64,000 nt of DNA from Methanomassiliicoccales archaeon (GTDB lineage Archaea > Thermoplasmatota > Thermoplasmata > Methanomassiliicoccales > UBA472). Location: NCBI GenBank assembly GCA_026394375.1, contig JAPKYJ010000015.1, positions 15,265-79,264 on the forward strand. Reading direction: 5' to 3'. The notes under the pieces were generated by a model, which worked only from the letters and a program-made list of their open reading frames with translations, made no database searches and was not told the origin of the DNA. Below, in pieces: positions 1-64,000 of this stretch (positions are counted from its first letter, which is position 1; each line of letters starts with the position of its first letter). The position numbers were made by a program, and so were the translations under genes.

Positions 1-1
1 C

Positions 2-271
2 CTAGAGCTCAAGGACGGTCGGAAGCTGGAGGTGGATGGTGTGTTCATTGAGCTGGGGGCCAAGGGCGCAGCAGACCTGGCGTTGGAGCTGGGCATCATT
101 CCAGACCCGTCGGGCACGATCAAGGTCAACGAGAACATGGAAACGGAGGTCCAGGGGCTATTCGCCTGCGGGGACGTCACCGGGCAACCATGGCAGCTGG
201 CCAGGGCGGTGGGGCAGGGTTGCATCGCCGGCACCAACGCCGCCAAGCTGGTGCGAAAGGAGGTGGAGTAG
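2..271 (+). CDS. trxB: Thioredoxin-disulfide reductase-type flavoprotein, C-terminal fragment (5' end outside the window)
   Basis: The frame is open from the window edge. LELKDGRKLEVDGVFIELG...GLFACGDVTG...AVGQGCIAGTNAA resembles the C-terminal FAD-binding end of TrxR family enzymes. Confidence 0.75.
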   Translation, partial: LELKDGRKLEVDGVFIELGAKGAADLALELGIIPDPSGTIKVNENMETEVQGLFACGDVTGQPWQLARAVGQGCIAGTNAAKLVRKEVE

Positions 272-272
272 G

Positions 273-794
273 ATGTCGCTGGTGGACGAACTGATCGCCG
301 GCATCATGCGCGGGCCGGACGGGTTCGGGGATGCGTTGCGGAAAGTGCTCAGCCAGGATCTGGAGATGAGCGTGAACGGGTTCTGTTCCAAGACAGGCAT
401 CTCGCCAAGCACCATATACAAGATCCTGCAGGAGCGGAGAGAGCCCAATCTGCGCACGGTGAGGAGCGTCATGCGCGCGGTGCGCCAGATAGAGAAGACC
501 CCCCAAGGACCGTTCGTGGCCATCATCGCCGCCCGGGGCGTGCTCAACCGCATCGAGGAACGCATCGTGCAAGTGGGTGACAAGACCCTGCGCGTCAAGG
601 AGTACCCGGCGCAGACCATGGAGGAAGCGATAATCGCCGCAGTGCTGGCGGAGCGCGATGGAGCGTTGGCGGTGGTGTGCGCGCCAATCATCGCTCCGAC
701 GATTGAGAAGATACTGACCATACCGGTATCGGTGGTCATCCCTCGAGACTCGGTGCTCAGGGCGATCGAAATCGCGGCGAAGAAGGCGCTCTAG
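273..794 (+). CDS. HTH-domain transcriptional regulator with an uncharacterised C-terminal domain
   Basis: The ATG at 273 lies inside the longer track ORF 36..794. It has an XRE-like HTH ([29 protein letters not shown]). The upstream part of the ORF overlaps trxB in another frame and is low complexity. Confidence 0.6.
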
Positions 795-1558
795 GTCTTC
801 TGCGGATTGGAAACGACCTCGCTTTCCAGCTCAGCTAGTATTCTCTTTCGCAGCGCCGCGAATTCGACTGAGGCCCGATCCCGCGGCCGTTCCCAGGTGA
901 TGGGGAATACTTCTTTGATCGTTCCAGGTCGCGCGGTCATGATGACGAGGCGGTCCGCCAAGAAGCAGGCCTCATCTACGGAATGGGTGATGAAGATCAC
1001 GGTCTTCTTCGTTTCCTTCCAGATACGCAGCAATTCCTTCTGCATCAGATTGCGTGTCTGGGCGTCCAGGGCTCCGAACGGTTCATCCATAAGCAGGACC
1101 TTGGGGTCATTGGCCAGAGCGCGTGCGATTCCGACTCTTTGCTTCATGCCGCCAGATAATTCGTGTGGATGAGAGTCTTCAAATCCTTTCAATCCAACCA
1201 ACGTAATATATTCGTCCGAGATGCGCTTCTTTTCCGCGTTCGGCATCTTCCTGATCTCCAGCCCGAACTCGATATTGTGACGCACCGTTCTCCAGGGAAA
1301 GAGAGCAAATTCCTGGAAGACCACGCCTCTTTCCGATCCAGGTCCCATGATCTCCCTGCCATCGAGCTGCAAGGACCCCGATGTCTTCGTTTCAAGACCC
1401 GCAACAATTCGAAGCAAGGTGGTCTTGCCGCAGCCTGACGGCCCCAACACGCAGACGAATTCCCTATCCTTGATCTCCAGGTTGAAATCCTCTATCGCCA
1501 CTAATTCTCCTTCTTCTTTGGGGAATTTCTTGACCAGATTGGTGATCTTGAGCGTCAC
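791..1558 (-). CDS. ABC transporter ATP-binding protein (nitrate/sulfonate/bicarbonate, NitT/TauT-type)
   Basis: It has Walker [10 protein letters not shown], signature LSGGMKQRV and Walker [12 protein letters not shown]. The GTG start overlaps the permease stop (GTGA). Confidence 0.9.
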
Positions 1559-2376
1559 TTCACACCCATCCTGCGGTTGAGCTTGTTCTCGACATAGCGG
1601 CTCGCCCCTACCGTTACCAGACCGAGCAAGGCAATCATCACCATGCCCGCGTACATGTAGTCGAACCTACCGATGTCCTTCATGAAATTGATGTAAAATC
1701 CTATGCCCCCGCCGACGGCCCCGATCATTTCCGCGGCCACGATGCACATCCATCCGATCCCGAGGCCGATGGTGATGCCAGCCATGATGAACGGGATGGT
1801 ATAGGGAAGAATTACCTTGGTGAACAGCTGGAGACGATTGGCCCCCATGGTCTTCGCGGCGTCGATCAAGGGCTTGTCCACCGACTTCACTCCGAAAACG
1901 ATGTTCGAGAGAAGGGGGAACAGCACGCCCAGGAAGATGACCACGACCGGTCCCCAGAACAGGCCGAAGATCAGGAGGAATACTGGCACCCAGGCTATCG
2001 GTGGGATGGGCCGAAAGACCTCCACGATGGGATTGATGAACAACTGGGCCAGTTTGAAATAGCCCATGACCAGGCCCAATGGCAATGCCAGAAGGAATGC
2101 CATCACGAACCCTATGCCGAACCTTCCCAGGGAAGCGAAGGTGTTGTCCCACATGGTCGTGCCCAGGGATATGTCCTCGTGCGTGAAGGAATTGAAGAAG
2201 GCCACCGCCACCTTGTCGGGAGGTGGGATGTAGGCCAGGTTGGAGTAGATGGAAATAGCGAACCAGGCCGCAATGAAGGCGATCAAAGAGGCGATGGTGA
2301 TGAGGACGGTCTTCGAATCAGCTATCAGCCTATCCCTGGATATTAATCCCAGTACCTTGCCGCTAGCTCTCACCAT
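1555..2376 (-). CDS. ABC transporter permease (SsuC/TauC-like)
   Basis: It is a multi-TM protein with a BPD-transporter-like loop ([19 protein letters not shown]). It is translationally coupled to the ATPase. Confidence 0.85.
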
Positions 2377-2421
2377 CTCTCACCGAATGAAAGTAAAGGA
2401 TAAAAAAGGGTTTGTCGGCGT

Positions 2422-3519
2422 TTAGGTCCCCATCAGCTTCACCTGGTAACCGTTCTGGGTTGCATAGTACAGCAGTAATAGGTGCTGTATCGAGGTCGGA
2501 CCTGGAGTCGCGACCAGCTTGCCGTTGAGGTCTGCCAAGGTTGTGAGCGGAGCCCTTGCCACCATGGCTGAGCCCTCCATGTTGACCAGCGAAACGATCT
2601 CAATCTGGGTACCGACGTTTATGCGTTTCAGGATGGTCGGCGGTGACCCAAGATAGCCCATGTCAATCTGGTTGGCTGCCACCGCATCCATGACCGCGCC
2701 TCCCGCCGCAAATGGGGCCGCGCTTCCGGACACGTCAATGCCGTACCTCTCGAACAAGGTCTCGCCACCCCACAGAGAGGCGTTCATGGCGATAACCCTG
2801 GCAAATTGGTGCAGGTCGCCATTCAGGTAGCCAAGCCTCACTGATCCTAGTGTGGATGAGCTTGGGGTTACCTCTAAGGCCTTCGTCAAGTACGAGGTGT
2901 TCACGATCCCGTTGACGAAGTTGGTGACATTGGAGTAGCCACCCAATCCCGTTATTTGGCCTAGGTCGGCGAATTCCACGGTGAAATTCTTGAGGCCTTC
3001 CTTGGTAGAATCGGTCATCTGGGTTCCATACTTCATGTGACCAAGCGCCTGCTGGACCACCGTCGTGTTGACATTCGCGAACTGGGCCCCAGTCGCCAGC
3101 ATGGCCGTATAGTTCGTTCCAGAGCCTTCTTGGATGGTCTTCAGGATCCAAGCCGTGGCATCCATATGCGCCCTGACGACCCTAGCGACCAGATCCTGAT
3201 TCGCTGGATTGTTGTCGACAAAGCTCTTCTTCACGATCAGAACGCAGCACGGATGGTTGGGCCATACTTGGCCGGACCAGATCACCGAATTCGCAGTGCC
3301 ATCTGAGATAGCAGCCGAACAATAGGGTTCCCAACCGACCGCTCCATCGATCGTCCCTGCCTGCAAGGCTGCTTTCTGGTTGATCGGCGCGACGGTGGTC
3401 CAATAGATGACCTTTCTTCCCTCTTCCTCCGGCTGAGACAAGAGGACTGCGCCGATTCCAGCGACGACGATGATGGCGACGACTGCGATTACAGCGACAA
3501 TCTTGGTGTTCTTTTCCAT
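2422..3519 (-). CDS. ABC transporter substrate-binding protein (NMT1/SsuA-like), N-terminal membrane anchor
   Basis: The internal ATG at 3519 gives MEKNTKIVAVIAVVAIIVVAGIG as a signal/anchor. A TATA-like TTTATAT lies about 40 nt upstream on the coding strand. It heads the operon with the permease and ATPase. Confidence 0.75.
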   Translation of the reverse strand: MEKNTKIVAVIAVVAIIVVAGIGAVLLSQPEEEGRKVIYWTTVAPINQKAALQAGTIDGAVGWEPYCSAAISDGTANSVIWSGQVWPNHPCCVLIVKKSFVDNNPANQDLVARVVRAHMDATAWILKTIQEGSGTNYTAMLATGAQFANVNTTVVQQALGHMKYGTQMTDSTKEGLKNFTVEFADLGQITGLGGYSNVTNFVNGIVNTSYLTKALEVTPSSSTLGSVRLGYLNGDLHQFARVIAMNASLWGGETLFERYGIDVSGSAAPFAAGGAVMDAVAANQIDMGYLGSPPTILKRINVGTQIEIVSLVNMEGSAMVARAPLTTLADLNGKLVATPGPTSIQHLLLLYYATQNGYQVKLMGT

Positions 3520-4018
3520 CTGTACACCTTGCCCTTTGTACGATGGCATGATATAAATGCCTTTTCCCTCACTAGGAGAAATGTGTCCCAATTGTACACA
3601 TTACCGTTCGAAGTGCCCGCCTCAGGTAAGCGTTCCCAAACGGTGTTTGGTCCAAAGGCCTGAGTCTCCGTCAAGTCGAGATCCCGTTGGGCCCCGATCC
3701 AACCCAAGAGCTCTCCCGTCGGTCGGGCATTGGTTCCAACGTTCCCAATCCGGTGCTCGGGAGAAAGCAGCCTACGTGAGTGCGTCGCCGTGCATCAGAC
3801 TGGAGACCAAATAATCTGTGTCAATTGGCATTGAAGTCAATCCCACTTCGGGATCTGCTCACTGGGCGAAGGAAACCGAATTAATGTTTTGAGGCTAAGT
3901 CATGAAGCAGAAAAGGTACCCTGCAACGAACATGCTTCCGACGAGGCCTGACGATCTAGCATGCTCCTGCTACAGAAAAAACTAGATATGATTTAAAATC
4001 ATCAATCCTGCCGATAAT

Positions 4019-4471
4019 ATGTTCGAGCTCCAAGTGGTGAGCAGTACACCGCTCACTCCGCTGGACGACGCGGACGATGTGGCGTTGCAGTTCCTGGTCA
4101 TGATCGGCTACCTGCCAAAGGGCTATGATCCGAAGACCGAGGCGGACAACGTGCAGGAGAGCATCCCCTACCGGCTGTTCGTGGAATGCTTCCTGGGCAA
4201 CCTGAAACGAGCATGGACGGTGGAAGAGCTGGCGGCCAAGCTGAGGACCACCAAGCCCACCATCTACCGGCACCTGAACAAGCTCAAGGGCATCGACATC
4301 CTGGAGGAAGTGGACGTGCAGAAGGGGGGCGAACGCAAGAAAGGCTATCGCATTCGCTATGGAGACTTGTCAAAGGCCTGGAACTTCACCGAGGCCAACG
4401 TGGAGATGGCCATGGACTCCTACCGGAAGACGGTGGACCATCTGCAGAAGATCATCGAGGGGGGGAAGTGA
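4019..4471 (+). CDS. Winged-helix DNA-binding protein
   Basis: It has a wHTH-like segment (WTVEELAAKLRTTKPTIYRHLNKLKGIDILEEV). A TTTAAAA TATA-like box lies about 25-30 nt upstream of the ATG, suggesting a leaderless-type arrangement. Confidence 0.55.
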   Translation: MFELQVVSSTPLTPLDDADDVALQFLVMIGYLPKGYDPKTEADNVQESIPYRLFVECFLGNLKRAWTVEELAAKLRTTKPTIYRHLNKLKGIDILEEVDVQKGGERKKGYRIRYGDLSKAWNFTEANVEMAMDSYRKTVDHLQKIIEGGK

Positions 4472-4773
4472 TGGCCTCGGCCAAACCCGGGTCCGGAGAG
4501 GAGATCATCACTCTGACCAAAGGCTCACACTACAGGGTCGTAAGTCGAGGAAGCGGTCCGGAGCCAATTGTCACCGTAGGTGTGTTCAGAGGCTACACCC
4601 AATTCGGCAACGATTCCGCTTTGAGCATGGAGCTCGAGTCCGAGAAGGACGGACCGTCGCCTATGGTAAGGATCCTGCCATGCCTAACGGTCTTGGCGAT
4701 CGACGTCCTCTCCTTCAAGCCGGAAGATAAGGAGAAGGAGAAGAAGAAAGAGGCCGACGGCTACATCGGATGA
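4471..4773 (+). CDS. Hypothetical protein (100 aa, Lys/Glu-rich tail)
   Basis: Its ATG overlaps the stop of the upstream wHTH gene by 1 nt (TGATG). No motif was recognised. Confidence 0.4.
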   Translation: MASAKPGSGEEIITLTKGSHYRVVSRGSGPEPIVTVGVFRGYTQFGNDSALSMELESEKDGPSPMVRILPCLTVLAIDVLSFKPEDKEKEKKKEADGYIG

Positions 4774-4785
4774 ATCGGTGGAGAC

Positions 4786-4968
4786 TTGGCAAAGTACCTT
4801 GGCCTGGACGAATGGAAGTGGTACGCACTTCTCTCCATCGCCTCGTTGCTCGTCGGGATCATAGGCTTGCTCCTCGGAAACGGGACGGTCGCAGCAGCGG
4901 GCGGCATCGTCCTCCTCTTCAGCATCTTCGGCGTGGCCTATGGTCTGTTCAAGGAACGTCCATCATGA
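4786..4968 (+). CDS. Small membrane protein (2 predicted TM helices)
   Basis: It has hydrophobic segments (ALLSIASLLVGIIGLLLG and GGIVLLFSIFGVAYGLF). It lies on the same strand directly after the previous gene. Confidence 0.4.
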   Translation: MAKYLGLDEWKWYALLSIASLLVGIIGLLLGNGTVAAAGGIVLLFSIFGVAYGLFKERPS

Positions 4969-5013
4969 CACTTCCATCGTCAGAATGATAAGCAAGGGGA
5001 GCATGGCGAGAAC

Positions 5014-6558
5014 GTGGACTTCCACGACCGGCTCTTGGAAGCGATAGCCAAGGGCGAGATCAAGGACAAGGCGTCGCTGCAGCGCAGGAAGATCGAGCTC
5101 TGCCGCGAACTCCATCTTGTGACGCTCCCTCCCAACTCCGAGACGCTGGCGCGCGCATCGCCGGAGCTTCTGCCTCTGGTCAAGGAGATATTGCGCCGCA
5201 AGCCGGTGCGAACGCTCAGTGGGGTGGCGGTGGTGGCGGTGATGACCTCCCCTGCCACCTGTCCTCACGGCCGCTGCTCATATTGCCCGGGCGGAGTGGA
5301 GAACAGCTCCCCCCAATCCTACACTGGCAAGGAGCCAGCCGCGCGCAGGGCCATCGCCAACCACTTCGAACCTAACCGCCAGGTGAGCAAGCGTATCGAG
5401 CAGCTGGAGGCCATCGGCCACGCTACGGACAAGATCGACCTCATCGTCATGGGAGGCACCTTCACCTCCCGCTCCCTGGACTATCAGGAATGGTTCGTCA
5501 AGGGCTGTTTCGACGCTTTGAACGAGAGGGACTCGCTCGATCTGCCGGCGGCGCACTCTCTGAACGAGAACGCGCCGCACCGCTGCATCGGGATGACAGT
5601 GGAGACGAGGCCAGACTACTTCGTCGAGGAAATGGCAGAGCATTGCATGTCCCTTGGCACCACGCGGGTGGAGTTCGGAGTGCAGATACTGGATGATGAG
5701 ATACTGCGCGGAGTGGACCGGGGGCACGGAGTGAAAGAGGTGGTGGAGGCGACCCGCGTGGCCAAGGAGCACGGGCTGAAGGTCTGCTACCACCTGATGC
5801 CAGGGCTTCCCGGTTCAGACGCGAAGAAAGACATCGAGTCCTTCCAGCTGATCTTCCAGGACGAGCGGTTCCGCCCGGACATGCTCAAGATCTATCCCAC
5901 CCTAGTGGTCAAAGGCACCCCTCTCTATGACAGATGGACCAAGGGCGAATACGTGCCATATACCACCGCCCAGGCGGCGGAGGTGGTGGCGGAGATGAAA
6001 GCCCTGGTGCCGAAGTGGGTGCGCATTCAGCGCATCCAGCGGGACATACCGGTGCAGCTGATTGAGGCGGGCGTGGACAAATCGCATCTGCGGGAGATCG
6101 CCAAGGCCAAGTTGCGTTCCGAAGGGCGCCGGTGCCATTGCGTCCGCTGCCGTGAGGTGGGGCTGAACCGGGTGCCACCGGGAAGGATGGGCGAGGCGGA
6201 GCTGAGGGTGGAGGAATACCAGGCATCCGGGGGAAAGGAGCATTTTATCGCATTCGAGCTGTCGGAGCAGGACTACCTGGTCGGCTACGCCAGGCTTCGT
6301 ATCAACGCCGATGGCCAGGAAGCCCACTTGCGAGAGCTCAAAGTGTTCGGGCAGATGGCGCAGTTCGGAAAGCCAGCGGGAGGGTGGCAACATCGCGGTT
6401 TCGGCAAGGACCTGGTGGCGGAGGCCGAATCCCGAGCTAAGGACGCTGGCTGCTCGGTAATAAAGGTCACCAGCGGCGTGGGCGCGAGACTCTACTACGA
6501 AGCGATGGGCTATTCGCGAGACATCCCGTACATGAGCAAACCCCTCGATGCCAGATAA
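5014..6558 (+). CDS. elp3: Elp3-family radical SAM/GNAT tRNA wobble-uridine modification enzyme
   Basis: It has the radical-SAM cluster motif CPHGRCSYCPGG, a conserved Elp3 core (IGMTVETRPDY, GTTRVEFGVQ) and a C-terminal GNAT region (HRGFGKDLVAEAE). Confidence 0.9.
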   Translation: MDFHDRLLEAIAKGEIKDKASLQRRKIELCRELHLVTLPPNSETLARASPELLPLVKEILRRKPVRTLSGVAVVAVMTSPATCPHGRCSYCPGGVENSSPQSYTGKEPAARRAIANHFEPNRQVSKRIEQLEAIGHATDKIDLIVMGGTFTSRSLDYQEWFVKGCFDALNERDSLDLPAAHSLNENAPHRCIGMTVETRPDYFVEEMAEHCMSLGTTRVEFGVQILDDEILRGVDRGHGVKEVVEATRVAKEHGLKVCYHLMPGLPGSDAKKDIESFQLIFQDERFRPDMLKIYPTLVVKGTPLYDRWTKGEYVPYTTAQAAEVVAEMKALVPKWVRIQRIQRDIPVQLIEAGVDKSHLREIAKAKLRSEGRRCHCVRCREVGLNRVPPGRMGEAELRVEEYQASGGKEHFIAFELSEQDYLVGYARLRINADGQEAHLRELKVFGQMAQFGKPAGGWQHRGFGKDLVAEAESRAKDAGCSVIKVTSGVGARLYYEAMGYSRDIPYMSKPLDAR

Positions 6559-7399
6559 TTACTTAATCGCGCCCGCATATTATTCCCGGGGTTCAAGATT
6601 GGCTTGCGTGGCCTGCGGTGCGGAGACGAGACCGGGCGTGCTCATGTGCTCGAGATGCCTTGGTTCGCTGGACGATCCTCTCTCCCTCGTCCCGAGAATG
6701 CAGGATCCGACCGCCGATTCCAGGCTCTTCCACCGGGGCTCGCTCATCATCCGCATCGGCCCGGTGGCGGGCGAGGATGTGGAGCTGGGGCGAGGGGTGG
6801 AGCCGGCTTTGAGACTGCGCTCGCTTCTCGAGAAGAAGGACGAGATCGCTCTGGGAGCGTTCGTGGATAAGTATCTGGCTGGGGCGGGGGTCGGGCTGCA
6901 TCTTTGGGGCGACGAGCGACTGCCGAAGCGCTCCCTGGTCTGGAACGTGGTCTCTTCCATCAAGGGCGGAGAGGGAAGCGGCCAGGCCTGGGGCCGGGCC
7001 AGCCTTAGGATCGGTAATGTCCATTCGCTGATCGTGAAGAACGCTGCCCCATTGCCGGTGGACGGCCAGTGGCTGTCGAACTTCTTGATTTATCATACAA
7101 GAGAGGCGGAGAAGGCCTACGCCAGGGGAAGGCAGGTGACGGAGCTGTCGTCCATCGCCGATTCCGACCTGGCCATGCTGCGCCTCTTCTCTGGCAAAGG
7201 AGAGGAGGCGCTGGGACTGCTCGAGCCTATGTCCGATGCCAGCGATCCTATGAACATGCCTTTCATCATCAAGAGGGCCGTGGTCCTCGAGATTCTAGGC
7301 AGAAAAGATGAGGCTTTGGCGGAACTGGCAAAGGTGCCCACCGAACGCATGGACCGCCGGGCGTTGGCGCTCAAGCTGAGACTGGAGGATGCCCGATGA
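6548..7399 (+). CDS. Zinc-ribbon protein with a helical-repeat C-terminus
   Basis: The N-terminal CVACGAE...CSRC forms a four-Cys ribbon. The start overlaps the elp3 stop by 11 nt and the stop overlaps the next gene by 4 nt. Confidence 0.5.
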   Translation: MPDNYLIAPAYYSRGSRLACVACGAETRPGVLMCSRCLGSLDDPLSLVPRMQDPTADSRLFHRGSLIIRIGPVAGEDVELGRGVEPALRLRSLLEKKDEIALGAFVDKYLAGAGVGLHLWGDERLPKRSLVWNVVSSIKGGEGSGQAWGRASLRIGNVHSLIVKNAAPLPVDGQWLSNFLIYHTREAEKAYARGRQVTELSSIADSDLAMLRLFSGKGEEALGLLEPMSDASDPMNMPFIIKRAVVLEILGRKDEALAELAKVPTERMDRRALALKLRLEDAR

Positions 7400-9615
7400 C
7401 GCCGGACGAGGGCATGGAGAGCAGGTTCGATGCGCGGATAGTCAAGGCGCTGCGCGATTTGGATGCGGATGCCTTTCGCTCCTTCATGGTCCACTTGGTC
7501 TCGGAGATGGGGCTGAAGGTCACCGGAGCGGTGACGGTCGACGAGGTCGCCGTATTGGAGGCGGAGCGCGAGGATTCGAAATACCTGATCATGGCCTCCC
7601 GTCGACCGGAGCACGCCTCCACCGCGGGGCTGAAGCTGGTGCGGGAGCGAGCCATGTTGGAGGGAAGGCTGCCGGTTCTCATGGTCACTTCTCGCATGGA
7701 CGAGGAAGCACAGCAGGAAGCTGGAAAGTTGGAGGTGTCCGCGGCCGATCGTTCGAAGCTCCTGCTCCTGCTCAAGAAGTACGAGCTCACCGCCCCCCTG
7801 CTGAAGGAGATCGACCGCAAGATCCTGGAGAAAGAAGGGAATCGCTTTCTGCCATCCATAGGACGCTTCGACGGCCTCATGCAGACCGCCGAGGACGCCA
7901 TGAAACAGGAACGCTACCAGGATGCGCTCTCCGAGCTGGACCGGGCGTTGGAGCTGAAGCCGGAGCACGACCTGGCCTGGAGGATGAGGGCCCAATCCTA
8001 CCTGGCGCTGGGGAAGACCGAGCTTGCTTTGGAGGCCATCCGGCAGGCCATCAACATCCGCGACAACGATGCCTGGTCCTGGTATTTGCTGGGCGTCATC
8101 CTGGACCAGCTGGGTCGGAACGTGGAGGAGCTCGGGGCCTATGAGAAAGCGCTCAAGCAATTCCCGAGGATGCCCGCCGCCATGCTGAACAAGGCGGCCA
8201 CCCTCTTCGCAATGAACCGGAAGGCGGAGGCGCTCCAAGTGCTGGACGACATGGTGCGTTTCTATCCCAACGATCCGCAGGCGCAGCTCAACCGTGGCAT
8301 CGTGCTCCATTCCATGGGCAAGAGCAAGGAGGCGCTCGAGTCCTTCGAGAGCGTGTCCGTCCGAGATCCCGGCAACGTGCAGGCCTTGGTCTATCGCGCA
8401 ACAGCGTTGGAGGAGATGGGCCACCTGAACCAGGCGGTGGACGCCTGGAAGGAGGCGGTGCAGGTGGAGCGGCGGCGGGCGGACCTCTGGCTCAGGCTGG
8501 GCGAAGCGCAAAGGGCCGCAGGCATGATAGACGATGCGGCCAAGAGCTTCAGCGTCTCCGCCACCCTGGACCCTTCCTTGGATGGGGCGGTGCGGCAGCG
8601 GGACGATGCCATGGAGGCCACCGGTCTGCTCCGTCCGCAAGAACCATCGATGAGCAAGGAGGACACCCTGGTGCGCAAGTACCTGGACTCGGCCCTTCTC
8701 CTGCAGGCGATAGGCGAACACGATGAAGCGCTGCGGGAAGCGGACCGTTGCATGTCCTTCGAGCCCCGGGCCGCGGAGGCGTTCGTTCGGAAAGCGAGCG
8801 TGCTCATGGACATGGGGCGCATCGAAGAGGCGATTGCCTCGCTGACCACGGCAGTGCTGGAAGGGGCGCGGACGGAAGAGGTGCTGCTGGACCTTGAGTC
8901 CCTGACTTACAAGCTTGGTCGGAAGGAAGAGGCGTTGCGCATGCTCGCCAACGCACCTCCCTCGAACGAGGTGATGGTGCGCCGCTGCTTGAACGAGCTT
9001 GATCTAGGTCGGGCGGAGGCGGCGCTGCGGCATCTGCCAGAGAGAGGCGAGGAGGTGTACGCCGTCGCTTTGGCGCGGGCATTGGCCCTGGCAGGCTATC
9101 GTCGTCACGCGGACGCGGTGGAGGTGCTGCGATCTCTCAATGACAGATTCCCCGCTTCCCCGCACCTGATGAACGCGCTGGGCGTGGGCCTGAGATTCGG
9201 CGGGCAGCTGGAAGAGGCAGAAAGGGTGCTGCACCGGGCGGTGGAGACGGAACCGCAGCACTCCGACGCCTGGAACAACCTGGGCTGCGTGCATTATCTC
9301 CAGGGAGCGTACGATGAGGCCGATAGGTGCTTGAAGGAAGCGGTCCTTATCGATCGCCGGCCGCAGTTCCTGCTCAACCTGGGTATGTGCCAGTTGGGGC
9401 GAGACGATCTTCCGGGAGCGGAGACATCCTTCGAAGCGGCGATGCAGCTTGAGCCCGGGGCGGAAGCGCTCAACGGCATGGGTATCATGGCAGAGAGGAG
9501 AAAGGAGAACGCCCGCGCTCTCGAGCTGTACGAGGCGGCGCTCAAGAGAAGACCGGAATTCCGAGACGCGCAGTACAACCGTGCCCGGGTCAGGATGATC
9601 TTGAAAGGAGAATGA
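7396..9615 (+). CDS. TPR-repeat protein with an N-terminal Mrr-like restriction-endonuclease-fold domain
   Basis: The N-terminus (LDADAFRSFMVHLVSEMGLKV...KYLIMASRR...LPVLMVTS) resembles the Mrr_cat fold. It is followed by more than 10 TPR-like repeats (YQDALSELDRALELKPEHDLAW..., AWNNLGCVHYLQGAYDEA...). Confidence 0.7.
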   Translation: MTPDEGMESRFDARIVKALRDLDADAFRSFMVHLVSEMGLKVTGAVTVDEVAVLEAEREDSKYLIMASRRPEHASTAGLKLVRERAMLEGRLPVLMVTSRMDEEAQQEAGKLEVSAADRSKLLLLLKKYELTAPLLKEIDRKILEKEGNRFLPSIGRFDGLMQTAEDAMKQERYQDALSELDRALELKPEHDLAWRMRAQSYLALGKTELALEAIRQAINIRDNDAWSWYLLGVILDQLGRNVEELGAYEKALKQFPRMPAAMLNKAATLFAMNRKAEALQVLDDMVRFYPNDPQAQLNRGIVLHSMGKSKEALESFESVSVRDPGNVQALVYRATALEEMGHLNQAVDAWKEAVQVERRRADLWLRLGEAQRAAGMIDDAAKSFSVSATLDPSLDGAVRQRDDAMEATGLLRPQEPSMSKEDTLVRKYLDSALLLQAIGEHDEALREADRCMSFEPRAAEAFVRKASVLMDMGRIEEAIASLTTAVLEGARTEEVLLDLESLTYKLGRKEEALRMLANAPPSNEVMVRRCLNELDLGRAEAALRHLPERGEEVYAVALARALALAGYRRHADAVEVLRSLNDRFPASPHLMNALGVGLRFGGQLEEAERVLHRAVETEPQHSDAWNNLGCVHYLQGAYDEADRCLKEAVLIDRRPQFLLNLGMCQLGRDDLPGAETSFEAAMQLEPGAEALNGMGIMAERRKENARALELYEAALKRRPEFRDAQYNRARVRMILKGE

Positions 9616-9617
9616 GG

Positions 9618-9636
9618 GCCGGCCTTTTCGGCCGGC
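9618..9636. terminator. GC-rich hairpin between convergent genes
   Basis: GCCGGCC-TTTTC-GGCCGGC forms a 7-bp perfect stem with a 5-nt loop. It lies in the 29-nt gap between the ends of the 7396..9615(+) and 9645..9887(-) genes. Confidence 0.35.
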
Positions 9637-9644
9637 GAAGAGAA

Positions 9645-9887
9645 TCAATGGACGATGTTCATGACCACGACGTCGCGCACCGCGTTCATCTCGCTGAAGG
9701 GCAGGATGAGGCGGCCCTGGGCATCGGTGCGGAACAGCCTGGTCTCGATCTCCTCGGCCGGGACGACCAGGACGTGTTGTATCTCGCCCGAGCTCGTGTC
9801 CACGACGAAGTTCTCGATCATTCCCAGGATCTGACCATCGTTCGTCATCACCGTCTTGCCCTTCAATTCCGTGATAAATTTCCTCAT
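9645..9887 (-). CDS. PRC-barrel domain protein
   Basis: LKGKTVMTNDGQILGMIENFVVDTSSGEIQHVLV is a typical PRC-barrel core. The start was chosen at the internal ATG (MRKFITELKGK). Confidence 0.6.
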   Translation of the reverse strand: MRKFITELKGKTVMTNDGQILGMIENFVVDTSSGEIQHVLVVPAEEIETRLFRTDAQGRLILPFSEMNAVRDVVVMNIVH

Positions 9888-10019
9888 CAGAGTGATCCCC
9901 CCAGCATGTCGGTTGGTTGGAGTTATGAATGGTTTGTCCGTATTTAGAAGCTTTGGCTTTTGCGAGACCGGGAATAAGAGCCGAAGGATCTCCATCAGCA
10001 GGTCGGATGAGCGATCTGC

Positions 10020-12218
10020 CTAGCGGTACATGCCCATTTCATCTTTGCCGACTCGGGCCTTCTCCAGCGCCTTGCCGATGCTCTCGTACTGCTTCATGAT
10101 GTTCTTGTCCACCGAGGGCGTGATGATCTTGAGCGCGGCCTCGAAGTGCCTCATCTCCACTATGTCCGCGTCCCGATTCTCGCGCAGCGCGATCATGGCC
10201 GCCTCCCGGCACAGATTCTCCAGGTCCGCGCCCACGAAGCCATCCGTCTTGGCCGCCAGCTCCTTCAGCTCCACATTGCGAATGGGCATGGCCTTGGTGT
10301 GCACGCTCAAGATGCTGAGCCTCGCCCCCTCGTCCGGCACGGGGATGAGCACCAGGCGGTCGAAGCGGCCTGGCCGAAGAAGCGCCGGGTCGACAAGGTC
10401 CGGTCGGTTCGTGGCGGCGATGACCGTCACCTTCCCCAACGATTCCAGACCATCCATGGATGTGAGCAACTGGTTCACCACCCGCTCGGTCACGCTGGAG
10501 TCCGAGCCTCCTCCCCTGCGGGGGGCGATGGCGTCGATCTCGTCCAGGAAGACGATGGCCGGAGCGACCTGTTTGGCTTTCTTGAACGCCTGCCTTACCG
10601 CCTTCTCAGATTCACCCACCCACTTGCTCATTATCTCCGGACCCTTGATGGAAATGAAGTTGGCCTTGGATTCGGTGGCTACGGCCTTGGCGAGCAGGGT
10701 CTTGCCCGTGCCCGGAGGACCATAGAGAAGTATTCCCCTGGCCGGCCGGATGCCCATGCGCTTGAAAGCGGCCGAGTTCTCCAAAGGCATCTCAATCATC
10801 TCCCGCAGTTGGCGCTTGACGTCTTCCAGACCGCCAACATCGTCCCAGGCGACCTTTGGTATCTCCACCAGCACCTCGCGCATGGCGCTCGGCTCCAGCT
10901 CTCTCAGGGCATCGGAGAAGTCGCTCGCCGTCACCCTGACCCGCTCAAGTATCTCCCCTGGTATGGGCTTACCCAGATCAAACTCTGGGACATATCGAGA
11001 AAGGCACTTCATGGCCGATTCCCGCGCCAGGGCCATGAGGTCCGCGCCCACGAATCCGTGAGTAACAGAAGCCAGCTCGTCCAGGGACACATCCTCGGCC
11101 AGGGGCATGCCGCGGGTGTGTATTTCCAGGATCTCCTTCCTCCCTTCCCTGCTCGGCACACCTATCTCGATCTCCCTATCGAAGCGCCCTGGCCTTCGCA
11201 GCGCCGGGTCGATGGCCTCATCCCGGTTCGTCGCCCCGATGACGATGACCTGCCCTCTCCCCACCATGCCGTCCATGAGGGTGAGCAGTTGGGCCACCAC
11301 TCGGCGCTCCACCTCCCCGTGCACGTCCTCCCTCTTGGGCGCGATAGAATCGATCTCATCGATGAAGATGATGGAAGGCGCATTCTTCTCCGCTTCCTCG
11401 AACTTCTCTCTCAGCTTCTCCTCGCTCTGGCCATAGTACTTGGAGATGATCTCCGGCCCCTGGATGGAGAAGAACTGCGCTCCCGCTTCGTTGGCCACCG
11501 CCTTCGCGATGAGCGTCTTGCCCGTTCCCGGAGGTCCGTACAACAGCACTCCCTTGGGCGGGTCGATGCCTAATCGGTCGAACAGCTCCGGATGCTTGAG
11601 AGGCAGCTCGATCATCTCCCGCACCCGCTGTAACTGCTCTTCCAGACCGCCGACGTCGTCGTATGTGACCGAGGGCGAGACGGCCTCCTTGGCCTCCATG
11701 GCCTCGGTCTTGACGTTGAGCTCTGTCTGCTCTCCGACCAGCACCACGCCGTTCGGCTGGGTGCTGATGACCACGAAGGGCAGGAAGCCGCCCATGAGCG
11801 CGATGTTGGGGATGAAGAACTCGTCCCCCTTGACCAACGGTCGATTGGTCAGGCCTTTCTTGAACAGTTCCTCCACCCCCGCTCCGAAGCGCAGGTGCTT
11901 GCCTTGCGGTATCTTCGGCGCGACCACGATCTTCATTGCTGGCTGAGGATCTGCCTTTGTCACCGAGACCTTCTCACCGATGCTAACGCCCGCGTTGGAG
12001 CGGATCATGCCGTCGATGCGGATGATGCTCTTGCTCTCATCCTCCTGCGCCGCGCGGAAGACCTTGGCCGCCGTGGAGCGCTTGCCGACGATCTCGATGA
12101 CGTCGCCGACCTCCACGCTCAGTTCCTTGCGCGTCTTGGCGTCGATGCGCGCTCTGCCAAATCCGACCTCGGACTGGTGCTGGGCCCGGGCGACCCTAAG
12201 GGTGATTGTCTCCATCAT
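10020..12218 (-). CDS. cdc48: CDC48/VCP-type AAA+ ATPase (two AAA domains)
   Basis: It has two Walker A motifs (GPPGTGKTL), two Walker B motifs ([18 protein letters not shown]) and an N-terminal double-psi-barrel-like region ([22 protein letters not shown]). Confidence 0.95.
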
Positions 12219-12317
12219 TCCTTTCCCGTCGGGAAAAACGACTGGAGGGGAGATAAAGCTTCTTAGAGGCCAGGAAGAAGGGAAATGTTATTGTGACCCG
12301 GGACCGTACGGCAAGGC

Positions 12318-13184
12318 ATGCGCTTTGCGCCGGAGTGCGTGCCCTGCTTGTTGAACCGCGTGTTGTACGAGGTGCAACTGGTCGCCCCTGACAGAGGGGA
12401 GGAGGCCATGATCGCTTCCCTGGCCATACTTGACATGTACTACAAGAGGGGAATGAACTCCGCTGCCTTGGCGACGCATGTGCATCGTGCCGCCTACGAC
12501 ATCGCAGGTTCAAAGGATCCATACGAAGAGCTTAAGCGACGTAGCGACGAGACCGCGGAGAAGGTCTATCCAAGAGCATTGAAGCTGATCGAAAAGGCGG
12601 AGGATCGGCTGGAGGCTGCGACCGTCTGTGCCATCGCCGGCAACGTGCTGGACTTCGGCATCGAGGTTGGTATCGAGACCCCGGAACAGCTGGAGCGAAG
12701 CTTCCAGACGCTAGTGGCCGAAGGCCTGGCGGTGAACGATCTCGCCCAGGTAAGGGAGTTGCTGCGACGCTCCAAGAAGGTGCTCTACCTTCTGGACAAC
12801 TGCGGAGAATCGGTTTTCGACCGCCTGCTGGTGCGGGAGATCAAGCGCTTCGGCGTGCGCGTCATAGGGGTGGTAAAGGGCGAACCGATCCTTACCGACG
12901 TCACGATGGAGGACGCGAAGAGAGCGCACCTGGACCGGGAATTCGACGAGATCCTGTCCACCGGGCAGTTCGCCGTCGGACTGGACATCGATCGGGTGGG
13001 GGACAGGCTGGCGGAAGAGCTTCGTTCCGCCGACCTGATCATCGCCAAGGGCATGGCCAACTTCGAGGCGCTCTCCGACGAGGAACTGGGCCCGATCCTC
13101 TACCTCATGAAGGCCAAGTGCTCACCGGTCGCCCGGGCCATAGGCGCCAAGCGCAACGACAACGTGGCTCGCCTCGCGCTTTGA
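12318..13184 (+). CDS. DUF89 / ARMT1-like damage-control phosphatase family protein
   Basis: MRFAPECVPCLLNRVLYEV... has the N-terminal CxxC and ...LDNCGESVFD...AKGMANFE resembles DUF89 signatures. Confidence 0.7.
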   Translation: MRFAPECVPCLLNRVLYEVQLVAPDRGEEAMIASLAILDMYYKRGMNSAALATHVHRAAYDIAGSKDPYEELKRRSDETAEKVYPRALKLIEKAEDRLEAATVCAIAGNVLDFGIEVGIETPEQLERSFQTLVAEGLAVNDLAQVRELLRRSKKVLYLLDNCGESVFDRLLVREIKRFGVRVIGVVKGEPILTDVTMEDAKRAHLDREFDEILSTGQFAVGLDIDRVGDRLAEELRSADLIIAKGMANFEALSDEELGPILYLMKAKCSPVARAIGAKRNDNVARLAL

Positions 13185-13242
13185 GCTCCGCACCTCACAC
13201 TTTAAATACGAACGCCAGGATTCGTCGCTAGGGTTTCTCGCT

Positions 13243-14322
13243 ATGATCCACGGCGTGGGACAAGCGGTGGTGCTGGTGGGCGGAGAGGGGACGAGGCTCC
13301 GTCCCTTGACCAACCGGCGCCCCAAGCCTCTGCTGCCGGTCCTCGGGCGACCGTGCGTCGAGTATTCGTTGCGCTCGCTTTCCTCTGCTGGTATCGGCCG
13401 TGTCTTCCTTGCTTGTAGCTACCATTCTGATGCGGTCTTGAACGCCCTCGGTGACGGCAGCGAAATGGGCTTGAACATGACCTACGCCTTCGAAGAGCAA
13501 CCCATGGGCACGGCGGGAGCGGTCAAGCTGCTGGAGAAGAGGCTCGACCGCACCTTCGTCGTGGTCATGGGCGACACCTTGATGGACATCGATCTGGAGG
13601 CGGTCATCCGATCGCATCATGAGAACGGAGCAATGGTGACCATTGCCTTGACGGAAGTGGACAGGCCGACGGAGTTCGGCATCGTCGGTCTGGACGAGAA
13701 CGATCGCATAGTCCGCTTCAAAGAGAAGCCACATCCCAACGAGGTGTTCTCCAATCTCATCAATGCCGGCGTGTACGTCATCGAGAGGGATGCGTTCTCC
13801 CACGTTCCAGACGGCACGAAGTTCGATTTCTCCAAGAACCTCTTCCCCAGACTGCTGGAGGCGGGGCATCCCTTATTCGGCTCCAGGTTGAAGGGCATGT
13901 GGAAGGACATCGGACGACCTCAGGATCTTCTAGAGGCGAACATAAGTATGGCGGAGAGACGAGGCGTGGATATGACCATCGAAGGCGCGGATGTGCGAGG
14001 AAAGGTCGTCGCCTCGGAGCTGCGAGCGAAAGGCGCAAAGATACGAGGCCCCGCCTTCTTTGGGAAAGGAGTGGTGCTCGGCAACGGTTCGTGGCTCACC
14101 GAATGCGCTATCGGCGAGAGCACGCAGGTGGGAGAACGGGCGCATATAGAACGGTCCTTGGTCCTCTCGAAGGCGTTCATCGGTCCCGGAGCGAAGCTCG
14201 AGGGCTGCGTGGTCGGCGATGCCTGTGTGGTCGGTGAAGGAGCGGTGCTGAGCGACTGCATCCTGGGGGACGAGGTCAGGGTGCGGCCCGGAGAGAGCCT
14301 GAAAGGCATCACGCTGGAGTGA
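13243..14322 (+). CDS. Sugar-1-phosphate nucleotidyltransferase with a C-terminal left-handed beta-helix (candidate heptose-1-P guanylyltransferase)
   Basis: It has the N-terminal LVGGEGTRLRPLTNRRPKPLLPV pyrophosphorylase motif. The C-terminus carries hexapeptide-like repeats (GxxVxIG type). Confidence 0.8.
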   Translation: MIHGVGQAVVLVGGEGTRLRPLTNRRPKPLLPVLGRPCVEYSLRSLSSAGIGRVFLACSYHSDAVLNALGDGSEMGLNMTYAFEEQPMGTAGAVKLLEKRLDRTFVVVMGDTLMDIDLEAVIRSHHENGAMVTIALTEVDRPTEFGIVGLDENDRIVRFKEKPHPNEVFSNLINAGVYVIERDAFSHVPDGTKFDFSKNLFPRLLEAGHPLFGSRLKGMWKDIGRPQDLLEANISMAERRGVDMTIEGADVRGKVVASELRAKGAKIRGPAFFGKGVVLGNGSWLTECAIGESTQVGERAHIERSLVLSKAFIGPGAKLEGCVVGDACVVGEGAVLSDCILGDEVRVRPGESLKGITLE

Positions 14323-14367
14323 GCGGTCCACCGTTCCCTAGAAATACTCCCTCGGTAATCGGCGGGC

Positions 14368-15267
14368 ATGAGGTTCAAGGTCGACGTGTATGAGCAGCTG
14401 CTCATACTGTCCAGCATCTTGTGGGGCACGTCCTTCGTGGCCTCCAAGATCGGCGTGGGCCACGTCGACCCGTTCTACTTCGGCATGATGCGGTGGGTCA
14501 TCGGGGCGGAGCTGCTTTTGCTCATAGCCTTCCTCACCAAGAAGTTCAGACCGGAGATCTTCCGCAACAAGCTGATCTGGGGGATCGGACTGATTAATGC
14601 CGTGGGCCTCACACTGCAGAACGTGGGTATGACCCAGACCACCGCCACCAACACCGTGCTTCTGGTGGACATCAACGTGGTCTTTGTGGTCATCATCTCC
14701 TACTTCGTTCTGGCGGAGAAGATTACCCGGTACACCGTCTACGGCCTATTGTTTGGCCTAGTGGGTGTGGGGTTCGTCTCCACTGGAGGCGATCTGAGCC
14801 AGTTGACCCAAGGCAGTTTTGTCGGCAACATCCTGGTCTTTGGCGCAGGAGTGGTGTGGGCCTTCTACATCGTCTTCCAGAAGAAGTTGGTGGGGCCCAG
14901 GACCGAACCGCTGATGATTTCTGCCGCGGTCGTGACCTCCACGGCCATCTTCTCCATACCCATTGCTTTGTTGTTCACCACCAACTACGCGCTTGATCTG
15001 GCGGGCTCCGCCGTCATGGTGTACCTAGGTACTGTATGTACGGGGGGCGCCTGGCTCCTCTATATCATGGGGCTGAGAGGGAAAGGCGCGACCGAGTCCT
15101 CCATCATCCTACTGCTGGAGATCGTCTTCGCAATGGTGTTCGCTTACCTCGTTCTGAGCGAGATGCCAGGCTGGCCGACCGCCATTGGAGGCGTGTTCAT
15201 CGTGCTCTCAATCCTCTTCGTGAGCGCCAGGCCAAACGGCAACGAAAGAGAGAACAAAGGAGATTGA
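14368..15267 (+). CDS. EamA/DMT-superfamily transporter
   Basis: It has about 10 TM segments arranged as two EamA-like halves. Confidence 0.8.
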   Translation: MRFKVDVYEQLLILSSILWGTSFVASKIGVGHVDPFYFGMMRWVIGAELLLLIAFLTKKFRPEIFRNKLIWGIGLINAVGLTLQNVGMTQTTATNTVLLVDINVVFVVIISYFVLAEKITRYTVYGLLFGLVGVGFVSTGGDLSQLTQGSFVGNILVFGAGVVWAFYIVFQKKLVGPRTEPLMISAAVVTSTAIFSIPIALLFTTNYALDLAGSAVMVYLGTVCTGGAWLLYIMGLRGKGATESSIILLLEIVFAMVFAYLVLSEMPGWPTAIGGVFIVLSILFVSARPNGNERENKGD

Positions 15268-15269
15268 GG

Positions 15270-15650
15270 TCACTTCAGGAGGAGCTCCTGGGCTCGGTCC
15301 CTTTGGTCGACCCCTATAGCCACCTGGACCTCTGAGGTCTTGGGGCCTAGTATGAACAGACTCTCGATGTTGATCCCCGCCCGTGCAAGTCTCTTCGTCA
15401 ACTTCGCCAGCTCTCCAGGCTTGTCGGACATGGAGATCACCACGATGTCGCGCTCGACGAAGTCCATGCCGCTACTGGTCAGCACCCTTCGGGCGCTGGC
15501 CTCATCGTCCGTGATCACGCGGATGATGCCCGGGTTGCCGCCCAGGTCCGTTGATATCCCGCGGATGTTCACGGCGTTCTTGGCCAATACCTCAGCAAGC
15601 CGAGCGACTTCACCAGGCTTGTTCGTCACGCAGACCTCGAACTGCCTCAT
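15270..15650 (-). CDS. Tandem ACT-domain protein
   Basis: It has two ACT-like units (FEVCVTNKPGEVARLAEVLAKNAVNI and VVISMSDKPGELAKLTKRLARAGINI). The ATG at 15650 is preferred over the TTG at 15662. Confidence 0.65.
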   Translation of the reverse strand: MRQFEVCVTNKPGEVARLAEVLAKNAVNIRGISTDLGGNPGIIRVITDDEASARRVLTSSGMDFVERDIVVISMSDKPGELAKLTKRLARAGINIESLFILGPKTSEVQVAIGVDQRDRAQELLLK

Positions 15651-15742
15651 GCATTCCCCCAATCACATTGGCGGCGCTTAGTAGAAATATGTTGCGACTA
15701 GTGAGCAATGAGGCCGGAATGATTGCGAATTTCGAATAGCGA

Positions 15743-16591
15743 CTACGGTTTTGCTGGCGAATTGCCCATCATCAATGCGACTGCGAATATCGCCACCAAG
15801 ATAAGCAGACCGAGCACGCGCCCCGCCCGGTTGATGAAGAAGAACTCGAAGGAGAAGCTCGCCAGCTTTCCGAAGGCACCGCACTGCCTCATCACCGAGA
15901 GTACGATGTCAGAGCTGAGTTTGGAGTGGCCGCTGGCCCTGTCCCCGAAGGTGAAGCCGACCTCGCGCACATCCGTACCCCGAGGGCAGGACTTGAGGAT
16001 GTCGAAGAGCACCTTGAAGCCCTTCTTTTCGAACCTCATACCCTTGCGCTGGATGACCTCGCGTACCATTTCGGTGCGACCGCCGAAGAACCCGCTCATG
16101 AGGTCTGCTGATCGAGGTCGTCTCCTGAACCATAGGTAAGTAGAGGCTAGCTTGTGCGCCCCCCAGGACGCCACCTTGCGGGAGAAGTGCAGCGGGCCCA
16201 TGCCATGTCGCACGCCGACTACCAGATTGGCACCCTGCCTCATTTCCCAGTAGAGGTTCTCCACAGAAGCGGGAGGGTGCTGGAAGTCGGCATCCATGAC
16301 AACGAAGAACTCCGTCTCCACGCTAGCGATGCCCTCCATGACCGAGGCGGTCAATCCCTTCTTGGAGATGTCCCGCTCTATCAGGCGGAGCCCTGGATAA
16401 GACGCCATCATCTCTGAAACGGCCGCACCGGTCCCATCTTGTGACGAATCGTCCACCACTACGACATGGGCCCCGGGACAAATGCGGAAGACCTCAGGTA
16501 CCATGCGCTGGATGTTCTCCACTTCGTTGTAAGTGGGCAGAACTACCGTTAGGTCGGCGAACCCCTCCCTCGCCTTCTGAACCATTCCCAT
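15743..16591 (-). CDS. Family-2 glycosyltransferase, dolichyl-phosphate mannose/glucose synthase-like, with C-terminal TM helices
   Basis: It has VVLPTYNEVENI...VVVVDDSSQDGT...FFVVMDADFQHPP (DxD). The internal ATG start was chosen because the upstream part of the track ORF is low complexity. Confidence 0.8.
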   Translation of the reverse strand: MGMVQKAREGFADLTVVLPTYNEVENIQRMVPEVFRICPGAHVVVVDDSSQDGTGAAVSEMMASYPGLRLIERDISKKGLTASVMEGIASVETEFFVVMDADFQHPPASVENLYWEMRQGANLVVGVRHGMGPLHFSRKVASWGAHKLASTYLWFRRRPRSADLMSGFFGGRTEMVREVIQRKGMRFEKKGFKVLFDILKSCPRGTDVREVGFTFGDRASGHSKLSSDIVLSVMRQCGAFGKLASFSFEFFFINRAGRVLGLLILVAIFAVALMMGNSPAKP

Positions 16592-16755
16592 TCCCAACAA
16601 AAAAGCCCGTGTTAGTATATATCCCTTGTGGGATGGGACGGGCGCCTGCGAGGCGCGGGACGCCATCCGACCGTCTCTCAAACGAGCGCCCGGTGTATAT
16701 GTCCTCGGCCATAGCACCTTAAAATATCGCCGGGGGATATGCACAGGGTTCGAGC

Positions 16756-17637
16756 ATGCCTTCGGTGTCGTTGGGCGTGTGCGCGTACAACGAAGAAAGG
16801 AACGTGCGCGCCTGCCTGGAGTCGATCTCTTCGCAAGCGCTTCAGGGCTTTGAGCTCGTCGAGGTGCTGGTGATCTCCAGCGGCAGCACCGACCGCACCA
16901 ACCAGTACGTGATGGAATACGAAGCGGTAGATGCCAAGGCGAAGCTGCACGTGCAGGAAGAGAGGAAGGGTAAGAACTCCGCCATCAACCTCTTCCTGCG
17001 ACTGGCGAAGGCCGACATCCTGGTCCTGGCGAACGCCGATAACCGTCTTGAGCCCGGAGCTTTGCAGGCACTTCTCGAACCATTCCTCGACAAAAGCGTC
17101 GGCATGACCGGCGGCCACCCCGTCCCCGTCAATCCAAAGGACAAGTTCACCGGTTTCGCGGTGCACATGCTCTGGGACATGCATCACCGGGTGGCGCTCA
17201 TCCATCCCAAGGTGGGGGAGCTGGTGGCCTTCCGCGATCCAGGCATCGAACTGCCCGAAGGAACGCAATCCGACGAGGACATCATCCGCATGGAGCTGGA
17301 GAAGCGCGGTCTGCGCACGATCTACGTCCCAGAGGCGATCGTGCACAATCGTGGCCCGGGCGACATCCGAGACTTCCTCAAACAGAGGACGCGCGTCAAC
17401 ATCGGAGAGAGGTATATGCGCAAGTGGTTCGGCTACGAGCTCTCCACCTGGGACGTAGGAACGCTCCTACGTGCCTACACCACCTTCGCCAATGAGAACA
17501 AGCACCCTCTACGCATCTTCCTGGCGGTGATCATCGAACTGGGCGCTCGGGTCTACGCCACGGTGCACGTGACCTTCGACAAGGGCGACAAGCCGGTCTG
17601 GAGCCAGGTGCGCTCCACTAAGGACCTGGACCGCTAG
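16756..17637 (+). CDS. Family-2 glycosyltransferase
   Basis: It has SLGVCAYNEERNV...VLVISSGSTDRT...VLANADN, a GT-A fold with a DxD-like motif. Confidence 0.75.
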   Translation: MPSVSLGVCAYNEERNVRACLESISSQALQGFELVEVLVISSGSTDRTNQYVMEYEAVDAKAKLHVQEERKGKNSAINLFLRLAKADILVLANADNRLEPGALQALLEPFLDKSVGMTGGHPVPVNPKDKFTGFAVHMLWDMHHRVALIHPKVGELVAFRDPGIELPEGTQSDEDIIRMELEKRGLRTIYVPEAIVHNRGPGDIRDFLKQRTRVNIGERYMRKWFGYELSTWDVGTLLRAYTTFANENKHPLRIFLAVIIELGARVYATVHVTFDKGDKPVWSQVRSTKDLDR

Positions 17638-17638
17638 C

Positions 17639-18685
17639 TCAGATCTTCTTCTTGCTCTCCTTCAGTATGCGGTCCACGGCCTGGGAAAGGGTGAACGACT
17701 CGCTGACCCGGATCGGCTTCGCTCCGATCCTCCTGCCGAGGTCCAGGTCGTGCTCGCTGTCCCCCACGACGTAGGAGGAGGAGAGGTCGATCGGGAAATC
17801 CTCCAACGCCTGCATCACCATGCCCACCTCCGGCTTGCGGCAACGGCATCCCGCCTCCGGAAGATGCGGACAGTAGTAGATGCCGTCGACCTTGGCCCCG
17901 CTCTTCGCCAGGTCCTTCTTCATCTTCTCGTGGATATCAGATAGCATTGCTTCGTCAAAGTAGCCCCGCGCCACCCCGGACTGGTTTGTGACCACGATGA
18001 CCAGGAACCCAGCGTCATTCAGCCTCTTGATCGCCTTTCCCGCGCCAGGAACGAGCATAAGGTCCTTTGGCTCGGGACAGTAGGGCACGTCCTTGGCTAT
18101 AGTATCGTCCCTGTCGATGAAGACCGCCCGGCGGCCGAAGAGCGCGCGCTCGACCATGCCGCAGACCACGTGTGCGGCGGCCATGTAGCCTTCCTGTATG
18201 TGAGAGGTCTTCTTGGAAGGGATGGTGAGGGCGACATCCACCACATCCTTCAGCTTGCCTGTTGGTCCGGAGAACCCCACAGTCCTCGCCCCCAGCTCCT
18301 TGGCCTTGGCCACCGCCCGCAGAACGTTCTTCGAGTTGCCGGAGGTGGATATGGCCACCACCGCATCTCCTTCCCGGATGCTTCCTTCCACTTGGCGCTC
18401 GAACACGCATTCGTAGGAGTAGTCGTTCCCGATGGCAGTGATGGAAGAGAGGTTGGTCAGCGCCACTGCGTTCAGCGGCGCCCTATCGAACATGTACTTA
18501 CCAGAGAACTCGGCGGCGATGTGCTGCGCGTCCGCCGCGCTGCCGCCATTGCCAAAGAGCACCACCTTGTGCTTGGAGCGGAATACAAGGGTGAGCACGT
18601 CCGCCACGCGCAACACCTGCTCCGGGTCTATGCTCCCCGTCACGGAGGCGCTCTCCTCTAGCTCTCGGTCCACGAGCGATCTCAT
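17639..18685 (-). CDS. Fused sedoheptulose-7-phosphate isomerase (GmhA, SIS domain) / D,D-heptose-1,7-bisphosphate phosphatase (GmhB, HAD)
   Basis: The N-terminal half is a SIS domain (VLFGNGGSAADAQHIAAEF...ISTSGNSKNV). The C-terminal half has GmhB signatures: FIDRDDTI, VTNQSGVARGYF and CPHLPEAGCRCRKP. Confidence 0.8.
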   Translation of the reverse strand: MRSLVDRELEESASVTGSIDPEQVLRVADVLTLVFRSKHKVVLFGNGGSAADAQHIAAEFSGKYMFDRAPLNAVALTNLSSITAIGNDYSYECVFERQVEGSIREGDAVVAISTSGNSKNVLRAVAKAKELGARTVGFSGPTGKLKDVVDVALTIPSKKTSHIQEGYMAAAHVVCGMVERALFGRRAVFIDRDDTIAKDVPYCPEPKDLMLVPGAGKAIKRLNDAGFLVIVVTNQSGVARGYFDEAMLSDIHEKMKKDLAKSGAKVDGIYYCPHLPEAGCRCRKPEVGMVMQALEDFPIDLSSSYVVGDSEHDLDLGRRIGAKPIRVSESFTLSQAVDRILKESKKKI

Positions 18686-19704
18686 GCCCTGTATCTCCAG
18701 GTCTGCAATCCGTGCTTGTCGAAGTTGAAGTTTACGGCCTCTACGCCCAGCTTCTGTAGCTCCTCTGCCACCCGATGCTTGCGATCGTACTCACAGATGA
18801 AGAACATGAACCCACCGCCCCCGGCGCCGGAGATCTTCCCGCCAATGGCTCCGTTGGCCCTCGCCGTCTCGTAGATATTGTCGATGCGGGAGTTGGTGAT
18901 GTGCGAAGTGAAGCGCTTCTTCTGCTCCCAGGACTCGTGCAGGAGTTGTCCGATGCGGAGGATCTCACCTTTCATGAGCGCGTCCTTGGTCTCGAAGACC
19001 AAGCTCTTGGCGCTATCCAAGGCCTCCCGGTTCTGCCCGCTCCTGTATGCCTTCTGTTGGTCCTGGATGATGTTCGCCGAATCTCTGGTCTTCCCGGTGT
19101 AGCAGAGAAGCATGTGATAGTGCAGCTCGTTCAGCACTTCGGTCCTGATGCGCAATGGGGTAACGATGGTCTCGGAGCCCCGGAACTCCATGAAGTTGAA
19201 GCCGCCGAAGACGGCCGAATACTGGTCCTGCTTGCCTCCCGCGAAGCCGAGCTCCTCACGCTCCAGCACGTAGGCCAGGCGGGCGGTCTCGTATTGGGAC
19301 AGAGGCTTTTTCAACCACTCCGACACCGCCCCGATGATGGAGACCATGACGGTGCTGGAACCGCCAAGTCCCGAGCCAGGGGGAGCATCGCAATGTAGGA
19401 GCATATCGAAGCCTTCGGCCACCTCGAAGTGGTTGAGCACCGCCTTGATCAGATCAAGGTTGCCGTCGTAGCGCAACATGCTCCCGTTGGCGGGCCAGTT
19501 CTCGTCCTGGGCGAAATCCAGGGAACGGATCCTCATCTCCCGGTCCGCGCGAGGACATATGGTGCAATAGGCGTAACGGTCGATGGTCGAGGACAGCACC
19601 GCTCCGCCGCGCTCATCGGAATAGGGCGGGACGTCGGTTCCGCCTCCGGCGAAGCTGATGCGCAACGGGGCCTTGCTCCTGATGACGATCTTGGCCTCGC
19701 TCAT
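18682..19704 (-). CDS. GHMP-family sugar kinase (D-glycero-D-manno-heptose-7-phosphate kinase, HddA-like)
   Basis: It has SKAPLRISFAGGGTD, PPGSGLGGSS and GGKISGAGGGGF, which are GHMP motifs. Its stop overlaps the start of the GmhA/B fusion (ATGA). The ATG at 19704 was chosen as the start. Confidence 0.8.
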   Translation of the reverse strand: MSEAKIVIRSKAPLRISFAGGGTDVPPYSDERGGAVLSSTIDRYAYCTICPRADREMRIRSLDFAQDENWPANGSMLRYDGNLDLIKAVLNHFEVAEGFDMLLHCDAPPGSGLGGSSTVMVSIIGAVSEWLKKPLSQYETARLAYVLEREELGFAGGKQDQYSAVFGGFNFMEFRGSETIVTPLRIRTEVLNELHYHMLLCYTGKTRDSANIIQDQQKAYRSGQNREALDSAKSLVFETKDALMKGEILRIGQLLHESWEQKKRFTSHITNSRIDNIYETARANGAIGGKISGAGGGGFMFFICEYDRKHRVAEELQKLGVEAVNFNFDKHGLQTWRYRA

Positions 19705-19831
19705 CACGCCACGTATCCCTTCCCACGTATATACAAACCGTTGTGAGATCGGAATCATTCCAGCTCGTGTCGGGCTGGCCAGGAGCGTCCGGCATAAGTA
19801 TTTGATTCCCGGGCGTCATGAGGACGGACGC

Positions 19832-20662
19832 ATGCCTAAAGCCCTCTCCAACGAGGACAAGGGGCCGTTGGTCTCGGTCATCATCCCCACTCTCAATGAG
19901 GAGTCCTCCTTGCCATTATCGCTGCAGGCGGTTGCGGAGCAGACCTACGAAGACCTGGAGGTCCTGGTGGTCGATTCTGGATCCAGGGACCGCACGCAAG
20001 AGATCGCCCGTCAGCATGGAGCCTCCGTGGTCCCCTATCCAGGCAGGCTCATGGGCGCTCGCCGACGGGGGTTTCAAGAGAGCAAAGGCACCCTCATTCT
20101 TTTCCTGGACGGGGATCAAGTGCTCTATCCTGACACGGTCGCCCGGGCGGTGAAAGCCATGGCAGACAAGGACATGCTCATCTTGGAGGAGACGTCCTAC
20201 CGACCGAAGGGATGGCTGCAGCGATCGCTGTGCAGGCAGAAGGCGGCCATGCATGCCGCCGCCGATCCTATGACAGGAACGGGCCCCAACCTCTATCCGC
20301 GCTTCTTCAGGCGGGAGCTGCTTGCGCGGGCCTACGAAGGTCTGGACGAGGACAAGCCGTCCAAGGTCTTCGTCTACGAGGACGGATTGCTCTTCCGGCG
20401 CACGTACGCGATTTCGAAGCGCATCGGCCTCCTGTCTCAGGGCGTCATGCATATGGAGGAAGCGGGGTGGCTCGCGCTCATGCGTCATTCGTACAAGGCC
20501 GGCAAGAGCGCCCGGTCGGTGGACATGGGAGAGCTGGAGGGAGACATCGGGCGCAACGAGCCGACGATAAGGCAGCTGGTGAGGGCCATCAAAGGCAGGT
20601 ACGTCATGCTCTCGCTGGTCAAGGAGCTGTCCTTCAAGCTCGGCCATCTAGCCGGGCGCTAG
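19832..20662 (+). CDS. Family-2 glycosyltransferase
   Basis: It has VSVIIPTLNEESS...VLVVDSGSRDRT...LFLDGDQ. The internal ATG at 19832 was chosen. Confidence 0.75.
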   Translation: MPKALSNEDKGPLVSVIIPTLNEESSLPLSLQAVAEQTYEDLEVLVVDSGSRDRTQEIARQHGASVVPYPGRLMGARRRGFQESKGTLILFLDGDQVLYPDTVARAVKAMADKDMLILEETSYRPKGWLQRSLCRQKAAMHAAADPMTGTGPNLYPRFFRRELLARAYEGLDEDKPSKVFVYEDGLLFRRTYAISKRIGLLSQGVMHMEEAGWLALMRHSYKAGKSARSVDMGELEGDIGRNEPTIRQLVRAIKGRYVMLSLVKELSFKLGHLAGR

Positions 20663-21768
20663 CGATCGGGACCCCGGACGGCCATCACCGAATCGTATAA
20701 GCGCAGATACTCCTGCGCTATCGCGCCCCAGGGAGCGATCTTGTTGCTGAAGGGACCGACCTTGGTGGCCTCCCTGCCCTCCAACACATTTTGCACCGTG
20801 TCCGCGACCTTCTCTGGGTCCGGAGGCCAGTCCACGCCCACGCATCCAGGTTCGCTCAGGAACTCCACCAAAGCCTCCTTCTTCGCCACGATGACCGGGG
20901 TACCACAGGACAACGCCTCCGCCACCACCAGTCCGTAGGCCTCCGCCGCGGAGAGAAGGACCAGGGCTGCCGAAGAACGATACTCGCGGTTCAGTTCATC
21001 ATCGTCAACGTCCCCTAGCCAGGTCACGCCCCCATCCACTCCCAGCTGCTGAGCCAGTTCATGCAAAGCCCCCTCTTCGGGCCCGGAGCCGACCACCCGC
21101 AGCCTTACCTCCTTTCCCCGGTCCTTCAGGACCTTCATTGCCCGGAGCACGTGGTCGATGCCCTTGTACATCATCACCCGGCCGACGTAGAGGAGCGTAT
21201 CCTTTCTCCTTTCCACGGCCAGGGAAGGGAATTCCTTGATGCCGCTGGGTATGACCCCCACCTTCCCTTCCAACCCAGGGAAGTCCCTCAGCAGCAGGCC
21301 CCTCTCGTATTCGGAGACGCAGGTGATCTTCTCGCTCCACCTGAGGACGTACTTGCCTGCGAGGTGATATGATCGGAACAGGAGGTTGCGAAGCGGGGTG
21401 TGGCCTTTGCCATGGTAATGCGCGGAGAATATGTATGGCACCCTGCGTCGGTGGCACAGATAGGCCGATTGCGCCGAGAGCAGTATGTGATAGGAATGCA
21501 GATGCACGACGTCGAACGTACCGGGTCTCACCTCCTGAGAAAGGTGGCGCCAGACGTGCCGGTTCAGGCCGCCAAGGAGCTTGGTGTCCACGGGATATCG
21601 GATTACCTCCACGCCGTTAATCATCTCTCTTCCGCGCAGCTCACGGTCCATGGTGACCACTGTGCACCGGTGGCCGCGACGGACGAATTCCTCGCAAAGC
21701 TCCTTGACCGTGGTCTCCACCCCCCCGATGCGCGGGTGGTAGAACTTGGTCACCATGAGGATGCGCAT
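20659..21768 (-). CDS. Family-4 (GT-B, group 1) glycosyltransferase
   Basis: The N-terminus is MRILMVTKFYHPRIGGVE. The C-terminus has EAYGLVVAEALSCGTPVIV, an E-x7-E-like motif. Confidence 0.85.
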   Translation of the reverse strand: MRILMVTKFYHPRIGGVETTVKELCEEFVRRGHRCTVVTMDRELRGREMINGVEVIRYPVDTKLLGGLNRHVWRHLSQEVRPGTFDVVHLHSYHILLSAQSAYLCHRRRVPYIFSAHYHGKGHTPLRNLLFRSYHLAGKYVLRWSEKITCVSEYERGLLLRDFPGLEGKVGVIPSGIKEFPSLAVERRKDTLLYVGRVMMYKGIDHVLRAMKVLKDRGKEVRLRVVGSGPEEGALHELAQQLGVDGGVTWLGDVDDDELNREYRSSAALVLLSAAEAYGLVVAEALSCGTPVIVAKKEALVEFLSEPGCVGVDWPPDPEKVADTVQNVLEGREATKVGPFSNKIAPWGAIAQEYLRLYDSVMAVRGPDR

Positions 21769-21771
21769 CCT

Positions 21772-22992
21772 CTATCCTCCTTTTCGGGCATCGATGAAGG
21801 AGGGTCTCCCCAGCACCAAGCGGGCGGTATCGACCAACATGTAGAGCCCCAAGACGGTGAAAGCCAGTCCCACCACCCATGACCCGGGGAAGTCGATCAC
21901 CGGGACATAGCGCACATTATCCCCGGTGAAAGCCAGAGTGGCCAGGAACGGCAAGTACATCAGGAAGCAACGCAGGCTGATCCTCCAATCCTCCGAGGCC
22001 CATAGCAACAGGAAGGTCACAGGGAGGACGAAGTATCCGATCCAGATCCGTGGATAGAAGATGACGAAGGCCACCAGGACCAGCAGTGTCGCTGGCCAGA
22101 TGTCCATGCCTTTCTTCCTTCCGTACCATAACGCTCCAACATAGGCGATGATGGTGAGCGGCAGCAGCACCATTCCTGGGATGTCCAGACCACCGGTCCG
22201 CAAGAAGTCCCAGACCGATATGCCTCCCGTGGGGTTGACACTCTCCCCTCCATCTCCCGAGCCCAGCAGGTAGTACAACGGGAACTTGAGGAACTCCACC
22301 GGGGCCAGGATCAGGAACGGCAGCGATATGAGCAACGAGATGAGGACAATAGCCCCGATCTGCCATTTCCGCTCCTTCCAGGAACGGGTGCGCAGGAACA
22401 GAACGGGATAGAAGAGCCCGGGGAAGACCTTCGTCCAGACTCCTATGGCGGAGACGACGCTGCTCAGCCTTCCTTTGGCCTGGATGGCGAGCACCGCAGC
22501 GGCGATGAACATGAAGACGATGATCGATTCATCCTGGATGCCAATGGTCGATTCGACCGTGCCGAAGGGAGAGCCGAGGAAGAGCAGGGAGACGACGAAA
22601 GCGCGGAAGTCATCATAGCGTCTTAGACCCCAGTAGAGCGTCAGCGCCGTCAGTATCGTGAACAGGGAGAAGTAGATCTGGTAGGCTAGCTCCGATCCTC
22701 CGGCCATCTGCGGAGGAAGCAAGAGGTAGACGACGAGCGGGGGCGATTCCATCTTGACGTCCCGATAGAGCACCTTTCCATCCAGCACCGCCTGTGTGCG
22801 GTTTCGATAGAATGGCACATCGGAGAGCGGACCGAAGGAATCGGTGAGCGCCTTCCGGAGCCAGAGCTGGTCCAGGGCGATCAATCCTCCCAGGAGAAGA
22901 ACGCCAACTACCAGGACGACCAGCGCCCTCTTGGAGGTAGGGATGGCCCTGAGCCTCTTTTCCGTCCGGTGCAGCCAGCCTCCTCCCTTCAA
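21772..22992 (-). CDS. Polytopic membrane protein, probable GT-C-type glycosyltransferase
   Basis: It has at least 10 TM helices and an early loop motif (YRDVKMESPPLVVYLL). It sits inside the glycosylation cluster. The start is TTG and uncertain. Confidence 0.5.
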   Translation of the reverse strand: MKGGGWLHRTEKRLRAIPTSKRALVVLVVGVLLLGGLIALDQLWLRKALTDSFGPLSDVPFYRNRTQAVLDGKVLYRDVKMESPPLVVYLLLPPQMAGGSELAYQIYFSLFTILTALTLYWGLRRYDDFRAFVVSLLFLGSPFGTVESTIGIQDESIIVFMFIAAAVLAIQAKGRLSSVVSAIGVWTKVFPGLFYPVLFLRTRSWKERKWQIGAIVLISLLISLPFLILAPVEFLKFPLYYLLGSGDGGESVNPTGGISVWDFLRTGGLDIPGMVLLPLTIIAYVGALWYGRKKGMDIWPATLLVLVAFVIFYPRIWIGYFVLPVTFLLLWASEDWRISLRCFLMYLPFLATLAFTGDNVRYVPVIDFPGSWVVGLAFTVLGLYMLVDTARLVLGRPSFIDARKGG

Positions 22993-23133
22993 AGGAATCT
23001 GCCGGGAGTTGTGCTAGGGATTATTTCAATCTTTGCGCTGCAGGGCTAGGGAACGGACCGGGATGCTGAAGGAGGATCGTTCCGAGGGAAAAGGAAAAAG
23101 GGAGGGGGAGGGTGGAGCCTGGGGGATATGGCT

Positions 23134-24447
23134 CTAACCCTTCCTGCGGACGAGCACCAATGCGGCCACTGCGATCACCGCAAGTGCCCCTCCCACCGCC
23201 ATTATGCCTGCCAATCCGGCCACTTGGTCCAATGGCAGGGCGCTCTCGATGATGATCTCGTGGGTGGAGAAGCTCGGCACGTACACCATGACCTGGGCCA
23301 CGTCGCCAGAGGAGACGATGCAGTACACCGCATCGCCGGCCGCGGAACCGTTCGCCTCCAGCACCTCCAGCGGGTTGGAGGTCTGCCTGATCGCTGAGCC
23401 GTCCAACCTCACCGTCGGAGTGCCCTTGATCACGTCCAGGGTGTCCCGGTCCAGGTTCACCAGTATGACCTTGCCCTGGTGCTCATCGGAGGACACCTGA
23501 AGCTGAATGCGGTTGCGCTCCGCTTTGATCACCTGCAGGCTCAGGGCGTGGTCATACTCCATCGTCTCGTACAAGGCGTTTCCCTGATACACCATGAGCG
23601 ACATCTCCGCTCCCAGGCGGTGCCGTTCCAGCGCCCGCTCCAGGGCATCCTCGTGCATCCAGTGGTGACGCACTAGCAGCGGCTTGGATCGGAACATCAG
23701 GTGGTCATCCGCAAGCTGCGCCTTGACCACATAGTCAAGGGGCGTCCCGGTGACGTTGAGCGAGGTATGGTCCGTGCCTATGAGCGCATGCACGCCTTTC
23801 CCATGGACCAGAAGGGCGTGGTCTAGAACCTCAGCTGAGTCGTATGGCAAAGGAATGGAGGTGACGTTCAAACCCGAAGCCAGGTCCATCGTGACCTGGA
23901 CCGTCCCGTTGGCGACCACGTGGAACATGGCCGTGGGGTTATCATGGATGATGATGATCACGGACGCATTGCGGATCAACATGACCGAACCATAGGTGGA
24001 GATGTTGGTGGGAATGAACCCATCCACGCTCAGGGAATCGAAGACGTTCACCAGGACGCTGTTCCGCTTCATCTGATAGTGGGTGATGACGCCGGTGCTC
24101 TCGTTCAAGTGGAAGGCGATGAAACGTCCCTCGGCGACGCCGTCGGAGTAGTTCGGTCGGCCGAAGAATCCCATCTTCAACCCGTTGTCCATCATGAACT
24201 GCATGGTCTCCTGCATCTGCTGGGCGTTCTGATGGCCTCCGCCATTCATGTATCCGGACTGGTCCTTCCACATGCCGTTGCCTGGGCCGCCCATGCCCCC
24301 TGCACCGGCTTGAATGCTATTGCCCGGAGCTGACTGGCCTTGCATCATGCCTCCGCCAGCAAGGACGGAGGTGGAGAGGAGGGATAGGACGCTGAGGGCC
24401 AGCAGCGCGGGCAGGATCATCTTGAAGGCTCGTGCTCCCGTTCTCAT
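23134..24447 (-). CDS. Secreted, C-terminally anchored surface (glyco)protein candidate
   Basis: It has an N-terminal signal (ILPALLALSVLSLLSTSVLAGG), a Gly/Met/Gln-rich spacer, eight N-x-S/T sequons, and a C-terminal TM plus basic tail (AVGGALAVIAVAALVLVRRKG). Confidence 0.55.
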   Translation of the reverse strand: MRTGARAFKMILPALLALSVLSLLSTSVLAGGGMMQGQSAPGNSIQAGAGGMGGPGNGMWKDQSGYMNGGGHQNAQQMQETMQFMMDNGLKMGFFGRPNYSDGVAEGRFIAFHLNESTGVITHYQMKRNSVLVNVFDSLSVDGFIPTNISTYGSVMLIRNASVIIIIHDNPTAMFHVVANGTVQVTMDLASGLNVTSIPLPYDSAEVLDHALLVHGKGVHALIGTDHTSLNVTGTPLDYVVKAQLADDHLMFRSKPLLVRHHWMHEDALERALERHRLGAEMSLMVYQGNALYETMEYDHALSLQVIKAERNRIQLQVSSDEHQGKVILVNLDRDTLDVIKGTPTVRLDGSAIRQTSNPLEVLEANGSAAGDAVYCIVSSGDVAQVMVYVPSFSTHEIIIESALPLDQVAGLAGIMAVGGALAVIAVAALVLVRRKG

Positions 24448-24605
24448 ATTTGCTGCGAGTACGTGGCGACATTAAGTGGTTTATGGTGCAAGTCTCGAAC
24501 CGACTGGTACGAGCTTCGAACTTTGTGTTTGGCCGATCCGGGGAGAAAGGCAGGTCGGGCGGATTTGCAGAAAGTATTTAGGCGAGCGGGGAGGTCTGAA
24601 AGGGC

Positions 24606-24875
24606 GTGACACTCACACCTTTGGACCTGTTCCTCAGGTCATGTTTCGCAGGCTTCTCGATTCTGTTATTCGCTGTGTCCCTGGTCGCTTGGCGCCGGCA
24701 TCGGGAAGCGAGGTTGGCGATCGTCTCCCTGGCCTTCGGGGTCTTCGGCGTTGTCTCTCTGGGTGTGCTATCCTCCACCTTCATGGAATGGCATGACCTA
24801 GAGATGTCCCCGATACTGGTCGTCCTGAACCTGGCGATATTGGTGGCTCTCTACATCGCTTTGTTGAAGAGATGA
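24606..24875 (+). CDS. Small membrane protein (3 TM)
   Basis: It is a hydrophobic 89-aa product with a GTG start. It lies directly upstream of a wHTH regulator. Confidence 0.4.
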   Translation: MTLTPLDLFLRSCFAGFSILLFAVSLVAWRRHREARLAIVSLAFGVFGVVSLGVLSSTFMEWHDLEMSPILVVLNLAILVALYIALLKR

Positions 24876-24881
24876 GAGCGC

Positions 24882-25409
24882 ATGGACGAGGCCCTCAACC
24901 TAGAGAACCGAAGGAAGATCTACCAGTTCGTGGCCAAGCATCCCGGGACCCACGTGCGTGAGATGGAACGTGGACTAGGGATGCAGACCGGGCTGCTCGC
25001 CTATCACCTGGACTACATGGAGAAGCGACAGGTGCTGAGGGTGGAGGAGGATGGATACTACAAGTGCTACTTCCCAGCGGACCGCTTCCACCTCAAGGAC
25101 CGACGGACCATGTCGGTGCTGAGACAGAAAATGCCGAGAAAGATCATCATGCATCTCATTCTGAACGGTCCCTCAAGTTTCCAGCAGCTGAAGGCCGCCA
25201 TGGGTATCTCCAAGTCCACCCTTTCCTATCATCTCAAGCGCCTGAGCGCCCGGGGCATGATCGTCGTATCCAAGCGGGAGAAGGAATCGATCTACTCGGT
25301 GGAGGACCTCAGCTATGTGGCCGATCTCTTGGTCTCGTTGAGGGAGAGCCTGGAAAGCGACGCCGTCGATCGTTTCGCGGACATCTGGGGTAAGCTCGGA
25401 AGCGCCTAG
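24882..25409 (+). CDS. ArsR/winged-helix family transcriptional regulator (two wHTH-like units)
   Basis: It has RRKIYQFVAKHPGTHVREMERGLGMQTGLLAYHLDYMEKRQVL and a second unit, PSSFQQLKAAMGISKSTLSYHLKRLSARGMI. Confidence 0.65.
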   Translation: MDEALNLENRRKIYQFVAKHPGTHVREMERGLGMQTGLLAYHLDYMEKRQVLRVEEDGYYKCYFPADRFHLKDRRTMSVLRQKMPRKIIMHLILNGPSSFQQLKAAMGISKSTLSYHLKRLSARGMIVVSKREKESIYSVEDLSYVADLLVSLRESLESDAVDRFADIWGKLGSA

Positions 25410-25511
25410 TCAAATGCTAGCTGGGAACAAGCTTATAATCCGCGGCACGCATCTTGGTTACCCAAGGGATTCCACGGAGGGGAGGAATTGCTCGACAGCA
25501 AGAAAGGTTCC

Positions 25512-26294
25512 ATGAAAATAATCGGGGTCATCCTTGTCGCGGCGCTCTTGTCCACCTGCTTTATTGGTTGCTTGGGTGCAGAGAAAAGCGCGATCGACAA
25601 GATCAAGAGCAGGGGAACGCTGATCATCGGCACCTCGAGCGGCTTCGTGCCGTTCGAGATGTTCAACGCCTCATCGGGGCAGATCGAAGGATTCGACATC
25701 GACATCGGGATGAAGATCGCCAACCGATTGAACGTTGGGATTACGATCAGAGATTTGGGCTTCAACGCGCTGGTGGGGAGCGTGATCGTGGGCACGGTGG
25801 ACGTGGTCATCGCCGGCATGACGATCACTCCGGAGCGCAGCCAGTCCATATCCTTCTCCGACCCCTACTACGGGCCGGCAGACCAGGCGATACTGGTCAA
25901 ATCCTCATCGAGCATCGCCTCGGTGGAGGGCCTCTACGGCAAGAAGATAGCGGTCAACCTGGCGACCACAGGTGACTTCTGGGTGGACGCAGAACTGGTG
26001 GCAGCCGGTCACGTCAGTGCTAGCGACGTCAAGCGCTTCCCGTACGCCTACACGGCGATACAGGACCTTCTGTCCGGGGGAGTGGATGCGGTCATCATCG
26101 ACAAGCCCACGGCGGACAAGTACGTCTCCCTGAACGCAGGAGCGCTGAAGGACAGCTTCACCATCGTCACCAACGAGTACTATGGAGTGGCCGTGCGCAA
26201 GTCCGCCGGCGACCTGAAGGACTTCATCAACGTGGTCCTCGCGGATCTCGTGCACTCCGGCGAGATGCAGCAGCTCATGGACAAGTGGTTCTGA
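25512..26294 (+). CDS. Polar amino-acid ABC transporter substrate-binding protein
   Basis: It has the signal/anchor MKIIGVILVAALLSTCFIGC and type-3 SBP motifs (GTLIIGTSSGFVPFE, GFDIDI, DVVIAGMTITPER). Confidence 0.85.
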   Translation: MKIIGVILVAALLSTCFIGCLGAEKSAIDKIKSRGTLIIGTSSGFVPFEMFNASSGQIEGFDIDIGMKIANRLNVGITIRDLGFNALVGSVIVGTVDVVIAGMTITPERSQSISFSDPYYGPADQAILVKSSSSIASVEGLYGKKIAVNLATTGDFWVDAELVAAGHVSASDVKRFPYAYTAIQDLLSGGVDAVIIDKPTADKYVSLNAGALKDSFTIVTNEYYGVAVRKSAGDLKDFINVVLADLVHSGEMQQLMDKWF

Positions 26295-26348
26295 GTTCGC
26301 TCCAAAACCCCTTTATCCAATCCTTTTCTTATCCCGCAGCAGAGGTAA

Positions 26349-27062
26349 GTGCAAATGGATGTGTGGTCGGTCCCTCAGGCCATAGGCGACACCAGCTCGC
26401 AGTTCAACATCCTGGAGCACGTTGGGCTGTTCCTCAACCCAGTGATCATGACCGTTCTGATCTCAGCTTGCGCCATAATCCTAGGCTTCGGGTTGGGGAT
26501 CGTTGGCGGCCTAGCCCGGGTGTCCAGGTTCAGGTTGGTGCGCTATCCGGCCACGGCCTATGTTGACGTGGTGCGAGGAACTCCACTGTTGGTACAGCTC
26601 TTCTTGTGGTATTTCGGCTTGACATTAGGCTTGGGCGTCGCCATGGACCCGCTCGTGGCTTCCATCATCGCCGTGGGCGTCCATTCTGGAGCATATCAAT
26701 CGGAGATCGTTCGCGGAGGGGTGAATTCCATTCCGAAGGGACAAGAGGAAGCGGCCCGAGCGACCGGCATGACACACCTCCAGGCCATGCGTTTCGTGAT
26801 CCTCCCCCAGGCCCTGCGCCTCATCCTGCCTCCGCTGACCAACGAGTTCGTCATCGTCATCAAGGACTCCTCTCTCGCCTCAGTCATAGCGGTGGTGGAG
26901 ATCACCGCCATGGCCGGGCAGCTCAACGGCACCTACTTCCAGCCCTTTGAGATCTTCATCTTCGCCGCCTTCTTGTATCTCTGTCTGACCTATGCCACGA
27001 GCTTCATGATGCGCGCCTTGGAGCGCAAGTATCACATCCCCGGGTACGGTGACCGCCGATGA
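26349..27062 (+). CDS. Polar amino-acid ABC transporter permease
   Basis: It has the HisM/GlnP-like EAA loop ([36 protein letters not shown]). Confidence 0.85.
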
Positions 27063-28057
27063 ACGAAGTGCTCTTGGAGACCAGGGAGCTGAAGAAGGAG
27101 TTCCGGGTGCCTTCCAAGACGGAAGGAAGATTCAGGCGTCTCTTCACCCGCAAGAGGTATGGCGTTCTGCAGGTGCTGAAAGGCGTCAACGTGCAGATCC
27201 ACAAGGGTGAGGTGGTGGTGGTCATCGGACCGAGCGGAGGAGGGAAGAGCACCTTCCTGCGCTGCCTCAACCGTCTCACCGAGCCGACCAGTGGCGATGT
27301 ATATTTCGAAGGCGTGCGTGTAACCGACCCCGTGAGCCAGGAGCTCGAAAGGGCGCGGGTGGAGAAGAACCGTTGGGAGGCGTTCCTCGAGGCGCGCCGG
27401 ATCCGGGCAAAGGCCAGGAAGGAAGCGAGGAAGGACCACCCCGATGCCAGGTCAGATAGGCAACCCCGCGGTCAAGCGGAGGCCCACATCAACCTGGTTC
27501 GAAGCGAAGTGGGCATGGTTTTCCAGAGCTTCAACCTCTTCATGCACCTCACCGCCAAAAAGAACATCACCCTGGCCTTGACGAAGGTAAGAAAGATGAG
27601 CGATTCGGAGGCAGGGAGGAAGGCCATGGACACGCTGAGAATGGTCGGGCTGGAGGAGAAGGCCGACTCCTATCCTGGGCAGCTCTCCGGCGGACAGCAG
27701 CAGCGCGTGGCCATAGCCCGAGCATTGGCCATGGACCCCAAGGTCATGCTCTTCGACGAGCCGACATCTGCCCTGGACCCGGAGCTCATAGGCGAGGTGC
27801 TGGACGTGATGAAGCGGCTGGCGAACAGCGGCATGACCATGATCATCGTCACGCACGAGATGGGCTTCGCCCGGGAGGTGGCGGACCGGGTCCTCTTCAT
27901 AGACCAAGGCGTGATCGCGGAGGAGGGCACCCCAGAGGAGTTCTTCAGCAACCCGAGGAACGAGCGCACCAGGCAGTTCCTGCATCGGCTGTTCGCCGAG
28001 CAGAGGGCGGAGGTGCCGGACATCCAGCCAGTGGGGACTGGCCGTGCCACGCCTTGA
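27059..28057 (+). CDS. Polar amino-acid ABC transporter ATP-binding protein with an atypical charged insertion
   Basis: It has Walker [10 protein letters not shown], the Q-loop [10 protein letters not shown], signature [14 protein letters not shown] and Walker [12 protein letters not shown]. At 332 aa it is longer than the roughly 240 aa typical of GlnQ-type subunits. Confidence 0.85.
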
Positions 28058-28368
28058 CAATGTATATATATGGTGGTCGGGATACACACCCTCCATGTCT
28101 AGCCCTGCGGCTTGGGGCATCGTCCTTTCTGGCGCGGTCAGCTTGCAGGTTTTGGTCATCTGAGCAGGGGACGCTCTCTTGAGTAGTCCCCGCGGATCGT
28201 TGTGAGGTGTGTGGGTGAGGGGCTCTTGCTTCGTTTCGTGGTCGGGCGCGGGTCGCGCAGACGATGGCGAGCGGACGAGCTTCTTCCTCACGACATCCAA
28301 GCTCGGAAGGCCTCGGCTGGATTCGTATCGCTCTTGGGGGAGCGGACAAAGGCACAGGGAGTGAGAGA

Positions 28369-28731
28369 ATGGAAGTCATCTCGATGGTCGTCAACGACGA
28401 GTTCGGTGTCATGCAGAGAGTGATGGGCATATTCACGAGGAAGCGCATCAACGTAGATACCATCGTCGTGGGCAGATGCGAGATCGCTGGCAAGTCGAGG
28501 GTCGTTCTCAGCGTGAAGGACATGGTGCAGGCGGACATCGCCGTGGCGGACCTCAAGCGCCTACATGACGTCGTCCACATAGAGACGCTGGACAACACCC
28601 GGCGCGAGGCCTACGCGCTCGCATCCAATGGAGCGGGAAAGGCCAGGCTCATCGGCAGTCTGGAGGAAGTGGACAAGCTGTTGGACGCCAGCAAACCGGA
28701 GTCCTTCATCCGCGCGGTGAATGCTCTCTAG
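28369..28731 (+). CDS. ACT-domain protein (acetolactate synthase small-subunit-like)
   Basis: MEVISMVVNDEFGVMQRVMGIFTRKRINVDTIVVG resembles the IlvN/IlvH N-terminal ACT domain. The internal ATG at 28369 was chosen. Confidence 0.55.
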   Translation: MEVISMVVNDEFGVMQRVMGIFTRKRINVDTIVVGRCEIAGKSRVVLSVKDMVQADIAVADLKRLHDVVHIETLDNTRREAYALASNGAGKARLIGSLEEVDKLLDASKPESFIRAVNAL

Positions 28732-29707
28732 TGTCACGCCAGCTATTTATCGGGGGAATTGCTCAATACTCATCAGCGGAGGGAAGAACACGGCACCGGT
28801 TCAAAAGGTCTGGATGGACGGAAGGTTGGTGGACTACGACCAGGCGAACGTGCACATCATGACGCACTGCATGCACTATGGCGGGGGCGTCTTCGAAGGC
28901 ATCCGCATCTATGAGACAGGGAAGGGACGGGCCATCTTCCGCTTGCGCGAGCACATGGCGCGCTTCCTGGCCTCGGCCAAGGTCATCTCGCTCAAGATAC
29001 CCTATAGCTTGGACGAGCTGTGCCAGGCCGTGAAGGATACGGCCAAAGCGAATGCGGGCGTGCAGGTGGATTACATCCGTCCGCTCGCCTACTACGGCAC
29101 CGGCACCTACGGCCTGAACCCGGCCAAGCTGCCTACCAACGTGGCCATAGCGGTGGTCTACATGGGCGTCTACCTGGGCGAGGAGCAGATGCAGAAAGGT
29201 GCCAGACTCATAACCTCTTCCTGGGAGAAGCCGTCGAACCGAGCCGCCGCCCTGAACGCCAAGATATGCGGCAACTACATCAATTCCGTCATGGCCAGGC
29301 TGGAGGCGGTGAACAAAGGGGCCGATGAGGCGCTCATGCTCAACTCGGAGGGCAACGTGGCGGAGGGCACGGGCGAGAACATCTTCATGGTCCGCGGAGG
29401 AAAGCTGTTCACGCCCCCTCTATCTTCCGGCATACTGGAGGGCATCACCCGGGACTCGATCATGCAGATAGCGACGGACATGGACATGCCTGTCACCGAG
29501 AGAGAGATCACCCGGTCCGAGCTGTACGTGGCGGACGAGGTCTTCATGACCGGGACGGCGGCGGAAGTGCAGGCGATCCACTCCATCGACAGCCAGGTCA
29601 TCGGGGCGGGAAGGCCTGGCCCAGTGACACTGAAGCTGCAGAAGGCCTTCCGCGAAGCGGCCCGAGGCAAGAACCAGCACTACATGCACTGGCTAGACCT
29701 CGTTTGA
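28721..29707 (+). CDS. ilvE: Branched-chain amino-acid aminotransferase
   Basis: It has KVWMDGRLVDYDQANVHIMTHCMHYGGGVFEGIR, ...EGTGENIF... and ...TGTAAEV. The start is uncertain: ATG 28721 or a later codon. Confidence 0.9.
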   Translation: MLSSVTPAIYRGNCSILISGGKNTAPVQKVWMDGRLVDYDQANVHIMTHCMHYGGGVFEGIRIYETGKGRAIFRLREHMARFLASAKVISLKIPYSLDELCQAVKDTAKANAGVQVDYIRPLAYYGTGTYGLNPAKLPTNVAIAVVYMGVYLGEEQMQKGARLITSSWEKPSNRAAALNAKICGNYINSVMARLEAVNKGADEALMLNSEGNVAEGTGENIFMVRGGKLFTPPLSSGILEGITRDSIMQIATDMDMPVTEREITRSELYVADEVFMTGTAAEVQAIHSIDSQVIGAGRPGPVTLKLQKAFREAARGKNQHYMHWLDLV

Positions 29708-29744
29708 TGAACGAAGGGGGAATCCGACGTACTCCTACCGGAAG

Positions 29745-29987
29745 ATGAGCCAGCTCACCGGCAACGGCACCTATTCCTACGTCTACGACGGCAACGGCAA
29801 CGTCGTCCGGAAGACCGGGGGCAGCGTCCAGATCAGGTACACCTACAACTCCTTCGACCAGCCGACCCTGGTGGACAAGTATGCCAATGGGGTTTACTCG
29901 AATCTGGGACGCTACTACTACGACGCGAACGGCGCCAGGGCGAAGACCGACGAGTCGGGAACGATCGTCATTGCAGGTGTTAAATAG
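29745..29987 (+). pseudogene. Orphan YD/RHS-repeat fragment (80 codons)
   Basis: It has YD-repeat-like units (YSYVYDGNGNVVRK, YTYNSFDQP, RYYYDANGARA). It is far too short for an RHS/teneurin-type protein and has no signal or toxin domain. Confidence 0.5.
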
Positions 29988-30030
29988 CCTGGTACACCAA
30001 TAGGCGGAATAGTCGTGCTGGAGGCAAACG

Positions 30031-30933
30031 ATGTTCGAGGTCAGGTTCCACGGGCGCGGAGGGCAGGGAGCGGTAATGGCCGCGCAGACCTTGGCGGAGG
30101 CGGCGGTGCTCGAAGGCTATCACGCTCAAGCCTTTCCCTACTTCGGAGCGGAGCGAAGGGGGGCGCCGGTCAAGGCGTTCGCCCGCATCGACAAGAAGAA
30201 GATCAGCATCAAGAGCCAGATATACGAGCCGGATCTGCTGGTAGTGCTCGACGGTTACCTGCCGGAGATCGAGCCCATCGCGGAAGGCCTCAAAGTCGAA
30301 GGAGCCGCGGCGGTGAACGTGGCCGTTGCCCCGGAGGAATACGAGCTGGGCGTGGCGGTCAGATGCGTCACGGTCGATGCGACCACCATCGCCTACGAGA
30401 AGCTCAAGGCGCCCATCGTGAACACGGCCATGTTGGGAGCGGTCGCGAAGGCGCAAGACCTGGTCAGCCTGGATACCATCATGCAGGCCATCCGGGATAA
30501 GTTCGGGGAGAAGCTGGGGGCGAGGGCCGCAGCCTTGAACGCGGAAGCGGCCAAGACCGCTTTCGAGCAGGCTCGCACCGGCAGATGCAGGGGGGACAAG
30601 GAACTGGTGCACAAGGATGCCTGGCTGCCACCCTGGAACGAGATACCGCCCGGCACGGCCCTGGGCGTGGAGAAGCGAGGAGAGATCGTGGTCGGTCCGG
30701 GCAGCTCCTGGCAGAATCCCACCGGGACCTGGAGGACCTCCTCCCCTCGTTACATGAAAGAGAAATGTATCCGTTGCCTCCGCTGTTGGTGGTCCTGCCC
30801 CGAGGGCACGATCAAGCGATTGGAGGACGACTACATGCGCTGGGACTACCGCTACTGCAAGGGCTGTGGCATCTGCGCGGAGATATGTCCCGCGGACGCA
30901 ATAGAGATGGTGCGGGGGGTGCGCGAATGGTGA
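30031..30933 (+). CDS. 2-oxoacid:ferredoxin oxidoreductase gamma subunit fused to the delta (2x[4Fe-4S]) subunit
   Basis: The N-terminus FHGRGGQGAVMAAQTLAEAA...FGAERRGAP is gamma-like. The C-terminus CIRCLRCWWSCP...CKGCGICAEICP carries the delta ferredoxin motifs. Confidence 0.85.
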   Translation: MFEVRFHGRGGQGAVMAAQTLAEAAVLEGYHAQAFPYFGAERRGAPVKAFARIDKKKISIKSQIYEPDLLVVLDGYLPEIEPIAEGLKVEGAAAVNVAVAPEEYELGVAVRCVTVDATTIAYEKLKAPIVNTAMLGAVAKAQDLVSLDTIMQAIRDKFGEKLGARAAALNAEAAKTAFEQARTGRCRGDKELVHKDAWLPPWNEIPPGTALGVEKRGEIVVGPGSSWQNPTGTWRTSSPRYMKEKCIRCLRCWWSCPEGTIKRLEDDYMRWDYRYCKGCGICAEICPADAIEMVRGVREW

Positions 30934-32102
30934 GCAAGGTGCTCTCCGCCGACCACGCCGTGGCTTGGGCGGTGCGCCTGGCCAGGGCGGAGGTGATTCC
31001 CGCTTTCCCGATCACCCCTCAGACCCTCATCGTCGAGCTAATCTCAGAGTTCATCAGCGACGGCGATCTCGATGCGGAGTTCATTCCGGCGGAGAGCGAG
31101 CACAGCGTGATGTCCGTGGCGGTGGGAGCGAGCGCGGGCGGGGTGCGGACATTCACCGCCACATCCTCGCAGGGATTGGCGCTCATGCACGAGATGCTCT
31201 ATGCCGCGCCGCAGAACCGCCTGCCGGTGGTCTTGGTCAACGTGAACCGTTCCCTGGGAGCGGCGGCGGGCATATGGCTCGAGCACAACGACTCCATGCC
31301 CGAGCGGGAGTCGGGTTGGATGCAAATGTACGTGGAGGATAACCAGGAGGCGCTGGACATGACCCTCCAGGCCTATCGCATCGCCGAGGACCACCGGGTC
31401 ATGCTGCCCATCATGGTGTGCCTGGACGGCTTCGTGCTCTCCCATACGGTGGAGAAGGTGGATGTGCCAGACCAGAACGACGTGGACAAGTTCCTGCCCA
31501 AGTTCGTTCCCCTGAACATGCTGGACGTCGGCGAACCGAAGATGATCAATCCCATCGTGCCGCCGGACTACGCCATGGAGATGCGCTACCAGTTGGACCG
31601 GGTCATGGATTCCTCGCGGAAGGTCGTCAAGGAAGTGGACGAGGCCTTTGCGGAGAAGTTCGGGCGAAGCTATGGAGGTCTGTTCGAGCCCTATCATATG
31701 GAGGACGCGGATTTCGCCCTGGTGTCCTTAGGCACTGCCACCTCCACGGCGAGGGCGGTGGTGGACGAGTTGCGCGAGAAAGGCAAGCGGGCGGGGCTGA
31801 TCAAGTTGCGCTTCATGCGCCCGTTCCCGGAGAAGGAATTGTTGGATGCCGTCGCGCACCTCAAAGCCCTGGGGGTCTTCGACCGCTCCATCGGTTTCAA
31901 CTCTTACGGACCGGTGTTCACGGAGGTCCGGAGCGCGCTGCATGCGCTCGAACTCCCGATCACAGACCACATTGGAGGATTGGGCGGGCGGGACCTGACC
32001 ACCGAGGAGATGCGAGATATCTTCGCTGTCATAGAGAGAAGCTCGAAGGGGAAGAAAGTGAAAGCGGTCAACTGGTACGGGCTGAGAGGTGAGCAGGAAT
32101 GA
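30927..32102 (+). CDS. 2-oxoacid:ferredoxin oxidoreductase alpha subunit
   Basis: The ATG at 30927 overlaps the upstream stop. HAVAWAVRLARAEVIPAFPITPQT...AESEHSVMS are typical PorA/VorA motifs. Confidence 0.9.
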   Translation: MVSKVLSADHAVAWAVRLARAEVIPAFPITPQTLIVELISEFISDGDLDAEFIPAESEHSVMSVAVGASAGGVRTFTATSSQGLALMHEMLYAAPQNRLPVVLVNVNRSLGAAAGIWLEHNDSMPERESGWMQMYVEDNQEALDMTLQAYRIAEDHRVMLPIMVCLDGFVLSHTVEKVDVPDQNDVDKFLPKFVPLNMLDVGEPKMINPIVPPDYAMEMRYQLDRVMDSSRKVVKEVDEAFAEKFGRSYGGLFEPYHMEDADFALVSLGTATSTARAVVDELREKGKRAGLIKLRFMRPFPEKELLDAVAHLKALGVFDRSIGFNSYGPVFTEVRSALHALELPITDHIGGLGGRDLTTEEMRDIFAVIERSSKGKKVKAVNWYGLRGEQE

Positions 32103-33079
32103 ACGGGACCAAGGACATCGGCAAGTTGACGCTGCGCGACGTTCCGAACAAGGACTACTTCCTTTGGGGGCACGGGGCCTGTCCCGGCTGCGGCGTGGCC
32201 ATCACGGTCAAGAACCTCATGCGCATCTTCGGCCCGGAGACGATAGTCTATGTGCCGGCGAGCTGCCTGGTGGTCTTCGGGGCGCAGTATCCGACCAGCG
32301 CCTTCGATGTGCCTTACTTCTTCACCGCCTTCGAGAACACAGGGGCGGTCATCACTGGCATAAGAGCGGCGCTCAGGCGGAGGGGCAAGAAAGCACTGGT
32401 CGTGGGCATGGCCGGTGACGGAGGCACCTTCGACATCGGGCTCCAGGCGCTATCCGGAGCGGCGGACCGCAACGAGGACGTGATGTATGTGTGCCTGGAC
32501 AATGAGGCCTATATGAACACTGGCATACAGATGTCCGGCGCCACGCCCTTTGGAGCGTGGACGACCACCTCGCCCGCAGGCAAGTTGATACACGGCAAGC
32601 GCCGCTTCAAGAAGGATATCGGTTCGATCGTGGCCGCCCACGACGTTCCTTATATGGCCACCCTCTCCATCGCCCATTGGAACGACTTCGTTCGGAAAGC
32701 GGAGAAGGCCAAGAGGGCGGAGGGCTTCCGTTTCCTGCATGTCCTCACTCCCTGCGTGCCTGGATGGAGGTCCGAGCAGTCCAGGACAATGGAGCTCGCC
32801 CGGCTGGCGGTGGAGACGGGCATGTGGACGCTGTACGAGGTGGAGCACGGAGAGCCCAGCGTCACCTACAAGCCGAAGAGGATGGAGCCGGTGACCGAGT
32901 ATCTGAAGCTGCAGGGTCGGTTCGCACACATGATGCCAGACGACATCGACGCCTTGCAGAAATGGGTGTGCAAGAAGTGGTGGATGCACTACAAGGACGA
33001 GGTCGAAGCTCCCCCCTGCGAGATGTACAAGGCGGAGAAGCCGTTGGCGCATGACGGAGACCCGCTGCACGGGGTCTGA
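32099..33079 (+). CDS. 2-oxoacid:ferredoxin oxidoreductase beta subunit (TPP-binding)
   Basis: It has GHGACPGCG... and MAGDGGTFDIGLQALSGA...NEAYMNTG, the TPP motif. It is coupled to the alpha subunit by an ATGA overlap. Confidence 0.9.
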   Translation: MNGTKDIGKLTLRDVPNKDYFLWGHGACPGCGVAITVKNLMRIFGPETIVYVPASCLVVFGAQYPTSAFDVPYFFTAFENTGAVITGIRAALRRRGKKALVVGMAGDGGTFDIGLQALSGAADRNEDVMYVCLDNEAYMNTGIQMSGATPFGAWTTTSPAGKLIHGKRRFKKDIGSIVAAHDVPYMATLSIAHWNDFVRKAEKAKRAEGFRFLHVLTPCVPGWRSEQSRTMELARLAVETGMWTLYEVEHGEPSVTYKPKRMEPVTEYLKLQGRFAHMMPDDIDALQKWVCKKWWMHYKDEVEAPPCEMYKAEKPLAHDGDPLHGV

Positions 33080-33395
33080 GGCTTGGTCCTGTCTCCATCG
33101 CGCAGGACGCGAAAGCGCTAGAGGGGTGCCACCTCTCCAACTTCCCGCTCGAACCGGGCAAGCGCCTGGTGTACGTAGACTACGTCGAACTCTGAGCCCA
33201 GGAGAAGGCAAAGGCTAGAAGGGGGAAGGCATAACCTAGGCCAAGGGCGCGAGTGTGCTCATCGAGACCAAGACCGTCGACTCCCTGAGGCGAAGCGCGC
33301 CCATTATCAAACACCTCATCGCCGATCTTGGCCTCTAGCCGCCCCTGCCCAGAATTGAAATATCTCGGTGTCGTTCAGGGAGGGAGAGGTGCGTT

Positions 33396-34703
33396 TTGTC
33401 CTTGGACTTCACCATGCACTACGTAGAGCGACTGGCGGACCGGGTGGCTTCTGGGGTCGAGTTCCAGAAAGTGACCAGGCTAGAGGACGTACTGCCAGCT
33501 AGCCTGGAGCGCACCGGCCTGAACGTGCGCGTGCCCTTCTGCGCCGCGAAGTGCTCTTATTGCGCTTTTCCCGGAGAGTCGTACAAGAACGAGTATGGCA
33601 AAGCATTCTTGGATGCCGTCAACGAGGAGCTGGCACTCTACGCCACCTATGTGGAAGTGAAGGAGGTGGACCGCGTCTACGTGAGCGGAGGGACGCCGTC
33701 GCTGCTTCACAAGGAGCTAGGACAGCTGCTCGACATCGTCCGGAGTCATTTTCAGTTCCACGGCAAGGTGGCGATGGAGGCCGGGCCGGCCGACCTCAGC
33801 GATGAGGTCCTTCACTCCCTGCGCTCGAACGGCGTGGGCCAACTGAGCGTGGGAGTGCAGACGTTCAACGAGCGCATGCTCCCCTTCTTGGGAAGGATGA
33901 CGAAGCGCGACCAGCTCATCGAAGTCCTGCGCCGGGTCATGGACACGGGCTTCGACTACGTTAACATCGACCTCATGTTCTCCTTGCCCACGCAGACCCT
34001 GGACGAGCTGCTCCAGGATCTGGAAACCGCCACCGATCTGGGCGTCCAGGGCATATCCACCTATCCGCTCATGCTCTTGCCGTACACGCCCCTGACCAAA
34101 CGGTCCGGGCAATGGGAAGGTCAGGACGCGCAGGCGGAGAAGGAGCAGTACCTGGCCATCGTGGACACGATGCGTTCCAGAGGGTACAAGATGCGCACCC
34201 TTTGGTCCTTCTCTACCAGGCCTGAGGAGTACGAGGGCCCTTACGAGCACAGCCACTTCGTCGGCATCGGGCCGAGGGCCTGGGGCATGATCAACAACCG
34301 CTTCACCCTGAACGCACCATCCACCTTGGACTACATACGCAGGCTGAGCGAGGGCTTCCTTCCGATTTACGCGCACTCTGAAGTCAAGGGCTATCCGATG
34401 GCCAAGCTGGCTAGACGCCTCTACTACGGAAAAGTCACCATTCCAGAGCTGGAGGCGTTGAGCGCCGAGGACAGCAAGATCGGCTCATACATCTCGTTGC
34501 TTCGCCTGCTCGGCCTGATGGAGAGGAAGGGCGAAGAGCTCGTGCTCACGGACAAAGCCCTCGCCTACGCGAGCGTGGCCACCAAGAAGATCGCCATGTC
34601 CACCCTAGCGAAGATGAACGAGGTGCTCGTTCAGAACGGCCAAGATGAGGGCGAGGCAACGGCGAACCAAGAGCAGCCAGTAACCTTGATTGTGCCTGAG
34701 TGA
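33396..34703 (+). CDS. Radical SAM protein, HemN/HemW (coproporphyrinogen-dehydrogenase-like) family
   Basis: It has the CAAKCSYCAF (Cx3Cx2C) motif and VSGGTPS. The start is TTG at 33396 or ATG at 33414. Confidence 0.8.
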   Translation: MSLDFTMHYVERLADRVASGVEFQKVTRLEDVLPASLERTGLNVRVPFCAAKCSYCAFPGESYKNEYGKAFLDAVNEELALYATYVEVKEVDRVYVSGGTPSLLHKELGQLLDIVRSHFQFHGKVAMEAGPADLSDEVLHSLRSNGVGQLSVGVQTFNERMLPFLGRMTKRDQLIEVLRRVMDTGFDYVNIDLMFSLPTQTLDELLQDLETATDLGVQGISTYPLMLLPYTPLTKRSGQWEGQDAQAEKEQYLAIVDTMRSRGYKMRTLWSFSTRPEEYEGPYEHSHFVGIGPRAWGMINNRFTLNAPSTLDYIRRLSEGFLPIYAHSEVKGYPMAKLARRLYYGKVTIPELEALSAEDSKIGSYISLLRLLGLMERKGEELVLTDKALAYASVATKKIAMSTLAKMNEVLVQNGQDEGEATANQEQPVTLIVPE

Positions 34704-34813
34704 GAGCACGCATAACCAACAAACCTTTTATACCATCATCCCTTTGGTGGCGTTGCTCTTTCTGAGCCGATGAATGATGAAGATGTCATCGTACATCCGA
34801 AGGAGGTAAGAGA

Positions 34814-35185
34814 ATGGCTAAACCGATATTCGTCAGATTTGAGATGCCAAAGGAACTTCAGGACAAGGCATATGAGATCGTGGAACTCGCTCGGGACACG
34901 GGCAAAGTGAAGAAGGGCACCAACGAGGTCACGAAGCTCGTCGAGCGGGGCGAGGCCTCGTTCGTGGTCATGGCTGAGGATGTGCAGCCGCCAGAGATCC
35001 TGGCGCACATGCCGATGCTGTGCGAGGAGCGCAACATCCCCTATGCCTACGTCGCTAGCAAGGCTGAGCTGGGCAATGCCTGCGGACTGGAGAAGCCCAC
35101 GGCCTCGATCGCAGTGATCGACGCCGGCAAGGCGAAGCCCCTGATCGACTCCCTGGCCGAGCAGATCAAGAAGCTTAAGAAGTAA
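34814..35185 (+). CDS. rpl7ae: Ribosomal protein L7Ae
   Basis: It has [48 protein letters not shown]. Confidence 0.95.
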
Positions 35186-35201
35186 AGCGAGGGTGCTTCA
35201 C

Positions 35202-35417
35202 ATGGCAGAGGGAGACGACAGCATACCCTGCGAGGTCGTGGAGATCATCGGCCGCACCGGCATGACCGGCGAGGCCACGCAGGTCAAGGTGCGCGTTCTC
35301 GATGGTCGGGACAAGGGCCGAATCATCACCCGGAACATCATGGGCCCGGTGAGGATGGGCGACATCCTGATGCTACGCGAGACGTCGCGTGAGGCCAGAA
35401 AGCTGGCCCTTCGCTGA
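35202..35417 (+). CDS. rps28e: Ribosomal protein S28e
   Basis: It has [43 protein letters not shown]. Confidence 0.9.
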
Positions 35418-35440
35418 GCAATTCACAGGAGGCAAATCCA

Positions 35441-35794
35441 ATGGTTGAGCTGAGAGTGTGCTCGTTCTGCGGCAAGGAGATCGAGCCGGGCACGGGCAAT
35501 ATGTACATCAAGAAGGACGGAACGGTATTCTTGTTCTGTTCCAACAAGTGCTCCAAGAACATGATCGGCATGAGGCGCGTCCCCCGCAGGATAACGTGGA
35601 CCAGGGCCTATGCGCGCGAGAAGGACGTGCGCATGACCGGGATCGTGGCGGCGGAGGAAAAGGCGAAGAAGCCTGAGGCGCCGGAGCCGAAGCAGAAGAA
35701 GGCGGCCAAGGTGAAGAGGGAGAAGAAATCCGAGGCGAAGGCCGAAGAGGCCAAGACCGAAGAACCGCAGGCCGTAGAGGAGAAGAAGGAGTGA
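35441..35794 (+). CDS. rpl24e: Ribosomal protein L24e with a Lys/Glu-rich C-terminal tail
   Basis: CSFCGKEIEPGTGNMYIKKDGTVFLFCSNKCSKN forms the zinc ribbon. Confidence 0.9.
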   Translation: MVELRVCSFCGKEIEPGTGNMYIKKDGTVFLFCSNKCSKNMIGMRRVPRRITWTRAYAREKDVRMTGIVAAEEKAKKPEAPEPKQKKAAKVKREKKSEAKAEEAKTEEPQAVEEKKE

Positions 35795-35799
35795 AGGCG

Positions 35800-36252
35800 A
35801 TGATCGAACGCACCTTCGTCATGCTGAAGCCGGACGCGGTGCAGCGCGCGCTCGTGGGCGAGATCGTGGGAAGGTTGGAGCGCAAGGGCTTGAAGCCGGT
35901 GGCCATGAAATTCATGCGTTTGCCTAAAGAGCTGGCAGAGAGACACTACTCCGAGCACAAAGGCAAGAGCTTCTTCCCCGGGCTCATCGAGTACATCACC
36001 TCCGGGCCGGTGCTGTGCATGGTCTGGGAGGGCGAGAACGCCGTGACCGGCGTAAGAGCGCTCATGGGCAAGACCAATCCCCAGGACGCACCGCTGGGCA
36101 CGATCCGCGGGGACCTGGCGCAGCAGACCGGGCGGAACCTGGTGCATGGTTCTGACTCGCCAGAGAGCGCCAAGCGCGAGATCCAGATCTTCTTCAACGA
36201 CTACGAGCTCCAGGACTACAAGCGGTCCGTGGACCTATGGCTGTTCGAGTGA
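35800..36252 (+). CDS. ndk: Nucleoside diphosphate kinase
   Basis: It has ERTFVMLKPDAVQRALVGEI...NLVHGSDS with the active-site His motif. Confidence 0.95.
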   Translation: MIERTFVMLKPDAVQRALVGEIVGRLERKGLKPVAMKFMRLPKELAERHYSEHKGKSFFPGLIEYITSGPVLCMVWEGENAVTGVRALMGKTNPQDAPLGTIRGDLAQQTGRNLVHGSDSPESAKREIQIFFNDYELQDYKRSVDLWLFE

Positions 36253-36400
36253 ACCAAACCATTCCAAGCCGGCGGAGATGCCCCGGCGTTGTTCGTTTTT
36301 CACACCAGGCATCTAGCTGACAAGGAGCGCATATCGCATCCATTGCCAATAGCATCGCAGGGTTCGGTTGGAAACCTACAAATAACGATTGCCTCATGCG

Positions 36401-38155
<1,755 letters not shown>

Positions 38156-38157
38156 AC

Positions 38158-39071
38158 CTAGGCATAGCCAGTACTGTCGAACTTTGTTTCAATCAGGGGG
38201 GTATAGACTTTAGGCCGGGTCTCCTCGGCCCATAGCCCCCTCACTTGCTCTAGCGCCTTCGTCTCTCTCATGCGCCCATAGTGCTCCTCGGTAGTCCTGG
38301 TGGTCTCGTGTCCCATGGTCACGGATATTGCGGAGAGCTTGCTCGCGTCCCGGTCGATGCACATCCTGGCAATAGGTGTTGCGGAACGTCTTGATGTGGA
38401 AATCTATCTTTTCACCTCCGGGGTCTACGTTCACCAATCGCTGCACCTTCCTCTTGATTTCCCAGAAGCGGGCGGAAGCGTAGAAGCCCGCCTTCCCGCG
38501 GCCATGGAACGCGGGAATCAGGACCTCGCATGCATTAACACCCATCTCGTCGAGCTTCATTCGCCTCTCCTTGAGGAAACGCTTGGCCGCCTCGTGTGCT
38601 GGCGGAAGGACAAGAACCATTCTCTGTCGGCCGTAGGACCTCTCGCCTTTGGGATGACGGACGCGGAAGGTCCAGTTCCTCAACTCCAAGTCCTCAAGGT
38701 TCGCGAGGCGAAGCTCGCTCGGCCTGAGACCGGTGGCCGGAAAGAATGCCGTCAGCAACATGGCGACCTGCCCCGTCCAGCCTTCGCTCCTCTCAGCCGC
38801 CATCTGCAACCTGATAACTCCGCCTCATCCAGTGACTTGAGATCCTTGGGTGCGGCGGTCGGCAAGCGTTCGCCCTCCACTGCGTTCGCCCTCCACTCTC
38901 ATCTGCTGGATGACAGGACTGCCAGAGAACGTCGTCACCTTGTCCAGTAGTCTGATCAGCTTCGACCAGTACCCAGAATCAAGACCGTTCCTCCAGATTA
39001 AGAAAGCCTGGACTATCAAACTAAGTTCTTCTCGCCTCCTGATGACTGAAATACTCTCTTGGCTTGGTCAT
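38158..39071 (-). pseudogene. Tyrosine recombinase/integrase, disrupted by several frameshifts
   Basis: Recombinase segments lie in different frames. These are MTKPREYFSHQEARR (39071 downward), VQAFLIWRNGLDSGYWSKLIRLL, TGLRPSELRLANLEDL...HIKTFRNTYCQ, and the C-terminal MGHETTRTTEEHYGR carrying the catalytic His/Tyr region. Confidence 0.7.
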
Positions 39072-39301
39072 CTTCTCGACCTCAGGGCTTTCTTACTTCC
39101 ATTCTGGACCATCAGTAATAAACTGGGAAGCCACCCGCGTGCTTGTTCAATATGATAATTGCTTAGGGTTGGCGATGTAATTACTAGATTGGCGGCCTAT
39201 TCATAGTCTGACCTGTCGGCCGCGTCGTTGCCAATCCATTGCAGATCAGTTGTCGGCTCCAAAGGCAAGGATATTAAGGCGGGCAGAGTGTCGTCTATAT
39301 C

Positions 39302-39661
39302 ATGGACGCCGACAAGATTCTCCGAGAGATGGAGAAGAATAGTGGGGAGGTCTGCAACCCATTGATCCTGACCTCCAAAATCATGCCTGAATGGATACCC
39401 CGACAAGCTGAGGAGGGCAAATTCGTGATGAGCCTTCCCAACGTACCACCGAAGTACAAGCAGCTCATAATGATCTCAGTGGCAGCAGCTCTCCAGAACA
39501 AGCAATGCACCGAGTACTTCATCAAAGTCGGGACGCATATGGGGTTGACTAGCAAAGAGATTGGAGAAGCTATTCTAGTCGCCCGATTCGCAATGGCATC
39601 AACGATATTTTCATCGGCCGAGGAAGGGTTTCACTCGCTAATCGAATCGGAGAGTAAGTAA
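39302..39661 (+). CDS. Carboxymuconolactone decarboxylase (CMD/AhpD-like) family protein
   Basis: PPKYKQLIMISVAAALQNKQCTEYFIKVGTHMGLTSKEIGEAILVA resembles the CMD helical core. Confidence 0.65.
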   Translation: MDADKILREMEKNSGEVCNPLILTSKIMPEWIPRQAEEGKFVMSLPNVPPKYKQLIMISVAAALQNKQCTEYFIKVGTHMGLTSKEIGEAILVARFAMASTIFSSAEEGFHSLIESESK

Positions 39662-39733
39662 AGCTGCAAATTTGATAGGGCATTTCCGTGAAAGGTCACG
39701 GGGCAAAAGGAAAGCGCGCAGCTCATCTTCTGC

Positions 39734-40066
39734 CTAGTCGAACACGAACTCCACGCTGTTCTCCTTGTTCTTTCTTGCGTTGGACTGCGCGATCATGCCC
39801 GCCTCGAGCCATGCGGCGGATAGTATGCCAGCCGGCACCAGGCAGTTCGCACTCATCCTCGTCACCCTCATGCGGTCGAAGACCTTGCTGTGCTGCTTGT
39901 CCGTTAGGTCCGTCAGCGTCAGCTCCTCCAGCCCGCTGGCGAACTCCTTGACGTTGTCGCACGGCGTTGTGACTTGGACTTTGTATGTTCCCTCTGGCGT
40001 TTGCGTAACCTCAACGGTCGTCGTCTTTGCGCACAGGTTCATGTTGACCTTCACTTTAGATGACAT
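39734..40066 (-). CDS. Small 3-Cys protein of unknown function (last gene of the acr3 operon)
   Basis: The ATG at 40066 is preceded by GAGGGGAG. The product MSSKVKVNMNLCAKTTTVEV...TTPCDNV...SANCLVPAG matched no family I recognise. Confidence 0.5.
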   Translation of the reverse strand: MSSKVKVNMNLCAKTTTVEVTQTPEGTYKVQVTTPCDNVKEFASGLEELTLTDLTDKQHSKVFDRMRVTRMSANCLVPAGILSAAWLEAGMIAQSNARKNKENSVEFVFD

Positions 40067-40126
40067 GTTTACTCCCCTCATTTTGTACGTTCCGTTCCTC
40101 TGAATGCCGATTGAGCAATCGGATTC

Positions 40127-40753
40127 CTATTCCTCCTCTGACCTCTTTATCAAGAATGCCGGCAACTCGAAGCCGCTGATCGGCCCCGTTTCGACATTCC
40201 ACCTGGTCATTATCCCGGTCTGCTTCTCTATACTGGCGCATAATCCAGGTATAATGAGGGTCCGGTGGTTGACTTTGCCAGCGACCGCGCTGTTCGTCAG
40301 ACCGCGCATCACGGTCATGGGGCTCATCAACTTCATGCCCGCAGCATGATCTATCGTGAACCCTTTGGTCTCCGTGGGCACGATGTATGCGCTGACCTTG
40401 GGGGCTTTCGAGAATATCAGGTTCAGGACGTGGATCGTGACTCCCGAATTGCCCGTAATGAGCACCGGAGAGTCCGGTCCGGGAGAGTTCACTTCGAACA
40501 GCTTTTCCGCGACGGTACTCATGGAGGCGTCCGCCTCATGGACCTCCAATTTGATTGATAGCGCTCCGGCCAGCGACTCGCTCATGAGAAGCGCCATCTC
40601 GGGGCAGTCTTTGACTTTCGCCTTACCTTCGCTCAATGCCGCAGCGAACTCCCTGCAGGTCTTATATCCGCAGCTGCCGCAATCCTTCCCTGGAAGATAC
40701 TTGACGATGTCATCCGGCGACATCCCGTAGAAATTGACAGCTTCCACCACCAT
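40127..40753 (-). CDS. Truncated CFeSP-large-subunit/HgcA-like protein: N-terminal [4Fe-4S] motif plus a corrinoid-binding Rossmann-like domain
   Basis: YLPGKDCGSCGYKTCREFAAALSEGKAKVKDCPEM fits C-x2-C-x4-C-x16-C as in the CdhE/AcsC N-terminus. DSPVLITGNS...TETKGFTIDHAAGMK...NHRTLIIPGL...GPISGFELPAFL aligns by eye with the corrinoid domain of CFeSP/HgcA. The ATG at 40753 lies 1 nt from the upstream stop. Confidence 0.6.
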   Translation of the reverse strand: MVVEAVNFYGMSPDDIVKYLPGKDCGSCGYKTCREFAAALSEGKAKVKDCPEMALLMSESLAGALSIKLEVHEADASMSTVAEKLFEVNSPGPDSPVLITGNSGVTIHVLNLIFSKAPKVSAYIVPTETKGFTIDHAAGMKLMSPMTVMRGLTNSAVAGKVNHRTLIIPGLCASIEKQTGIMTRWNVETGPISGFELPAFLIKRSEEE

Positions 40754-40754
40754 A

Positions 40755-41027
40755 TTATGCACCCTTCTTCTTGCCCTGCCCAGCAAATTCGATTTGAGCT
40801 CTCTCCTTCTCGTGCAATAGCGATTCAGCGAATTCCAGCATGCGCTCGTCCCCTTTCTCACTGATGATCTTGGCCAGATTGATCGCTCCTTGAATGTCCT
40901 CTTCGGGGACTCCCAGCAGCCTAGCCTTCTCCAAGTGGTGCTTAAGGCAAGGCTGGCAATGTCCAGCTACCGATGCTGCTATCGCCGTGATCTCCTTGCT
41001 TTTCTCATCCATTCTGACCCTCTCCAT
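40755..41027 (-). CDS. CMD/AhpD-like protein with a CxxC motif
   Basis: ITAIAASVAGHCQPCLKHHLEKARLLGVPEEDIQGAINLA resembles an alkylhydroperoxidase AhpD-core-type CxxC. Three candidate ATGs (41072, 41027, 41012) all overlap the acr3 3' end. Confidence 0.7.
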   Translation of the reverse strand: MERVRMDEKSKEITAIAASVAGHCQPCLKHHLEKARLLGVPEEDIQGAINLAKIISEKGDERMLEFAESLLHEKERAQIEFAGQGKKKGA

Positions 41028-42156
41028 TCTGCCGGGATGCCCCTCCAATTCTTTTCGAGAGCACTTTGCCATCTGGATCGTAATACCTTCTTCTTATCCA
41101 GAAGGCTGCATTCACCAAGCTTATCAGAACTGGCACCTCCACGAGCGGTCCGATTACTGCAGCGAACGCCACCAGCGAGCCGATTCCAAATATGCCTATT
41201 GAAACCGCGATGGCTAATTCGAAGTTGTTGCTGGCCGCGGTGAAGCTCTGCGCCGTCGCATGAGGATAATCGAACTTCATCTTGATCGATAATCCAAAAG
41301 AAAGGAAGAACATGATTACGAAGTAGATGACCAGCGGAATGGCAATCCGGACCACATCAAATGGCTGGTTAAGGATGTATTCGCCCTTGAAGGCGAACAT
41401 GACCACGATGGTGAAGAGCAATGCCAGTAGCGAAATTTTGCCTAGCTTGGGCATTAGGTTGTTATTGTACCAGTCCGCGCCCTTCCTTGGCAGAAGCAGG
41501 TATCTGGTCGCAACCCCCATGGCGAATGGGATTCCCAGATAGATGAGGACGCTCTGGGCCACCTGCCAGACACCAATATCGATCTGGGTGCCCGAACCCG
41601 GGACTATCCAATCGGATGCCACTGCAATGAGGAAGTAGGCATAGAATGAATACAGCAGTATCTGGAATACGGAGTTGAGCGCGACCAGAATGGCCGCATA
41701 CTCCGAATCTCCCTCCGCCAAAGTGTTCCACACGATTACCATGGCGATGCATCGGGCAATGCCCGTTAGAATGAGACCAATTCGGAAGAAGACGTTGTCC
41801 GGCAGGAAGATCCAGGCAAGGGAGAACATCAGGAGAGGACCGACAATGTAGTTCAAGGCCAGCGAGGTGCCGAACATCTTCTTGGCCTCGGGTTGCCTGG
41901 GTATCTCCTTGAGTTCCTCGTACTTGACCCTGGCCAACGGAGGCCACATCATCAATATGAGGCCGATGGCGATCGGTATGGATGTCGTACCTACGCTGAG
42001 CTCGTTGAGCGCGCCCGCGATGCCGGGAATGGCGGCCCCCAATGCGATCCCCACGAATATCGCTATGAATATCCAGAGGGTCAGAAACCTATTCAGGAAA
42101 GACAGCCTTCTGGCACCCTCCTGCGCTTTCGGTTCATCTTCGCCAACCTTGGTCAT
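41005..42156 (-). CDS. acr3: ACR3-family arsenite efflux permease
   Basis: It has about 10 TM helices. FLNRFLTLWIFIAIFVGIALG...MMWPPLARVKYEEL...NNFELAIAV are typical ACR3 motifs. The ATG at 42156 is preferred over the TTG at 42162. Confidence 0.9.
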   Translation of the reverse strand: MTKVGEDEPKAQEGARRLSFLNRFLTLWIFIAIFVGIALGAAIPGIAGALNELSVGTTSIPIAIGLILMMWPPLARVKYEELKEIPRQPEAKKMFGTSLALNYIVGPLLMFSLAWIFLPDNVFFRIGLILTGIARCIAMVIVWNTLAEGDSEYAAILVALNSVFQILLYSFYAYFLIAVASDWIVPGSGTQIDIGVWQVAQSVLIYLGIPFAMGVATRYLLLPRKGADWYNNNLMPKLGKISLLALLFTIVVMFAFKGEYILNQPFDVVRIAIPLVIYFVIMFFLSFGLSIKMKFDYPHATAQSFTAASNNFELAIAVSIGIFGIGSLVAFAAVIGPLVEVPVLISLVNAAFWIRRRYYDPDGKVLSKRIGGASRQNGEGQNG

Positions 42157-42192
42157 GCTCAAGCCCGCCCCGGATACTCCCGATGAAGAGTA

Positions 42193-42212
42193 ATTTCAAT
42201 TATTATTGAAAC
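42193..42212. promoter_or_regulatory. Palindromic operator candidate in the acr3/arsC divergent promoter
   Basis: The site reads ATTTCAA-TTATTA-TTGAAAC. A GATATAAATAAG TATA-like box follows at 42221-42232. The same palindrome recurs at 45474 and 46654. Confidence 0.45.
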
Positions 42213-42282
42213 GATAAGTAGATATAAATAAGTTCCTAACCATCGTTACCTTGGAATCCAGTTAACAGAGTAGAGGCAGGAA

Positions 42283-42699
42283 ATGAAGTCAGTCTTATTC
42301 ATATGCACCCATAATTCAGCTCGCTCACAGATGGCAGAGGGTCTGGTCAACTCGCTCTATTCGAAGGTCCTTCGCGCCGAGAGCGCTGGCACCAAGCCTA
42401 ACCAGGTGAACCCTCTAGCCATAGTGGCAATGGCCGAAATGGACATAGATATCTCCAACCATAAGTCCAAGAGCCTCAGCGAGTTCGAAGGCCAGCAATT
42501 CGACTATGTCGTAATGGTCTGCTCGGATGCTGCTGAAACCTGCCCTTTCTTTCCGGGAGGCGGAGAGCAGATCCATCATGGCTTCGATGACCCAGCCTCC
42601 GTGGAAGGAACCGATGAAGAGAGATTGCGAGCTTTCAGGAAGAGCAGGAATGAAATCAATAAGTGGATAATTGATAATCTTGTATTGCCCAGGGCGTAG
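42283..42699 (+). CDS. arsC: Arsenate reductase, LMW-PTP (thioredoxin-coupled) type
   Basis: It has the CX5R P-loop (LFICTHNSARSQMAEG) and the distal Cys pair (VCSDAAETCPFF). Confidence 0.9.
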   Translation: MKSVLFICTHNSARSQMAEGLVNSLYSKVLRAESAGTKPNQVNPLAIVAMAEMDIDISNHKSKSLSEFEGQQFDYVVMVCSDAAETCPFFPGGGEQIHHGFDDPASVEGTDEERLRAFRKSRNEINKWIIDNLVLPRA

Positions 42700-42710
42700 A
42701 GGATGTTAGG

Positions 42711-43118
42711 ATGGCCAGAGAGAAAGCGAAGAAGATTGAGTGCTGTGAGGACGCGATGAGTCTGCCCGAGGAGATGGAGGTGGCCGTTCGGCAGCGGGGT
42801 GGGCTGGAGGGGTTGAAGAGTCACGTTCCTGACAGGAAAAGCCTCGCTTCGGAAGCAGAGCTCTTCCATGCACTTTCAGATCCGATTCGACTCCAGATTC
42901 TGCACGCCCTCCTCCTCACTGACCTTTGCCCTTGCCTTCTCAAGGAGATCACGGGGCTTTCCAACTCAAAGCTCTCTTATCATCTCAGCATCCTTGAGGA
43001 ATCGCGACTGGTCGCCTCATCGCCTCGAAAGAAATGGCGTATCTACATGTTGACTGAATTTGGGAAATCTTGGATCAAGACTCGATCAAATCCGGCAACT
43101 GAGCCGGCTGACAATTGA
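42711..43118 (+). CDS. arsR: ArsR/SmtB-family metalloregulator
   Basis: It has LSDPIRLQILHALLLTDLCPCLLKEITGLSNSKLSYHLSILEESRLV, with CPC at the position of the classical ELCVCDL As(III) site. Confidence 0.85.
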   Translation: MAREKAKKIECCEDAMSLPEEMEVAVRQRGGLEGLKSHVPDRKSLASEAELFHALSDPIRLQILHALLLTDLCPCLLKEITGLSNSKLSYHLSILEESRLVASSPRKKWRIYMLTEFGKSWIKTRSNPATEPADN

Positions 43119-43156
43119 AAGGTCGAGAATGGCCGTTCCCGACCATCATTTTCTTG

Positions 43157-44977
43157 TTAGAAGATTTCCTTAGCCAGGGCCCTGAGGTTCTCCACTCCCT
43201 CCGGTGCATGGTCGAGCAGGGGCACCAAGAACAGAGGCACCTTGAACATGGGGCCGATTTCCCGCAAGTACTTCATCTGCTGCTCTCTCCTGCTCTCGAA
43301 GAACGCATTGCGGCCGTACTCCTTGGGCAGGATATAGTTCACTCCTACCAGCGCGGTCTCGATACCCACCTGCTTCCTCAACTCCTGTGACGCCCGCCAT
43401 GCTTCGATGATCGGTGTATACTCGGGATAGACGACGAAAACGAAGGTGCTCTTGTCCTTGGACTTCATCGTATCGATGACGCTCGCGTACTTGTTCCGCG
43501 TTTCATCGGAGGTCTTCTTGGCCAATGTGCCTAGGTCGATAAAACCCTTCCAATCAGAGGGCAGTTCGAGCAGCCTTAGGGTGTGGCCTGTGGGTGCGGT
43601 ATCGAAGATCACAGCCTGGTATTCTTCCAGCTCGAAATAGCTCATGAACTTCTCGAAGGCGGACATCTCCTCGGCGCAGGGAGAGTTGAGGTCCTCCTCG
43701 ACCGACTTCTGGACCTCCTCCGGTTGGTCCTTCACCGAATCGATTATTCTTTTTTTGTACTCATCAAGGGCCACCTTCTGGTCGATCCTGGCCACATCCA
43801 GGTTCTTGACCCCCTTTACCGGAGCGGGCGCCGACCCGACCTCCTGCTCGAATATTTCCTGGAGATGGGATGCGGGGTCGGTGGTGACGATGAGCGTTCT
43901 CAGCCCTTCGTCGGCGAGATACACGGACGTCGCGCAGGCCAGAGTGCTCTTGCCCACCCCTCCCTTCCCGGTGAAGAAGATGTATCTTGTGCCATTGGCG
44001 GGACGCAGCAGCTTTCGGACCGCGTTTAGGTCGCTCTTCACTATGGCCGAGGAGGCTCGTGCCTTTTCGGAGGCCTTATGCACCTGTACTTTCCGGCCAT
44101 CGAACAGATAGGAAGCCACAGATTCCAAAGCGTCAACCCCGTTGATCTCGGTGTCCTGGAGGGGATACTGCAGTTCGTTGAGCACGAAATCGCTCTTGAT
44201 CTCCTCCAGCATCGTGTCCTCTTCGGCCTTCTTCTTACGGAAGAAGGAATCAGTAGCCACATCAGCGGGAAGTACGCCATTGATGATCAGGAAGTTGGTC
44301 CTGATGCCCAGCTTGGAGAGCTCAACCATGCTCCGGTTGGTCTCGATAATCGATGACCTCTCCGGTTTAAGGACGAAAATGAATGAAGTCTTCGAGCCGT
44401 CTTGGAGGTATCCGATAGCCTTCTTGTACTTGGCCTTGGCTCCCTGCAATGAGGAACTCGGTCCGATGCACGTCGAACCACCCTTGTCCAGCTCAGTGGA
44501 CCAGCTGCTAGGCAGCTCTAGCAGCCGGATGGTATGGCCGGTCGGTGCAGTGTCGAAGACGACTGCATCATACTTAGGATCGTCCATGAACTCGATGAAG
44601 CTGTCGAAGGCCGCCACCTCGTCAACGCATGGGCTCTTCAATTGCTCCATCATCGCGTCCAGGTTCTTCTGGTCCAGGATGCCCTTGAGGGGGGAGACCA
44701 TCCGCTCCCGGTACTCTTGGGATGCGGCGTCCGGGTTGATCTCGACCGCATAGAGGTTAGGGACGTTGCTTATGGCCATGATGCGGTGCCCGATCTTCTG
44801 TCCGAAGATATCTCCAAGGTTCGGCGCGGGGTCAGTGGTCACGATGAGGGTCTTGTAGCCTTTGCGGGCTAGCCATACCGCAGTCGCGCAGCTCATGGTG
44901 CTCTTGCCCACCCCTCCCTTTCCACTGAAGAAGATGAACTTGGTCTTGCCGTTTTCTGGCTCAATCAATGTGTTCAT
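43157..44977 (-). CDS. arsA: Arsenite-stimulated ATPase ArsA (duplicated halves)
   Basis: It has two P-loops (GKGGVGKST) and two DTAPTGHT signal-transduction motifs. Confidence 0.95.
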   Translation of the reverse strand: MNTLIEPENGKTKFIFFSGKGGVGKSTMSCATAVWLARKGYKTLIVTTDPAPNLGDIFGQKIGHRIMAISNVPNLYAVEINPDAASQEYRERMVSPLKGILDQKNLDAMMEQLKSPCVDEVAAFDSFIEFMDDPKYDAVVFDTAPTGHTIRLLELPSSWSTELDKGGSTCIGPSSSLQGAKAKYKKAIGYLQDGSKTSFIFVLKPERSSIIETNRSMVELSKLGIRTNFLIINGVLPADVATDSFFRKKKAEEDTMLEEIKSDFVLNELQYPLQDTEINGVDALESVASYLFDGRKVQVHKASEKARASSAIVKSDLNAVRKLLRPANGTRYIFFTGKGGVGKSTLACATSVYLADEGLRTLIVTTDPASHLQEIFEQEVGSAPAPVKGVKNLDVARIDQKVALDEYKKRIIDSVKDQPEEVQKSVEEDLNSPCAEEMSAFEKFMSYFELEEYQAVIFDTAPTGHTLRLLELPSDWKGFIDLGTLAKKTSDETRNKYASVIDTMKSKDKSTFVFVVYPEYTPIIEAWRASQELRKQVGIETALVGVNYILPKEYGRNAFFESRREQQMKYLREIGPMFKVPLFLVPLLDHAPEGVENLRALAKEIF

Positions 44978-45033
44978 TTAACTCACTCCATCGTGGATGA
45001 TCGTGTTCATGATTTAGCCTCCAGCAGTTCATC

Positions 45034-45360
45034 TCATTGCGCAGCTAGGAGGGCTGACTTCATCTCGTCGTAAGTCATGTATCTCTCCTTGACGAGGATC
45101 TTCCCGTTCAGCACAGTTATCGGCAGGACGTCGGTTCCTTTCGTCTTAACTAGCTTGAGCACCTCAGGTTCTTCCAGATAGGCCTGAGCGTTGAAGGACA
45201 TAGATGCTCTGATGATTTTCGCATCGGGGAACTCGGCCTGCAGCCTCCTGACGTCCTCGGTTAACTGGATGAGTGCCTTATCTGGCTCTGGACCACAGAT
45301 GCCCGTGGAACAGCACAGCATCCCTTCATAAATAATCAGCTTCTTTGACATTTTCATCAC
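45034..45360 (-). CDS. arsD: Arsenic metallochaperone/repressor ArsD
   Basis: It has MLCCSTGICGPEPD, the Cys12/13/18-type motif, on a thioredoxin-like fold. It lies immediately upstream of arsA. Confidence 0.9.
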   Translation of the reverse strand: MMKMSKKLIIYEGMLCCSTGICGPEPDKALIQLTEDVRRLQAEFPDAKIIRASMSFNAQAYLEEPEVLKLVKTKGTDVLPITVLNGKILVKERYMTYDEMKSALLAAQ

Positions 45361-45473
45361 CGAATATCCTCTTATGTGCCAATCCTCACCCTCTTCTTCT
45401 AGATGATCGGCATTCTCTGGCCTTCCCTTGGCTCAATCCCTCAAACGTGTTGGTTGTCCTAGGCGCGATTGTC

Positions 45474-45493
45474 ATTTCAACAGATTTTGAAAT
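45474..45493. promoter_or_regulatory. Palindromic operator candidate upstream of arsDA
   Basis: The site reads ATTTCAA-CAGATT-TTGAAAT, a perfect 7-bp inverted repeat. The 12-mer TTGTCATTTCAA occurs twice (45469-45480 and 45514-45525), flanking a TATA-like GTTTATTAG on the coding strand. Confidence 0.45.
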
Positions 45494-45687
45494 ATCGTTA
45501 TGGCTAATAAACTTTGTCATTTCAAAAGTATCCGAATCGATGATCATACACACCGTTCTCATGATGTGGGGCTACGATTCGGGCAAGAGGAAGGGAGGTT
45601 TGTTGGTCAAACGGTTCTCCAACGTGAACAATGATCTCCGTGACCTGGTGGACGCGTCCGTCTATCTCATGTTGGTCGGTATCGGAC

Positions 45688-46341
45688 CTAAGGCCGTAGC
45701 TGGCTCTCCACTAGACTCGCCACTCTGTTGACGTCTTCCTGATTTGGATTGAGCTGGTCGTAATCCTTTTTTATCCCCAGATTGGTGACGACCACCTGTA
45801 ATGTGGGCTCGATGCCGGCATGCCTCAGGGTTTTGTAGGCGCACTGGGCGGCACAGCCGTCTAGGGATACGACCCGGTTGGCCTTTTTCGCCGAGGTGAT
45901 GAAGCCCTGCCCGTGTGATCCAACTCCGGCTAGGCATGAGAATTTCCCCAATCCTCGGTTGACCAAGGACTTGGCTACCTCATTGGATATCTGCCCGACA
46001 TTAGAGCCTCCGGAGCATGGATAGAACACGGCCCCCGTACCGGAGCATCCGCAGGTGGGATTAATCACCTTGATATCGGAGGCCGGCAGTGTTCCCTTGT
46101 CCTTCCCCACGGTCTCGATCATTTCCTTTATCTCTTCCACGCTGGGCACTCGACCCATCGACCGGATTTCGCCGTCGATAACCAGCCCGGGCGTCATCGT
46201 GATGCCCTTGCGTATGAGCATCTCGAAATCCTCCACTTTGAGGATCTGAGCTTCGATGCCCAATTCATCTACCGCCCTCTGGGCATTGTTCATGAGCCGC
46301 TCGCAGTTACTGCACCCCAGTCCGAAAACCTCAATTATCAT
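45688..46341 (-). CDS. Fusion of a thioredoxin-fold (MTH895/TM0996-like, CxxC) domain and a DGC zinc-binding domain
   Basis: The N-terminus is IIEVFGLGCSNCERL...TPGLVIDGE. The C-terminus is CGCSG...YPCSGGSNVGQ...VVSLDGCAAQCA, which carries the DGC motif. Confidence 0.75.
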   Translation of the reverse strand: MIIEVFGLGCSNCERLMNNAQRAVDELGIEAQILKVEDFEMLIRKGITMTPGLVIDGEIRSMGRVPSVEEIKEMIETVGKDKGTLPASDIKVINPTCGCSGTGAVFYPCSGGSNVGQISNEVAKSLVNRGLGKFSCLAGVGSHGQGFITSAKKANRVVSLDGCAAQCAYKTLRHAGIEPTLQVVVTNLGIKKDYDQLNPNQEDVNRVASLVESQLRP

Positions 46342-46592
46342 GACTTAGCCCTCCGATGATATTCCTCCAACAGTGCCCTCTCGTACTCCGAACTTGCGTT
46401 CGAGGGCACATAGTTGAAGACTTTCACCTTCTCCAGCAATGCCTCTCCGATCTCGGCATCGCTCTGGAGCCCCATCGCCCTGATCTCGCTCATGACCTCT
46501 TCGAGCTGAGAAAGACCGATAGGGCTTCCGTTTATCATGAGCTGCTTTATCTTGCGTGCGGCTGCCTCCGCGCAACAAGGCTTGTCTTCCAT
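46338..46592 (-). CDS. Small CC-motif protein of unknown function
   Basis: The product is MEDKPCCAEAAARKIKQLMINGSPIGLSQLEEV...NYVPSNASSEYERALLEEY. Its stop overlaps the start of the Trx-DGC gene (ATGA). Confidence 0.45.
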   Translation of the reverse strand: MEDKPCCAEAAARKIKQLMINGSPIGLSQLEEVMSEIRAMGLQSDAEIGEALLEKVKVFNYVPSNASSEYERALLEEYHRRAKS

Positions 46593-46653
46593 ATCTCGCA
46601 CCTACAATTTGCTCGGTTTCTTACAACGACACGATTGCTAATGACGATTAGAT

Positions 46654-46673
46654 ATTTCAACATTATTTAAAAT
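46654..46673. promoter_or_regulatory. Third copy of the ars palindrome, overlapping a TATA-like box
   Basis: The site reads ATTTCAA-CATTAT-TTAAAAT, with one mismatch in the right half. On the coding strand it reads ATTTTAAATAATGTTGAAAT, about 60-80 nt upstream of the 46592 start. Confidence 0.4.
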
Positions 46674-47650
46674 GATTCTTGCTATGAATTCTTGCCACCT
46701 TGGCCATTCTCAGCCATGGCTATGGCAAAAATGATATCACAGCTCTTTCACAATCCTCCCTTAGGCTTGCTTGCAGATGGAGGGTCCCATTGGAGTATAC
46801 CCGTGCCACCACGCCGATTTCCTCCATCAGGATGGTGAGCTGGGGGCCCTGTGCCACAACATCCATGAAGCCTGCCTCCTCAAGTCTTCTGGCGAGAAGA
46901 TCAAAATCAATGTTAATGCGCTCTCGCGGTAGCGCCTCATATTCTTCAATGTTCCGGCTGAGCCCACTCGTGCAAATCCTCGGGGAGTAATCCGGTCGTT
47001 TCCGTGGACTGTAGTCCCAATCGGTGCACCCATGTCCAGTCGCGAACTAGCCCCTTCCATGCCCCAACCCCTAAGATCCTTCTAGAGTCTCAACGAAAAG
47101 AGAGTAAGGCGTTTCCTAAAAAGGCCAGTAATCCGTTTCGGTCATCTGGGAGTTGGCAGGATTTCGTCCCTAATTCCCAGTGGAGAATCGTCGTTCTGGA
47201 TGGGTCCATTTGTTGTGTTCGGGCAGACCCACCACTCTTTGTAGCCAGCACAGTCGTCATGCGGTCAATGAAGGGGGTTCCTTGGATCGCTCATAGGTTA
47301 AAAAAGTGGATGAAGGGGTTTGGCGCCTCTCTCGGAGGTCAATACCCTCCTGATTGAAGTGCGACGTTCGAGTACTGGCTAGATGACGGGACACATTCTG
47401 GGGGATCTACTAGATGGGACCAATACAAATGACCATCCTCAGCGCCCGGGCTTCCTATTTGGGGATCTCCTCCAGAAGCCGTTCTCAGTGACTTGGGACA
47501 TAGTCGCGGTTCACCGCCCCAGTGACATGTGGGGATTCTACGGTCAGTTTGTGTCGCACTTCCCTGGATCGGAGTCAACACAGTTCTATTACATCTGCTA
47601 CAACTCCCTGGCCGACCGCAATAACAACTACGATACATAAACCATAACCA

Positions 47651-47674
47651 CGCAGAGGGTCGATTCCCTCTGCG
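47651..47674. other. Perfect 9-bp stem-loop
   Basis: CGCAGAGGG-TCGATT-CCCTCTGCG is followed by the pyrimidine-rich CCTTCCTTTC. It lies about where G+C appears to rise again. Confidence 0.3.
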
Positions 47675-47921
47675 CCTTCCTTTCAGCTCAAGGGAATGGC
47701 GAACATACCTGTTGATTCGGGGCAAATGCTCCTCTACCCGAATCTATGGGCGAAGGTCAATCTCTTAACCCAAGAGACACCATGCGATAGAGACTGACGT
47801 GAAGGGTCGCCGCGCAGACATGAGAGCATGCCAGAGCAAGAGAGCGCGGTTTGGCTTATTGGGCTGCACGACGCGGGCCAAGGCTGTCGAATGTGGCTGC
47901 CGAGGTTCCACATGTCGTTCC

Positions 47922-48245
47922 CTAGAATGGTGAATAGCTCATCGTGCCGAGCACGTAGATCGCAAACGGGATGATGATGTAGAGGATGCCCGTGGCCCCG
48001 CATACAACCAGAAACGCATCGTTGCCGGATGCCATCGAGCCGCGCCTTCGTTCGTCGACTGCTTCAATGGCTGCGAAGAAGAGGAACCAAACAGATGCAA
48101 TCCATAGCGCGAATTCCGCAACCAGAACCAGCAGTCGCTCATCTTGGGTCCACATTCCACCAGTCAGATACGGGACGAGCAAGATGATTGCACCAGTGAC
48201 GAAGAGCCCAATCGAAAGAAGGTACCTTCGATGTCTGACCTTCAT
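47922..48245 (-). CDS. Membrane protein (3-4 TM), unknown function
   Basis: It is a hydrophobic 107-aa ORF (LLSIGLFVTGAIILLV, LVLVAEFALWIASVWFLFFAAI, ILYIIIPFAIYVL). Confidence 0.4.
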   Translation of the reverse strand: MKVRHRRYLLSIGLFVTGAIILLVPYLTGGMWTQDERLLVLVAEFALWIASVWFLFFAAIEAVDERRRGSMASGNDAFLVVCGATGILYIIIPFAIYVLGTMSYSPF

Positions 48246-48380
48246 AGTCTGCCATAAATGGATTGCTAATCTGATTAATGAAGATTTTGGGCCGTGTCCG
48301 CAAGTCCGATGAGGTCAATCGAATCGTTGTCCTCCCTGACCAATTTCACTGCCCGCCAGTTGACCGAGGCTTGACTGACA

Positions 48381-49336
48381 CTAAGGCACTGACTTCCATG
48401 CCTTCAGGACGACGAGGACCGGGTCCCGCATCGACCTCCGGACCCCCTCAATCGTCGCCGCGATGACCAAGGCCTGCAGCGGCTCGCTGAGGCCGACTGG
48501 GTCCATGACGCCAATGCCGTCCTCGAGCTCGAGACTCCTTGTGAAAGGAACAGGCTCGAGCCCGGTCGGGATGAGGTCCATTGCGCGAGCAGCGTGTGAA
48601 TCTCCTTGCCATGCCGTTGGCTTCTCGGGCCGTTCCCTGACACGTTGCAGCACCCGTCCGACCGAGCTCGCGTCCTTCGTCACGAGCTGAGCCGTAGGGC
48701 TCGAACATCAGGTTTCTCTCCTCGAGCGATGCCGCGAGGAGCACCTCAACGCAGCACCAGTCGACCACTCTTGGAAGAACGGGCCTGGCGGTCGCCCTGG
48801 ATGTCGCTCTCGCCACTCTTGGCTCGGAAGGCGATCGCCCTCCGACCAGAGTGCCGAATCAGCGACTCAGGCGTCGTCGTCTTCCCGGAGAGCTGCGTGA
48901 GTCCAGTCGCGGTCAGGTGGTGCAGTGGGATCCATACCGGCTCACCGGTTCCGGACTCGTAGCCGAGGAGGACGGTGCTTTTGGAGTCACGGACGCACCA
49001 GCCTCGGCTGCCCGCAGCACAGACATACGACACGGCGATGGTTGCGACCGAACGAACGCCCGTCGATGAGCCAGTCGCTTCGATGGCACCAATGGCACTC
49101 CTCCTCGAACAACAGGCATAAAATGAGGCGGTCGAAGAACGGCGGCTCACCGCATCACCTTCTTCAGGTCCCCGGCCATCTCGTCGTTGATCGGGATTGA
49201 AGCGATATGTCCATCTCAAGCTAGAAAAATGGAAAGGGTTTGAGTGCTCGCAGTAAGTCAATCCCCGCAGATTGAAGCGTCGTGTCGGACATCTGGCTTG
49301 GAGAATGTCACATTCTGGGGAATGTGATCCAGACAT
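48381..49336 (-). pseudogene. Possible decayed P-loop NTPase (two fragments in different frames)
   Basis: The upstream fragment has GEPVWIPLHHLTATGLTQLSGKTTT, a Walker-A-like motif with non-canonical spacing. The downstream fragment ends in DPVLVVLKAW, a degenerate Walker-B-like motif. Flanking sequence is low complexity. Confidence 0.3.
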
Positions 49337-49392
49337 TCCATTTGCTGATCAATAGGTTCACTCAAGCACCCTCTTCAAATGGTCCAAAACCC

Positions 49393-49938
49393 TCAGTTCT
49401 TCGGTCGACGTCGCCAGAGGACGAAGAACAGCACTGCCGCGATCGCTGCGATCACGACCACAGACACGACGATCAAAGAGGGGAACATCTCGACGAAGGC
49501 ATCATGCGCGTTCTCGGCGTTGAGGCCGAAGGCCGCCCTCTCCATCTGATGCGTTCCGGGAGTGACCCGGTCCGTGTTGTCGATGACCATGTGATAGCGT
49601 GTGCCGTCGCGCAGGCTCACCGTCTCATTGACAACCTGACCAGCCAAATGACATCCCGGGTCTCAGGTCGGGTTCTCCCAGCGCTTGAACGACTCGAACT
49701 GCTGATCGTCGAGCAGGAATAGGTCCAGCGAAGCGGTGGAGTACATAACGTATAGGCCGAAGTAGGCTGAAGCCTGTTTCTCGGTGACGAAGGTCGCCAC
49801 CTCGCGGTAGGCGTCGGCGTTCAAGGTCACCGTTCCTGTGCGAGTGAGTTCAGCGCCGACCGCCGGCTGAGACGACGACGCCACGAGCAGAAGAACAAGA
49901 AGCGGCCCTGCCAACCCAGCAATCCAACATCCCTTCAT
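49393..49938 (-). pseudogene. Signal-peptide / C-terminal-anchor protein interrupted by one in-frame TGA
   Basis: MKGCWIAGLAGPLLVLLLVASSS...FKRWENPT-TGA-DPGCHLAGQVVNETV...SLIVVSVVVIAAIAAVLFFVLWRRR. The two track ORFs 49663.. and 49393..49647 share one frame, and the stop lies at 49663-49665. Confidence 0.45.
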
Positions 49939-49988
49939 CCTCACGGGTGGATTCAGCGGTTTGGCACAATAAAAGCATTTTGAATGCC

Positions 49989-50360
49989 TTAGAGGTGCCG
50001 CCCAATCGTCCAGAAAGCGGCTCCCACGGCCAATAGAGGAACGGAGATCTCCCACCGCTGCAGCAATTCCAAGCCCGCGATCAGGGCGAGGATGATGCCC
50101 AGAACCCCCAACCACCCCGCTCGGCGATAGGCCTCGCGAGTGCGACTCAAGTGCGCGATGAACGGGCTGATGGCCAGGTAGACGACCACTAGGACGAGGA
50201 CCCAGGACGCGAATTGCAAATAAGGTGCCACGGCCCCGACCAAGCTCTGTACCATCGTCCCTTTGGGGTCCAGGCCCAAGTAGGCCAGGACACCGCAGGC
50301 GAAAGCGCCCAGGAGCGGACCCCAGGACCTTCTCCACCTTCGGTACCGCCTGCGCGCCAT
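49989..50360 (-). CDS. Membrane protein (about 4 TM), unknown function
   Basis: The internal ATG gives MARRRYRRWRRSWGPLLGAFACGVLAYLGL... The upstream part of the track ORF is non-hydrophobic filler. Confidence 0.45.
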   Translation of the reverse strand: MARRRYRRWRRSWGPLLGAFACGVLAYLGLDPKGTMVQSLVGAVAPYLQFASWVLVLVVVYLAISPFIAHLSRTREAYRRAGWLGVLGIILALIAGLELLQRWEISVPLLAVGAAFWTIGRHL

Positions 50361-50523
50361 CTCAGAACCCCGGCCCACGAGCGACTCCCGGGGATAATAA
50401 TCTAGCATCACCGACGACCGGCGGAGGACCGCGAGCCAGCAACGGTCGGGAACCACCCCTGGAGAACACCAATAGTTATTTAAGGCGAACGACATTAGGG
50501 CGACTTACCTATAGGTGTTTGGA

Positions 50524-50919
50524 ATGGTCGAGTTCAAGGCCGTTATCAATGATGTGAAGAACGGGAAATCCTACCAGGTGCCGGTCACAGGGCATCACGC
50601 CAACTCTCTCATCGGAAAGAAGATCGGGGATGTGGTGGACGGAATATTCGTAGGGCTACCTGGCTACAAGCTCACAATCACGGGGGGAAGCGACAAGGAC
50701 GGCTTCCCCATGCGCAAGGACCTGCCTGGAGTCAAGAGGCGCAAGCTCTTGCTCACCCGGGGAATCGGTTTCAATAGCGATGAGAAGGGACTGCGCAAGC
50801 GCAAGTCGGTGCGGGGCAACGCCATTTCTCCGGAGACGTCACAGCTCAATTTCAAGGTCTCCGCTCCTGGCTCCAAGCCCATCGAGGATCTCATCAAGGT
50901 CGAGGAGAAGAAGAAGTGA
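50524..50919 (+). CDS. rps6e: Ribosomal protein S6e
   Basis: It has [15 protein letters not shown]...[16 protein letters not shown]...RKSVRGN. Confidence 0.9.
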
Positions 50920-52151
50920 TGAGCGAGGACCGACAGCCCGAGATCAACATCGGCATGATCGGTCACGTCGACCACGGCAAGACGACTTTGACCAAGGCCC
51001 TGAGTGGGCAATGGACCGATCGTCATTCAGAAGAGATCAAGCGCGGCATCTCCATTAGGCTAGGCTACGCGGACGTCAATTTCTATAAATGCCAGCAGTG
51101 CGAAGGTTCGAGCGCCTACGTCAACCAACCTACCTGCCCCAACTGCGGCGGAGAGGCGGAGTTGCAGCGAGCCGTGTCCTTCGTGGATGCGCCGGGTCAC
51201 GAGACTCTCATGGCCACCATGCTCTCTGGCGCGGCGATCATGAACGGTGCGCTACTGCTCGTGGCAGCCAACGAGAAATGCCCCCAGCCGCAGACGAAAG
51301 AGCACCTGATGGCGCTCAGCATCATCGGCGTGGACAAGATCATCATCGTGCAGAACAAGATCGACATCGTCACCAAGGAAGAGGCCCTGGCGAACTACAA
51401 GGAGATCAAGGAGTTCGTCAAGGGCACCATAGCGGAGAACGCCCCAATCATACCGGTTTCCGCAAATCACAACGTCAACATCGACAAGCTCATCGAGACC
51501 ATCGAACAGATCATCCCAACGCCCAAGCACGACACCAAGAAGCCGGCCCGGATGTTCGTGGCCAGGTCCTTCGACATCAACAACCCGGGCTCACCGCCTG
51601 AGTCCCTCCGCGGTGGTGTGCTGGGAGGCTCCCTCATCCAAGGCAAGCTGGAGATCGGGGATGAGATCGAGATCGCCCCGGGCAGGAAGGTCGAAGCCGG
51701 TCGCGAGATTACCTGGGAGAAGATCACCACCAAGGTGGAATCGCTGCACGCTGGCGATGCGGACCTGGAGGTCATCAAACCGGGCGGGCTCATCGCCATA
51801 GGAACGAAGCTCGACCCCGCCATGACCAAGTCGGACGGACTGACGGGACGGGTAGTGGGCAAGCCTGGGACCTTGCCCCCGGTCCTGCACAAGTTCGTCA
51901 TGACCACAAAGCTGCTGGAGCGGGTGGTCGGTGCGGCGGTGGACCTGGCGGTGGAGAACATCAAGACGAACGAGCCGCTCATGCTCAGTGTCGGGACCGC
52001 TACCACGGTAGGGGTGGTCACCAGCGCGCGCGTGGACGAGTCAGAGGTGGCATTGAAGATACCCGTCTGCGCGGAGAAGAATCAGCGGGTGGCCATCTCC
52101 CGCAAGATCCAGGGCAAGTGGCGGCTCATCGGCTACGGCATCATCAAGTGA
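50916..52151 (+). CDS. eif2g: Translation initiation factor aIF2 gamma subunit
   Basis: It has [10 protein letters not shown], a zinc knuckle (CQQC...CPNCG), DAPGHE and QNKID. Confidence 0.95.
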
Positions 52152-52158
52152 TCCAATC

Positions 52159-52518
52159 ATGCAGAAGGTCGTTCTGGACACCAATGCGCTTCTCATGCCC
52201 TTCGAGTTCTCTCTGAACATCGATCACGAGCTGCAGCGTCTTCTCGGACAGTGCGAGGTCTATGTGCCCGGTCCGGTGATAGGCGAACTCAAGCGCTCGA
52301 CCAGCAAGCATGCATCTGCGGCGCTCTCATTGGCTCGCAAGTACAACCTCTTTCACACCGAGAGACAGGGCGACGAGGGCGTCATGGAGGTGGCGGGGAA
52401 GCTGCAGGCGTTCGTGGTCACCAACGACGCTCTACTGCGCGCGAGAGTGCGCAAGCGCGGGCTGAAGGTCATCTTTCTAAGGTCCGGGAACCACCTGGCA
52501 TTTGACGGGGACTACTGA
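52159..52518 (+). CDS. PIN-domain protein (Fcf1/COG1412-like) typically linked to aIF2-gamma
   Basis: It has VVLDTNALLMPFEF...VVTNDALLRARVRKRGLKVI, with acidic PIN residues at the N-terminus and TND. Confidence 0.8.
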   Translation: MQKVVLDTNALLMPFEFSLNIDHELQRLLGQCEVYVPGPVIGELKRSTSKHASAALSLARKYNLFHTERQGDEGVMEVAGKLQAFVVTNDALLRARVRKRGLKVIFLRSGNHLAFDGDY

Positions 52519-53367
52519 TCAGATCAGAGGTCGAGGCGGGTCCTCGGGACCGCTGGCCTTGTTCACCCCGGTCTGCCGCATCCGCTCCTCCAGGATGGAC
52601 TTGCCCGTTTCACTGGCTGCGTAGACGGGCACCTTGGTCCCAGCCTGTAGAAGTGCACGGCGCTTCGCCTCTTCCCGCACCCAATAGGAAGCGCAGCCGG
52701 AGACGATGTCGCACGTCTGGAAGAAGGCGCGGGCGTCCTTTTCATCCACGCCCGTGGTGTGGACCGCGAACAGCATCACATGGTCCGCGAACCCGTCCCG
52801 GATCATCTGGGCATCCTGGGCCTTGGCGACGGTCACCCCCACCCTACGATGACCGAGTCTGAAAGCCAGCTCGGTCCCGGCGAACTGATCGATCGTTCCT
52901 CTGTCAGGATCGAGGACGTTCTCCCTGCCCACCGTCTCAATGATCTCCAGGATGGGGGTGGTCTCCATCGTGCCTGACATCCGTCCACCTATCCCTTGGA
53001 TGAGCTCTGGGTCGGTGACGATCACGGTTCCAGCGCCCTCGCAGACCAGGACCGCCGCATCCAGCAGCTTCTGGGAAACGCACATGGCCAATAGTTCGGA
53101 GATGCCAAAGGAGAGGAAATCGGCCATGCGCATCTTGCGCGAAGGCATGCATAACCCGAAGTCCTTGATGCGGAATTCTATGTTCTCTCTGACCACGTCG
53201 GAAGTTATCGTCTCAATGCCGCGGTGCTTGAGGAAAAGCGGGCAATAGGAGACCTGGGGTCTTCCCACGAACGTCACTTTCCCATTCTCGATGACGACCT
53301 TCGTTCGACCCAATGCCTCGATCACGTGCTTGTCCTTCATCGCTCTCATCGGCGAATCAAGATGCAC
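52519..53367 (-). CDS. DUF2099 / putative methanogenesis marker protein 8
   Basis: DKHVIEALGRTKVVIENGKVTFVGRPQVSYCPLFLKHRGIE...NIEFRIKDFG matches my memory of marker-8 proteins. This is unverified. Confidence 0.6.
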   Translation of the reverse strand: MHLDSPMRAMKDKHVIEALGRTKVVIENGKVTFVGRPQVSYCPLFLKHRGIETITSDVVRENIEFRIKDFGLCMPSRKMRMADFLSFGISELLAMCVSQKLLDAAVLVCEGAGTVIVTDPELIQGIGGRMSGTMETTPILEIIETVGRENVLDPDRGTIDQFAGTELAFRLGHRRVGVTVAKAQDAQMIRDGFADHVMLFAVHTTGVDEKDARAFFQTCDIVSGCASYWVREEAKRRALLQAGTKVPVYAASETGKSILEERMRQTGVNKASGPEDPPRPLI

Positions 53368-53537
53368 TAGATAAAAAGGATTGGAGGAATCATTCGCGGG
53401 ACGAAGGCGATAACGAAGGGACTACCTACCACTTCGCCACCTAGTTACTCAGGAAGTAGTTATATATCGTCGCGCTGATTCCTCTAGCCACGGGTCTGGA
53501 AGCTCTTTCAACGGCCATCCAGATGTGAGGGGAGAGT

Positions 53538-54209
53538 TTGGCGCAGGACACCGACGACAAGCTCGTATTGGCGCTGCGGAAGATCGCGCTCTTGGGGGGC
53601 ATGCACGACTACGTGTCCATATCCTCCCGCGAGCTGGGCGACATGCTCAGGGTAAGCCAGCAATCGGCCTCCAAGCGCATCCTAGAGATGCTCAACGAAG
53701 GCTGGATCAGCCGGGACTTGGGAGCCCGCAAGCAGCGCATCAAGCTTACGGAGAGAGGCATCGAGGCCCTGAGGCAGGAGTATTCCGAGTATCAGCGCAT
53801 CTTTGAACCGAGGGACCACCTGATCATCAAGGGCTCTGTGGTCACAGGCATGGGCGAGGGACAGTACTACGTCACCCAGGAAGGGTACCAGGAGCAGTTC
53901 CTGCATCGTCTGGGCTTCCGGCCGTTCGAGGGGACTCTGAACGTCCGTGTCGTTCCCACGGACCTGTACAAGTTGGATATCATCAGGAGGGGCGTGGGCA
54001 TCCTGGTCCACGGTTTCGAACGGAACGGCAGGACCTTCGGGGACGTGGTCTGCCACCGAGCCAACTTCCAGAACCTGGAGTGCGCGGTGGTCGTGCCCAG
54101 CCGCTCGCATTACGAGGATATCATCGAGGTATTGTGCAAGTACCATCTCCGTCGCACCTTGAGCCTGAAGGACGGTGACCAGGTGGAAGTCCGAATATCC
54201 ATGGCCTGA
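53538..54209 (+). CDS. ribK: wHTH-fused CTP-dependent riboflavin kinase (RbkR-like)
   Basis: The N-terminal wHTH is SSRELGDMLRVSQQSASKRILEMLNEGWI. The C-terminal archaeal riboflavin kinase core is GSVVTGMGEGQYYV...FRPFEGTLNVRV. Confidence 0.8.
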   Translation: MAQDTDDKLVLALRKIALLGGMHDYVSISSRELGDMLRVSQQSASKRILEMLNEGWISRDLGARKQRIKLTERGIEALRQEYSEYQRIFEPRDHLIIKGSVVTGMGEGQYYVTQEGYQEQFLHRLGFRPFEGTLNVRVVPTDLYKLDIIRRGVGILVHGFERNGRTFGDVVCHRANFQNLECAVVVPSRSHYEDIIEVLCKYHLRRTLSLKDGDQVEVRISMA

Positions 54210-55049
54210 TCAAGGCCTCTTCTTCAGAACATGCTCCACGGCCGATTGGAAGATGGCCTTGCCATCGCCCTCTCCGGATGGGTCAAGGCCGGAGCGAGTC
54301 CAGTCGGGATGGGTGTAGCGGTGGAACACCCTCTCCGGGTGCGGCATGAGGCCCATGACGTTCCCCGCGGGATTGCAGACACCCGCAATGCTCGATATCG
54401 AGCCGTTGGGAGTCCAAGGATAGCCGGCGTAGTTGCCGTTCGGGTCGACGTAGCGGAAGACCACCATATCCTCCTTCTCCAGTTCCTCCACCATTTTCAT
54501 TTCCTTGGCCTGTTCGAACATCAACTTGCCCTCGGCATGGGCGCTGGGAAACATGACCACCTTGCCTTTGGGCAGGGAGGAGGTGAACACGCAGGACCCT
54601 CGGTTCTCGTGCTTGAGCAGCGTGGGAATGCATTCGAATCGCCCCGAGGAATTGGTGTACAGCGCGGCCTGAGGTTGCGCGCTCATGTTGGTACCGAACG
54701 CAGGAAGAAGGCCCAGCTCCACCAGTATCTGGAATCCGTTGCATATCCCTATGACCGGCCTTCCCGCATCAACGAAGGACCGGATGTCCTTGCTCAGCGA
54801 GGATCGCATACGGGCGGCGAAGATGGCCCCCGCCCGGACGTAGTCTCCGGCCGAGAATCCCCCTGGCAGAGCGAGAATGTCGTAGTCGTTCAGCTCCCGT
54901 CGCATCTCCTTCGGGCAGGAATGGATCAGCTGCTTCAGGTGCACTTTCTCCGGAATGGCGCCGACCTGTCGGAAAGCGGATGTGGTCTCCTCTTCGCAAT
55001 TGGTGCCTTCGATCCGCAGCACGCACACCTTGACATCCCTCTTCTTCAC
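54210..55049 (-). CDS. purQ: Phosphoribosylformylglycinamidine synthase, glutaminase subunit
   Basis: It has VCVLRIEGTNCEEE, GICNGFQILVELGLLP with the catalytic Cys, and MPHPER. Confidence 0.9.
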   Translation of the reverse strand: MKKRDVKVCVLRIEGTNCEEETTSAFRQVGAIPEKVHLKQLIHSCPKEMRRELNDYDILALPGGFSAGDYVRAGAIFAARMRSSLSKDIRSFVDAGRPVIGICNGFQILVELGLLPAFGTNMSAQPQAALYTNSSGRFECIPTLLKHENRGSCVFTSSLPKGKVVMFPSAHAEGKLMFEQAKEMKMVEELEKEDMVVFRYVDPNGNYAGYPWTPNGSISSIAGVCNPAGNVMGLMPHPERVFHRYTHPDWTRSGLDPSGEGDGKAIFQSAVEHVLKKRP

Positions 55050-55055
55050 CTTTCC

Positions 55056-57392
55056 TCACCCCAGCAGCTTCCACAGAGGTTCGGACCAGCTGCGCCTCAG
55101 CTCCCCGACCTCCACATCCACTAGGACGTCGTTGTCCTCGATCACCAGCACCTTCCCTCCCACGGTGCCGATGCGCGTGCAGGGAGCCTTCATCCGCTGC
55201 AGCCACTCGTCCTCCTTGCGCTTGTCGACCTCCACCAGCCATCGGGAATGCGATTCGGAGAATAGCTTGACGGTCGAGGGCAGGTCCTTGATCCCCTTCA
55301 GGTCCACGTTCGCTCCCAGGTCCCCGCCGATGCACATCTCTGCCAACGAGACCCCAAGCCCACCGTCTGAGAGGTCATGGCAGCTGCGCACCAGGCCGCG
55401 GTCCATGCAATCCAGCAGAGCGCTCATGGAACTGGCGAGCGAGGATGAGATCACTCCCGGCACCTCTCCTCCTTTTCCGCCGAGCAAGCGGAAGAAGGCC
55501 GAGCCCGCCATCTCCTGCTTCGTATCGCCCAGGAGATAGAGCGGTCCGCCTTCCTCCTTCAGGTCGGTGGTCACACACTTGCGGATGTCCGGCACGATGC
55601 CCACTCCGAGCACTGTGGCGGTCGGGAGGCAGGCGCCTCTCGCCGTCTCATTGTAGAAGCTGACGTTGCCGGAAGGCACGGCCAGGTTGAGGACCGATGC
55701 CACATCCCCGATGCCTCGCACCGCCTCCCGGAACTCACCCAGGCGCTCGGGCTTCTCCGGGTTGCCAAAGTTGAGGCAGTCGGTGAGCGAATGCGGCATC
55801 CCGCCCACGGCGGCGATGTTGCGGCAGGCCTCGTCCACCGATGCCTGCCCTCCCTTGTAGGGGTCGAGCGAAGTGAACCAGGGATTGACCCCCACTGCGA
55901 TGGCCAACCCTCGCCAGGAGTTCTCCAGCGGCTTGATGACCGTGGCATCACCCGGACCTCGCATTCCCAGCTTGCCCTGGAGCGGCTTGATGACCGTGTT
56001 CCCTCGCACCTCGTGATCGTAGAGGCGGATGACCCATTCCTTGGAGGCGATGTTGGGGTCTGCGAGCAGCTTGAGCAACACCCCGGTCAGGTCGCGGGGA
56101 AGCTTGGGCATGACCTCCTCCACCAGCGAGGGAGGAGCCTGCAAGCAAGAAGGACGGCAGTATTCCGGACCTTTGGTCAGGAAATCCAGGTCCATCTCGA
56201 ACACCCTCTTCCCATGGAAGTTCAAGCGCACCACTTGTTCCTTGATCACCCGACCTATGACGGTTGCGGGGACGTCCCAGAGCTCGAACACCTCCAGAAT
56301 GGCCTTGACATTCTTCTCCGAGACGGCCAGCATCATTCGCTCCTGCGACTCGGATACCCAGATCTCCCAGGGTGCCAGACCGACCTCCTTCAGAGGTACT
56401 TTATCCAAAGAGACCTCCGCCCCGCACCCCCCTGATAGGGCGATCTCGCCCACGACGCAAGAAAGTCCCCCTCCACCTAGGTCCTTCATGCCATGCAACA
56501 GGCCACGCGAGTTCACCTCCAGGCAGGCGTGGATGAGCGGCTCCTTCATGATGGGGTCGCCCAGCTGCACGGCCCCTCGGGACTCTTCCTCGGAGGTTGC
56601 TTTCAGTTCCGCGGAGGCAAATGTGACACCGTGTATGCCGTCCCGGCCGGTCCTTCCCCCGACCAGGATGAGGACGTCCCCTACCCCCTTGACGGCGTTC
56701 CTCACTATGTCGGAGCGCTTGGCGATGCCCACGCAGCCCACGTTCACCAGGCAGTTGCCCACGTAGCGGTCGTCGAAGTACACGCCCCCGGCCACGGTGG
56801 GGATACCAATGCGGTTGCCGTAGTCGCGGATGCCCGCCACCACCCCACCGACCAGATACTTGGGGTGCTTGGTGCCCGCCGGAACCTCCCCTGAGTAGTC
56901 GATCGAACCGAAGAACAGCGGATCCACCAGTGCGATCGGCTGCGCTCCCATGCACAGCACGTCCCGCACTATGCCCCCTATCCCCGTGGCCGCTCCACCA
57001 TAGGGCTCGATGGCCGAAGGGTGGTTGTGGCTCTCGATCCTCAAGGCGTAGGCGTGCTCCTCATCGAAGGCCATGACGCCCGCGTCCCCTTTCATCAGCA
57101 CGTCTGGATGATGGATGTTGAAGATGTGATCGCGCAAAAAACGTTTGGATGATTTGTAGCAGCAGTGCTCGCTCCACGCCTGTCCGATGGACTGAAGCTC
57201 CACGTCGGTGGGCGCACGCATCTTGGCGGCGAAATAGCGCTGGACGCTCTTCATCTCCTCCAGGCTCAGACTCAAGGACAGAGCCTCGCTGATCTGCCTG
57301 AGCTGCTCATCGTTCGCCTCTCGGACCTCGATATCGAAAAGCTCGAAGTCCTCCGGGCGCCGGGTCATGAGAGCCTCGATCGCCATGGGCAT
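55056..57392 (-). CDS. purL: Phosphoribosylformylglycinamidine synthase subunit PurL
   Basis: It has QAWSEHCCYKS, ESHNHPSAIEPYGGAATG and duplicated AIR-synthase-like domains. The ATG at 57392 overlaps the purS stop, and the longer track ORF runs across purS. Confidence 0.95.
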   Translation of the reverse strand: MPMAIEALMTRRPEDFELFDIEVREANDEQLRQISEALSLSLSLEEMKSVQRYFAAKMRAPTDVELQSIGQAWSEHCCYKSSKRFLRDHIFNIHHPDVLMKGDAGVMAFDEEHAYALRIESHNHPSAIEPYGGAATGIGGIVRDVLCMGAQPIALVDPLFFGSIDYSGEVPAGTKHPKYLVGGVVAGIRDYGNRIGIPTVAGGVYFDDRYVGNCLVNVGCVGIAKRSDIVRNAVKGVGDVLILVGGRTGRDGIHGVTFASAELKATSEEESRGAVQLGDPIMKEPLIHACLEVNSRGLLHGMKDLGGGGLSCVVGEIALSGGCGAEVSLDKVPLKEVGLAPWEIWVSESQERMMLAVSEKNVKAILEVFELWDVPATVIGRVIKEQVVRLNFHGKRVFEMDLDFLTKGPEYCRPSCLQAPPSLVEEVMPKLPRDLTGVLLKLLADPNIASKEWVIRLYDHEVRGNTVIKPLQGKLGMRGPGDATVIKPLENSWRGLAIAVGVNPWFTSLDPYKGGQASVDEACRNIAAVGGMPHSLTDCLNFGNPEKPERLGEFREAVRGIGDVASVLNLAVPSGNVSFYNETARGACLPTATVLGVGIVPDIRKCVTTDLKEEGGPLYLLGDTKQEMAGSAFFRLLGGKGGEVPGVISSSLASSMSALLDCMDRGLVRSCHDLSDGGLGVSLAEMCIGGDLGANVDLKGIKDLPSTVKLFSESHSRWLVEVDKRKEDEWLQRMKAPCTRIGTVGGKVLVIEDNDVLVDVEVGELRRSWSEPLWKLLG

Positions 57393-57643
57393 CACCTGAC
57401 GTGAATGTTGAACTTCTGGATCACCGGATTGGCCAGCAGCTTGCGGCACATCTCTTCCGCCTCTTTGCGGGCTTCCTCGGGCGTGGCGTCGAGCACTACC
57501 TCGAAGACCTTGACCGTCCGCACGCCCCCTATCCCCCTGAAGCCCAGCAGCTCCAGGGCCTTCTTGGTGTTCTGGCCCTCTGGGTCCGCCACCCCTGGCT
57601 TCAGTTCGATCCAAATCTCCGCCGTCACCATCCGCGCACCCAT
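57392..57643 (-). CDS. purS: Phosphoribosylformylglycinamidine synthase subunit PurS
   Basis: It has IELKPGVADPEGQNTKKALELLGF...VRTVKVFEV...LLANPVIQKF. Confidence 0.85.
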   Translation of the reverse strand: MGARMVTAEIWIELKPGVADPEGQNTKKALELLGFRGIGGVRTVKVFEVVLDATPEEARKEAEEMCRKLLANPVIQKFNIHVR

Positions 57644-57757
57644 CTGTGGAATCTCGGAGTCGATACTTAACTGTTGGGCGTGTGGAAGGAGGACCAGGGA
57701 TATTATCGGTCCTCCTCCCGATACGCACTTAGCCCATTCGAGAGAATACTGCTCTAG

Positions 57758-58738
57758 ATGACATCAAGGGAACGCGATCCGATCCCATGGCTGTTGCAGG
57801 GAGACCCCTGGGTCAGGCTGCGTACTAGGCTCGATCTGATGCGGGCGAGGCCCGATTCGGTCGAAGTCCAGGAGGATCAAAGGGAGACACGGCGCGACCT
57901 GCGGATAATCGCCCTGGTCAAAGAGGTGAGCGCTCTTCCCTGGCCGCCGCTGACCAGTCACAAGAACGCATCTCATCCCATCCACAAGCTGACCTTCCTA
58001 GCGGACCTGGGTCTCAATGGCAGCGAGCTGGGATTGGACCGTCTGGCATCTCGACTGATCGGCAATGCCTCGGAGGAGGGTCCGCTGCAGGTGCCGATGT
58101 TGATATCCAAGTCGTATGGAGGGAGTGGCGGTCTGTCCTCCGCTTGGGCGCTCTGCGATGCCCCCACGCTCTCCTTCGCCCTATGTTCGTTGGGCTATTC
58201 CTCCCCTGTCCTGGAGAGAGCGAACGCCCATCTTATGGCCTTGGCGAGGGACAACGGCTGGCCGTGTGCGGTCTCCGCCAGTCTCAAGCCTTTCCACGGT
58301 CCAGGAAAGAAGAGTGATCCATGCCCATACGCGACCTTGGCGATGCTCAAGCTCGCTCTTTGCTCGGATAGCTCCCGCAATTCCTGCGAAGCTAAAACCG
58401 GAGCGAAGGCCATTCTTGATCTCTGGAAGCAAAGCCGAGAGCGACACCCCTACATGTTCTACATGGGCACCGATTTCAGGAAGATTAAGGTTCCATTCGT
58501 CTGGTACGACATTCTGCATGTGGCCGACGTGCTGAGCAGGTTCGACTTCTGTAGGGGGGATGATCGTCTCAGAGAGATGGTGGACATCATCGGCCGGAAG
58601 GCGGACCAGGAGAATAGGTTCACACCCGAGTCGATATGGACCGCCTGGAAGGATTGGGAGTTCGGGCAGAAGAAGGAACCTTCTCGGTGGCTTACCTTTC
58701 TGGCCATCCGCCTTCAGAAGCGTTTCGGTGGTCAATGA
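57758..58738 (+). CDS. Hypothetical protein (326 aa)
   Basis: It is a long ORF with ordinary composition and no motif I can assign. It may be helical-repeat-like. Confidence 0.4.
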   Translation: MTSRERDPIPWLLQGDPWVRLRTRLDLMRARPDSVEVQEDQRETRRDLRIIALVKEVSALPWPPLTSHKNASHPIHKLTFLADLGLNGSELGLDRLASRLIGNASEEGPLQVPMLISKSYGGSGGLSSAWALCDAPTLSFALCSLGYSSPVLERANAHLMALARDNGWPCAVSASLKPFHGPGKKSDPCPYATLAMLKLALCSDSSRNSCEAKTGAKAILDLWKQSRERHPYMFYMGTDFRKIKVPFVWYDILHVADVLSRFDFCRGDDRLREMVDIIGRKADQENRFTPESIWTAWKDWEFGQKKEPSRWLTFLAIRLQKRFGGQ

Positions 58739-58756
58739 ACTTGCCAGGGCGGCTCA

Positions 58757-59425
58757 TCAGGCCAGATATCCAGCCTGAATGAAGTCCGAAATCACCTGGA
58801 GCGTCCCGCTGAGGATGAATTCGATCGCCACGGCCGCCAGCAGAAGACCCATGACCCTGGAGAAGGCCATGGCACCGCTCCTTCCCATGCGGCTGAAGAT
58901 GCCCTCCGAGTAGACCAAGAGCACGTAGCTGAGGAAGGCGGTGGCGAAGATGGCTACGAACACCCATATGAAATCCAGGGTGTCGCCTGACTGGGCGGAG
59001 TAAGAGATGGCGATCATCACGGTGGTGATCGCCCCCGGACCGGCGAAAAGGGGGATGCCCAACGGTACTATTCCGATCTCCTCCTTGGCCATCATGTCCT
59101 CCTGGTCCTCATCGGTGATCTTGGTTTTGGACTTCTGGCCCTGCAGCATGGAGAAGGCGATGGTGAAGAGTAGCAGGCCACCTGCGATCTTGAACGCCGG
59201 AATGGTGATGCCGTAGACCATGAAGATGTACCGGCCGAAGAGACCGAACCCCGCCAGGACCGCGATCACCACCAGACAGATCTTGACTATGACCCGACGC
59301 TTGATCTCCTTGGGATAGCCTTCGGTGACAGCGACGAAGAACGGGATGTTCCCGATGGGATTGACGATGGCGAACACCGCAGCGAAGGTGGTGATGGCGA
59401 ACTCCAGGCTCATGAACGGGCGCAA
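58757..59425 (-). CDS. MarC/UPF0056-family membrane protein
   Basis: It has six TM segments. FAIVNPIGNIPFF and GPGAITTVM are typical MarC family motifs. Confidence 0.8.
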   Translation of the reverse strand: MRPFMSLEFAITTFAAVFAIVNPIGNIPFFVAVTEGYPKEIKRRVIVKICLVVIAVLAGFGLFGRYIFMVYGITIPAFKIAGGLLLFTIAFSMLQGQKSKTKITDEDQEDMMAKEEIGIVPLGIPLFAGPGAITTVMIAISYSAQSGDTLDFIWVFVAIFATAFLSYVLLVYSEGIFSRMGRSGAMAFSRVMGLLLAAVAIEFILSGTLQVISDFIQAGYLA

Positions 59426-59443
59426 GGAGAAACGACCTAGTAT

Positions 59444-60280
59444 TTATCCCTTAGCCGGACGCGGTGCTGTCTTGCGACCGAAGATGAGATAGCCAGTATG
59501 TCCGAGCATCTCGAAAGAAGGGCGGACGCCGCCTTCGTGCACCTCCATGGTGCGTTGCAGATTCTCCAGCGCCTCGATCTCCACATAGCCATGGGAGCGA
59601 AGCGCCTTGACCGCTTCCTCCATTTGGTTCACGTTGGGCACATAGGCGCACACCCTTCCGCCCGGGTTCAGATACCGTCCCAGATTCTCCAAGGCTTCCC
59701 AAGGCGCGGGCAGGTCCATGACCAGGGCATTGGCGCTCGCTTCCAGTTCGACCTGGCGCGCATCTCCGATGTGCAGCTGCCAGCGGTCGCTCTTTCCGGT
59801 CCGCTCCACGTTCTTTCGCGCCTTGGAGGCATGGTCCTCCCGTATCTCGATGGATATGACCATGCCCGTTGGACCGACGGCCGACAGGAGCGCGGTGGTC
59901 AGCGAACCTGAACCGACACCGGCCTCCACCACCACGTCCCCGCATTCGATGCCCAGGCGGAACGCGATTGTGGCCGCGTCCTTGGGCATGATGACCTGCG
60001 CCCCTATGTCCAGCGATTCCATGAACTCCGGTGCTCTGGGCGTGAGGAGGACGAACTCCCTTCCGGCCACGATCACCCTTTCCCCATCCGTCGAGGAAAG
60101 AAGTCGGGAGCAATCGATGACCCCCAGTCCCGGGACTTTGACCATGCCCTTGACTAGCTGGATGAAGTGCCTCTTGCCCTTTTCGTCCAGGAGATAGATG
60201 AGGTCGCCTTCGCGCATCGGAAGGCTATCCCCCACCAGGAAAAAAGGTTTGTGCCCGGTTACCTCAACTTCTTGCCGCAC
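59444..60280 (-). CDS. trmI: tRNA (adenine-N1)-methyltransferase (TrmI/Gcd14 family)
   Basis: It has the SAM motif VVEAGVGSGSLTTAL, plus DLPAPWE and the C-terminal GHTGYLIFGRK. The start may be the internal ATG at 60217 (MREGDLIYLLDEKGK). Confidence 0.85.
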   Translation of the reverse strand: MRQEVEVTGHKPFFLVGDSLPMREGDLIYLLDEKGKRHFIQLVKGMVKVPGLGVIDCSRLLSSTDGERVIVAGREFVLLTPRAPEFMESLDIGAQVIMPKDAATIAFRLGIECGDVVVEAGVGSGSLTTALLSAVGPTGMVISIEIREDHASKARKNVERTGKSDRWQLHIGDARQVELEASANALVMDLPAPWEALENLGRYLNPGGRVCAYVPNVNQMEEAVKALRSHGYVEIEALENLQRTMEVHEGGVRPSFEMLGHTGYLIFGRKTAPRPAKG

Positions 60281-60654
60281 TTGGGGCAGCTGAAGTCATG
60301 CGCGGAGATGGCCGCGCCGCACTCCTGGCAGCGGGAGATGCCTTCCAACTGCTGCACCTGCTTCTCCGCCTTCTTCTCCTCTTTCGCCGAGGGGGGAGAC
60401 TTCTCGTACTTGTACTGAGGGTCGGAATACTCTGGCTTAGGTGGATATATGTAGCCCGCCTTCTTCCTCTTGACCAGGAAGACGTAGAGGACCAGGCCCA
60501 CAGGAGCGAACAAGAAAGCTACGATGATCCAGAGCGCCTTCATCTCCTTCGCTTTTCGCATGTCCAAGTACACGTACCCTGCGCAAGCCGCTCCTACCAG
60601 GAGCCAAACTACCAGTACCCAAATCAGCAGATCGAGCATCCCATCACTGTACAT
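60259..60654 (-). CDS. Membrane protein with a C-terminal zinc ribbon
   Basis: It has two TM helices in a PLDc_N-like pattern (KALWIIVAFLFAPVGLVLYVFL), a Lys/Glu linker, and CQECG...CPKCG. Confidence 0.5.
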   Translation of the reverse strand: MYSDGMLDLLIWVLVVWLLVGAACAGYVYLDMRKAKEMKALWIIVAFLFAPVGLVLYVFLVKRKKAGYIYPPKPEYSDPQYKYEKSPPSAKEEKKAEKQVQQLEGISRCQECGAAISAHDFSCPKCGKKLR

Positions 60655-60696
60655 GAAGTGTCGCTTTCTTTATTAAAAGGTAGTGTGGCTGGCCGC

Positions 60697-63600
60697 CTAG
60701 GAGCGCTTGACCTCGTTCATGTACCATTCCATGACCTTGAGGAAGCCACCTATCGAACCTTCCTTGGCCAGCCGTTGCAGGCGCACCGCCCGCACCTTGT
60801 TGTGGTATTCTTCGGGAATGTCCAGTTCGGAGAACTTGTTCAGGCGGCGTAGCAGTTCCAATTTCTTCTCCCTAGATTCGAACGGCGACTTGAGATACTG
60901 GAAGTGAAGGTCCACGTTCCCGTCCGCCCGGATGGAGAAGAACCAATGCGCCGTGTCCTTATGCTTGAAATAGGGGGTGACGGTGGTGACGCCGTGGAAC
61001 TCGCGCCACCATAGCTTCGTCCCCGCCTCCTCCGCCCAATCGAGCAGGGATTCCGCCGCCTGGACCGCGATCTTGGAGTTGGCGGCCTGCAGTTGGGTGT
61101 AGAAGATGAACTTCATGGACCGGTCGTCCTTTCCTGGGGAGATGTCCTCTCCCGGCAGTTCGTCAGCTAGTGATTCCGGCGGTCGGTCTCGTCGGTCCTC
61201 CGGCTGCTTCGTCTCCGCCAGCAGATCCTTGCTTTGCCGTTCCAGCGAGCCGATGCGCACCTCTCCTTTGTCCTTCGTCGATCGAGCACGCTCACCGGAA
61301 AGGGCCCCGATGCGCGCCTCCAATCGGTCTAGCTCCGCATTCCGGTTGCGCCACCAGTTGCGACTCCATATGCGGTCGATGTTCCAACCTCTCTCCTCCA
61401 GGAAGCGCTGCCGCACCACATCCCTCTCCCTTGCCGATCGGGCGGAATGGAAGGTGGCTCCATCGCACTCGATCCCCAGAATGTACCGCGATTCATCCGC
61501 CGGGTCCACCACCGCCAGATCGATGCGATAGCCGCTGAAGCCCACCCGTTCGTCCACCCGGTGCCCTCTGGCCTCCAGGGCCTCCTTCACCTGCATCTCC
61601 AGAGGCTTCTCCAGGTCCGAGAACACCATCGCCTCCTGAATGGAGCGGGGCGCGCTGTCCAGGCGGGCGAGCAGCTCCTGTACCTCTTGGTGCCTGGCCT
61701 CGGAGACGGCCTGGGCATAGCAGAGGTACTCCTTCAATCGCTTGGGGCCGAGGTTCTTCACTCCCTCCACCGGCAATGAGGACGGGTCGAAGGAAGCGAC
61801 CATGATCACTCGCTCCCTGGCCCGGGTCACGGCCACGTTCAGCCGGTTCTCGCCCCCTTCCTGGTTCAGAGAGCCGAACTGCACTCGGAACTGGCCTTGA
61901 GCATCCGGTGCGTAACCCACGGAGAAGACGATTATGTCCCGCTCGTCTCCCTGTACGTTCTCGATGTTCTTTACGAACGGTCGGTCGTCCAGATTGCGCT
62001 CGCTCGACGTGGCCGCCGAGTACAAGCGCTCGAAATCCTGACTTTTAGACCGCCTTTCATCCACAAGATCCTCGATGAGGTCCCGCTGCGGCTCGTTGAA
62101 AGTGATGACGCCGATGGAGGGGAGCTTTCCCTTCCGCTCGCCATCCTGCAGCAGCGTGGCCATGACATCCACGATCTTCTTCGCCTCCGCTCGATTGGTC
62201 CTCTCGTCCCAGACGCCGGGGACGCGAACGAACTCGATCGGTGGCGAAGGGAAGGTCCTCTGCACGTTCGCGGCGATCTCCAGATTGCCGTCGTAGAAGG
62301 CATGGTTGGAGAAGTCGATCAACTCCTGGTAGCGGGAGCGGTAGTGCCAACTGAGGTAGCGGGGGGTGAAGATGCGCATGCTGAGCACCAGGAGGCTTTC
62401 CGCCTCGGTCACCTCATCCAGCTGTTCGTCCTCATCCTTGCTGCGGAACAGATCGAAAGGCCGCAATTGCTTCTCATCTCCGGCGATGACCACCCGCTTG
62501 CCGCGATAGATGGAGGGCAGGGCGCGCTCCACCGCCAGCTGGCTCGACTCGTCGAAGATGACCAGGTCGAAGAGCCCCCGTTTCAAGGGCAGGATATCGG
62601 ATGCAGCTTCAGGAGAGACCAGCCAGCAGGGGCAGATGCGCATCATCTGGAAGGGGAACTCCTCCATCACCTTGCGAGCGGGCTTCACACGCCTTTTCTT
62701 GGTGAACTCGTTCAGGAGACGGTTCCAGTCGGTCTCCGGGCGCTTATTGGGATGGTGTTCCCCGGGCGGCAGCTGCGGTCGACGAGCATCGTCCAAGACC
62801 TTCAGCATCAGATGCTTGCGGAATAGCTCCCTCCTTCGGGTCAGGAGATCGTCCAGGCGCCATTTGAGCTCCAAGTAGCGGTGGAACGGATCACCGGTCA
62901 GCTGCTGGTTCTGCGATTCGATTTGGCCGACCCAGCGGGCGATGACCTCCTGTTCCAGGGTCCTTGCCCACGATCCCTCGGTTATCGGCAGGTTGCGGGC
63001 GCACATGTCCAGCACCTCCGCTCCCGTGGAATCGAGCGAACTCACCAGCCGGTCATGCTCTTGGATGGCATCGAACTCTGTCAAGGCCATGCGCATGGCC
63101 TCGAGCTTCCCTTTGAGCGCGTTGGGATCACGCTGCAGGTGGCGCATCTCTTCCGCTCCTTCGGGGCGAAGCCAGGACTGCAGGTCATGCATGGCGCTCA
63201 GGAGCTCCTGTCCTTGGTTGAGGGCCAGGCGCAGAGAAGCCATCTGGGCTAGGCGTGGGTCGTTGGGATAGAGCGAAGAGGTCCTTTGCATCATCCGGTT
63301 CGCCCTTCTCCACCTTCCGCTCAAGAAGCGGGTGAACTTGGGTTTCAGCCTTTCGTAGTCGTCCAGGCAGAGCAGGGTGCTGCGCTGCTCTTCCAAGGTG
63401 TCCAGGACCATGGTCGAGGGCAGGGCCAATGCCGTCATGCGCGACAGCGCGGCCTCCATATCGAAGCGCACGTTGGTGTCCAGAGCGGCGAACGAGCGGC
63501 GCTTGGCGATGACCGACGTGGGCGCGTCGTACTTCCAGTGTCCGATCTGCAGGTTGGGCAGTTTTTGCAGGAGGGTGCGGAGTGATTGTTTGGTGAGTCG

Positions 63601-64000
63601 GTTCGGCACGTTTCCAAGCCCTAGGCGAGGAAGATAACCAGGCATGGCCGCGGAGTAGAGCTCCTGGAGCCTCGCGCCGCCGAAGTACTCGGCCCACATG
63701 GGTTTGACGATGCCATTGAGCTCAGCGATCGTGTTATCGATCTGCGTGGACACATCCTCGAACTCCCTTTCCAGGCGTTCTTCGCGTCCAGGAGGATCGC
63801 CCTCCACCCGCTTGGCTAATGTGGCATAGGCCCCCGGCCGGTCCGCTCGGGCATCGTGCAGCAGCACGGCGGCGTCGGCCAGACCCGCTCTATCCAGGCG
63901 CTGGTATACCACATCCAAAGCGGCCCGCTTCTGGCACACCACTAGCACCTTCTCATCTTTGGCCAGGGCGTTAGTGATGAGGTTGACGATGACCTGTGAC
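60697..64000 (-). CDS. Large SF1 (Upf1/Dna2-like) helicase fused to a Vsr/DUF559-like endonuclease and an extra C-terminal domain; the N-terminus lies outside the window
   Basis: The frame stays open to the window edge (...SQVIVNLITNALAKDEKVLVVCQKRAALD). It has helicase motifs DLVIFDESSQL, VIAGDEKQL, VQGDERDIIVFS and RLNVAVTRARERV. The nuclease region is GYRIDLAV...GIECDGATFHS...GWNIDRIWS. Confidence 0.85.
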   Translation of the reverse strand, partial: SQVIVNLITNALAKDEKVLVVCQKRAALDVVYQRLDRAGLADAAVLLHDARADRPGAYATLAKRVEGDPPGREERLEREFEDVSTQIDNTIAELNGIVKPMWAEYFGGARLQELYSAAMPGYLPRLGLGNVPNRLTKQSLRTLLQKLPNLQIGHWKYDAPTSVIAKRRSFAALDTNVRFDMEAALSRMTALALPSTMVLDTLEEQRSTLLCLDDYERLKPKFTRFLSGRWRRANRMMQRTSSLYPNDPRLAQMASLRLALNQGQELLSAMHDLQSWLRPEGAEEMRHLQRDPNALKGKLEAMRMALTEFDAIQEHDRLVSSLDSTGAEVLDMCARNLPITEGSWARTLEQEVIARWVGQIESQNQQLTGDPFHRYLELKWRLDDLLTRRRELFRKHLMLKVLDDARRPQLPPGEHHPNKRPETDWNRLLNEFTKKRRVKPARKVMEEFPFQMMRICPCWLVSPEAASDILPLKRGLFDLVIFDESSQLAVERALPSIYRGKRVVIAGDEKQLRPFDLFRSKDEDEQLDEVTEAESLLVLSMRIFTPRYLSWHYRSRYQELIDFSNHAFYDGNLEIAANVQRTFPSPPIEFVRVPGVWDERTNRAEAKKIVDVMATLLQDGERKGKLPSIGVITFNEPQRDLIEDLVDERRSKSQDFERLYSAATSSERNLDDRPFVKNIENVQGDERDIIVFSVGYAPDAQGQFRVQFGSLNQEGGENRLNVAVTRARERVIMVASFDPSSLPVEGVKNLGPKRLKEYLCYAQAVSEARHQEVQELLARLDSAPRSIQEAMVFSDLEKPLEMQVKEALEARGHRVDERVGFSGYRIDLAVVDPADESRYILGIECDGATFHSARSARERDVVRQRFLEERGWNIDRIWSRNWWRNRNAELDRLEARIGALSGERARSTKDKGEVRIGSLERQSKDLLAETKQPEDRRDRPPESLADELPGEDISPGKDDRSMKFIFYTQLQAANSKIAVQAAESLLDWAEEAGTKLWWREFHGVTTVTPYFKHKDTAHWFFSIRADGNVDLHFQYLKSPFESREKKLELLRRLNKFSELDIPEEYHNKVRAVRLQRLAKEGSIGGFLKVMEWYMNEVKRS

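Follow-up and report, generated by a model that had tools for sequence, protein, structure and literature searches.

The stretch between 12.3 and 24.4 kb of the window, by which we mean the whole 64,000 nt of DNA analysed from a Methanomassiliicoccales archaeon, is a conserved surface-glycan island. It very probably encodes a heptose pathway of bacterial type, in which two enzymes are fused and the activating enzyme is a different one. We put the probability that this island makes NDP-heptose, builds a heptose glycan and displays it on the cell surface at roughly 60%. The system is of a known kind and not a new one, and will be of interest mainly for specialists.

Organisation of the island

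All of the genes that an initial annotation had listed for this glycosylation region are present at or near the positions it gave them (Table 1). The run on the forward strand opens with the ARMT1/DUF89-like gene, followed by the nucleotidyltransferase (NTase) and the DMT transporter. In every archaeal locus showing the NTase, including M. luminyensis and locus L026, the ARMT1 gene is found immediately upstream; it is co-oriented with the NTase gene and part of the same conserved block. The DMT transporter, with 7 TM-like segments in a crude hydropathy scan, is missing from some related loci, M. luminyensis among them, though many have it; it may act as a flippase or exporter. The ACT gene, overlooked by the initial annotation, follows GT2a on the same strand and is conserved at 51-78% identity in the same position in 19 Methanomassiliicoccales loci (tblastn); it adjoins the NTase gene in M. 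luminyensis too. Its product presumably binds a small ligand and has a regulatory role.

Table 1. Genes of the island, with their positions in the window and the matches behind each assignment
Gene	Position	Strand	Assignment	Evidence
ARMT1	12318..13184	+	ARMT1/DUF89-like metal-dependent phosphatase	Pfam PF01937, 229 bits
NTase	13243..14322	+	sugar-1-phosphate nucleotidyltransferase, long form, GMPP/CugP-like	NTP_transferase 174 bits, LbH_EIF2B
DMT	14368..15267	+	EamA/DMT transporter; variable part of the island	Pfam EamA 140 bits, two repeats
ACT	15270..15662	-	ACT-domain-pair protein, 130 aa	Pfam ACT 53.6 bits, ACT_8 pair
GT2a	15743..16594	-	polyprenyl/dolichyl-phosphate glycosyltransferase (Dol-P-sugar synthase-like)	PDB, NCBIfam
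GT2b	16756..17637	+	GT2 glycosyltransferase	Pfam Glycos_transf_2, Glyco_tranf_2_3
gmhAB	17639..18685	-	GmhA-GmhB fusion (SIS + HAD-IIIA)	NCBIfam, PDB, motifs
hddA	18682..19704	-	HddA-type GHMP kinase (D-glycero-D-manno-heptose-7-P 1-kinase)	NCBIfam, PDB, motifs
GT2c	19832..20662	+	GT2 glycosyltransferase; variable part	Pfam Glycos_transf_2, 88.8 bits
GT4	20659..21768	-	GT4 glycosyltransferase, retaining, NDP-sugar dependent; variable part	Pfam Glycos_transf_1, Glyco_transf_4
GT-C	21772..22992	-	GT-C fold glycosyltransferase, polytopic, GT87/PIG-M/PimE-like	Pfam family, AF2, Foldseek
Surface protein	23134..24447	-	sequon-rich membrane-anchored protein, 437 aa	signal-peptide-like N-terminus, C-terminal TM helix, then RRKG

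Three of the starts differ from those of the longest reading frames. The GT2a frame extends to 16744, but alignments with homologues begin no earlier than residue ~61-64, which puts the probable start near M51/M53 (M51 = 16594). For the kinase, whose long frame spans 18682-19758 (-), the start is most likely the ATG at 19704, which gives 340 aa, a length as in homologues; a TATA-like TTTGTATATA lies about 25-33 nt upstream of it. Homologues of GT2c align from residue 58-59 of its long frame (19658-20662), and with the ATG at 19832 as start there is no overlap with hddA.

Isomerase, kinase and phosphatase

A family assignment was run for the kinase, which the initial annotation had called HddA-like. 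The NCBIfam HddA model scored 318 bits, which is under its equivalog cutoff of 600, and the next GHMP family 117 bits. Among solved structures the best matches were 3k85 (E 9e-83), WcbL 4usk (E 4e-77) and 4n3o (E 3e-75), against only 5e-24 for fucokinase, and the archaeal HddA sequences group in a single clade. The GmhA-GmhB fusion was likewise recognised correctly by the initial annotation. Its residues ~20-185 make up the sedoheptulose-7-P isomerase GmhA (TIGR00441, 155 bits with an equivalog cutoff of 209; 2xbl, E 8e-44) and residues ~186-330 the D-glycero-D-manno-heptose-1,7-bisphosphate 7-phosphatase GmhB (PRK08942, 169.8 bits with a cutoff of 178; 4pnh, E 5e-31).

The catalytic and metal-binding motifs are invariant in both proteins (120 homologues each). 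Besides the GHMP motifs of the kinase these include, over 121 sequences, H55/E59, the S113-x-S115-G116-x-S118 loop and Q164/H172 in the GmhA half, and D191-x-D193-x-T195 with the Zn loop C272-x-H274...C280-x-C282-R-K-P in the GmhB half. The start of gmhAB overlaps the stop of hddA by 4 nt, and the two genes, hddA first, are robustly shown to form a translationally coupled operon. The pair was present in every archaeal locus recovered and is conserved order-wide. Each of these loci has gmhA fused to gmhB.

It should be noted that every score lies under the curated equivalog cutoffs and that GHMP, SIS and HAD-IIIA are broad superfamilies, so that the kinase and the fusion might act on another sugar (e.g. 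a hexose or ketose phosphate) in a cluster unrelated to heptose. We consider this very improbable, given the 200-bit gap between HddA and all other GHMP families, the conservation of GmhA-specific Zn and catalytic residues and of a GmhB/HisB-type Zn loop, and the co-occurrence of the three activities exactly as in bacterial hddA-gmhA-gmhB-hddC loci. Because profile matches, similarity to solved structures, the invariance of the catalytic motifs and the tight coupling of the two genes agree, we assign GmhA, HddA and GmhB with high confidence.

Homology, motifs and operon structure thus establish the first three steps of the pathway. GmhA would convert sedoheptulose-7-P to D-glycero-D-manno-heptose-7-P, HddA would phosphorylate C1 to give the alpha-1,7-bisphosphate, and GmhB would remove the 7-phosphate to leave heptose-alpha-1-P. 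Characterised HddA members make the alpha anomer.

The nucleotidyltransferase

The initial annotation had proposed an apparently complete four-step GDP-heptose route with the NTase at the hddC step. Isomerase, kinase and phosphatase stand; the nucleotidyltransferase is tied to the route by conserved synteny. A family assignment led us to reject HddC (114 bits with a model cutoff of 300). The best NCBIfam match was man1P_GTase_Rv, the mycobacterial Man-1-P guanylyltransferase (262 bits, cutoff 440), and the catalytic domain alone scored 157 bits with CugP-type UGPase, 127-133 with GMPPB and 88-94 with HddC (PDB). The protein joins this domain to a left-handed beta-helix (LbH) tail, and its motifs are invariant in the homologue alignment. 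Since it fails the HddC model and groups with GMPP/CugP enzymes in an NJ tree, at about 35% identity to anything characterised, it could make GDP-mannose or UDP-glucose, instead of or besides NDP-heptose.

One reading is therefore that the heptose-1-P branch is real while the NTase is a general GDP-mannose/UDP-glucose pyrophosphorylase feeding hexoses to the same glycan, heptose-1-P being activated by an enzyme encoded elsewhere or by a side activity of the NTase. Its nearest relatives are CugP-type UGPase and eukaryote-type GMPPB and not HddC, and JGI, like the top NCBIfam model, names the orthologues mannose-1-phosphate guanylyltransferase. Further, its tightest and most constant neighbours are ARMT1 with CDC48 and not the heptose genes. 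Its distance to hddA exceeds 10 kb in several genomes, and no NTase was found within 10 kb in Ca. M. intestinalis and several Methanomassiliicoccus MAGs.

Against this, in locus L026 ARMT1, NTase, hddA and gmhAB follow each other on one strand, the last three genes joined by overlaps of 4 nt (NTase-hddA) and 8 nt as one operon. The NTase lies less than 10 kb from hddA in the same block in 17 archaeal loci, and in M. luminyensis the two share a 16-kb glycosyltransferase island, with the NTase at its far end. No other NTase, whether of the short HddC-like form or long, was detectable in the archaeal hddA loci recovered, whereas bacterial hddA is almost always beside its own NTase, so the need for one is general. 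Mannose-1-P and manno-heptose-1-P, moreover, differ only beyond C6. We regard a purely general pyrophosphorylase as unlikely, and suggest from the conserved synteny that the NTase is a candidate heptose-1-P nucleotidyltransferase standing in for HddC. In the fourth step this long GMPP/CugP-like enzyme would convert heptose-alpha-1-P to NDP-heptose, with GDP as, by analogy, the most likely nucleotide. This step is the weak link of the pathway, as both 'complete' and 'GDP' hinge on it.

Glycosyltransferases and a candidate glycan acceptor

Pfam domains were found for the three GT2 enzymes, the GT4 enzyme and the DMT transporter, as the initial annotation had it, and the dolichol-phosphate-type context it described was borne out by GT2a and by the GT-C protein. 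GT2a is conserved at 44-61% identity, M. luminyensis included, and ends in a TM helix (residues 310-328); its top PDB match is the P. furiosus Dol-P-mannose synthase 5mlz (E 5e-29), ahead of ArnC and GtrB, and its NCBIfam matches include AglJ and Dol-P hexose transferase. GT2b adjoins gmhAB in 24 archaeal loci and GT2a in M. luminyensis. It is the glycosyltransferase most constantly linked to gmhAB, and we suggest it as a candidate heptosyltransferase; neither a GT9-type heptosyltransferase nor an NDP-heptose-modifying enzyme is present in the window. The top NCBIfam match of the GT4 enzyme was Agl16, at 87.5 bits far under its cutoff.

The polytopic protein was classed as GT-C by Pfam family matches, AF2 and Foldseek: 45 of 61 family members match Pfam GT87 and others ALG3, PIG-M or PMT_2, and the AF2 model (pLDDT 94.6, pTM 0.93) retrieved GPI mannosyltransferase I with Dol-P-Man (TM 0.68), ArnT, PimE and ALG3. 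Identity to solved GT-Cs is 12-18%, and the first loop has a nearly invariant D58. The gene is one of the island's variable genes, found in just a few related genomes. Family membership and context suggest that the donor of the enzyme is a polyprenyl-phosphate sugar and that it acts on the external side of the membrane. On the same basis, the cytoplasmic GT2 and GT4 enzymes would build a dolichol-linked heptose-containing glycan, while GT2a would load Dol-P with a sugar that, once flipped, may serve as donor for the GT-C enzyme outside.

The 437-aa protein has TM-like segments at 11-29 and 415-433 and carries 8 N-X-S/T sequons, where shuffles gave 2.4 expected (P ~0.0008), in line with the sequon-rich anchored protein of the initial annotation. 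The neighbouring proteins have a sequon density about 11-fold lower. The NCBIfam search gave only a weak MAST-domain match, and orthologues were found in loci L004 and L005 only. We consider it a candidate glycan acceptor.

It seems possible, if rather on the unlikely side, that the heptose goes instead to a membrane lipoglycan, glycolipid or exopolysaccharide, as in wall-less relatives of the order, and not to protein N-glycans. AglB/STT3 was found neither among the Pfam-scanned ORFs of the window nor in the M. luminyensis island, although archaeal aglB commonly lies apart from the agl genes. GT-Cs of the GT87/PimE and PIG-M type characteristically act on glycolipids; here, on the other hand, the GT-C and GT4 genes are preceded on their own strand by the gene of the sequon-enriched anchored protein. 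A tetraether lipoglycan dominates Thermoplasmatales membranes (PMC12448462), while the sole archaeal heptose whose location is known sits in an N-glycan (PMC11407970). Both destinations could apply at once, and in the last step of the heptose-glycan pathway the glycan may pass, in N- or O-linkage, to membrane-anchored glycoproteins, e.g. the adjacent sequon-rich protein, and/or to lipids.

Comparison with known systems

Our literature search found no paper linking Methanomassiliicoccus to heptose and no glycan chemistry for the order Methanomassiliicoccales. The statement of the initial annotation that heptose is little documented in archaea was nevertheless overstated, going by what PMC11407970, PMC12448462, PMC3750248 and PMC11461863 relate and by JGI, where these proteins themselves already carry heptose-enzyme names. 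In Thermoplasma acidophilum, of the same class Thermoplasmata, the N-glycan contains D-glycero-D-galacto-heptose (Vinogradov et al. 2012, as cited in PMC11407970 and PMC12448462), experimental proof, as reported there, that archaeal membrane glycoproteins can carry heptose. These two papers do not describe its biosynthetic genes. That heptose is the galacto isomer, and no manno to galacto epimerase or oxidoreductase gene was found in the present island by Pfam and NCBIfam.

A heptose cluster (ADP-heptose) has been proposed for S-layer glycosylation in Iplasma (PMC3750248), and functional NDP-beta-heptose enzymes were reported in archaea (Tang et al. 2024, as related in PMC11461863). The NDP-beta-D-manno-heptose pathway (GmhA, HldE/HldA, GmhB, HldC) also starts from sedoheptulose-7-P, uses GmhA and GmhB, and has in its type been proposed for archaeal surface glycosylation. 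Its kinase is the PfkB-type HldA/HldE, whereas the present one is the GHMP kinase HddA, and the NTase is not an HldC of the cytidylyltransferase-like type; the alpha anomer is thus to be expected as product, and not the beta-heptose type reported as ALPK1 agonist (as related in PMC11461863).

The pairing of GT2a and GT-C in one island resembles the AglD/AglS-type step of Haloferax volcanii, in which a Dol-P-mannose synthase supplies a Dol-P-Man-dependent GT-C outside the cell, as well as eukaryotic DPM1 with PIG-M/ALG3 and mycobacterial Ppm1 with PimE.

The closest parallel is the bacterial GDP-D-glycero-alpha-D-manno-heptose pathway (gmhA, hddA, gmhB, hddC) of the Aneurinibacillus thermoaerophilus S-layer glycan and the Campylobacter jejuni and Burkholderia pseudomallei (WcbL) capsules. 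The first three enzymes are the same, SIS isomerase, GHMP 1-kinase and HAD-IIIA 7-phosphatase, and the archaeal kinase shares 41-50% identity with bacterial HddA proteins encoded beside gmhA and hddC. The gmhA-gmhB fusion, present in all archaeal loci, occurs in none of about 50 bacterial loci, where HddC is instead a separate protein or is fused to GmhB. In place of the short HddC the archaeal island has the long GMPP/CugP-like NTase with its LbH tail, and its glycosyltransferase context, a DPMS-like GT2 with a GT-C, is archaeal.

Gene organisation of the island

The window has a G+C content of about 60% and carries archaeal housekeeping genes (CDC48, ELP3, aIF5B, aIF2-gamma and pyruvate:ferredoxin oxidoreductase, POR); a tRNA scan of the window found none. 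The closest named homologues of the island genes all belong to Methanomassiliicoccales, HddA being 70% identical to the M. luminyensis protein and 66% to that of Ca. M. intestinalis; this assigns the window to the chromosome of an archaeon of that order (class Thermoplasmata). Every gene listed in the initial annotation was recovered, although some starts had to be corrected and one missed gene added. We placed the hddA start at ATG 19704; the resulting protein has 340 aa, as its homologues do, and the TATA-like sequence TTTGTATATA lies approximately 25-33 nt upstream of it. The start of GT2a was placed near M51/M53. As GT2c begins at ATG 19832, the 100-nt overlap of hddA and GT2c is an ORF artefact.

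The apparent gap of 475 nt between the DMT transporter gene and GT2a contains a real gene on the minus strand, encoding an ACT-domain-pair protein of 130 aa. It occupies this position in 19 related loci (identity 51-78%) and adjoins the nucleotidyltransferase (NTase) gene in M. luminyensis. A small plus-strand ORF in the same interval (15268-15742) was ruled out, as the ACT gene is the conserved one, with the higher identity and a Pfam match. A small-ligand sensor inside a glycan island is unusual. Further, an ARMT1/DUF89 gene is co-oriented with the NTase gene at a distance of 58 nt, and it lies directly upstream of the NTase in every archaeal locus where the latter was seen. We speculate that this "damage-control" phosphatase may clear sugar-phosphate by-products of the heptose pathway.

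Outside the island, one stretch of the window has a G+C content of 0.53 against about 0.60 elsewhere. Its integrase-like fragment, CdhD/Fe-S protein, ACR3/SBF-type permease, ArsA and thioredoxin-DGC protein suggest an acquired arsenic-resistance island. Near the end of the window a gene encodes a protein of 1083 aa that combines AAA_11/AAA_12 helicase domains with a restriction-endonuclease-like domain (MTES_1575); it is possibly a helicase-nuclease acting in defence or repair.

Coordinates of the features discussed, in the window and in loci of other genomes (L026, UBA354; L081, M. luminyensis CAJE01000024.1; L083)
Sequence	Feature	Coordinates	Strand	Predicted transcription unit
Window	ARMT1/DUF89	12318-13184	+	ARMT1-NTase-DMT
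Window	NTase	13243-14322	+	ARMT1-NTase-DMT
Window	DMT transporter	14368-15267	+	ARMT1-NTase-DMT
Window	ACT-domain-pair protein	15270-15662	-	GT2a-ACT
Window	GT2a	15743-16594	-	GT2a-ACT
Window	GT2b	16756-17637	+	GT2b
Window	gmhAB	17639-18685	-	hddA-gmhAB (4-nt overlap)
Window	hddA	18682-19704	-	hddA-gmhAB (4-nt overlap)
Window	GT2c	19832-20662	+	GT2c
Window	GT4	20659-21768	-	surface protein-GT-C-GT4
Window	GT-C	21772-22992	-	surface protein-GT-C-GT4
Window	Surface protein	23134-24447	-	surface protein-GT-C-GT4
Window	POR genes	30031-33079	+
Window	Low-G+C stretch	~38000-48000
Window	Integrase-like fragment	38210-38809
Window	CdhD/Fe-S protein	40127-40861
Window	ACR3/SBF-type permease	41005-42162
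Window	ArsA	43157-44977
Window	Thioredoxin-DGC protein	45688-46341
Window	Helicase-nuclease, 1083 aa	60697-63948	-
L026	ARMT1/DUF89	4048-4923
L081	POR genes	6203-9200
L081	1020-aa protein downstream of gmhAB	12231-15293
L083	ARMT1/DUF89	9011-9886

Predicted synthesis of heptose-1-phosphate

The kinase matched the NCBIfam HddA model (NF049969) over its full length with 318 bits (equivalog cutoff 600), and the next GHMP family, fucokinase, reached 117 bits, in agreement with the HddA assignment first proposed. The same order was seen against solved structures: E-values were 1e-75 to 1e-83 for heptose-7-phosphate kinases (B. thetaiotaomicron 3k85, B. pseudomallei WcbL 4usk, and 4n3o), 5e-24 for fucokinase and 1e-9 to 1e-16 for mevalonate or galactokinases. 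GHMP motifs II and III are invariant in an alignment of 120 homologues.

In the 348-aa fusion encoded by gmhAB, residues ~20-185 form the GmhA half (PDB 2xbl, E 8e-44; TIGR00441, 155 bits, cutoff 209). H55, E59, S113, S115, G116, S118, Q164 and H172 are 100% conserved among 121 sequences; from GmhA structures we take the H/E/Q/H residues to be metal-binding and catalytic, and S-x-S-G-x-S to be the phosphate loop. Residues ~186-330 constitute a HAD-IIIA GmhB half (PDB 4pnh, E 5e-31), which scores 169.8 bits against PRK08942, just under the cutoff of 178, and exceeds the cutoffs of TIGR01656 and TIGR01662. Here D191-x-D193-x-T195, T233-N-Q-S-G and the zinc loop C272-x-H274...C280-x-C282-R-K-P are invariant in 120 homologues. 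The scores of HddA, GmhA and GmhB (PRK08942) below the strict NCBIfam equivalog cutoffs are expected, because the lineage is distant, and alternative families score far lower.

GmhA, HddA and GmhB of the GDP-D-glycero-alpha-D-manno-heptose pathway were thus all three recognised. Judged from these protein sequences, it is well supported that HddA and the fusion would make D-glycero-alpha-D-manno-heptose-1-phosphate from sedoheptulose-7-phosphate. GHMP HddA enzymes yield the alpha anomer, and by this analogy the product should be alpha as well. The beta (ADP-heptose) route was ruled out, as the kinase belongs with the GHMP enzymes rather than with PfkB and the NTase does not resemble HldC; Pfam and NCBIfam profile searches detected no PfkB kinase in the island.

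Distribution of hddA and the GmhA-GmhB fusion

When GTDB species genomes were scanned with HddA, the best 80 loci comprised 28 from Methanomassiliicoccales and approximately 50 from bacteria. In every archaeal locus listed the fused gmhAB follows hddA, the sole exception being frameshifts in a few long-read MAGs. The best 120 database homologues of gmhAB are all full-length fusions, and the named ones are all from Methanomassiliicoccales. In a neighbour-joining tree, which was midpoint rooted, has no support values and is indicative only (as is that of the NTase), archaeal HddA forms a single clade; this fits a single acquisition followed by vertical descent.

Bacterial hddA loci differ in that gmhA is a separate gene (~195 aa) and the nucleotidyltransferase is in some a short HddC (~235 aa) and in the others an HddC fused to GmhB (386-453 aa); none of the ~50 bacterial loci had the GmhA-GmhB fusion. 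HddC-GmhB fusions, ~386-453 aa in most loci, occur in Treponema, Anaeroplasma and related bacteria (L046, L049, L051-L054, L058, L063, L069 and L078). As the bacterial and archaeal fusions join different enzymes, fusion within this pathway has arisen independently at least twice.

The precursor genes are constant across species, and the glycosyltransferase content between NTase and hddA is strongly variable. Directly downstream of gmhAB, M. luminyensis has a gene for a 1020-aa protein that weakly matches PMT_2 (GT-C), and two GT4 genes. POR genes lie near the island both there and in the window, hence we suggest that the island has a syntenic place in the chromosome between CDC48/ARMT1 and POR.

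The nucleotidyltransferase

A complete GDP-heptose pathway had been proposed for the island. Isomerase, kinase and phosphatase stand, but the fourth enzyme is no HddC by family score. The NTase, 359 aa with a catalytic domain and an LbH tail, reached 114 bits against the NCBIfam HddC model (NF049965; cutoff 300), over the N-terminal part only, and its best NCBIfam model was mycobacterial mannose-1-phosphate guanylyltransferase (262 bits, cutoff 440). The catalytic domain alone scored 157 bits with the CugP-like UDP-glucose pyrophosphorylase 8x7s, 127-133 bits with human GMPPB, Leishmania GDP-MP and Arabidopsis VTC1, 88-94 bits with Yersinia HddC structures and ~75 with RmlA. In the neighbour-joining tree the archaeal NTases cluster with CugP and GMPP, apart from the hddA-linked bacterial HddCs, though the identity gaps behind this grouping are small (33-36% against a mean of 31%). 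A true HddC, a family of short proteins (~220-240 aa), was rejected on family score, structure-match scores and tree; the enzyme is closer to CugP/GMPP, and RmlA lies lower still.

What ties the NTase to heptose is position. Among the best 80 loci it lies at most 10 kb from hddA in 17 archaeal ones, within a recurring block hddA-gmhAB-GT2b-GT2a-ACT-(DMT)-NTase-ARMT1-CDC48. ARMT1, NTase, hddA and gmhAB run head to tail on one strand in L026 (UBA354), with overlaps of 4 nt (NTase/hddA) and 8 nt (hddA/gmhAB). M. luminyensis B10 has an expanded 16-kb glycosyltransferase island with the NTase at one end and hddA-gmhAB at the other, which keeps orthologues of GT2a (49%) and GT2b (56%). No second NTase was detected in any of the archaeal hddA loci listed. 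Against the link, CDC48 and ARMT1 are the most constant neighbours of the NTase; further, Ca. M. intestinalis and several other genomes have no NTase-like gene within 10 kb of hddA. On synteny we infer that the NTase is a functional substitute for HddC, and we give its activation of heptose-1-phosphate a probability of roughly 0.55. GDP is more likely than UDP as its nucleotide, by its resemblance to GMPP and by analogy with HddA-dependent pathways, all of which to our knowledge use GDP.

Glycosyltransferases and surface protein

By sequence GT2a is of the Dol-P-sugar synthase type. It matched P. furiosus Dol-P-mannose synthase 5mlz with E 5e-29, ArnC and GtrB coming next, and has a C-terminal TM helix; the AglJ and Dol-P hexose transferase models match far under their cutoffs. 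The 406-aa polytopic protein gave by itself only sub-threshold Pfam matches, to EpsG (19.8 bits) and ALG3. Across its family (170 representatives at E<=1e-3), 45 of 61 members carry Pfam GT87, and others ALG3, PIG-M or PMT_2. An AF2 model (pLDDT 94.6, pTM 0.93) was matched by Foldseek with probability 1.00 to 9wno, 5f15, 9dm5 and 9s6r (TM 0.58-0.68 for 9wno, 9dm5 and 9s6r), and resembles GPI mannosyltransferase I with Dol-P-Man (TM 0.68), PIG-U, ArnT, PimE, ALG3 and ALG6. At least 90% of sequences share D58, which lies in the first extracytoplasmic loop. Family scan, model and Foldseek thus all place the protein, annotated initially as GT-C-like, in the GT-C fold (GT87/PIG-M/PimE group), and the same three rule out a Wzy/EpsG-type polymerase.

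The 437-aa protein also proved to be the sequon-rich, anchored surface protein it had been taken for: a signal-peptide-like N-terminus, a C-terminal TM anchor followed by basic residues, and 8 sequons against 2.4 expected (P ~0.0008), a density ~11-fold that of its neighbours. Of an archaeal N-glycosylation (Agl) system the island holds a Dol-P-dependent GT2 (AglJ/AglD/DPMS-like), further glycosyltransferases and a sequon-bearing surface target. AglB/STT3 was found neither among the scanned ORFs of the window nor in the M. luminyensis island; aglB may lie elsewhere in the genome.

From the pairing of a DPMS-like GT2 with a GT-C it follows that a Dol-P donor supplies at least one sugar on the outer face. 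That this sugar is the heptose seems improbable to us; on such a reading the GMPP/CugP-like NTase would have displaced HddC non-orthologously, GT2a would load NDP-alpha-heptose on dolichyl phosphate, and the GT-Cs would use Dol-P-heptose outside the cell. We know of no organism in which a lipid-linked heptose donor has been described, and the characterised heptosyltransferases known to us all use NDP-heptose directly. The island has neither a GT9 heptosyltransferase nor an NDP-heptose-modifying enzyme. Of its glycosyltransferases, GT2b accompanies gmhAB most constantly and would be the best candidate heptosyltransferase.

Discussion

Two methanogens of the human gut, M. luminyensis and Ca. M. 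intestinalis, possess the hddA-gmhAB pair, and the envelope chemistry of these organisms is essentially uncharacterised in the literature searched. If our reading holds, an order-wide alpha-heptose branch predicts a specific, testable sugar in the surface glycans of gut-associated methanogens, supplies a candidate gene set for heptose biosynthesis in archaea and extends the single archaeal heptose precedent (Thermoplasma). The pathway would then have been rebuilt after inter-domain transfer, GmhA and GmhB being newly fused and HddC probably replaced. An alpha-type product, unlike the NDP-beta-heptoses reported to activate ALPK1 (PMC11461863), would also bear on host perception of gut archaea.

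Heptose had initially been thought little documented for archaea, a view which does not hold in that form. D-glycero-D-galacto-heptose occurs in the N-glycan of T. acidophilum (PMC11407970, PMC12448462); for Iplasma, a Thermoplasmata lineage, S-layer glycosylation by way of an ADP-heptose cluster has been proposed (PMC3750248); and archaeal NDP-beta-heptose enzymes were shown to be functional (Tang et al. 2024, as summarised in PMC11461863). In the literature searched, no paper linked Methanomassiliicoccus to heptose, and nothing relevant was found on archaeal hddA or gmhA. Orthologues are named "D-glycero-alpha-D-manno-heptose-7-phosphate kinase" and "D-sedoheptulose 7-phosphate isomerase" by JGI. 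Three points appear to be newly discussed here: that an alpha-type (GHMP) branch is conserved throughout Methanomassiliicoccales, that GmhA is fused to GmhB, and that a GMPP/CugP-like enzyme has apparently taken the place of HddC. In bacteria the alpha pathway (gmhA, hddA, gmhB, hddC) is well documented for capsules and S-layer glycans (e.g. PMC10680097), and what we describe is a variant of this known pathway within an archaeal glycosylation island.

Follow-up and report, generated by a model that had tools for sequence, protein, structure and literature searches.

A genomic island, very probably composite, carries an intact ars gene cluster at the 3' end of infB in a Methanomassiliicoccales archaeon

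The stretch of DNA analyzed here (the window, 64 kb on a contig of a metagenome-assembled genome from the order Methanomassiliicoccales) contains infB (aIF5B) at positions 36389..38155 on the plus strand. The encoded protein shares 58-85% identity with the infB products of Methanomassiliicoccales genomes, and the ending FWGM* (TTCTGGGGnATGTGA) is kept throughout the order. The conserved gene array restarts with rps6e (50515..50919, plus strand; PF01092, 145 bits), which starts with GTG at 50515 or ATG at 50524, and continues downstream with the genes for eIF2-gamma (50916-52151) and a PIN_9 protein (52159-52518). These ORF coordinates agree with an earlier reading made from the letters of the DNA (the sequence-only reading), in which the infB block ended at 38155 and the rps6e block resumed at 50524. 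The same reading held that the two blocks are contiguous or nearly so in many Euryarchaeota, and the relatives compared agree with this: infB and rps6e are 12.4 kb apart here and 0.2-3.5 kb apart in 14 related genomes (0.77-3.5 kb in 13 Methanomassiliicoccales genomes, ~0.2 kb in L039), where the genes described below are absent between the pair.

The island proper covers positions 38156-49327 (11.2 kb). G+C is 0.540 for the region compared with 0.600 and 0.602 in the flanks, and it rises in steps from 0.534 in a first element (E-ars, 38156-47393) through 0.571 in a second, decayed one (E-old, 47394-49327) to 0.594 in the stretch 49328-50514. Tetranucleotide distance departs from background with z = 3-5.3 over 38.5-48.5 kb (2.5-4 in E-old) and is back at background level by ~49.5 kb. 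GC3 lies at 0.61-0.76 in the ars genes, as compared to 0.77-0.88 for infB, ndk, rps6e and the eIF2-gamma gene. The atypical composition suspected from three counts made by hand (30%, 38% and 58% G+C) is thus real, the counts themselves being exactly reproducible (0.300, 0.383 and 0.583), while the island end initially placed at ~50500 has to be moved to 49327. The remaining 49328..50514 is a probable resident spacer. It includes the rps6e promoter region and an ORF for a 168-aa membrane protein (49989-50495, minus strand; weak SPW match), and visual comparison aligns its last ~60 nt with the DNA ahead of rps6e in L039; no homolog of the spacer was found in the infB-rps6e gaps of other relatives.

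E-ars opens with a tyrosine-integrase pseudogene, int1 (38158..39300, minus strand). As noticed previously, it lies 2 nt past the infB TGA, with its own stop codon at 38158-38160 (CTA on the plus strand). int1 is colinear with residues ~68/98-378 of homologs of 356-378 amino acids and its N-terminal ~70-100 codons are unrecognisable. At least three disruptions of the frame are present in total, among them two frameshifts (~38366 and ~38820) and a tandem duplication of 16 nt (38866-38897). The longest fragment scores 20.4 bits with PF00589, under the Pfam cut-off of 27.1, and the catalytic tail GHETTRTTEEHYGR lies in a different frame. Searches with the homologs P0003 and P0005 (tblastn) gave an E value of 1e-62 spread over two frames, so that the PF00589 homologs together with the tail document a tyrosine recombinase with the R...HxxR...Y signature. 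All int sequence detectable at the protein level is contiguous at 38161-39055, and the HMM for the integrase family found nothing at 46-50.6 kb. A partitioning ('suicidal') integrase of the SSV1 type is ruled out by this one contiguous piece and the lack of another half at 46-50.6 kb. SSV1-type enzymes resemble int1 in being tyrosine recombinases that mediate the integration of archaeal elements, but they carry attP within the int ORF and integration halves the gene, whereas int1 is colinear, one-sided and has the core just past its stop.

The closest intact members of the integrase family, 46-50% identical to int1 in the catalytic region, are linked to tRNA genes: P0003 and P0005 lie beside tRNA-Pro and P0004 overlaps tRNA-Arg. 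It is their 3' ends that adjoin or overlap these genes, and attP therefore resides at the int 3' end. As with int1, each of these genes converges on its target and has its 3' end at or across the att site, but the branch in the window uses the last codons of a protein-coding gene. No attR was found for P0003, P0004 or P0005 within the available 10 kb. Integrase remnants directly after infB occur in the window, in L001-L004 and in L035-L040, and in five lineages or more this branch has infB as its target. Deposited phage genomes contain no match to the family, and IMG/VR only relatives of 24-29% identity. The unassigned ORFs of the island gave no PHROG matches apart from the integrase, and with no virion or packaging hallmark genes the island does not qualify as a provirus.

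The cargo of E-ars (39299..46951) is the ars cluster announced in the sequence-only reading, and its core genes were all identified by profile matches. The arsenite efflux permease gene acr3 (41005..42162, minus strand; TIGR00832, 410 bits, cut-off 282.8) is followed by arsC for an arsenate reductase of the LMW-PTPase type (42283..42699, plus strand; PF01451, 65.9 bits; equivalog TIGR02691 at 119 bits, under its 174-bit cut-off) and the repressor gene arsR (42711..43118, plus strand; PF01022, 44.1 bits). Further downstream lie arsA for a two-domain arsenite-stimulated ATPase (43157..44977, minus strand; PF02374, 500 bits), with an internal 148-nt repeat that represents its two halves, and arsD for a metallochaperone (45034..45360, minus strand; PF06953, 85 bits). 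All five are intact ORFs. The start-less and frameshifted fragments reported earlier are therefore confirmed for the integrase and the decayed right-hand part of the island and not for the ars genes. Accessory genes surround this core. On one side, these are genes for a CMD/AhpD-like protein (39302..39661, plus strand; PF02627, 34.2 bits), a DUF6951 protein (39734..40081, minus strand; PF22263, 64.1 bits), a mini corrinoid/iron-sulfur protein (40127..40753, minus strand; PF04060 and PF03599) and a second CMD/AhpD-like protein (40755..41072, minus strand; PF02627, 37.2 bits; TIGR00778), the true start of which is probably internal because its ORF overlaps acr3. On the other side, one gene encodes a thioredoxin-like domain (MTH895/ArsE family) fused to a DGC domain (Trx-DGC; 45688..46341, minus strand; PF13192 and PF08859; TIGR00412, 87.6 bits) and is preceded by a small conserved ORF of 87 aa (46338..46601, minus strand). 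The latter yielded no family match in profile searches; it precedes the Trx-DGC gene in all related clusters, and an 82-aa gene takes the matching position in L041 and L042. The mini corrinoid protein joins an N-terminal Fe-S domain to the corrinoid-binding domain of the CFeSP large subunit and is devoid of the TIM-barrel domain; it matches residues 2-54 and 304-440 of the chain in PDB 2H9A (E 6e-22) and shows sub-threshold NCBIfam matches to HgcA and HgcAB-like models.

Lower-GC Methanomassiliicoccales have chromosomal ars clusters that are collinear with that of E-ars. Gene order matches L041, L042 and L043, the DUF6951 gene is linked to ars in these three and in L052, and blastn alignment with L041 (G+C 0.517) gives 76-85% identity over 39299-46951. 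The closest homologs of ArsA are 81-94% identical, the copy from L041 reaching 94%, and all named ones stem from Methanomassiliicoccales. These sequence relationships place the donor pool among other, lower-GC Methanomassiliicoccales and not in a distant lineage. The intact cargo is predicted to confer arsenic detoxification: ArsC would reduce As(V), ACR3 would export As(III), ArsD would pass As(III) to the ArsA ATPase and ArsR would regulate the cluster.

The composite structure emerges from comparison with a metagenome contig from the same species (L035, ~98% nucleotide identity). L035 and the window are 97.6-98.1% identical as far as 38328 and from 47394 onwards; L035 is devoid of 38329-47393 (9,065 nt) and contains E-old, which is 98.1% identical. 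Presence/absence between close relatives is thus seen for E-ars only. E-old (47394..49312) yielded no Pfam or PHROG matches and no recognisable domains. It begins in the window with the 3' tail of a gene for a secreted HExxH (HEYAHH) metalloprotease-like protein (47394..47640, plus strand) that is cut off by E-ars; the ORF at 47383-47640 matches only the C-terminus of the L035 protein. In L035 the ORF is intact (386/389 codons) and spans the position of the right E-ars junction, which therefore represents a secondary att-like site. Taken together, the composition, the infB-rps6e linkage in relatives and the conspecific contig without 9.07 kb establish that the island DNA is foreign. The earlier proposal of a composite island formed by two events holds, based on L035 and on a second right arm with core, with the boundary now at 47394 instead of ~47.7 kb.

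Att direct repeats had escaped inspection by eye. A computed search revealed an exact 15-nt direct repeat, TTCTGGGGAATGTGA, at 38141-38155 and 49313-49327, and these are its only two matches in the 64-kb window with up to two mismatches allowed. The first copy (attL core, 38141..38155, plus strand) consists of the last four codons of infB and the stop, with imperfect inverted half-sites CAACTTC and GAATGTG flanking TGGG, and is identical at the infB end in L002, L004, L035, L037, L038 and L040. The second (attR core, 49313..49327, plus strand) repeats the infB end exactly and has the element-type half-site CACA just before it; L035 carries the same site at L035o 4476. Both right-hand ends are preceded by an arm. 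That of E-ars (P arm B, 47223..47395, plus strand) shares 79% identity with L036 over 186 nt (E 5e-34), and that of E-old (P arm C, 49225..49312, plus strand) shares 71% with the L036 P arm over 112 nt (E 2.5e-6). The two are also homologous to each other, and a block alignment shows motif blocks of P arm C in common with the other arms. The last ~60 nt of P arm B repeat the integrase 3' end in inverted orientation (73% to inverted 38148-38208, E 5e-5), and the 3' ~60 nt of int1 make up the P' arm at the att site. In L036, arm, intact core and integrase-side arm are contiguous and resemble attP, a junction that exists only in this related element, and L004 shows attL...attR with the same arm, an architecture also present in L035. 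The core next to P arm B is a hybrid (TTCTGGGGGAT, 47396..47406, plus strand) with its left half from attP and its right half from the secondary site in the E-old gene. At this position L035 reads GCAATCTGGTGGGATCTAC and the window CACATTCTGGGGGATCTAC, L035 homology restarting at 47394; the junction shares ~5-8 nt with the core. The candidate secondary site for the family integrase in the L035-type gene is TCTGGTGGGAT.

We thus state with considerable confidence that 38156-49327 is a composite island formed by serial site-specific tyrosine-integrase integration at the infB 3' end. Read from the anatomy, the scheme would be as follows. The att core would comprise the last four codons of infB plus the stop, so integration would regenerate infB. 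The integrase gene would come to lie directly beside attL, convergent with infB, and the far end of each element would consist of the conserved arm and then the core. E-old was presumably resident first and would now be reduced to 47394-49327. E-ars would have entered second on the infB-proximal side, bringing integrase, the ~7.7-kb ars cluster and right arm. Their present boundary lies at a secondary core-like site (TCTGG..GGGAT) inside the E-old gene; E-old has lost ~1.25-1.4 kb there, and with it the 5' part of the metalloprotease-like gene. We infer recombination at the infB core rather than demonstrate it, because neither an intact infB-targeting integrase nor, in the genomes compared, an empty attB for E-old was found. 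E-ars carries no replication or transfer genes. It is now immobile and the island a fixed remnant, because int1 has its frame disruptions and the right core is a hybrid with four mismatches.

The breakpoints leave room for other histories. The left breakpoint relative to L035 (38328) falls inside int and not at the core, and the 173 nt of int shared with L035 are 98.3% identical, on par with the flanking core genome. The island may therefore owe its present form to homologous recombination or deletion instead of clean integration and excision, and the secondary-site junction is equally compatible with microhomology-mediated deletion. A possible alternative, though a clearly less favored one, is that the common ancestor of both strains already had E-ars and a complete E-old in tandem and that L035 lost E-ars, by integrase excision or a deletion ending inside int at 38328, with no recent gain in the lineage of the window. 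The 173 nt at the int 3' end behave like orthologous DNA, the disruptions in int1 argue against very recent arrival, and the int remnant of L035 stops abruptly where that of the window runs on colinearly. Such a history requires two independent deletions, one per lineage. In one respect at least, the loss of the 5' part of the protease-like gene, the arrangement in the window is the derived one; beyond this nothing separates gain from loss. It is unlikely that the 9-kb segment was instead exchanged by homologous or microhomology-mediated recombination with a strain bearing an infB island, the integrase being uninvolved in the lineage of the window. The left breakpoint within shared int and the short microhomology at the right junction would fit, and module exchange between tandem integrated elements by homologous recombination is described (review PMC8371274). 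However, the right junction sits exactly where the P arm meets the left half-site of the core, on core-like sequence, and chance seldom puts a deletion endpoint on such a site. We regard it as very improbable that the low-GC segment is an assembly or binning chimera joined at sequences common to co-occurring Methanomassiliicoccales. The sequence does come from a 112-kb MAG contig, and the int 3' end and core common to several related genomes could mislead an assembler, but int1 is colinear with its homologs across 38328, which excludes a join there, the canonical attR and the L035-type gene share less than 10 nt at 47393/4, far under assembler k-mers, and the int, arm and core carried by the segment itself match one another. 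A single 12.3-kb element inserted between infB and rps6e, suggested by the one integrase remnant at the left end and the coarsely atypical interval, is hardly conceivable and refuted by L035, which has the right part without the left, by two right-end arms with cores, by the steps in G+C and by the exact attR at 49313 that places the last 1.2 kb outside.

Serial integration at infB has close parallels in Archaea. Integrated mobile elements (iMGEs) with non-partitioning (pNOB8- or lambda-like) tyrosine integrases occupy 3'-distal parts of protein-coding genes in Thaumarchaeota (PMC6563490; reviewed in PMC8371274), and tandem arrays of elements that re-use one att site are known (PMC6563490; PMC8371274). 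As far as these two sources describe them, such elements share with the island an integrase adjoining one att site, short direct repeats that include the end of the target gene, which is therefore reconstituted in both cases, several elements piled at one locus, decay of the integrase after integration and recognition via occupied and unoccupied sites in close relatives. Differences are that the host order is Methanomassiliicoccales, that the distal junction of the younger element lies at a secondary site within the older one and that infB, the target here, does not figure among the targets listed in the available text of PMC6563490 and PMC8371274. Bacterial arsenic-resistance islands and ars operons (arsRDABC, arsR-arsC-acr3) have the same core set of arsR, arsC, acr3, arsD and arsA, likewise in horizontally acquired DNA beside an integrase. 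In E-ars, however, ArsA is partnered with ACR3 and not with ArsB, accessories specific to Methanomassiliicoccales are added (two AhpD/CMD proteins, DUF6951, mini corrinoid Fe-S protein, Trx-DGC) and the donor pool lies inside the same archaeal order.

The locus is a clear but ordinary genomic island. Two further readings, for which we jointly see rather poor odds, would lend it wider significance. First, the integrases may form an undescribed branch of the tRNA-targeting archaeal family that switched to the last codons of infB, with an attP in the form of an imperfect palindrome of ~135 bp; the C-terminal coding sequence of the integrase (NTPLIE...TGYA*) would supply one of its arms. Second, the mini corrinoid/Fe-S protein and its AhpD-like, DUF6951 and Trx-DGC partners may form a module, specific to Methanomassiliicoccales, that moves methyl groups onto or off arsenic in a corrinoid-dependent way. 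If true, the latter would be relevant to how methylotrophic methanogens demethylate arsenic anaerobically, a mechanism not yet resolved, and the island would show that this module has moved horizontally.

The gene infB ends at 38155 on the plus strand, and rps6e starts only at 50515 (GTG) or 50524 (ATG), followed by the genes for eIF2-gamma and a PIN_9 protein. The resulting distance of 12.4 kb compares with 0.77-3.5 kb in 13 Methanomassiliicoccales genomes and with about 0.2 kb in the metagenome contig L039. The window belongs to a Methanomassiliicoccales archaeon, whose best infB relative is 85% identical. The G+C content of 38156-49327 is 0.540, against 0.600 and 0.602 in the flanks. The tetranucleotide distance (strand-symmetric, 2-kb windows) deviates over 38.5-48.5 kb with z = 3-5.3 and reaches the background by about 49.5 kb, and GC3 of the arsenic genes is 0.61-0.76 vs 0.77-0.88 for the neighbouring translation genes. 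Synteny, composition and the polymorphism between strains described below confirm the claim of the sequence-only reading that a foreign island of about 12 kb splits the infB/rps6e array, and they rule out vertical inheritance. The three G+C counts made by hand in that reading were reproduced exactly. Its limits for the island, 38158-50500, hold on the left, while the right end lies at 49327. The DNA beyond, 49328-50514, has background composition and yielded no homolog in the infB-rps6e gaps of relatives by tblastx; it is probably native, judged solely by composition and by its position outside attR. An Rfam search (E <= 0.1) found no ncRNA in 36-52 kb. A second atypical patch resides at 1-4500 of the window (G+C 0.53-0.55, tetranucleotide z 3.2-4.0) and contains minus-strand ABC transporter genes (ATPase 791-1558, permease 1555-2376, NMT1-like binding protein 2422-3591) and an ArsR-type HTH gene at 4019-4471.

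The last 15 nt of infB, TTCTGGGGAATGTGA (attL core, 38141-38155), encode FWGM and the stop codon, an ending conserved throughout the order. The sequence-only reading reported no convincing att direct repeats; computation found one further exact copy of this sequence in the window, at 49313-49327 (attR core). There it is preceded by CACA, which generates the near-perfect inverted half-sites CACATTC-TGGG-GAATGTG. Inverted half-sites around a spacer are the usual core layout of tyrosine recombinases. A tRNA gene as integration target was rejected in favour of the infB end, as ARAGORN detected no tRNA in the window or in the related infB loci L001, L002 and L004.

Only one integrase is detectable at the protein level in the island. 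This gene, int1, lies on the minus strand at 38161-39055 and its stop codon is located 2 nt past that of infB, just where an integrase remnant had been noticed before. Full-length homologs of 356-378 amino acids align colinearly with it over their residues ~68/98-378 (E 1e-62), but the match is divided between two frames at ~38366. A further frame change occurs near 38820, and the N-terminal region can no longer be recognised. One of the frame-breaking lesions is a perfect tandem duplication of 16 nt (GCGTTCGCCCTCCACT twice, 38866-38897), and the catalytic tail GHETTRTTEEHYGR, although its sequence is intact, has lost its frame. These lesions make int1 a pseudogene. Gene decay, proposed earlier for the island, thus applies to the integrase and the right-hand part but not to the cargo, of which all eleven ORFs are intact.

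Among intact relatives, P0003 directly abuts a tRNA-Pro gene, P0005 (78% identical to P0003 and in the same gene neighbourhood) probably does so too, and P0004 overlaps a tRNA-Arg gene. In P0003 and P0004, and probably in P0005, the tRNA is found at the 3' end of the integrase gene on the opposite strand, and therefore the attP of the family sits at the end of int. Unlike the partitioning SSV-type enzymes, the integrases of this family are non-partitioning. The intact integrase with the C-terminal tail closest to int1 is P0011. The 10 kb examined of L030 and L031, relatives that target tRNA genes, contain no significant repeat that could represent attR. Two pattern scans of viral contigs for a free or viral form of the element returned chance matches only or nothing; the family is absent from deposited phage genomes and represented in IMG/VR by distant relatives only. 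In L031 (6860-8074), a Cas1 gene lies about 2 kb upstream of the intact int, and the P0011 contig encodes Cas1, a resolvase, MazE and a plasmid-type MTBMA_p00010-like protein. The two Cas1 genes and the plasmid-type gene hint that the intact elements may be integrative plasmids or casposon-related.

Immediately upstream of both 49313 and 47396, stretches of 60-90 nt repeat the integrase 3' end in inverted orientation (38148-38208 vs 47338-47398, inverted: 73%, E 5e-5). Further integrase genes at 47.3 and 49.3 kb, which the inverted 60-nt copies had first suggested, were rejected; tblastn and a family HMM run on six-frame translations gave no integrase protein signal at either place. In the metagenome contig L036, such an arm, an intact core and the integrase-side arm are contiguous, and this arrangement identifies the site as a putative attP, or a tandem junction, of a related element that carries other cargo. 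The L036 arm matches window 47223-47406 at 79% identity (E 5e-34) and 49225-49330 at 71% (E 2.5e-6). Given the same arm in L036, we take the inverted copies as right-end arms (47223-47395 and 49225-49312), although they may also be the last trace of an inverted duplication of int. An alignment of four such arms with eight reverse-complemented integrase 3' ends revealed the common blocks TCAATaCCCnnCTGATTGAA, TACTGGCTA and CACATTC, none of which is present in the infB and downstream control arms of the same alignment. That these blocks are coding on the integrase side (NTPLIE...TGYA*) and non-coding on the other suggests that they are DNA sites, and we consider them candidate arm-type binding sites. 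The putative attP of the element family takes the form of an imperfect palindrome, about 135 nt long with TGGG at its centre, whose integrase-side arm is the integrase's own C-terminal coding sequence (parts in window 38141-38215, 47338-47406 and 49257-49327; in L036, reverse complement, 3390-3520).

L035 came to light through a pattern scan for the infB-int junction; it is part of a 96.6-kb contig from the same species, and its infB, rps6e and eIF2-gamma proteins are 98-99% identical to those of the window. In the orientation of the window, positions 1-1301 of L035 align with window 37028-38328 (97.6% nucleotide identity) and 2556-10314 with 47394-55151 (98.1%). Between these blocks, 9,065 nt comprising the rest of int1, the cargo and the first right-end arm are found only in the window, and L035 carries unrelated 1,254 nt. 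The latter encode the 5' part of a secreted HExxH protein (386 codons) whose ORF runs across the junction, while the window keeps only the tail of this gene (ORF 47383-47640). The junction reads GCAATCTGGTGGGATCTAC in L035 and CACATTCTGGGGGATCTAC in the window; in the latter, the attP left half-site is followed on the right by sequence of the gene of the older element. L035 has its attR at the position equivalent to 49313. Consequently, an older element, E-old (attL to 49327), is present in both strains (3.35 kb in L035, only 47394-49327 left in the window), and a second element, E-ars (38156-47393), is specific to the window strain. The comparison thus bears out the suspected composite of two events, with the internal boundary at 47394 instead of about 47.7 kb. 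The E-old ORFs have no Pfam or PHROG matches; in the full-length protease-like ORF of L035, the HExxH motif was seen by eye and there are weak matches to prealbumin-like-fold domains (SpaA, SdrD_B).

In our proposed history, an integrase element would have brought a complete ars cluster from a lower-GC relative to the end of the essential translation gene infB, atop the older element. A tandem state of attL, E-ars, core and E-old would precede the present layout in every scenario constructed. A loss of ~1.25-1.4 kb would follow, ending at the core-like TCTGG(T)GGGAT within the E-old gene; either the integrase, acting at a secondary site, or microhomology may have brought it about. The unoccupied site would read infB-core-TCCAGACATTCC. 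L035 either never had E-ars or lost it, and both are allowed. The 173 nt of the int 3' end common to both strains are 98.3% identical, vs 97.5% for the adjacent infB segment, which orthology or gene conversion would explain no less well than two closely related elements would. The source is metagenome-assembled (a 112-kb MAG contig carries the annotated integrase fragment and Fe-S protein), but a chimera made in assembly is improbable, since int1 continues colinearly past the left breakpoint and any plausible partner has <10 nt in common with the right junction. L035 refutes insertion of the island in a single event.

Like the window, L001-L004 and L035-L040 have remnants of an integrase 3' end after the infB stop, in every state of decay: ~150 amino acids in L004 and L037, ~75 in L040, 46-58 in L002 and L035, and ~120 nt in L039, directly followed by the rps6e promoter. 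Such remnants mark the infB end as a recurrent integration hotspot within the clade. The layout of the window recurs in L004, from a different species (infB 77% identical), where attL and the int remnant are followed by the arm plus TTCCGGGGAATGTGA, bounding a 1.36-kb remnant. In L002 (11750-21746; infB 78% identical), a 46-aa remnant precedes at least 10 kb of non-syntenic DNA with katG, a TBP paralog, two ABC exporters, PPK2 and TetR, and neither rps6e nor attR was found within the available reach. This stretch may be a much larger island at the hotspot, or a rearrangement.

The arsenic genes recognized earlier are indeed present. The cargo encodes, in order, a CMD/AhpD-like protein, DUF6951, a 208-aa protein with Fe-S and corrinoid domains, a second CMD, acr3, arsC, arsR, arsA, arsD, a Trx(ArsE-family)-DGC protein and a small conserved ORF; replication, transfer or virion genes are not among them. 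ArsA is 81-94% identical to its closest relatives, which come from Methanomassiliicoccales wherever they are named; other methanogen lineages follow from ~66% identity downward. Gene order is identical in the ars loci L041, L042 and L043, none of which has an integrase within 10 kb, and window 39299-46951 is collinear with L041 at 76-85% nucleotide identity (G+C of L041, 0.517). Taken together, these observations show the cargo to be a chromosomal ars cluster typical of the order, which an integrase element captured and carried over from a lower-GC relative. Two genes found between Trx-DGC and arsD in L041 and L042 (DGC, Fer4/DUF169) are missing in the window. The arsD-to-Trx-DGC gap (45361-45687, G+C 0.47, with a 30% patch at 45481-45540) matches their site and probably marks either the scar of a deletion or a promoter region.

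The 208-aa protein (40127-40753, minus strand), encoded next to acr3, is a mini corrinoid/iron-sulfur protein that combines two domains of the CFeSP large subunit, Fe-S and corrinoid-binding, and has no TIM barrel (PDB 2H9A, E 6e-22); matches to HgcA and HgcAB-like models are sub-threshold. Its loop reads ...ETKGFTIDHAAGMK..., the aligned CFeSP loop ...DTDGTSVLTAWAAGK.... The family comprises 56 clusters, with all named members from Methanomassiliicoccales. Linkage to ars genes is seen in the window, L041, L043 and L052, whereas members at 42-53% identity have RACo, CobW and MtaB/MtaC as neighbours instead. Together with 39302-41072 and 45688-46601, it could possibly form a module for corrinoid-dependent methylation or demethylation of arsenic. 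How methylotrophic methanogens demethylate arsenic anaerobically has been described as unresolved (10.64898/2026.08.27.747368).

In thaumarchaea, 14 of 68 iMGEs integrate in the 3'-distal part of protein-coding genes (PMC6563490), and tandem arrays at one att site as well as integrase loss after integration are documented in archaea (PMC6563490; PMC8371274). The infB-end island shares its gene-3'-end target, tandem accretion and integrase decay with such archaeal elements and establishes no new principle; in the passages of these reports considered here, a non-exhaustive selection, infB is not named as a target. We consider the composite integrase island real, well explained and ordinary in kind. 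Its main value lies in annotation accuracy (limits 38156-49327, int pseudogene, intact cargo). The strain pair with and without E-ars and the attP-like L036 give exact junctions, usable for designing PCR or recombination assays of an archaeal integrase with a protein-gene target. Two leads emerge, the palindromic layout of the att site and the mini corrinoid protein linked to the ars genes, and the island provides a cleanly resolved example of a Methanomassiliicoccales methanogen acquiring metal(loid) resistance.

Follow-up and report, generated by a model that had tools for sequence, protein, structure and literature searches.

The arsenic-resistance (ars) island of an uncultured Methanomassiliicoccales archaeon carries at its promoters a conserved, AT-rich, dyad-symmetric palindrome of 7-6-7 architecture and strict spacing (consensus yATTTCAA-W6-TTGAAATr), which, from its sequence and setting, is probably the operator of the island's own ArsR, a repressor that would bar TBP, TFB or RNA polymerase from the promoter and come off when As(III) is bound. 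The window, that is the whole 64-kb stretch of DNA that was analysed, holds the following copies of the palindrome, none of them assigned to a strand, and a direct repeat:

42193-42212, no strand: operator 1 (site 1), ATTTCAA-TTATTA-TTGAAAC, in the divergent acr3 / arsC-arsR promoter region
45474-45493, no strand: operator 2 (site 2), the proximal copy, a perfect ATTTCAA-CAGATT-TTGAAAT, 5' of arsDA
45519-45538, no strand: operator 2', distal and degenerate, ATTTCAA-AAGTAT-CCGAATC, one half-site intact, 4 mismatches in 14 positions
46654-46673, no strand: operator 3 (site 3), ATTTCAA-CATTAT-TTAAAAT, in the CC87 / Trx-DGC promoter
45469-45480 and 45514-45525: 12-nt direct repeat TTGTCATTTCAA

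The coordinates that the first-pass annotation had given for sites 1 to 3 and for the direct repeat all agree with the sequence. Its strict pattern, ATTTCAA-N6-TTRAAAT, describes sites 2 and 3 but fails at site 1, because the right half there ends in C; TTRAAAY fits. With this adjustment the window contains three matches in 64 kb (42193, 45474 and 46654), where 100 dinucleotide shuffles give an expectation of 0.00. When as many as 4 mismatches in 14 positions are tolerated, the degenerate copy at 45519 and some poor matches are all that is gained. One match with two mismatches at position 3819, about 200 bp 5' of an HTH_20/HTH_5 regulator gene (4019-4471), was not counted as a site because 1.16 such matches are expected by chance and the nearby regulator lacks sensor cysteines.

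The core TTTCAA-N6-TTGAAA has 32 exact copies in 555 kb of DNA from related Methanomassiliicoccales, whereas every other spacing from 0 to 14, or any other orientation, yields between none and two. In 71 kb of the AT-richer intergenic DNA (GC 47%) from the window and 39 related loci we counted 24 exact and 42 one-mismatch copies, where shuffles that keep local composition predict 0.007 and 0.3, respectively. These excesses, together with the window shuffles and the restriction to N6, exclude chance and base composition as the source of the motif. Conservation also extends to positions beyond the search pattern, with a flanking A in 81% and an A/T-rich spacer; the G/C positions of the palindrome are invariant, as is the half-site sequence, without covariation.

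More than 20 species-level Methanomassiliicoccales genomes keep the palindrome at the corresponding promoters, which supports the proposal of an operator shared across the island's promoters. Copies in related DNA lie at the acr3/arsC-arsR, arsDA, CC87-thioredoxin and ArsP promoters, and further at the FmdE/DUF6951 and FeS-corrinoid promoters of relatives; the pattern is repeated in loci found via other proteins (L200, L202-L205). Every locus with an ArsR orthologue beside acr3 has the palindrome in its acr3/arsC(R) intergenic region, and at L002 the arsC-arsR operator has been lost with the genes retained. The ars operon of Ca. Methanomassiliicoccus armoricus MXMAG1 has been reported as gene content, without operator, promoter architecture or extended regulon (PMC7824343); this locus, L012 in our set, has the same type of gene cluster as the window, and the palindromes are present.

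Operator 1 and the two transcription units that diverge from it comprise these features:

41005-42156, minus strand: acr3, arsenite efflux permease
40755-41012, minus strand: AhpD-like CxxC protein, 85 aa, its start overlapping the acr3 stop by 8 nt
40127-40753, minus strand: FeS/corrinoid protein, 208 aa, with [4Fe-4S] 'FeS' and corrinoid-binding domains, similar to CFeSP and HgcA
39734-40081, minus strand: DUF6951 protein, terminal gene of the acr3 operon
42221-42232, plus strand: TATA-like box GATATAAATAAG of the arsC-arsR promoter, a conserved mafft block, its putative TATA role assigned from the archaeal consensus
42233-42250, plus strand: second conserved block TTCCTAACCATCGTTACC, with the dyad TAAC-CATC-GTTA, between the TATA-like box and the expected transcription start
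42283-42699, plus strand: arsC, low-molecular-weight phosphatase / thioredoxin-type arsenate reductase
42711-43118, plus strand: arsR, the candidate binder, winged-helix HTH_5 with N-terminal Cys11-Cys12 and Cys73-Pro-Cys75

Operator 1 lies 71 bp 5' of arsC and 36 nt from the acr3 ATG, and ends 9 nt before the arsC TATA-like box; both the operator and the arsC-arsR arrangement are conserved among 18 orthologous intergenic regions aligned with mafft. Only 12 nt separate the end of arsC from the start of arsR, and the operator fronts the operon that encodes the regulator, the arrangement expected of autoregulation. On the other side, the FeS/corrinoid ATG falls one base past the stop codon of the AhpD-like gene. 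The first-pass annotation had counted a corrinoid-protein operon in the regulon. The corrinoid protein and the 'CC' protein described below are encoded by different genes, and the corrinoid gene is a predicted regulon member because it sits inside the acr3 operon (acr3, AhpD-like, FeS/corrinoid, DUF6951) rather than in a separate one; no promoter or palindrome of its own was found for it in the window, where it follows acr3 and the AhpD-like gene at very short distance.

The arsDA promoter has two operators:

45034-45357, minus strand: arsD, metallochaperone, likely start ATG 45351, preceded by a GGTGAT Shine-Dalgarno sequence
43157-44977, minus strand: arsA, ATPase
45505-45513, minus strand: TATA-like box GTTTATTAG of the arsDA promoter, between operators 2 and 2'

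The box aligns with TTTATTA or TATATTA in loci L001-L003, L006, L009 and L017, and the centre of operator 2 lies about 26 bp 3' of it, where transcription would be expected to start. Relatives have a full palindrome at the position of operator 2', 45-53 bp from the proximal copy, such that the conserved TATA-like box 5' of arsD has one of two tandem palindromes on either side. The 12-nt direct repeat is explained by the degenerate copy at 45519 and is, on this comparison, the remaining half of a second operator.

At operator 3 the putative promoter element and the palindrome coincide:

46338-46592, minus strand: 'CC' protein (CC87), 84 aa, MEDKPCC..., without a family match
45688-46341, minus strand: Thioredoxin_3 (MTH895/ArsE family) fused to a DGC domain
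46663-47043, minus strand: one-repeat TBP-like protein, a pseudogene with its start ATG changed to GCG and two frameshifts

Read on the minus strand, the degenerate half of operator 3 is TTTTAAATAA and forms the TATA-like box for CC87 / Trx-DGC; this half is conserved as ATTTTGAATAATGTTGAAAT in L001-L003. In relatives the CC protein is conserved beside ArsP and Trx genes. The ancestral stop codon (TAA) of the TBP-like pseudogene also falls within operator 3, and a tblastn search to the right of the site detected no remnants of FmdE or TauE genes. The one-repeat TBP-like protein family occurs in these ars islands as a group, the copy in the window being the pseudogene. Across the alignments, the predicted TATA-like boxes fall inside the operators, between two of them or 7-9 nt away, in line with the earlier expectation that operators abut or overlap such boxes.

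The candidate binder matches Pfam HTH_5 (1.9e-11) and the NCBIfam metalloregulator ArsR/SmtB model (1.5e-18), and its sequence matches the solved structures of SmtB, NolR and CgArsR. Among 37 homologues there is no variation at Cys73 or Cys75, at least 90% keep Cys11 and Cys12, and the window ArsR has no C-terminal cysteines. The naming of the island ArsR as likely binder is favoured by the operator before arsC-arsR, by its absence at the loci of paralogues without ars neighbours, and by its position directly against arsR genes from metagenomes and a plasmid. A paralogue group lacking both the N-terminal Cys pair and ars neighbours has a different inverted repeat in place of the palindrome. 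In a motif-anchored metagenome scan of 120 loci, 7 of 10 ArsR-family genes among the matches listed start within 41 bp of the motif, these seven loci being unrelated. Most hits in that scan are AT-rich chance matches, so it gives no estimate of genome-wide specificity, but the association with ArsR is still informative. On the Burkholderia plasmid pRF23, ATTTCAA-CTATGA-TTGAAAT abuts the arsR ATG of an arsR-arsI-arsC-arsC-acr3 operon.

These bacterial arsR genes, in the metagenomes as on pRF23, belong to another ArsR clade, the AfArsR type. The ars boxes of that type (Acidithiobacillus ferrooxidans ArsR family; B. ubonensis pRF23 and loci L082, L153 and L176) have the identical ATTTCAA-N6-TTGAAAT sequence and spacing and likewise stand directly before the arsR of an ars operon, sometimes in tandem. 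Their regulators sense As(III) through a C-terminal cluster (Cys95/96/102-type), whereas the window ArsR has the N-terminal CC and the alpha-3 CPC, and only the metagenomic and plasmid regulators match PDB 6j05 (AfArsR type, E 1.6e-19); the bacterial sites lie at sigma-70-type promoters, those of the window at predicted archaeal TATA and BRE elements. The canonical 12-2-12 operator of the ArsR/SmtB family, with the core TAxAxTCAAATAxxTATTTGAxTxTA (PMC6555750), is also an AT-rich imperfect dyad with TCAA/TTGA half-site cores (SmtB, CadC, CzrA, NmtR, R773 ArsR); it is bound by a winged-helix dimer and subject to autoregulation, as is proposed for the window sites, and often comes in pairs (PMC6555750). 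However, the gap between TCAA and TTGA is 6 bp in the window sites instead of 8 bp and the symmetric unit about 22 bp (8-6-8) instead of 26 bp, so that the window box is a spacing variant rather than a canonical 12-2-12 match. In its cysteines the window ArsR resembles CgArsR of Corynebacterium glutamicum (PDB 6j0e) and the alpha-3N type of CadC, CgArsR also having an N-terminal 'ECC' pair and an alpha-3 Cys, although sequence similarity to CgArsR is weak (E 6e-4) and four cysteines are conserved in the window ArsR. No published operator or footprint of this sequence and no Methanomassiliicoccales ArsR site were found in the open-access literature searched.

The mechanism we propose is that ArsR, a homodimeric winged-helix repressor of the ArsR/SmtB family, would in the absence of arsenite occupy each palindrome as one dimer. 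At acr3 and at CC87/Trx-DGC the operator would overlap the AT-rich TATA region; at arsC-arsR it would cover the BRE and end 9 nt 5' of the TATA box; at arsDA the TATA box would be bracketed by a pair of operators spaced 45 bp apart, with the proximal copy covering the expected transcription start. Bound at these positions, ArsR would keep TBP, TFB or RNA polymerase off the promoters. Binding of As(III) to the N-terminal Cys11/Cys12 and to Cys73/Cys75 of helix alpha-3 would lower its affinity for DNA and jointly de-repress four units, namely acr3-AhpD-like-FeS/corrinoid-DUF6951, the autoregulated arsC-arsR, arsD-arsA and CC87-Trx-DGC. Archaeal repressors such as MDR1, Phr, LrpA and those of the TrmB type have operators that overlap or flank the TATA/BRE or the transcription start and block recruitment of TBP/TFB or RNA polymerase; the window ArsR is of a different family, and its geometry is predicted from conserved TATA-like boxes.

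Several observations count against this model: the degenerate half of site 3 also serves as a TATA box and, in the ancestor, as a stop codon; L002 keeps the genes after loss of its arsC-arsR operator; the recognition helix recurs in paralogues without the motif and the box recurs at P-type ATPase promoters, as set out below; and the arsC-arsR operator sits 5' of its TATA box, where an archaeal site can also activate. Archaeal regulators with sites 5' of the BRE are indeed often activators, and with operator 1 ending just before the conserved arsC TATA-like box, ArsR might activate or act as a dual regulator at arsC-arsR, repressing only where its site overlaps the TATA box or transcription start. 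We regard this as quite unlikely: with the acr3 ATG just 36 nt away, operator 1 must lie partly over the core promoter of acr3, a dimer protecting about 26-30 bp would extend to the BRE, the distal arsD operator takes the same position at a TATA box that is clearly bracketed, and bacterial ArsR operators 5' of the -35 element still repress (PMC12607644). A different binder, whether a paralogue from the ArsR family or an unrelated factor whose gene lies elsewhere in the genome, is unlikely too, if somewhat less so. The recognition helix, DSKLSYHL, is common to several paralogue groups, including paralogues without the motif, and in L017, L019 and L038 the same box stands at promoters of P-type ATPases, close to a third group of paralogues, so another ArsR-family protein could share or compete for the sites; at L038 the palindrome lies at the promoter of an HMA P-type ATPase and the only regulator nearby is a group-3 paralogue. 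The window itself also encodes the second HTH_20/HTH_5 regulator noted above, but this protein has a different recognition helix besides lacking sensor cysteines. Moreover, group-2 and group-3 paralogues lack the motif in their own promoters, and the regulators beside it in the metagenome scan are always ArsR-family genes directly at the motif, among the matches listed. By its occurrence the box is nevertheless not specific to the island ArsR, being apparently used by other ArsR clades, and because these and the P-type ATPase promoters have it in common the binder of any given copy cannot be read from sequence.

Readings that dispense with a dedicated binder fare worse. The spacer and one half of site 3 resemble a TATA box, and the palindromes could in principle be AT-rich core promoters, in effect bidirectional TATA boxes, or chance repeats; this is very improbable. 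No copies occur at other promoters in the roughly 55 kb of the window outside the ars island, for which reason a general promoter element is rejected; separate conserved TATA-like boxes adjoin the palindromes, the spacing is N6 only and the G/C positions are invariant, the shuffle expectation is about 3,000-fold below what is observed, and the same sequence stands at arsR genes of bacteria, where TATA boxes are absent. A role as an RNA hairpin (terminator, processing site or leader structure), for which a 7-bp A/U-rich stem is available, is scarcely credible: predicted folds reach -2.3 to -5.0 kcal/mol, three of the four lie within the range of shuffled sequences, and Rfam gives no match at E <= 1, the weak folds and absent matches being the grounds for rejection; furthermore, half-sites are invariant instead of covarying, and the sites lie in divergent promoter regions or on TATA boxes, largely 5' of the expected transcription starts.

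As a mechanism, the de-repression of ars genes through ArsR is expected, and it is an ordinary type of switch. It is doubtful, though conceivable, that the box delimits a wider and undescribed arsenic regulon in the Methanomassiliicoccales, with corrinoid-dependent arsenic (de)methylation under ArsR and the half-TBP as a dedicated factor at TATA-overlapping operators. In that speculative case the members beyond acr3, arsC, arsR, arsD and arsA would be the [4Fe-4S]/corrinoid protein, the AhpD-like CxxC protein, DUF6951, an FmdE-like zinc-ribbon protein, a TauE permease, CC87 with Trx(-DGC) and the one-repeat TBP. The Methanomassiliicoccales reportedly lack ArsM, and we know of no transcription factor site characterised so far in the order. 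The palindrome offers a testable candidate operator, and with it a predicted promoter layout, through which an order of methanogens may control its arsenic genes. It is also a sequence handle for sorting little-known genes into or out of the arsenic response, among them those of the HgcA-like corrinoid/FeS protein, DUF6951, the FmdE-like protein, CC87 and the half-TBP. A single putative ArsR box, TCAA-N6-TTGA, is common to archaeal and bacterial ArsR clades with different sensor sites, and may prove useful in regulon prediction and biosensor design.

The three promoter regions of the ars island share an interrupted palindrome, and the coordinates at which the first-pass annotation had placed its copies and a 12-nt direct repeat all match the sequence as read over 41000-48000:

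Palindromes and direct repeat in the window, by sequence reading
42193-42212, site 1 (acr3/arsC-arsR), ATTTCAA-TTATTA-TTGAAAC
45474-45493, site 2 (arsDA), ATTTCAA-CAGATT-TTGAAAT
46654-46673, site 3 (CC87/Trx-DGC), ATTTCAA-CATTAT-TTAAAAT
copies at 45469 and 45514, 12-nt direct repeat, TTGTCATTTCAA

The right half originally proposed, TTRAAAT, fits sites 2 and 3 but not site 1; because the right half of that site ends in C, the pattern should be TTRAAAY. ATTTCAA-N6-TTRAAAY has only three matches across the whole 64-kb window, against 0.00 expected from shuffles, and when as many as 4 of the 14 positions may differ, the only additions are a degenerate fourth copy (45519-45538) and some poor matches. 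TGTCAA-N6-TTGAAG (3819-3836, 2 mismatches) resembles the palindrome weakly and is within chance expectation; about 200 bp downstream of it lies a gene (4019-4471, plus strand) for another, unrelated regulator of the HTH_20/HTH_5 family that has no sensor cysteines.

The gene map, drawn from Pfam and NCBIfam together with the sequence, is as follows:

Genes of the ars island
42156-41005, minus strand, acr3
41012-40755, minus strand, 85-aa AhpD-like CxxC protein, 8-nt overlap with the acr3 stop
40753-40127, minus strand, 208-aa [4Fe-4S]/corrinoid-domain (FeS/corrinoid) protein, start ATG one base beyond the stop of the gene before it
40081-39734, minus strand, DUF6951
42283-42699, plus strand, arsC, divergent from acr3
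42711-43118, plus strand, arsR, divergent from acr3
45357-45034, minus strand, arsD
44977-43157, minus strand, arsA
46592-46338, minus strand, CC87, an 84-aa Cys-Cys protein
46341-45688, minus strand, thioredoxin_3 (MTH895/ArsE family)-DGC fusion (Trx-DGC)
38210-38809, phage-integrase fragment at the left edge of the island
47043-46663, minus strand, TBP-like pseudogene, start codon lost, two frameshifts

The corrinoid-protein gene, previously assigned an operon of its own, is instead packed tightly within the acr3 operon. The low GC of the island (39000-48000, ~52% vs ~60% in the flanks) and the integrase fragment at its left edge suggest horizontal acquisition.

In relatives, the same promoters carry the palindrome. 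The alignment of ArsR homologues led to 39 Methanomassiliicoccales loci, each from a different species genome, which were searched for the core TTTCAA-N6-TTGAAA with one mismatch allowed. Wherever an ArsR orthologue stands beside acr3, the core occurs between acr3 and arsC(R). It also precedes arsD, often as a pair of copies spaced 45-53 bp, and is found ahead of CC87-Trx operons, genes for ArsP permeases and HMA P-type ATPases, divergent FmdE-like/DUF6951 pairs and homologues of the FeS/corrinoid gene. Loci retrieved through the FeS/corrinoid protein or a small TBP-like protein replicate the ars-promoter palindromes (L200, L202-L205); L201, which has a 53%-identical homologue of the FeS/corrinoid protein beside RACo and MtaBC, carries none.

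Chance, base composition or a general promoter element can be excluded as the source of these copies. In 555 kb of related-locus DNA the N6 spacing yields 32 exact and 64 one-mismatch copies, whereas everted or direct arrangements and the remaining spacings between 0 and 14 give 0-2 exact copies each. Crudely delimited intergenic DNA (71 kb, GC 47%) holds 24 exact and 42 one-mismatch copies, where shuffles preserving local composition predict 0.007 and 0.3, and only two one-mismatch matches, about the chance level, fall inside real genes. Positions outside the search pattern are conserved as well (a flanking A in 81%, with C or T preceding), and the four central spacer positions are ~90% A/T. 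The first-pass annotation had named a similar frequency in unrelated AT-rich intergenic regions as refuting its reading; in the DNA covered here the motif stands far above shuffles, and the window has no copies elsewhere. That the palindrome acts as an RNA hairpin is improbable: the predicted folds are weak (-2.3 to -5.0 kcal/mol), Rfam gives no match, and the half-sites are invariant rather than covarying.

In the promoter anatomy, all TATA, BRE and transcription-start assignments are predictions from consensus and conservation. When 18 acr3/arsC(R) intergenic regions are aligned, two blocks stand out as conserved, the palindrome and, beginning 9-15 nt after it, GATATAAATAAG then TTCCTAACCATCGTTACC, of which GATATAAATAAG is a good candidate archaeal TATA box for arsC. 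Because the palindrome centre is only 30-50 nt from the acr3 start codon and nothing else is conserved on that side, the predicted acr3 core promoter must overlap the palindrome. On the arsD strand the aligned order is distal palindrome, GACAAAG, TATA-like TTTATTA, ~10 nt, proximal palindrome and a short leader that holds a Shine-Dalgarno sequence, GGTGAT. The centre of the proximal operator follows that of the TATA-like box by ~26 bp, where transcription is predicted to start. In the window the proximal operator is perfect and the distal one keeps its TTGAAATGACAA half only, which is exactly the 12-nt direct repeat; the repeat is present as first described, and the arsD alignment identifies it as a probable decayed second operator. 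At the CC87 promoter the conserved sequence is CATTTTRAATAATGTTGAAAT, and the degenerate palindrome half reads as a TATA-like box, TTTTAAATAA. TATA-like boxes beside or on the palindromes, as noticed earlier, are conserved in the alignments at the arsC, arsD and CC87 promoters.

Several further features of these promoters were observed. A second conserved element lies between the TATA-like box and the predicted start of the arsC promoter (TTCCTAACCATCGTTACC, 42233-42250, plus strand), with a counterpart at the CC87 promoter (TCTAATCGTCATTAGC, 46639-46650, minus strand); both hold a short dyad (TAAC-CATC-GTTA or CTAAT-CGTC-ATTAG), and the element, kept in 9 loci and confined to arsC and CC87 promoters, might represent an initiator, a leader sequence or the binding site of another factor. 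L002 (6380-6580) presents a natural operator deletion: acr3 and the palindrome are gone from its arsC-arsR promoter, the breakpoint falls inside the TATA box, part of which is lost, and the downstream TTCCTAACCATCGTTA block is kept. The arsD leader of the window (45358-45473) places the proximal operator ~115 nt from the start codon, vs ~25-40 nt in L001-L003; the extra leader may derive from an upstream gene since lost, and it shows short similarity to L006, L009 and L012.

The first-pass annotation proposed the island ArsR as the binder, a reading that motif placement and ArsR association support. The palindrome stands ahead of arsC-arsR itself, and its TCAA/TTGA half-sites are those of the ArsR/SmtB core TAxAxTCAAATAxxTATTTGAxTxTA (PMC6555750), set 6 bp apart rather than 8 bp. 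Operator 1 and the distal arsD operator come shortly before the predicted TATA box, a placement comparable to that of the Bacillus and E. coli ArsR operator, which closely precedes the -35 element (PMC12607644); a less likely rival reading, drawn from geometry, is that ArsR would activate at the arsC promoter. A Methanomassiliicoccales MAG encodes a protein 100% identical to the window's ArsR, which has an HTH_5 domain and, in the homologue alignment, an invariant Cys73-Pro-Cys75 and nearly invariant Cys11-Cys12, an arrangement reminiscent of the alpha-3N sensor sites of Corynebacterium glutamicum ArsR and CadC. A search of public metagenome contigs with ATTTCAA-N6-TTGAAAYGA as the sole criterion gave at least 120 loci, most of them AT-rich chance matches. 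Of the 10 ArsR-family genes in the loci listed, 7 begin no more than 41 bp from the motif, often with a second palindrome nearby, and four further loci have ars genes; three of the ArsR-family regulators are of the Acidithiobacillus ferrooxidans ArsR type, whose cysteines are C-terminal (PDB 6j05, E 1.6e-19). In an arsR-arsI-arsC-arsC-acr3 operon of Burkholderia ubonensis plasmid pRF23, ATTTCAA-CTATGA-TTGAAAT lies right against the arsR ATG. Since metagenomic ArsR genes and pRF23 carry the same box, it is, judged by sequence, a widespread ArsR box reaching beyond archaea.

A different binder, or an ArsR paralogue, might nevertheless occupy the palindrome, as the recognition helix is common to several paralogue groups and, close to a third such group, promoters of P-type ATPases have the box (L017, L019, L038). 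In favour of the island ArsR, one paralogue group (12 loci: L022-L028, L031, L032, L035-L037) has no palindrome, no N-terminal Cys pair, a different wing sequence and no ars neighbours save, in most, a distant (~38% identical) single-domain ArsA-like match. It has its own inverted repeat around a TATA-like box (CCGAAGG...AAAATAAT...CCTTTTCGG, ~60 bp upstream of the arsR-like gene), and its DSKLSYHL recognition helix is identical despite the different repeat. HMA-domain P1B-type ATPase genes are directly preceded by the palindrome at L017 2081, L019 9322 and L038 8188, and the box may be common to metal and metalloid regulons.

The FeS/corrinoid protein has sub-threshold matches to the CdhE/AcsC C-terminal part, an HgcAB-like fusion model and the HgcA corrinoid model; 56 of 59 homologue clusters look Methanomassiliicoccales, all above E 1e-22, and homologues at least 64% identical lie in ars operons. 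These neighbourhoods and the acr3-operon packing raise the possibility of a corrinoid-dependent arsenic function. The order is reportedly without arsM, a published statement that HTH_5 and SAM-methyltransferase fusions (ArsR-ArsM-like, 'ArsRM') in some of its ars islands (L202 8298-9365, L205 1963-3060) speak against. A one-repeat TBP-like family (~100 aa) is encoded immediately before palindromic promoters; the arrangement runs FmdE, TauE, TBP-like protein, palindrome, ArsP or CC87, Trx, with intact copies at L006 9750-10055, L012 7677-7988, L015 9140-9499 and L203-L205. Its predicted fold (pLDDT 91.6) is a single TBP repeat, for which the top Foldseek matches are archaeal and eukaryotic TBPs, with M. 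jannaschii TBP first (2z8u, 29% identity, probability 1.0); the ancestral stop codon of the window's pseudogene lies inside operator 3.

Our literature search found no description of the palindrome box or of any Methanomassiliicoccales ArsR site, and the ars operon of MXMAG1 (L012) is described by gene content only (PMC7824343). The earlier observation is thus confirmed and, on the comparative evidence, its interpretation is supported, with the box common to other ArsR clades. While the ArsR-operator class itself is well known, the value of the finding lies in a clear archaeal promoter architecture and a regulon delimited by the box.
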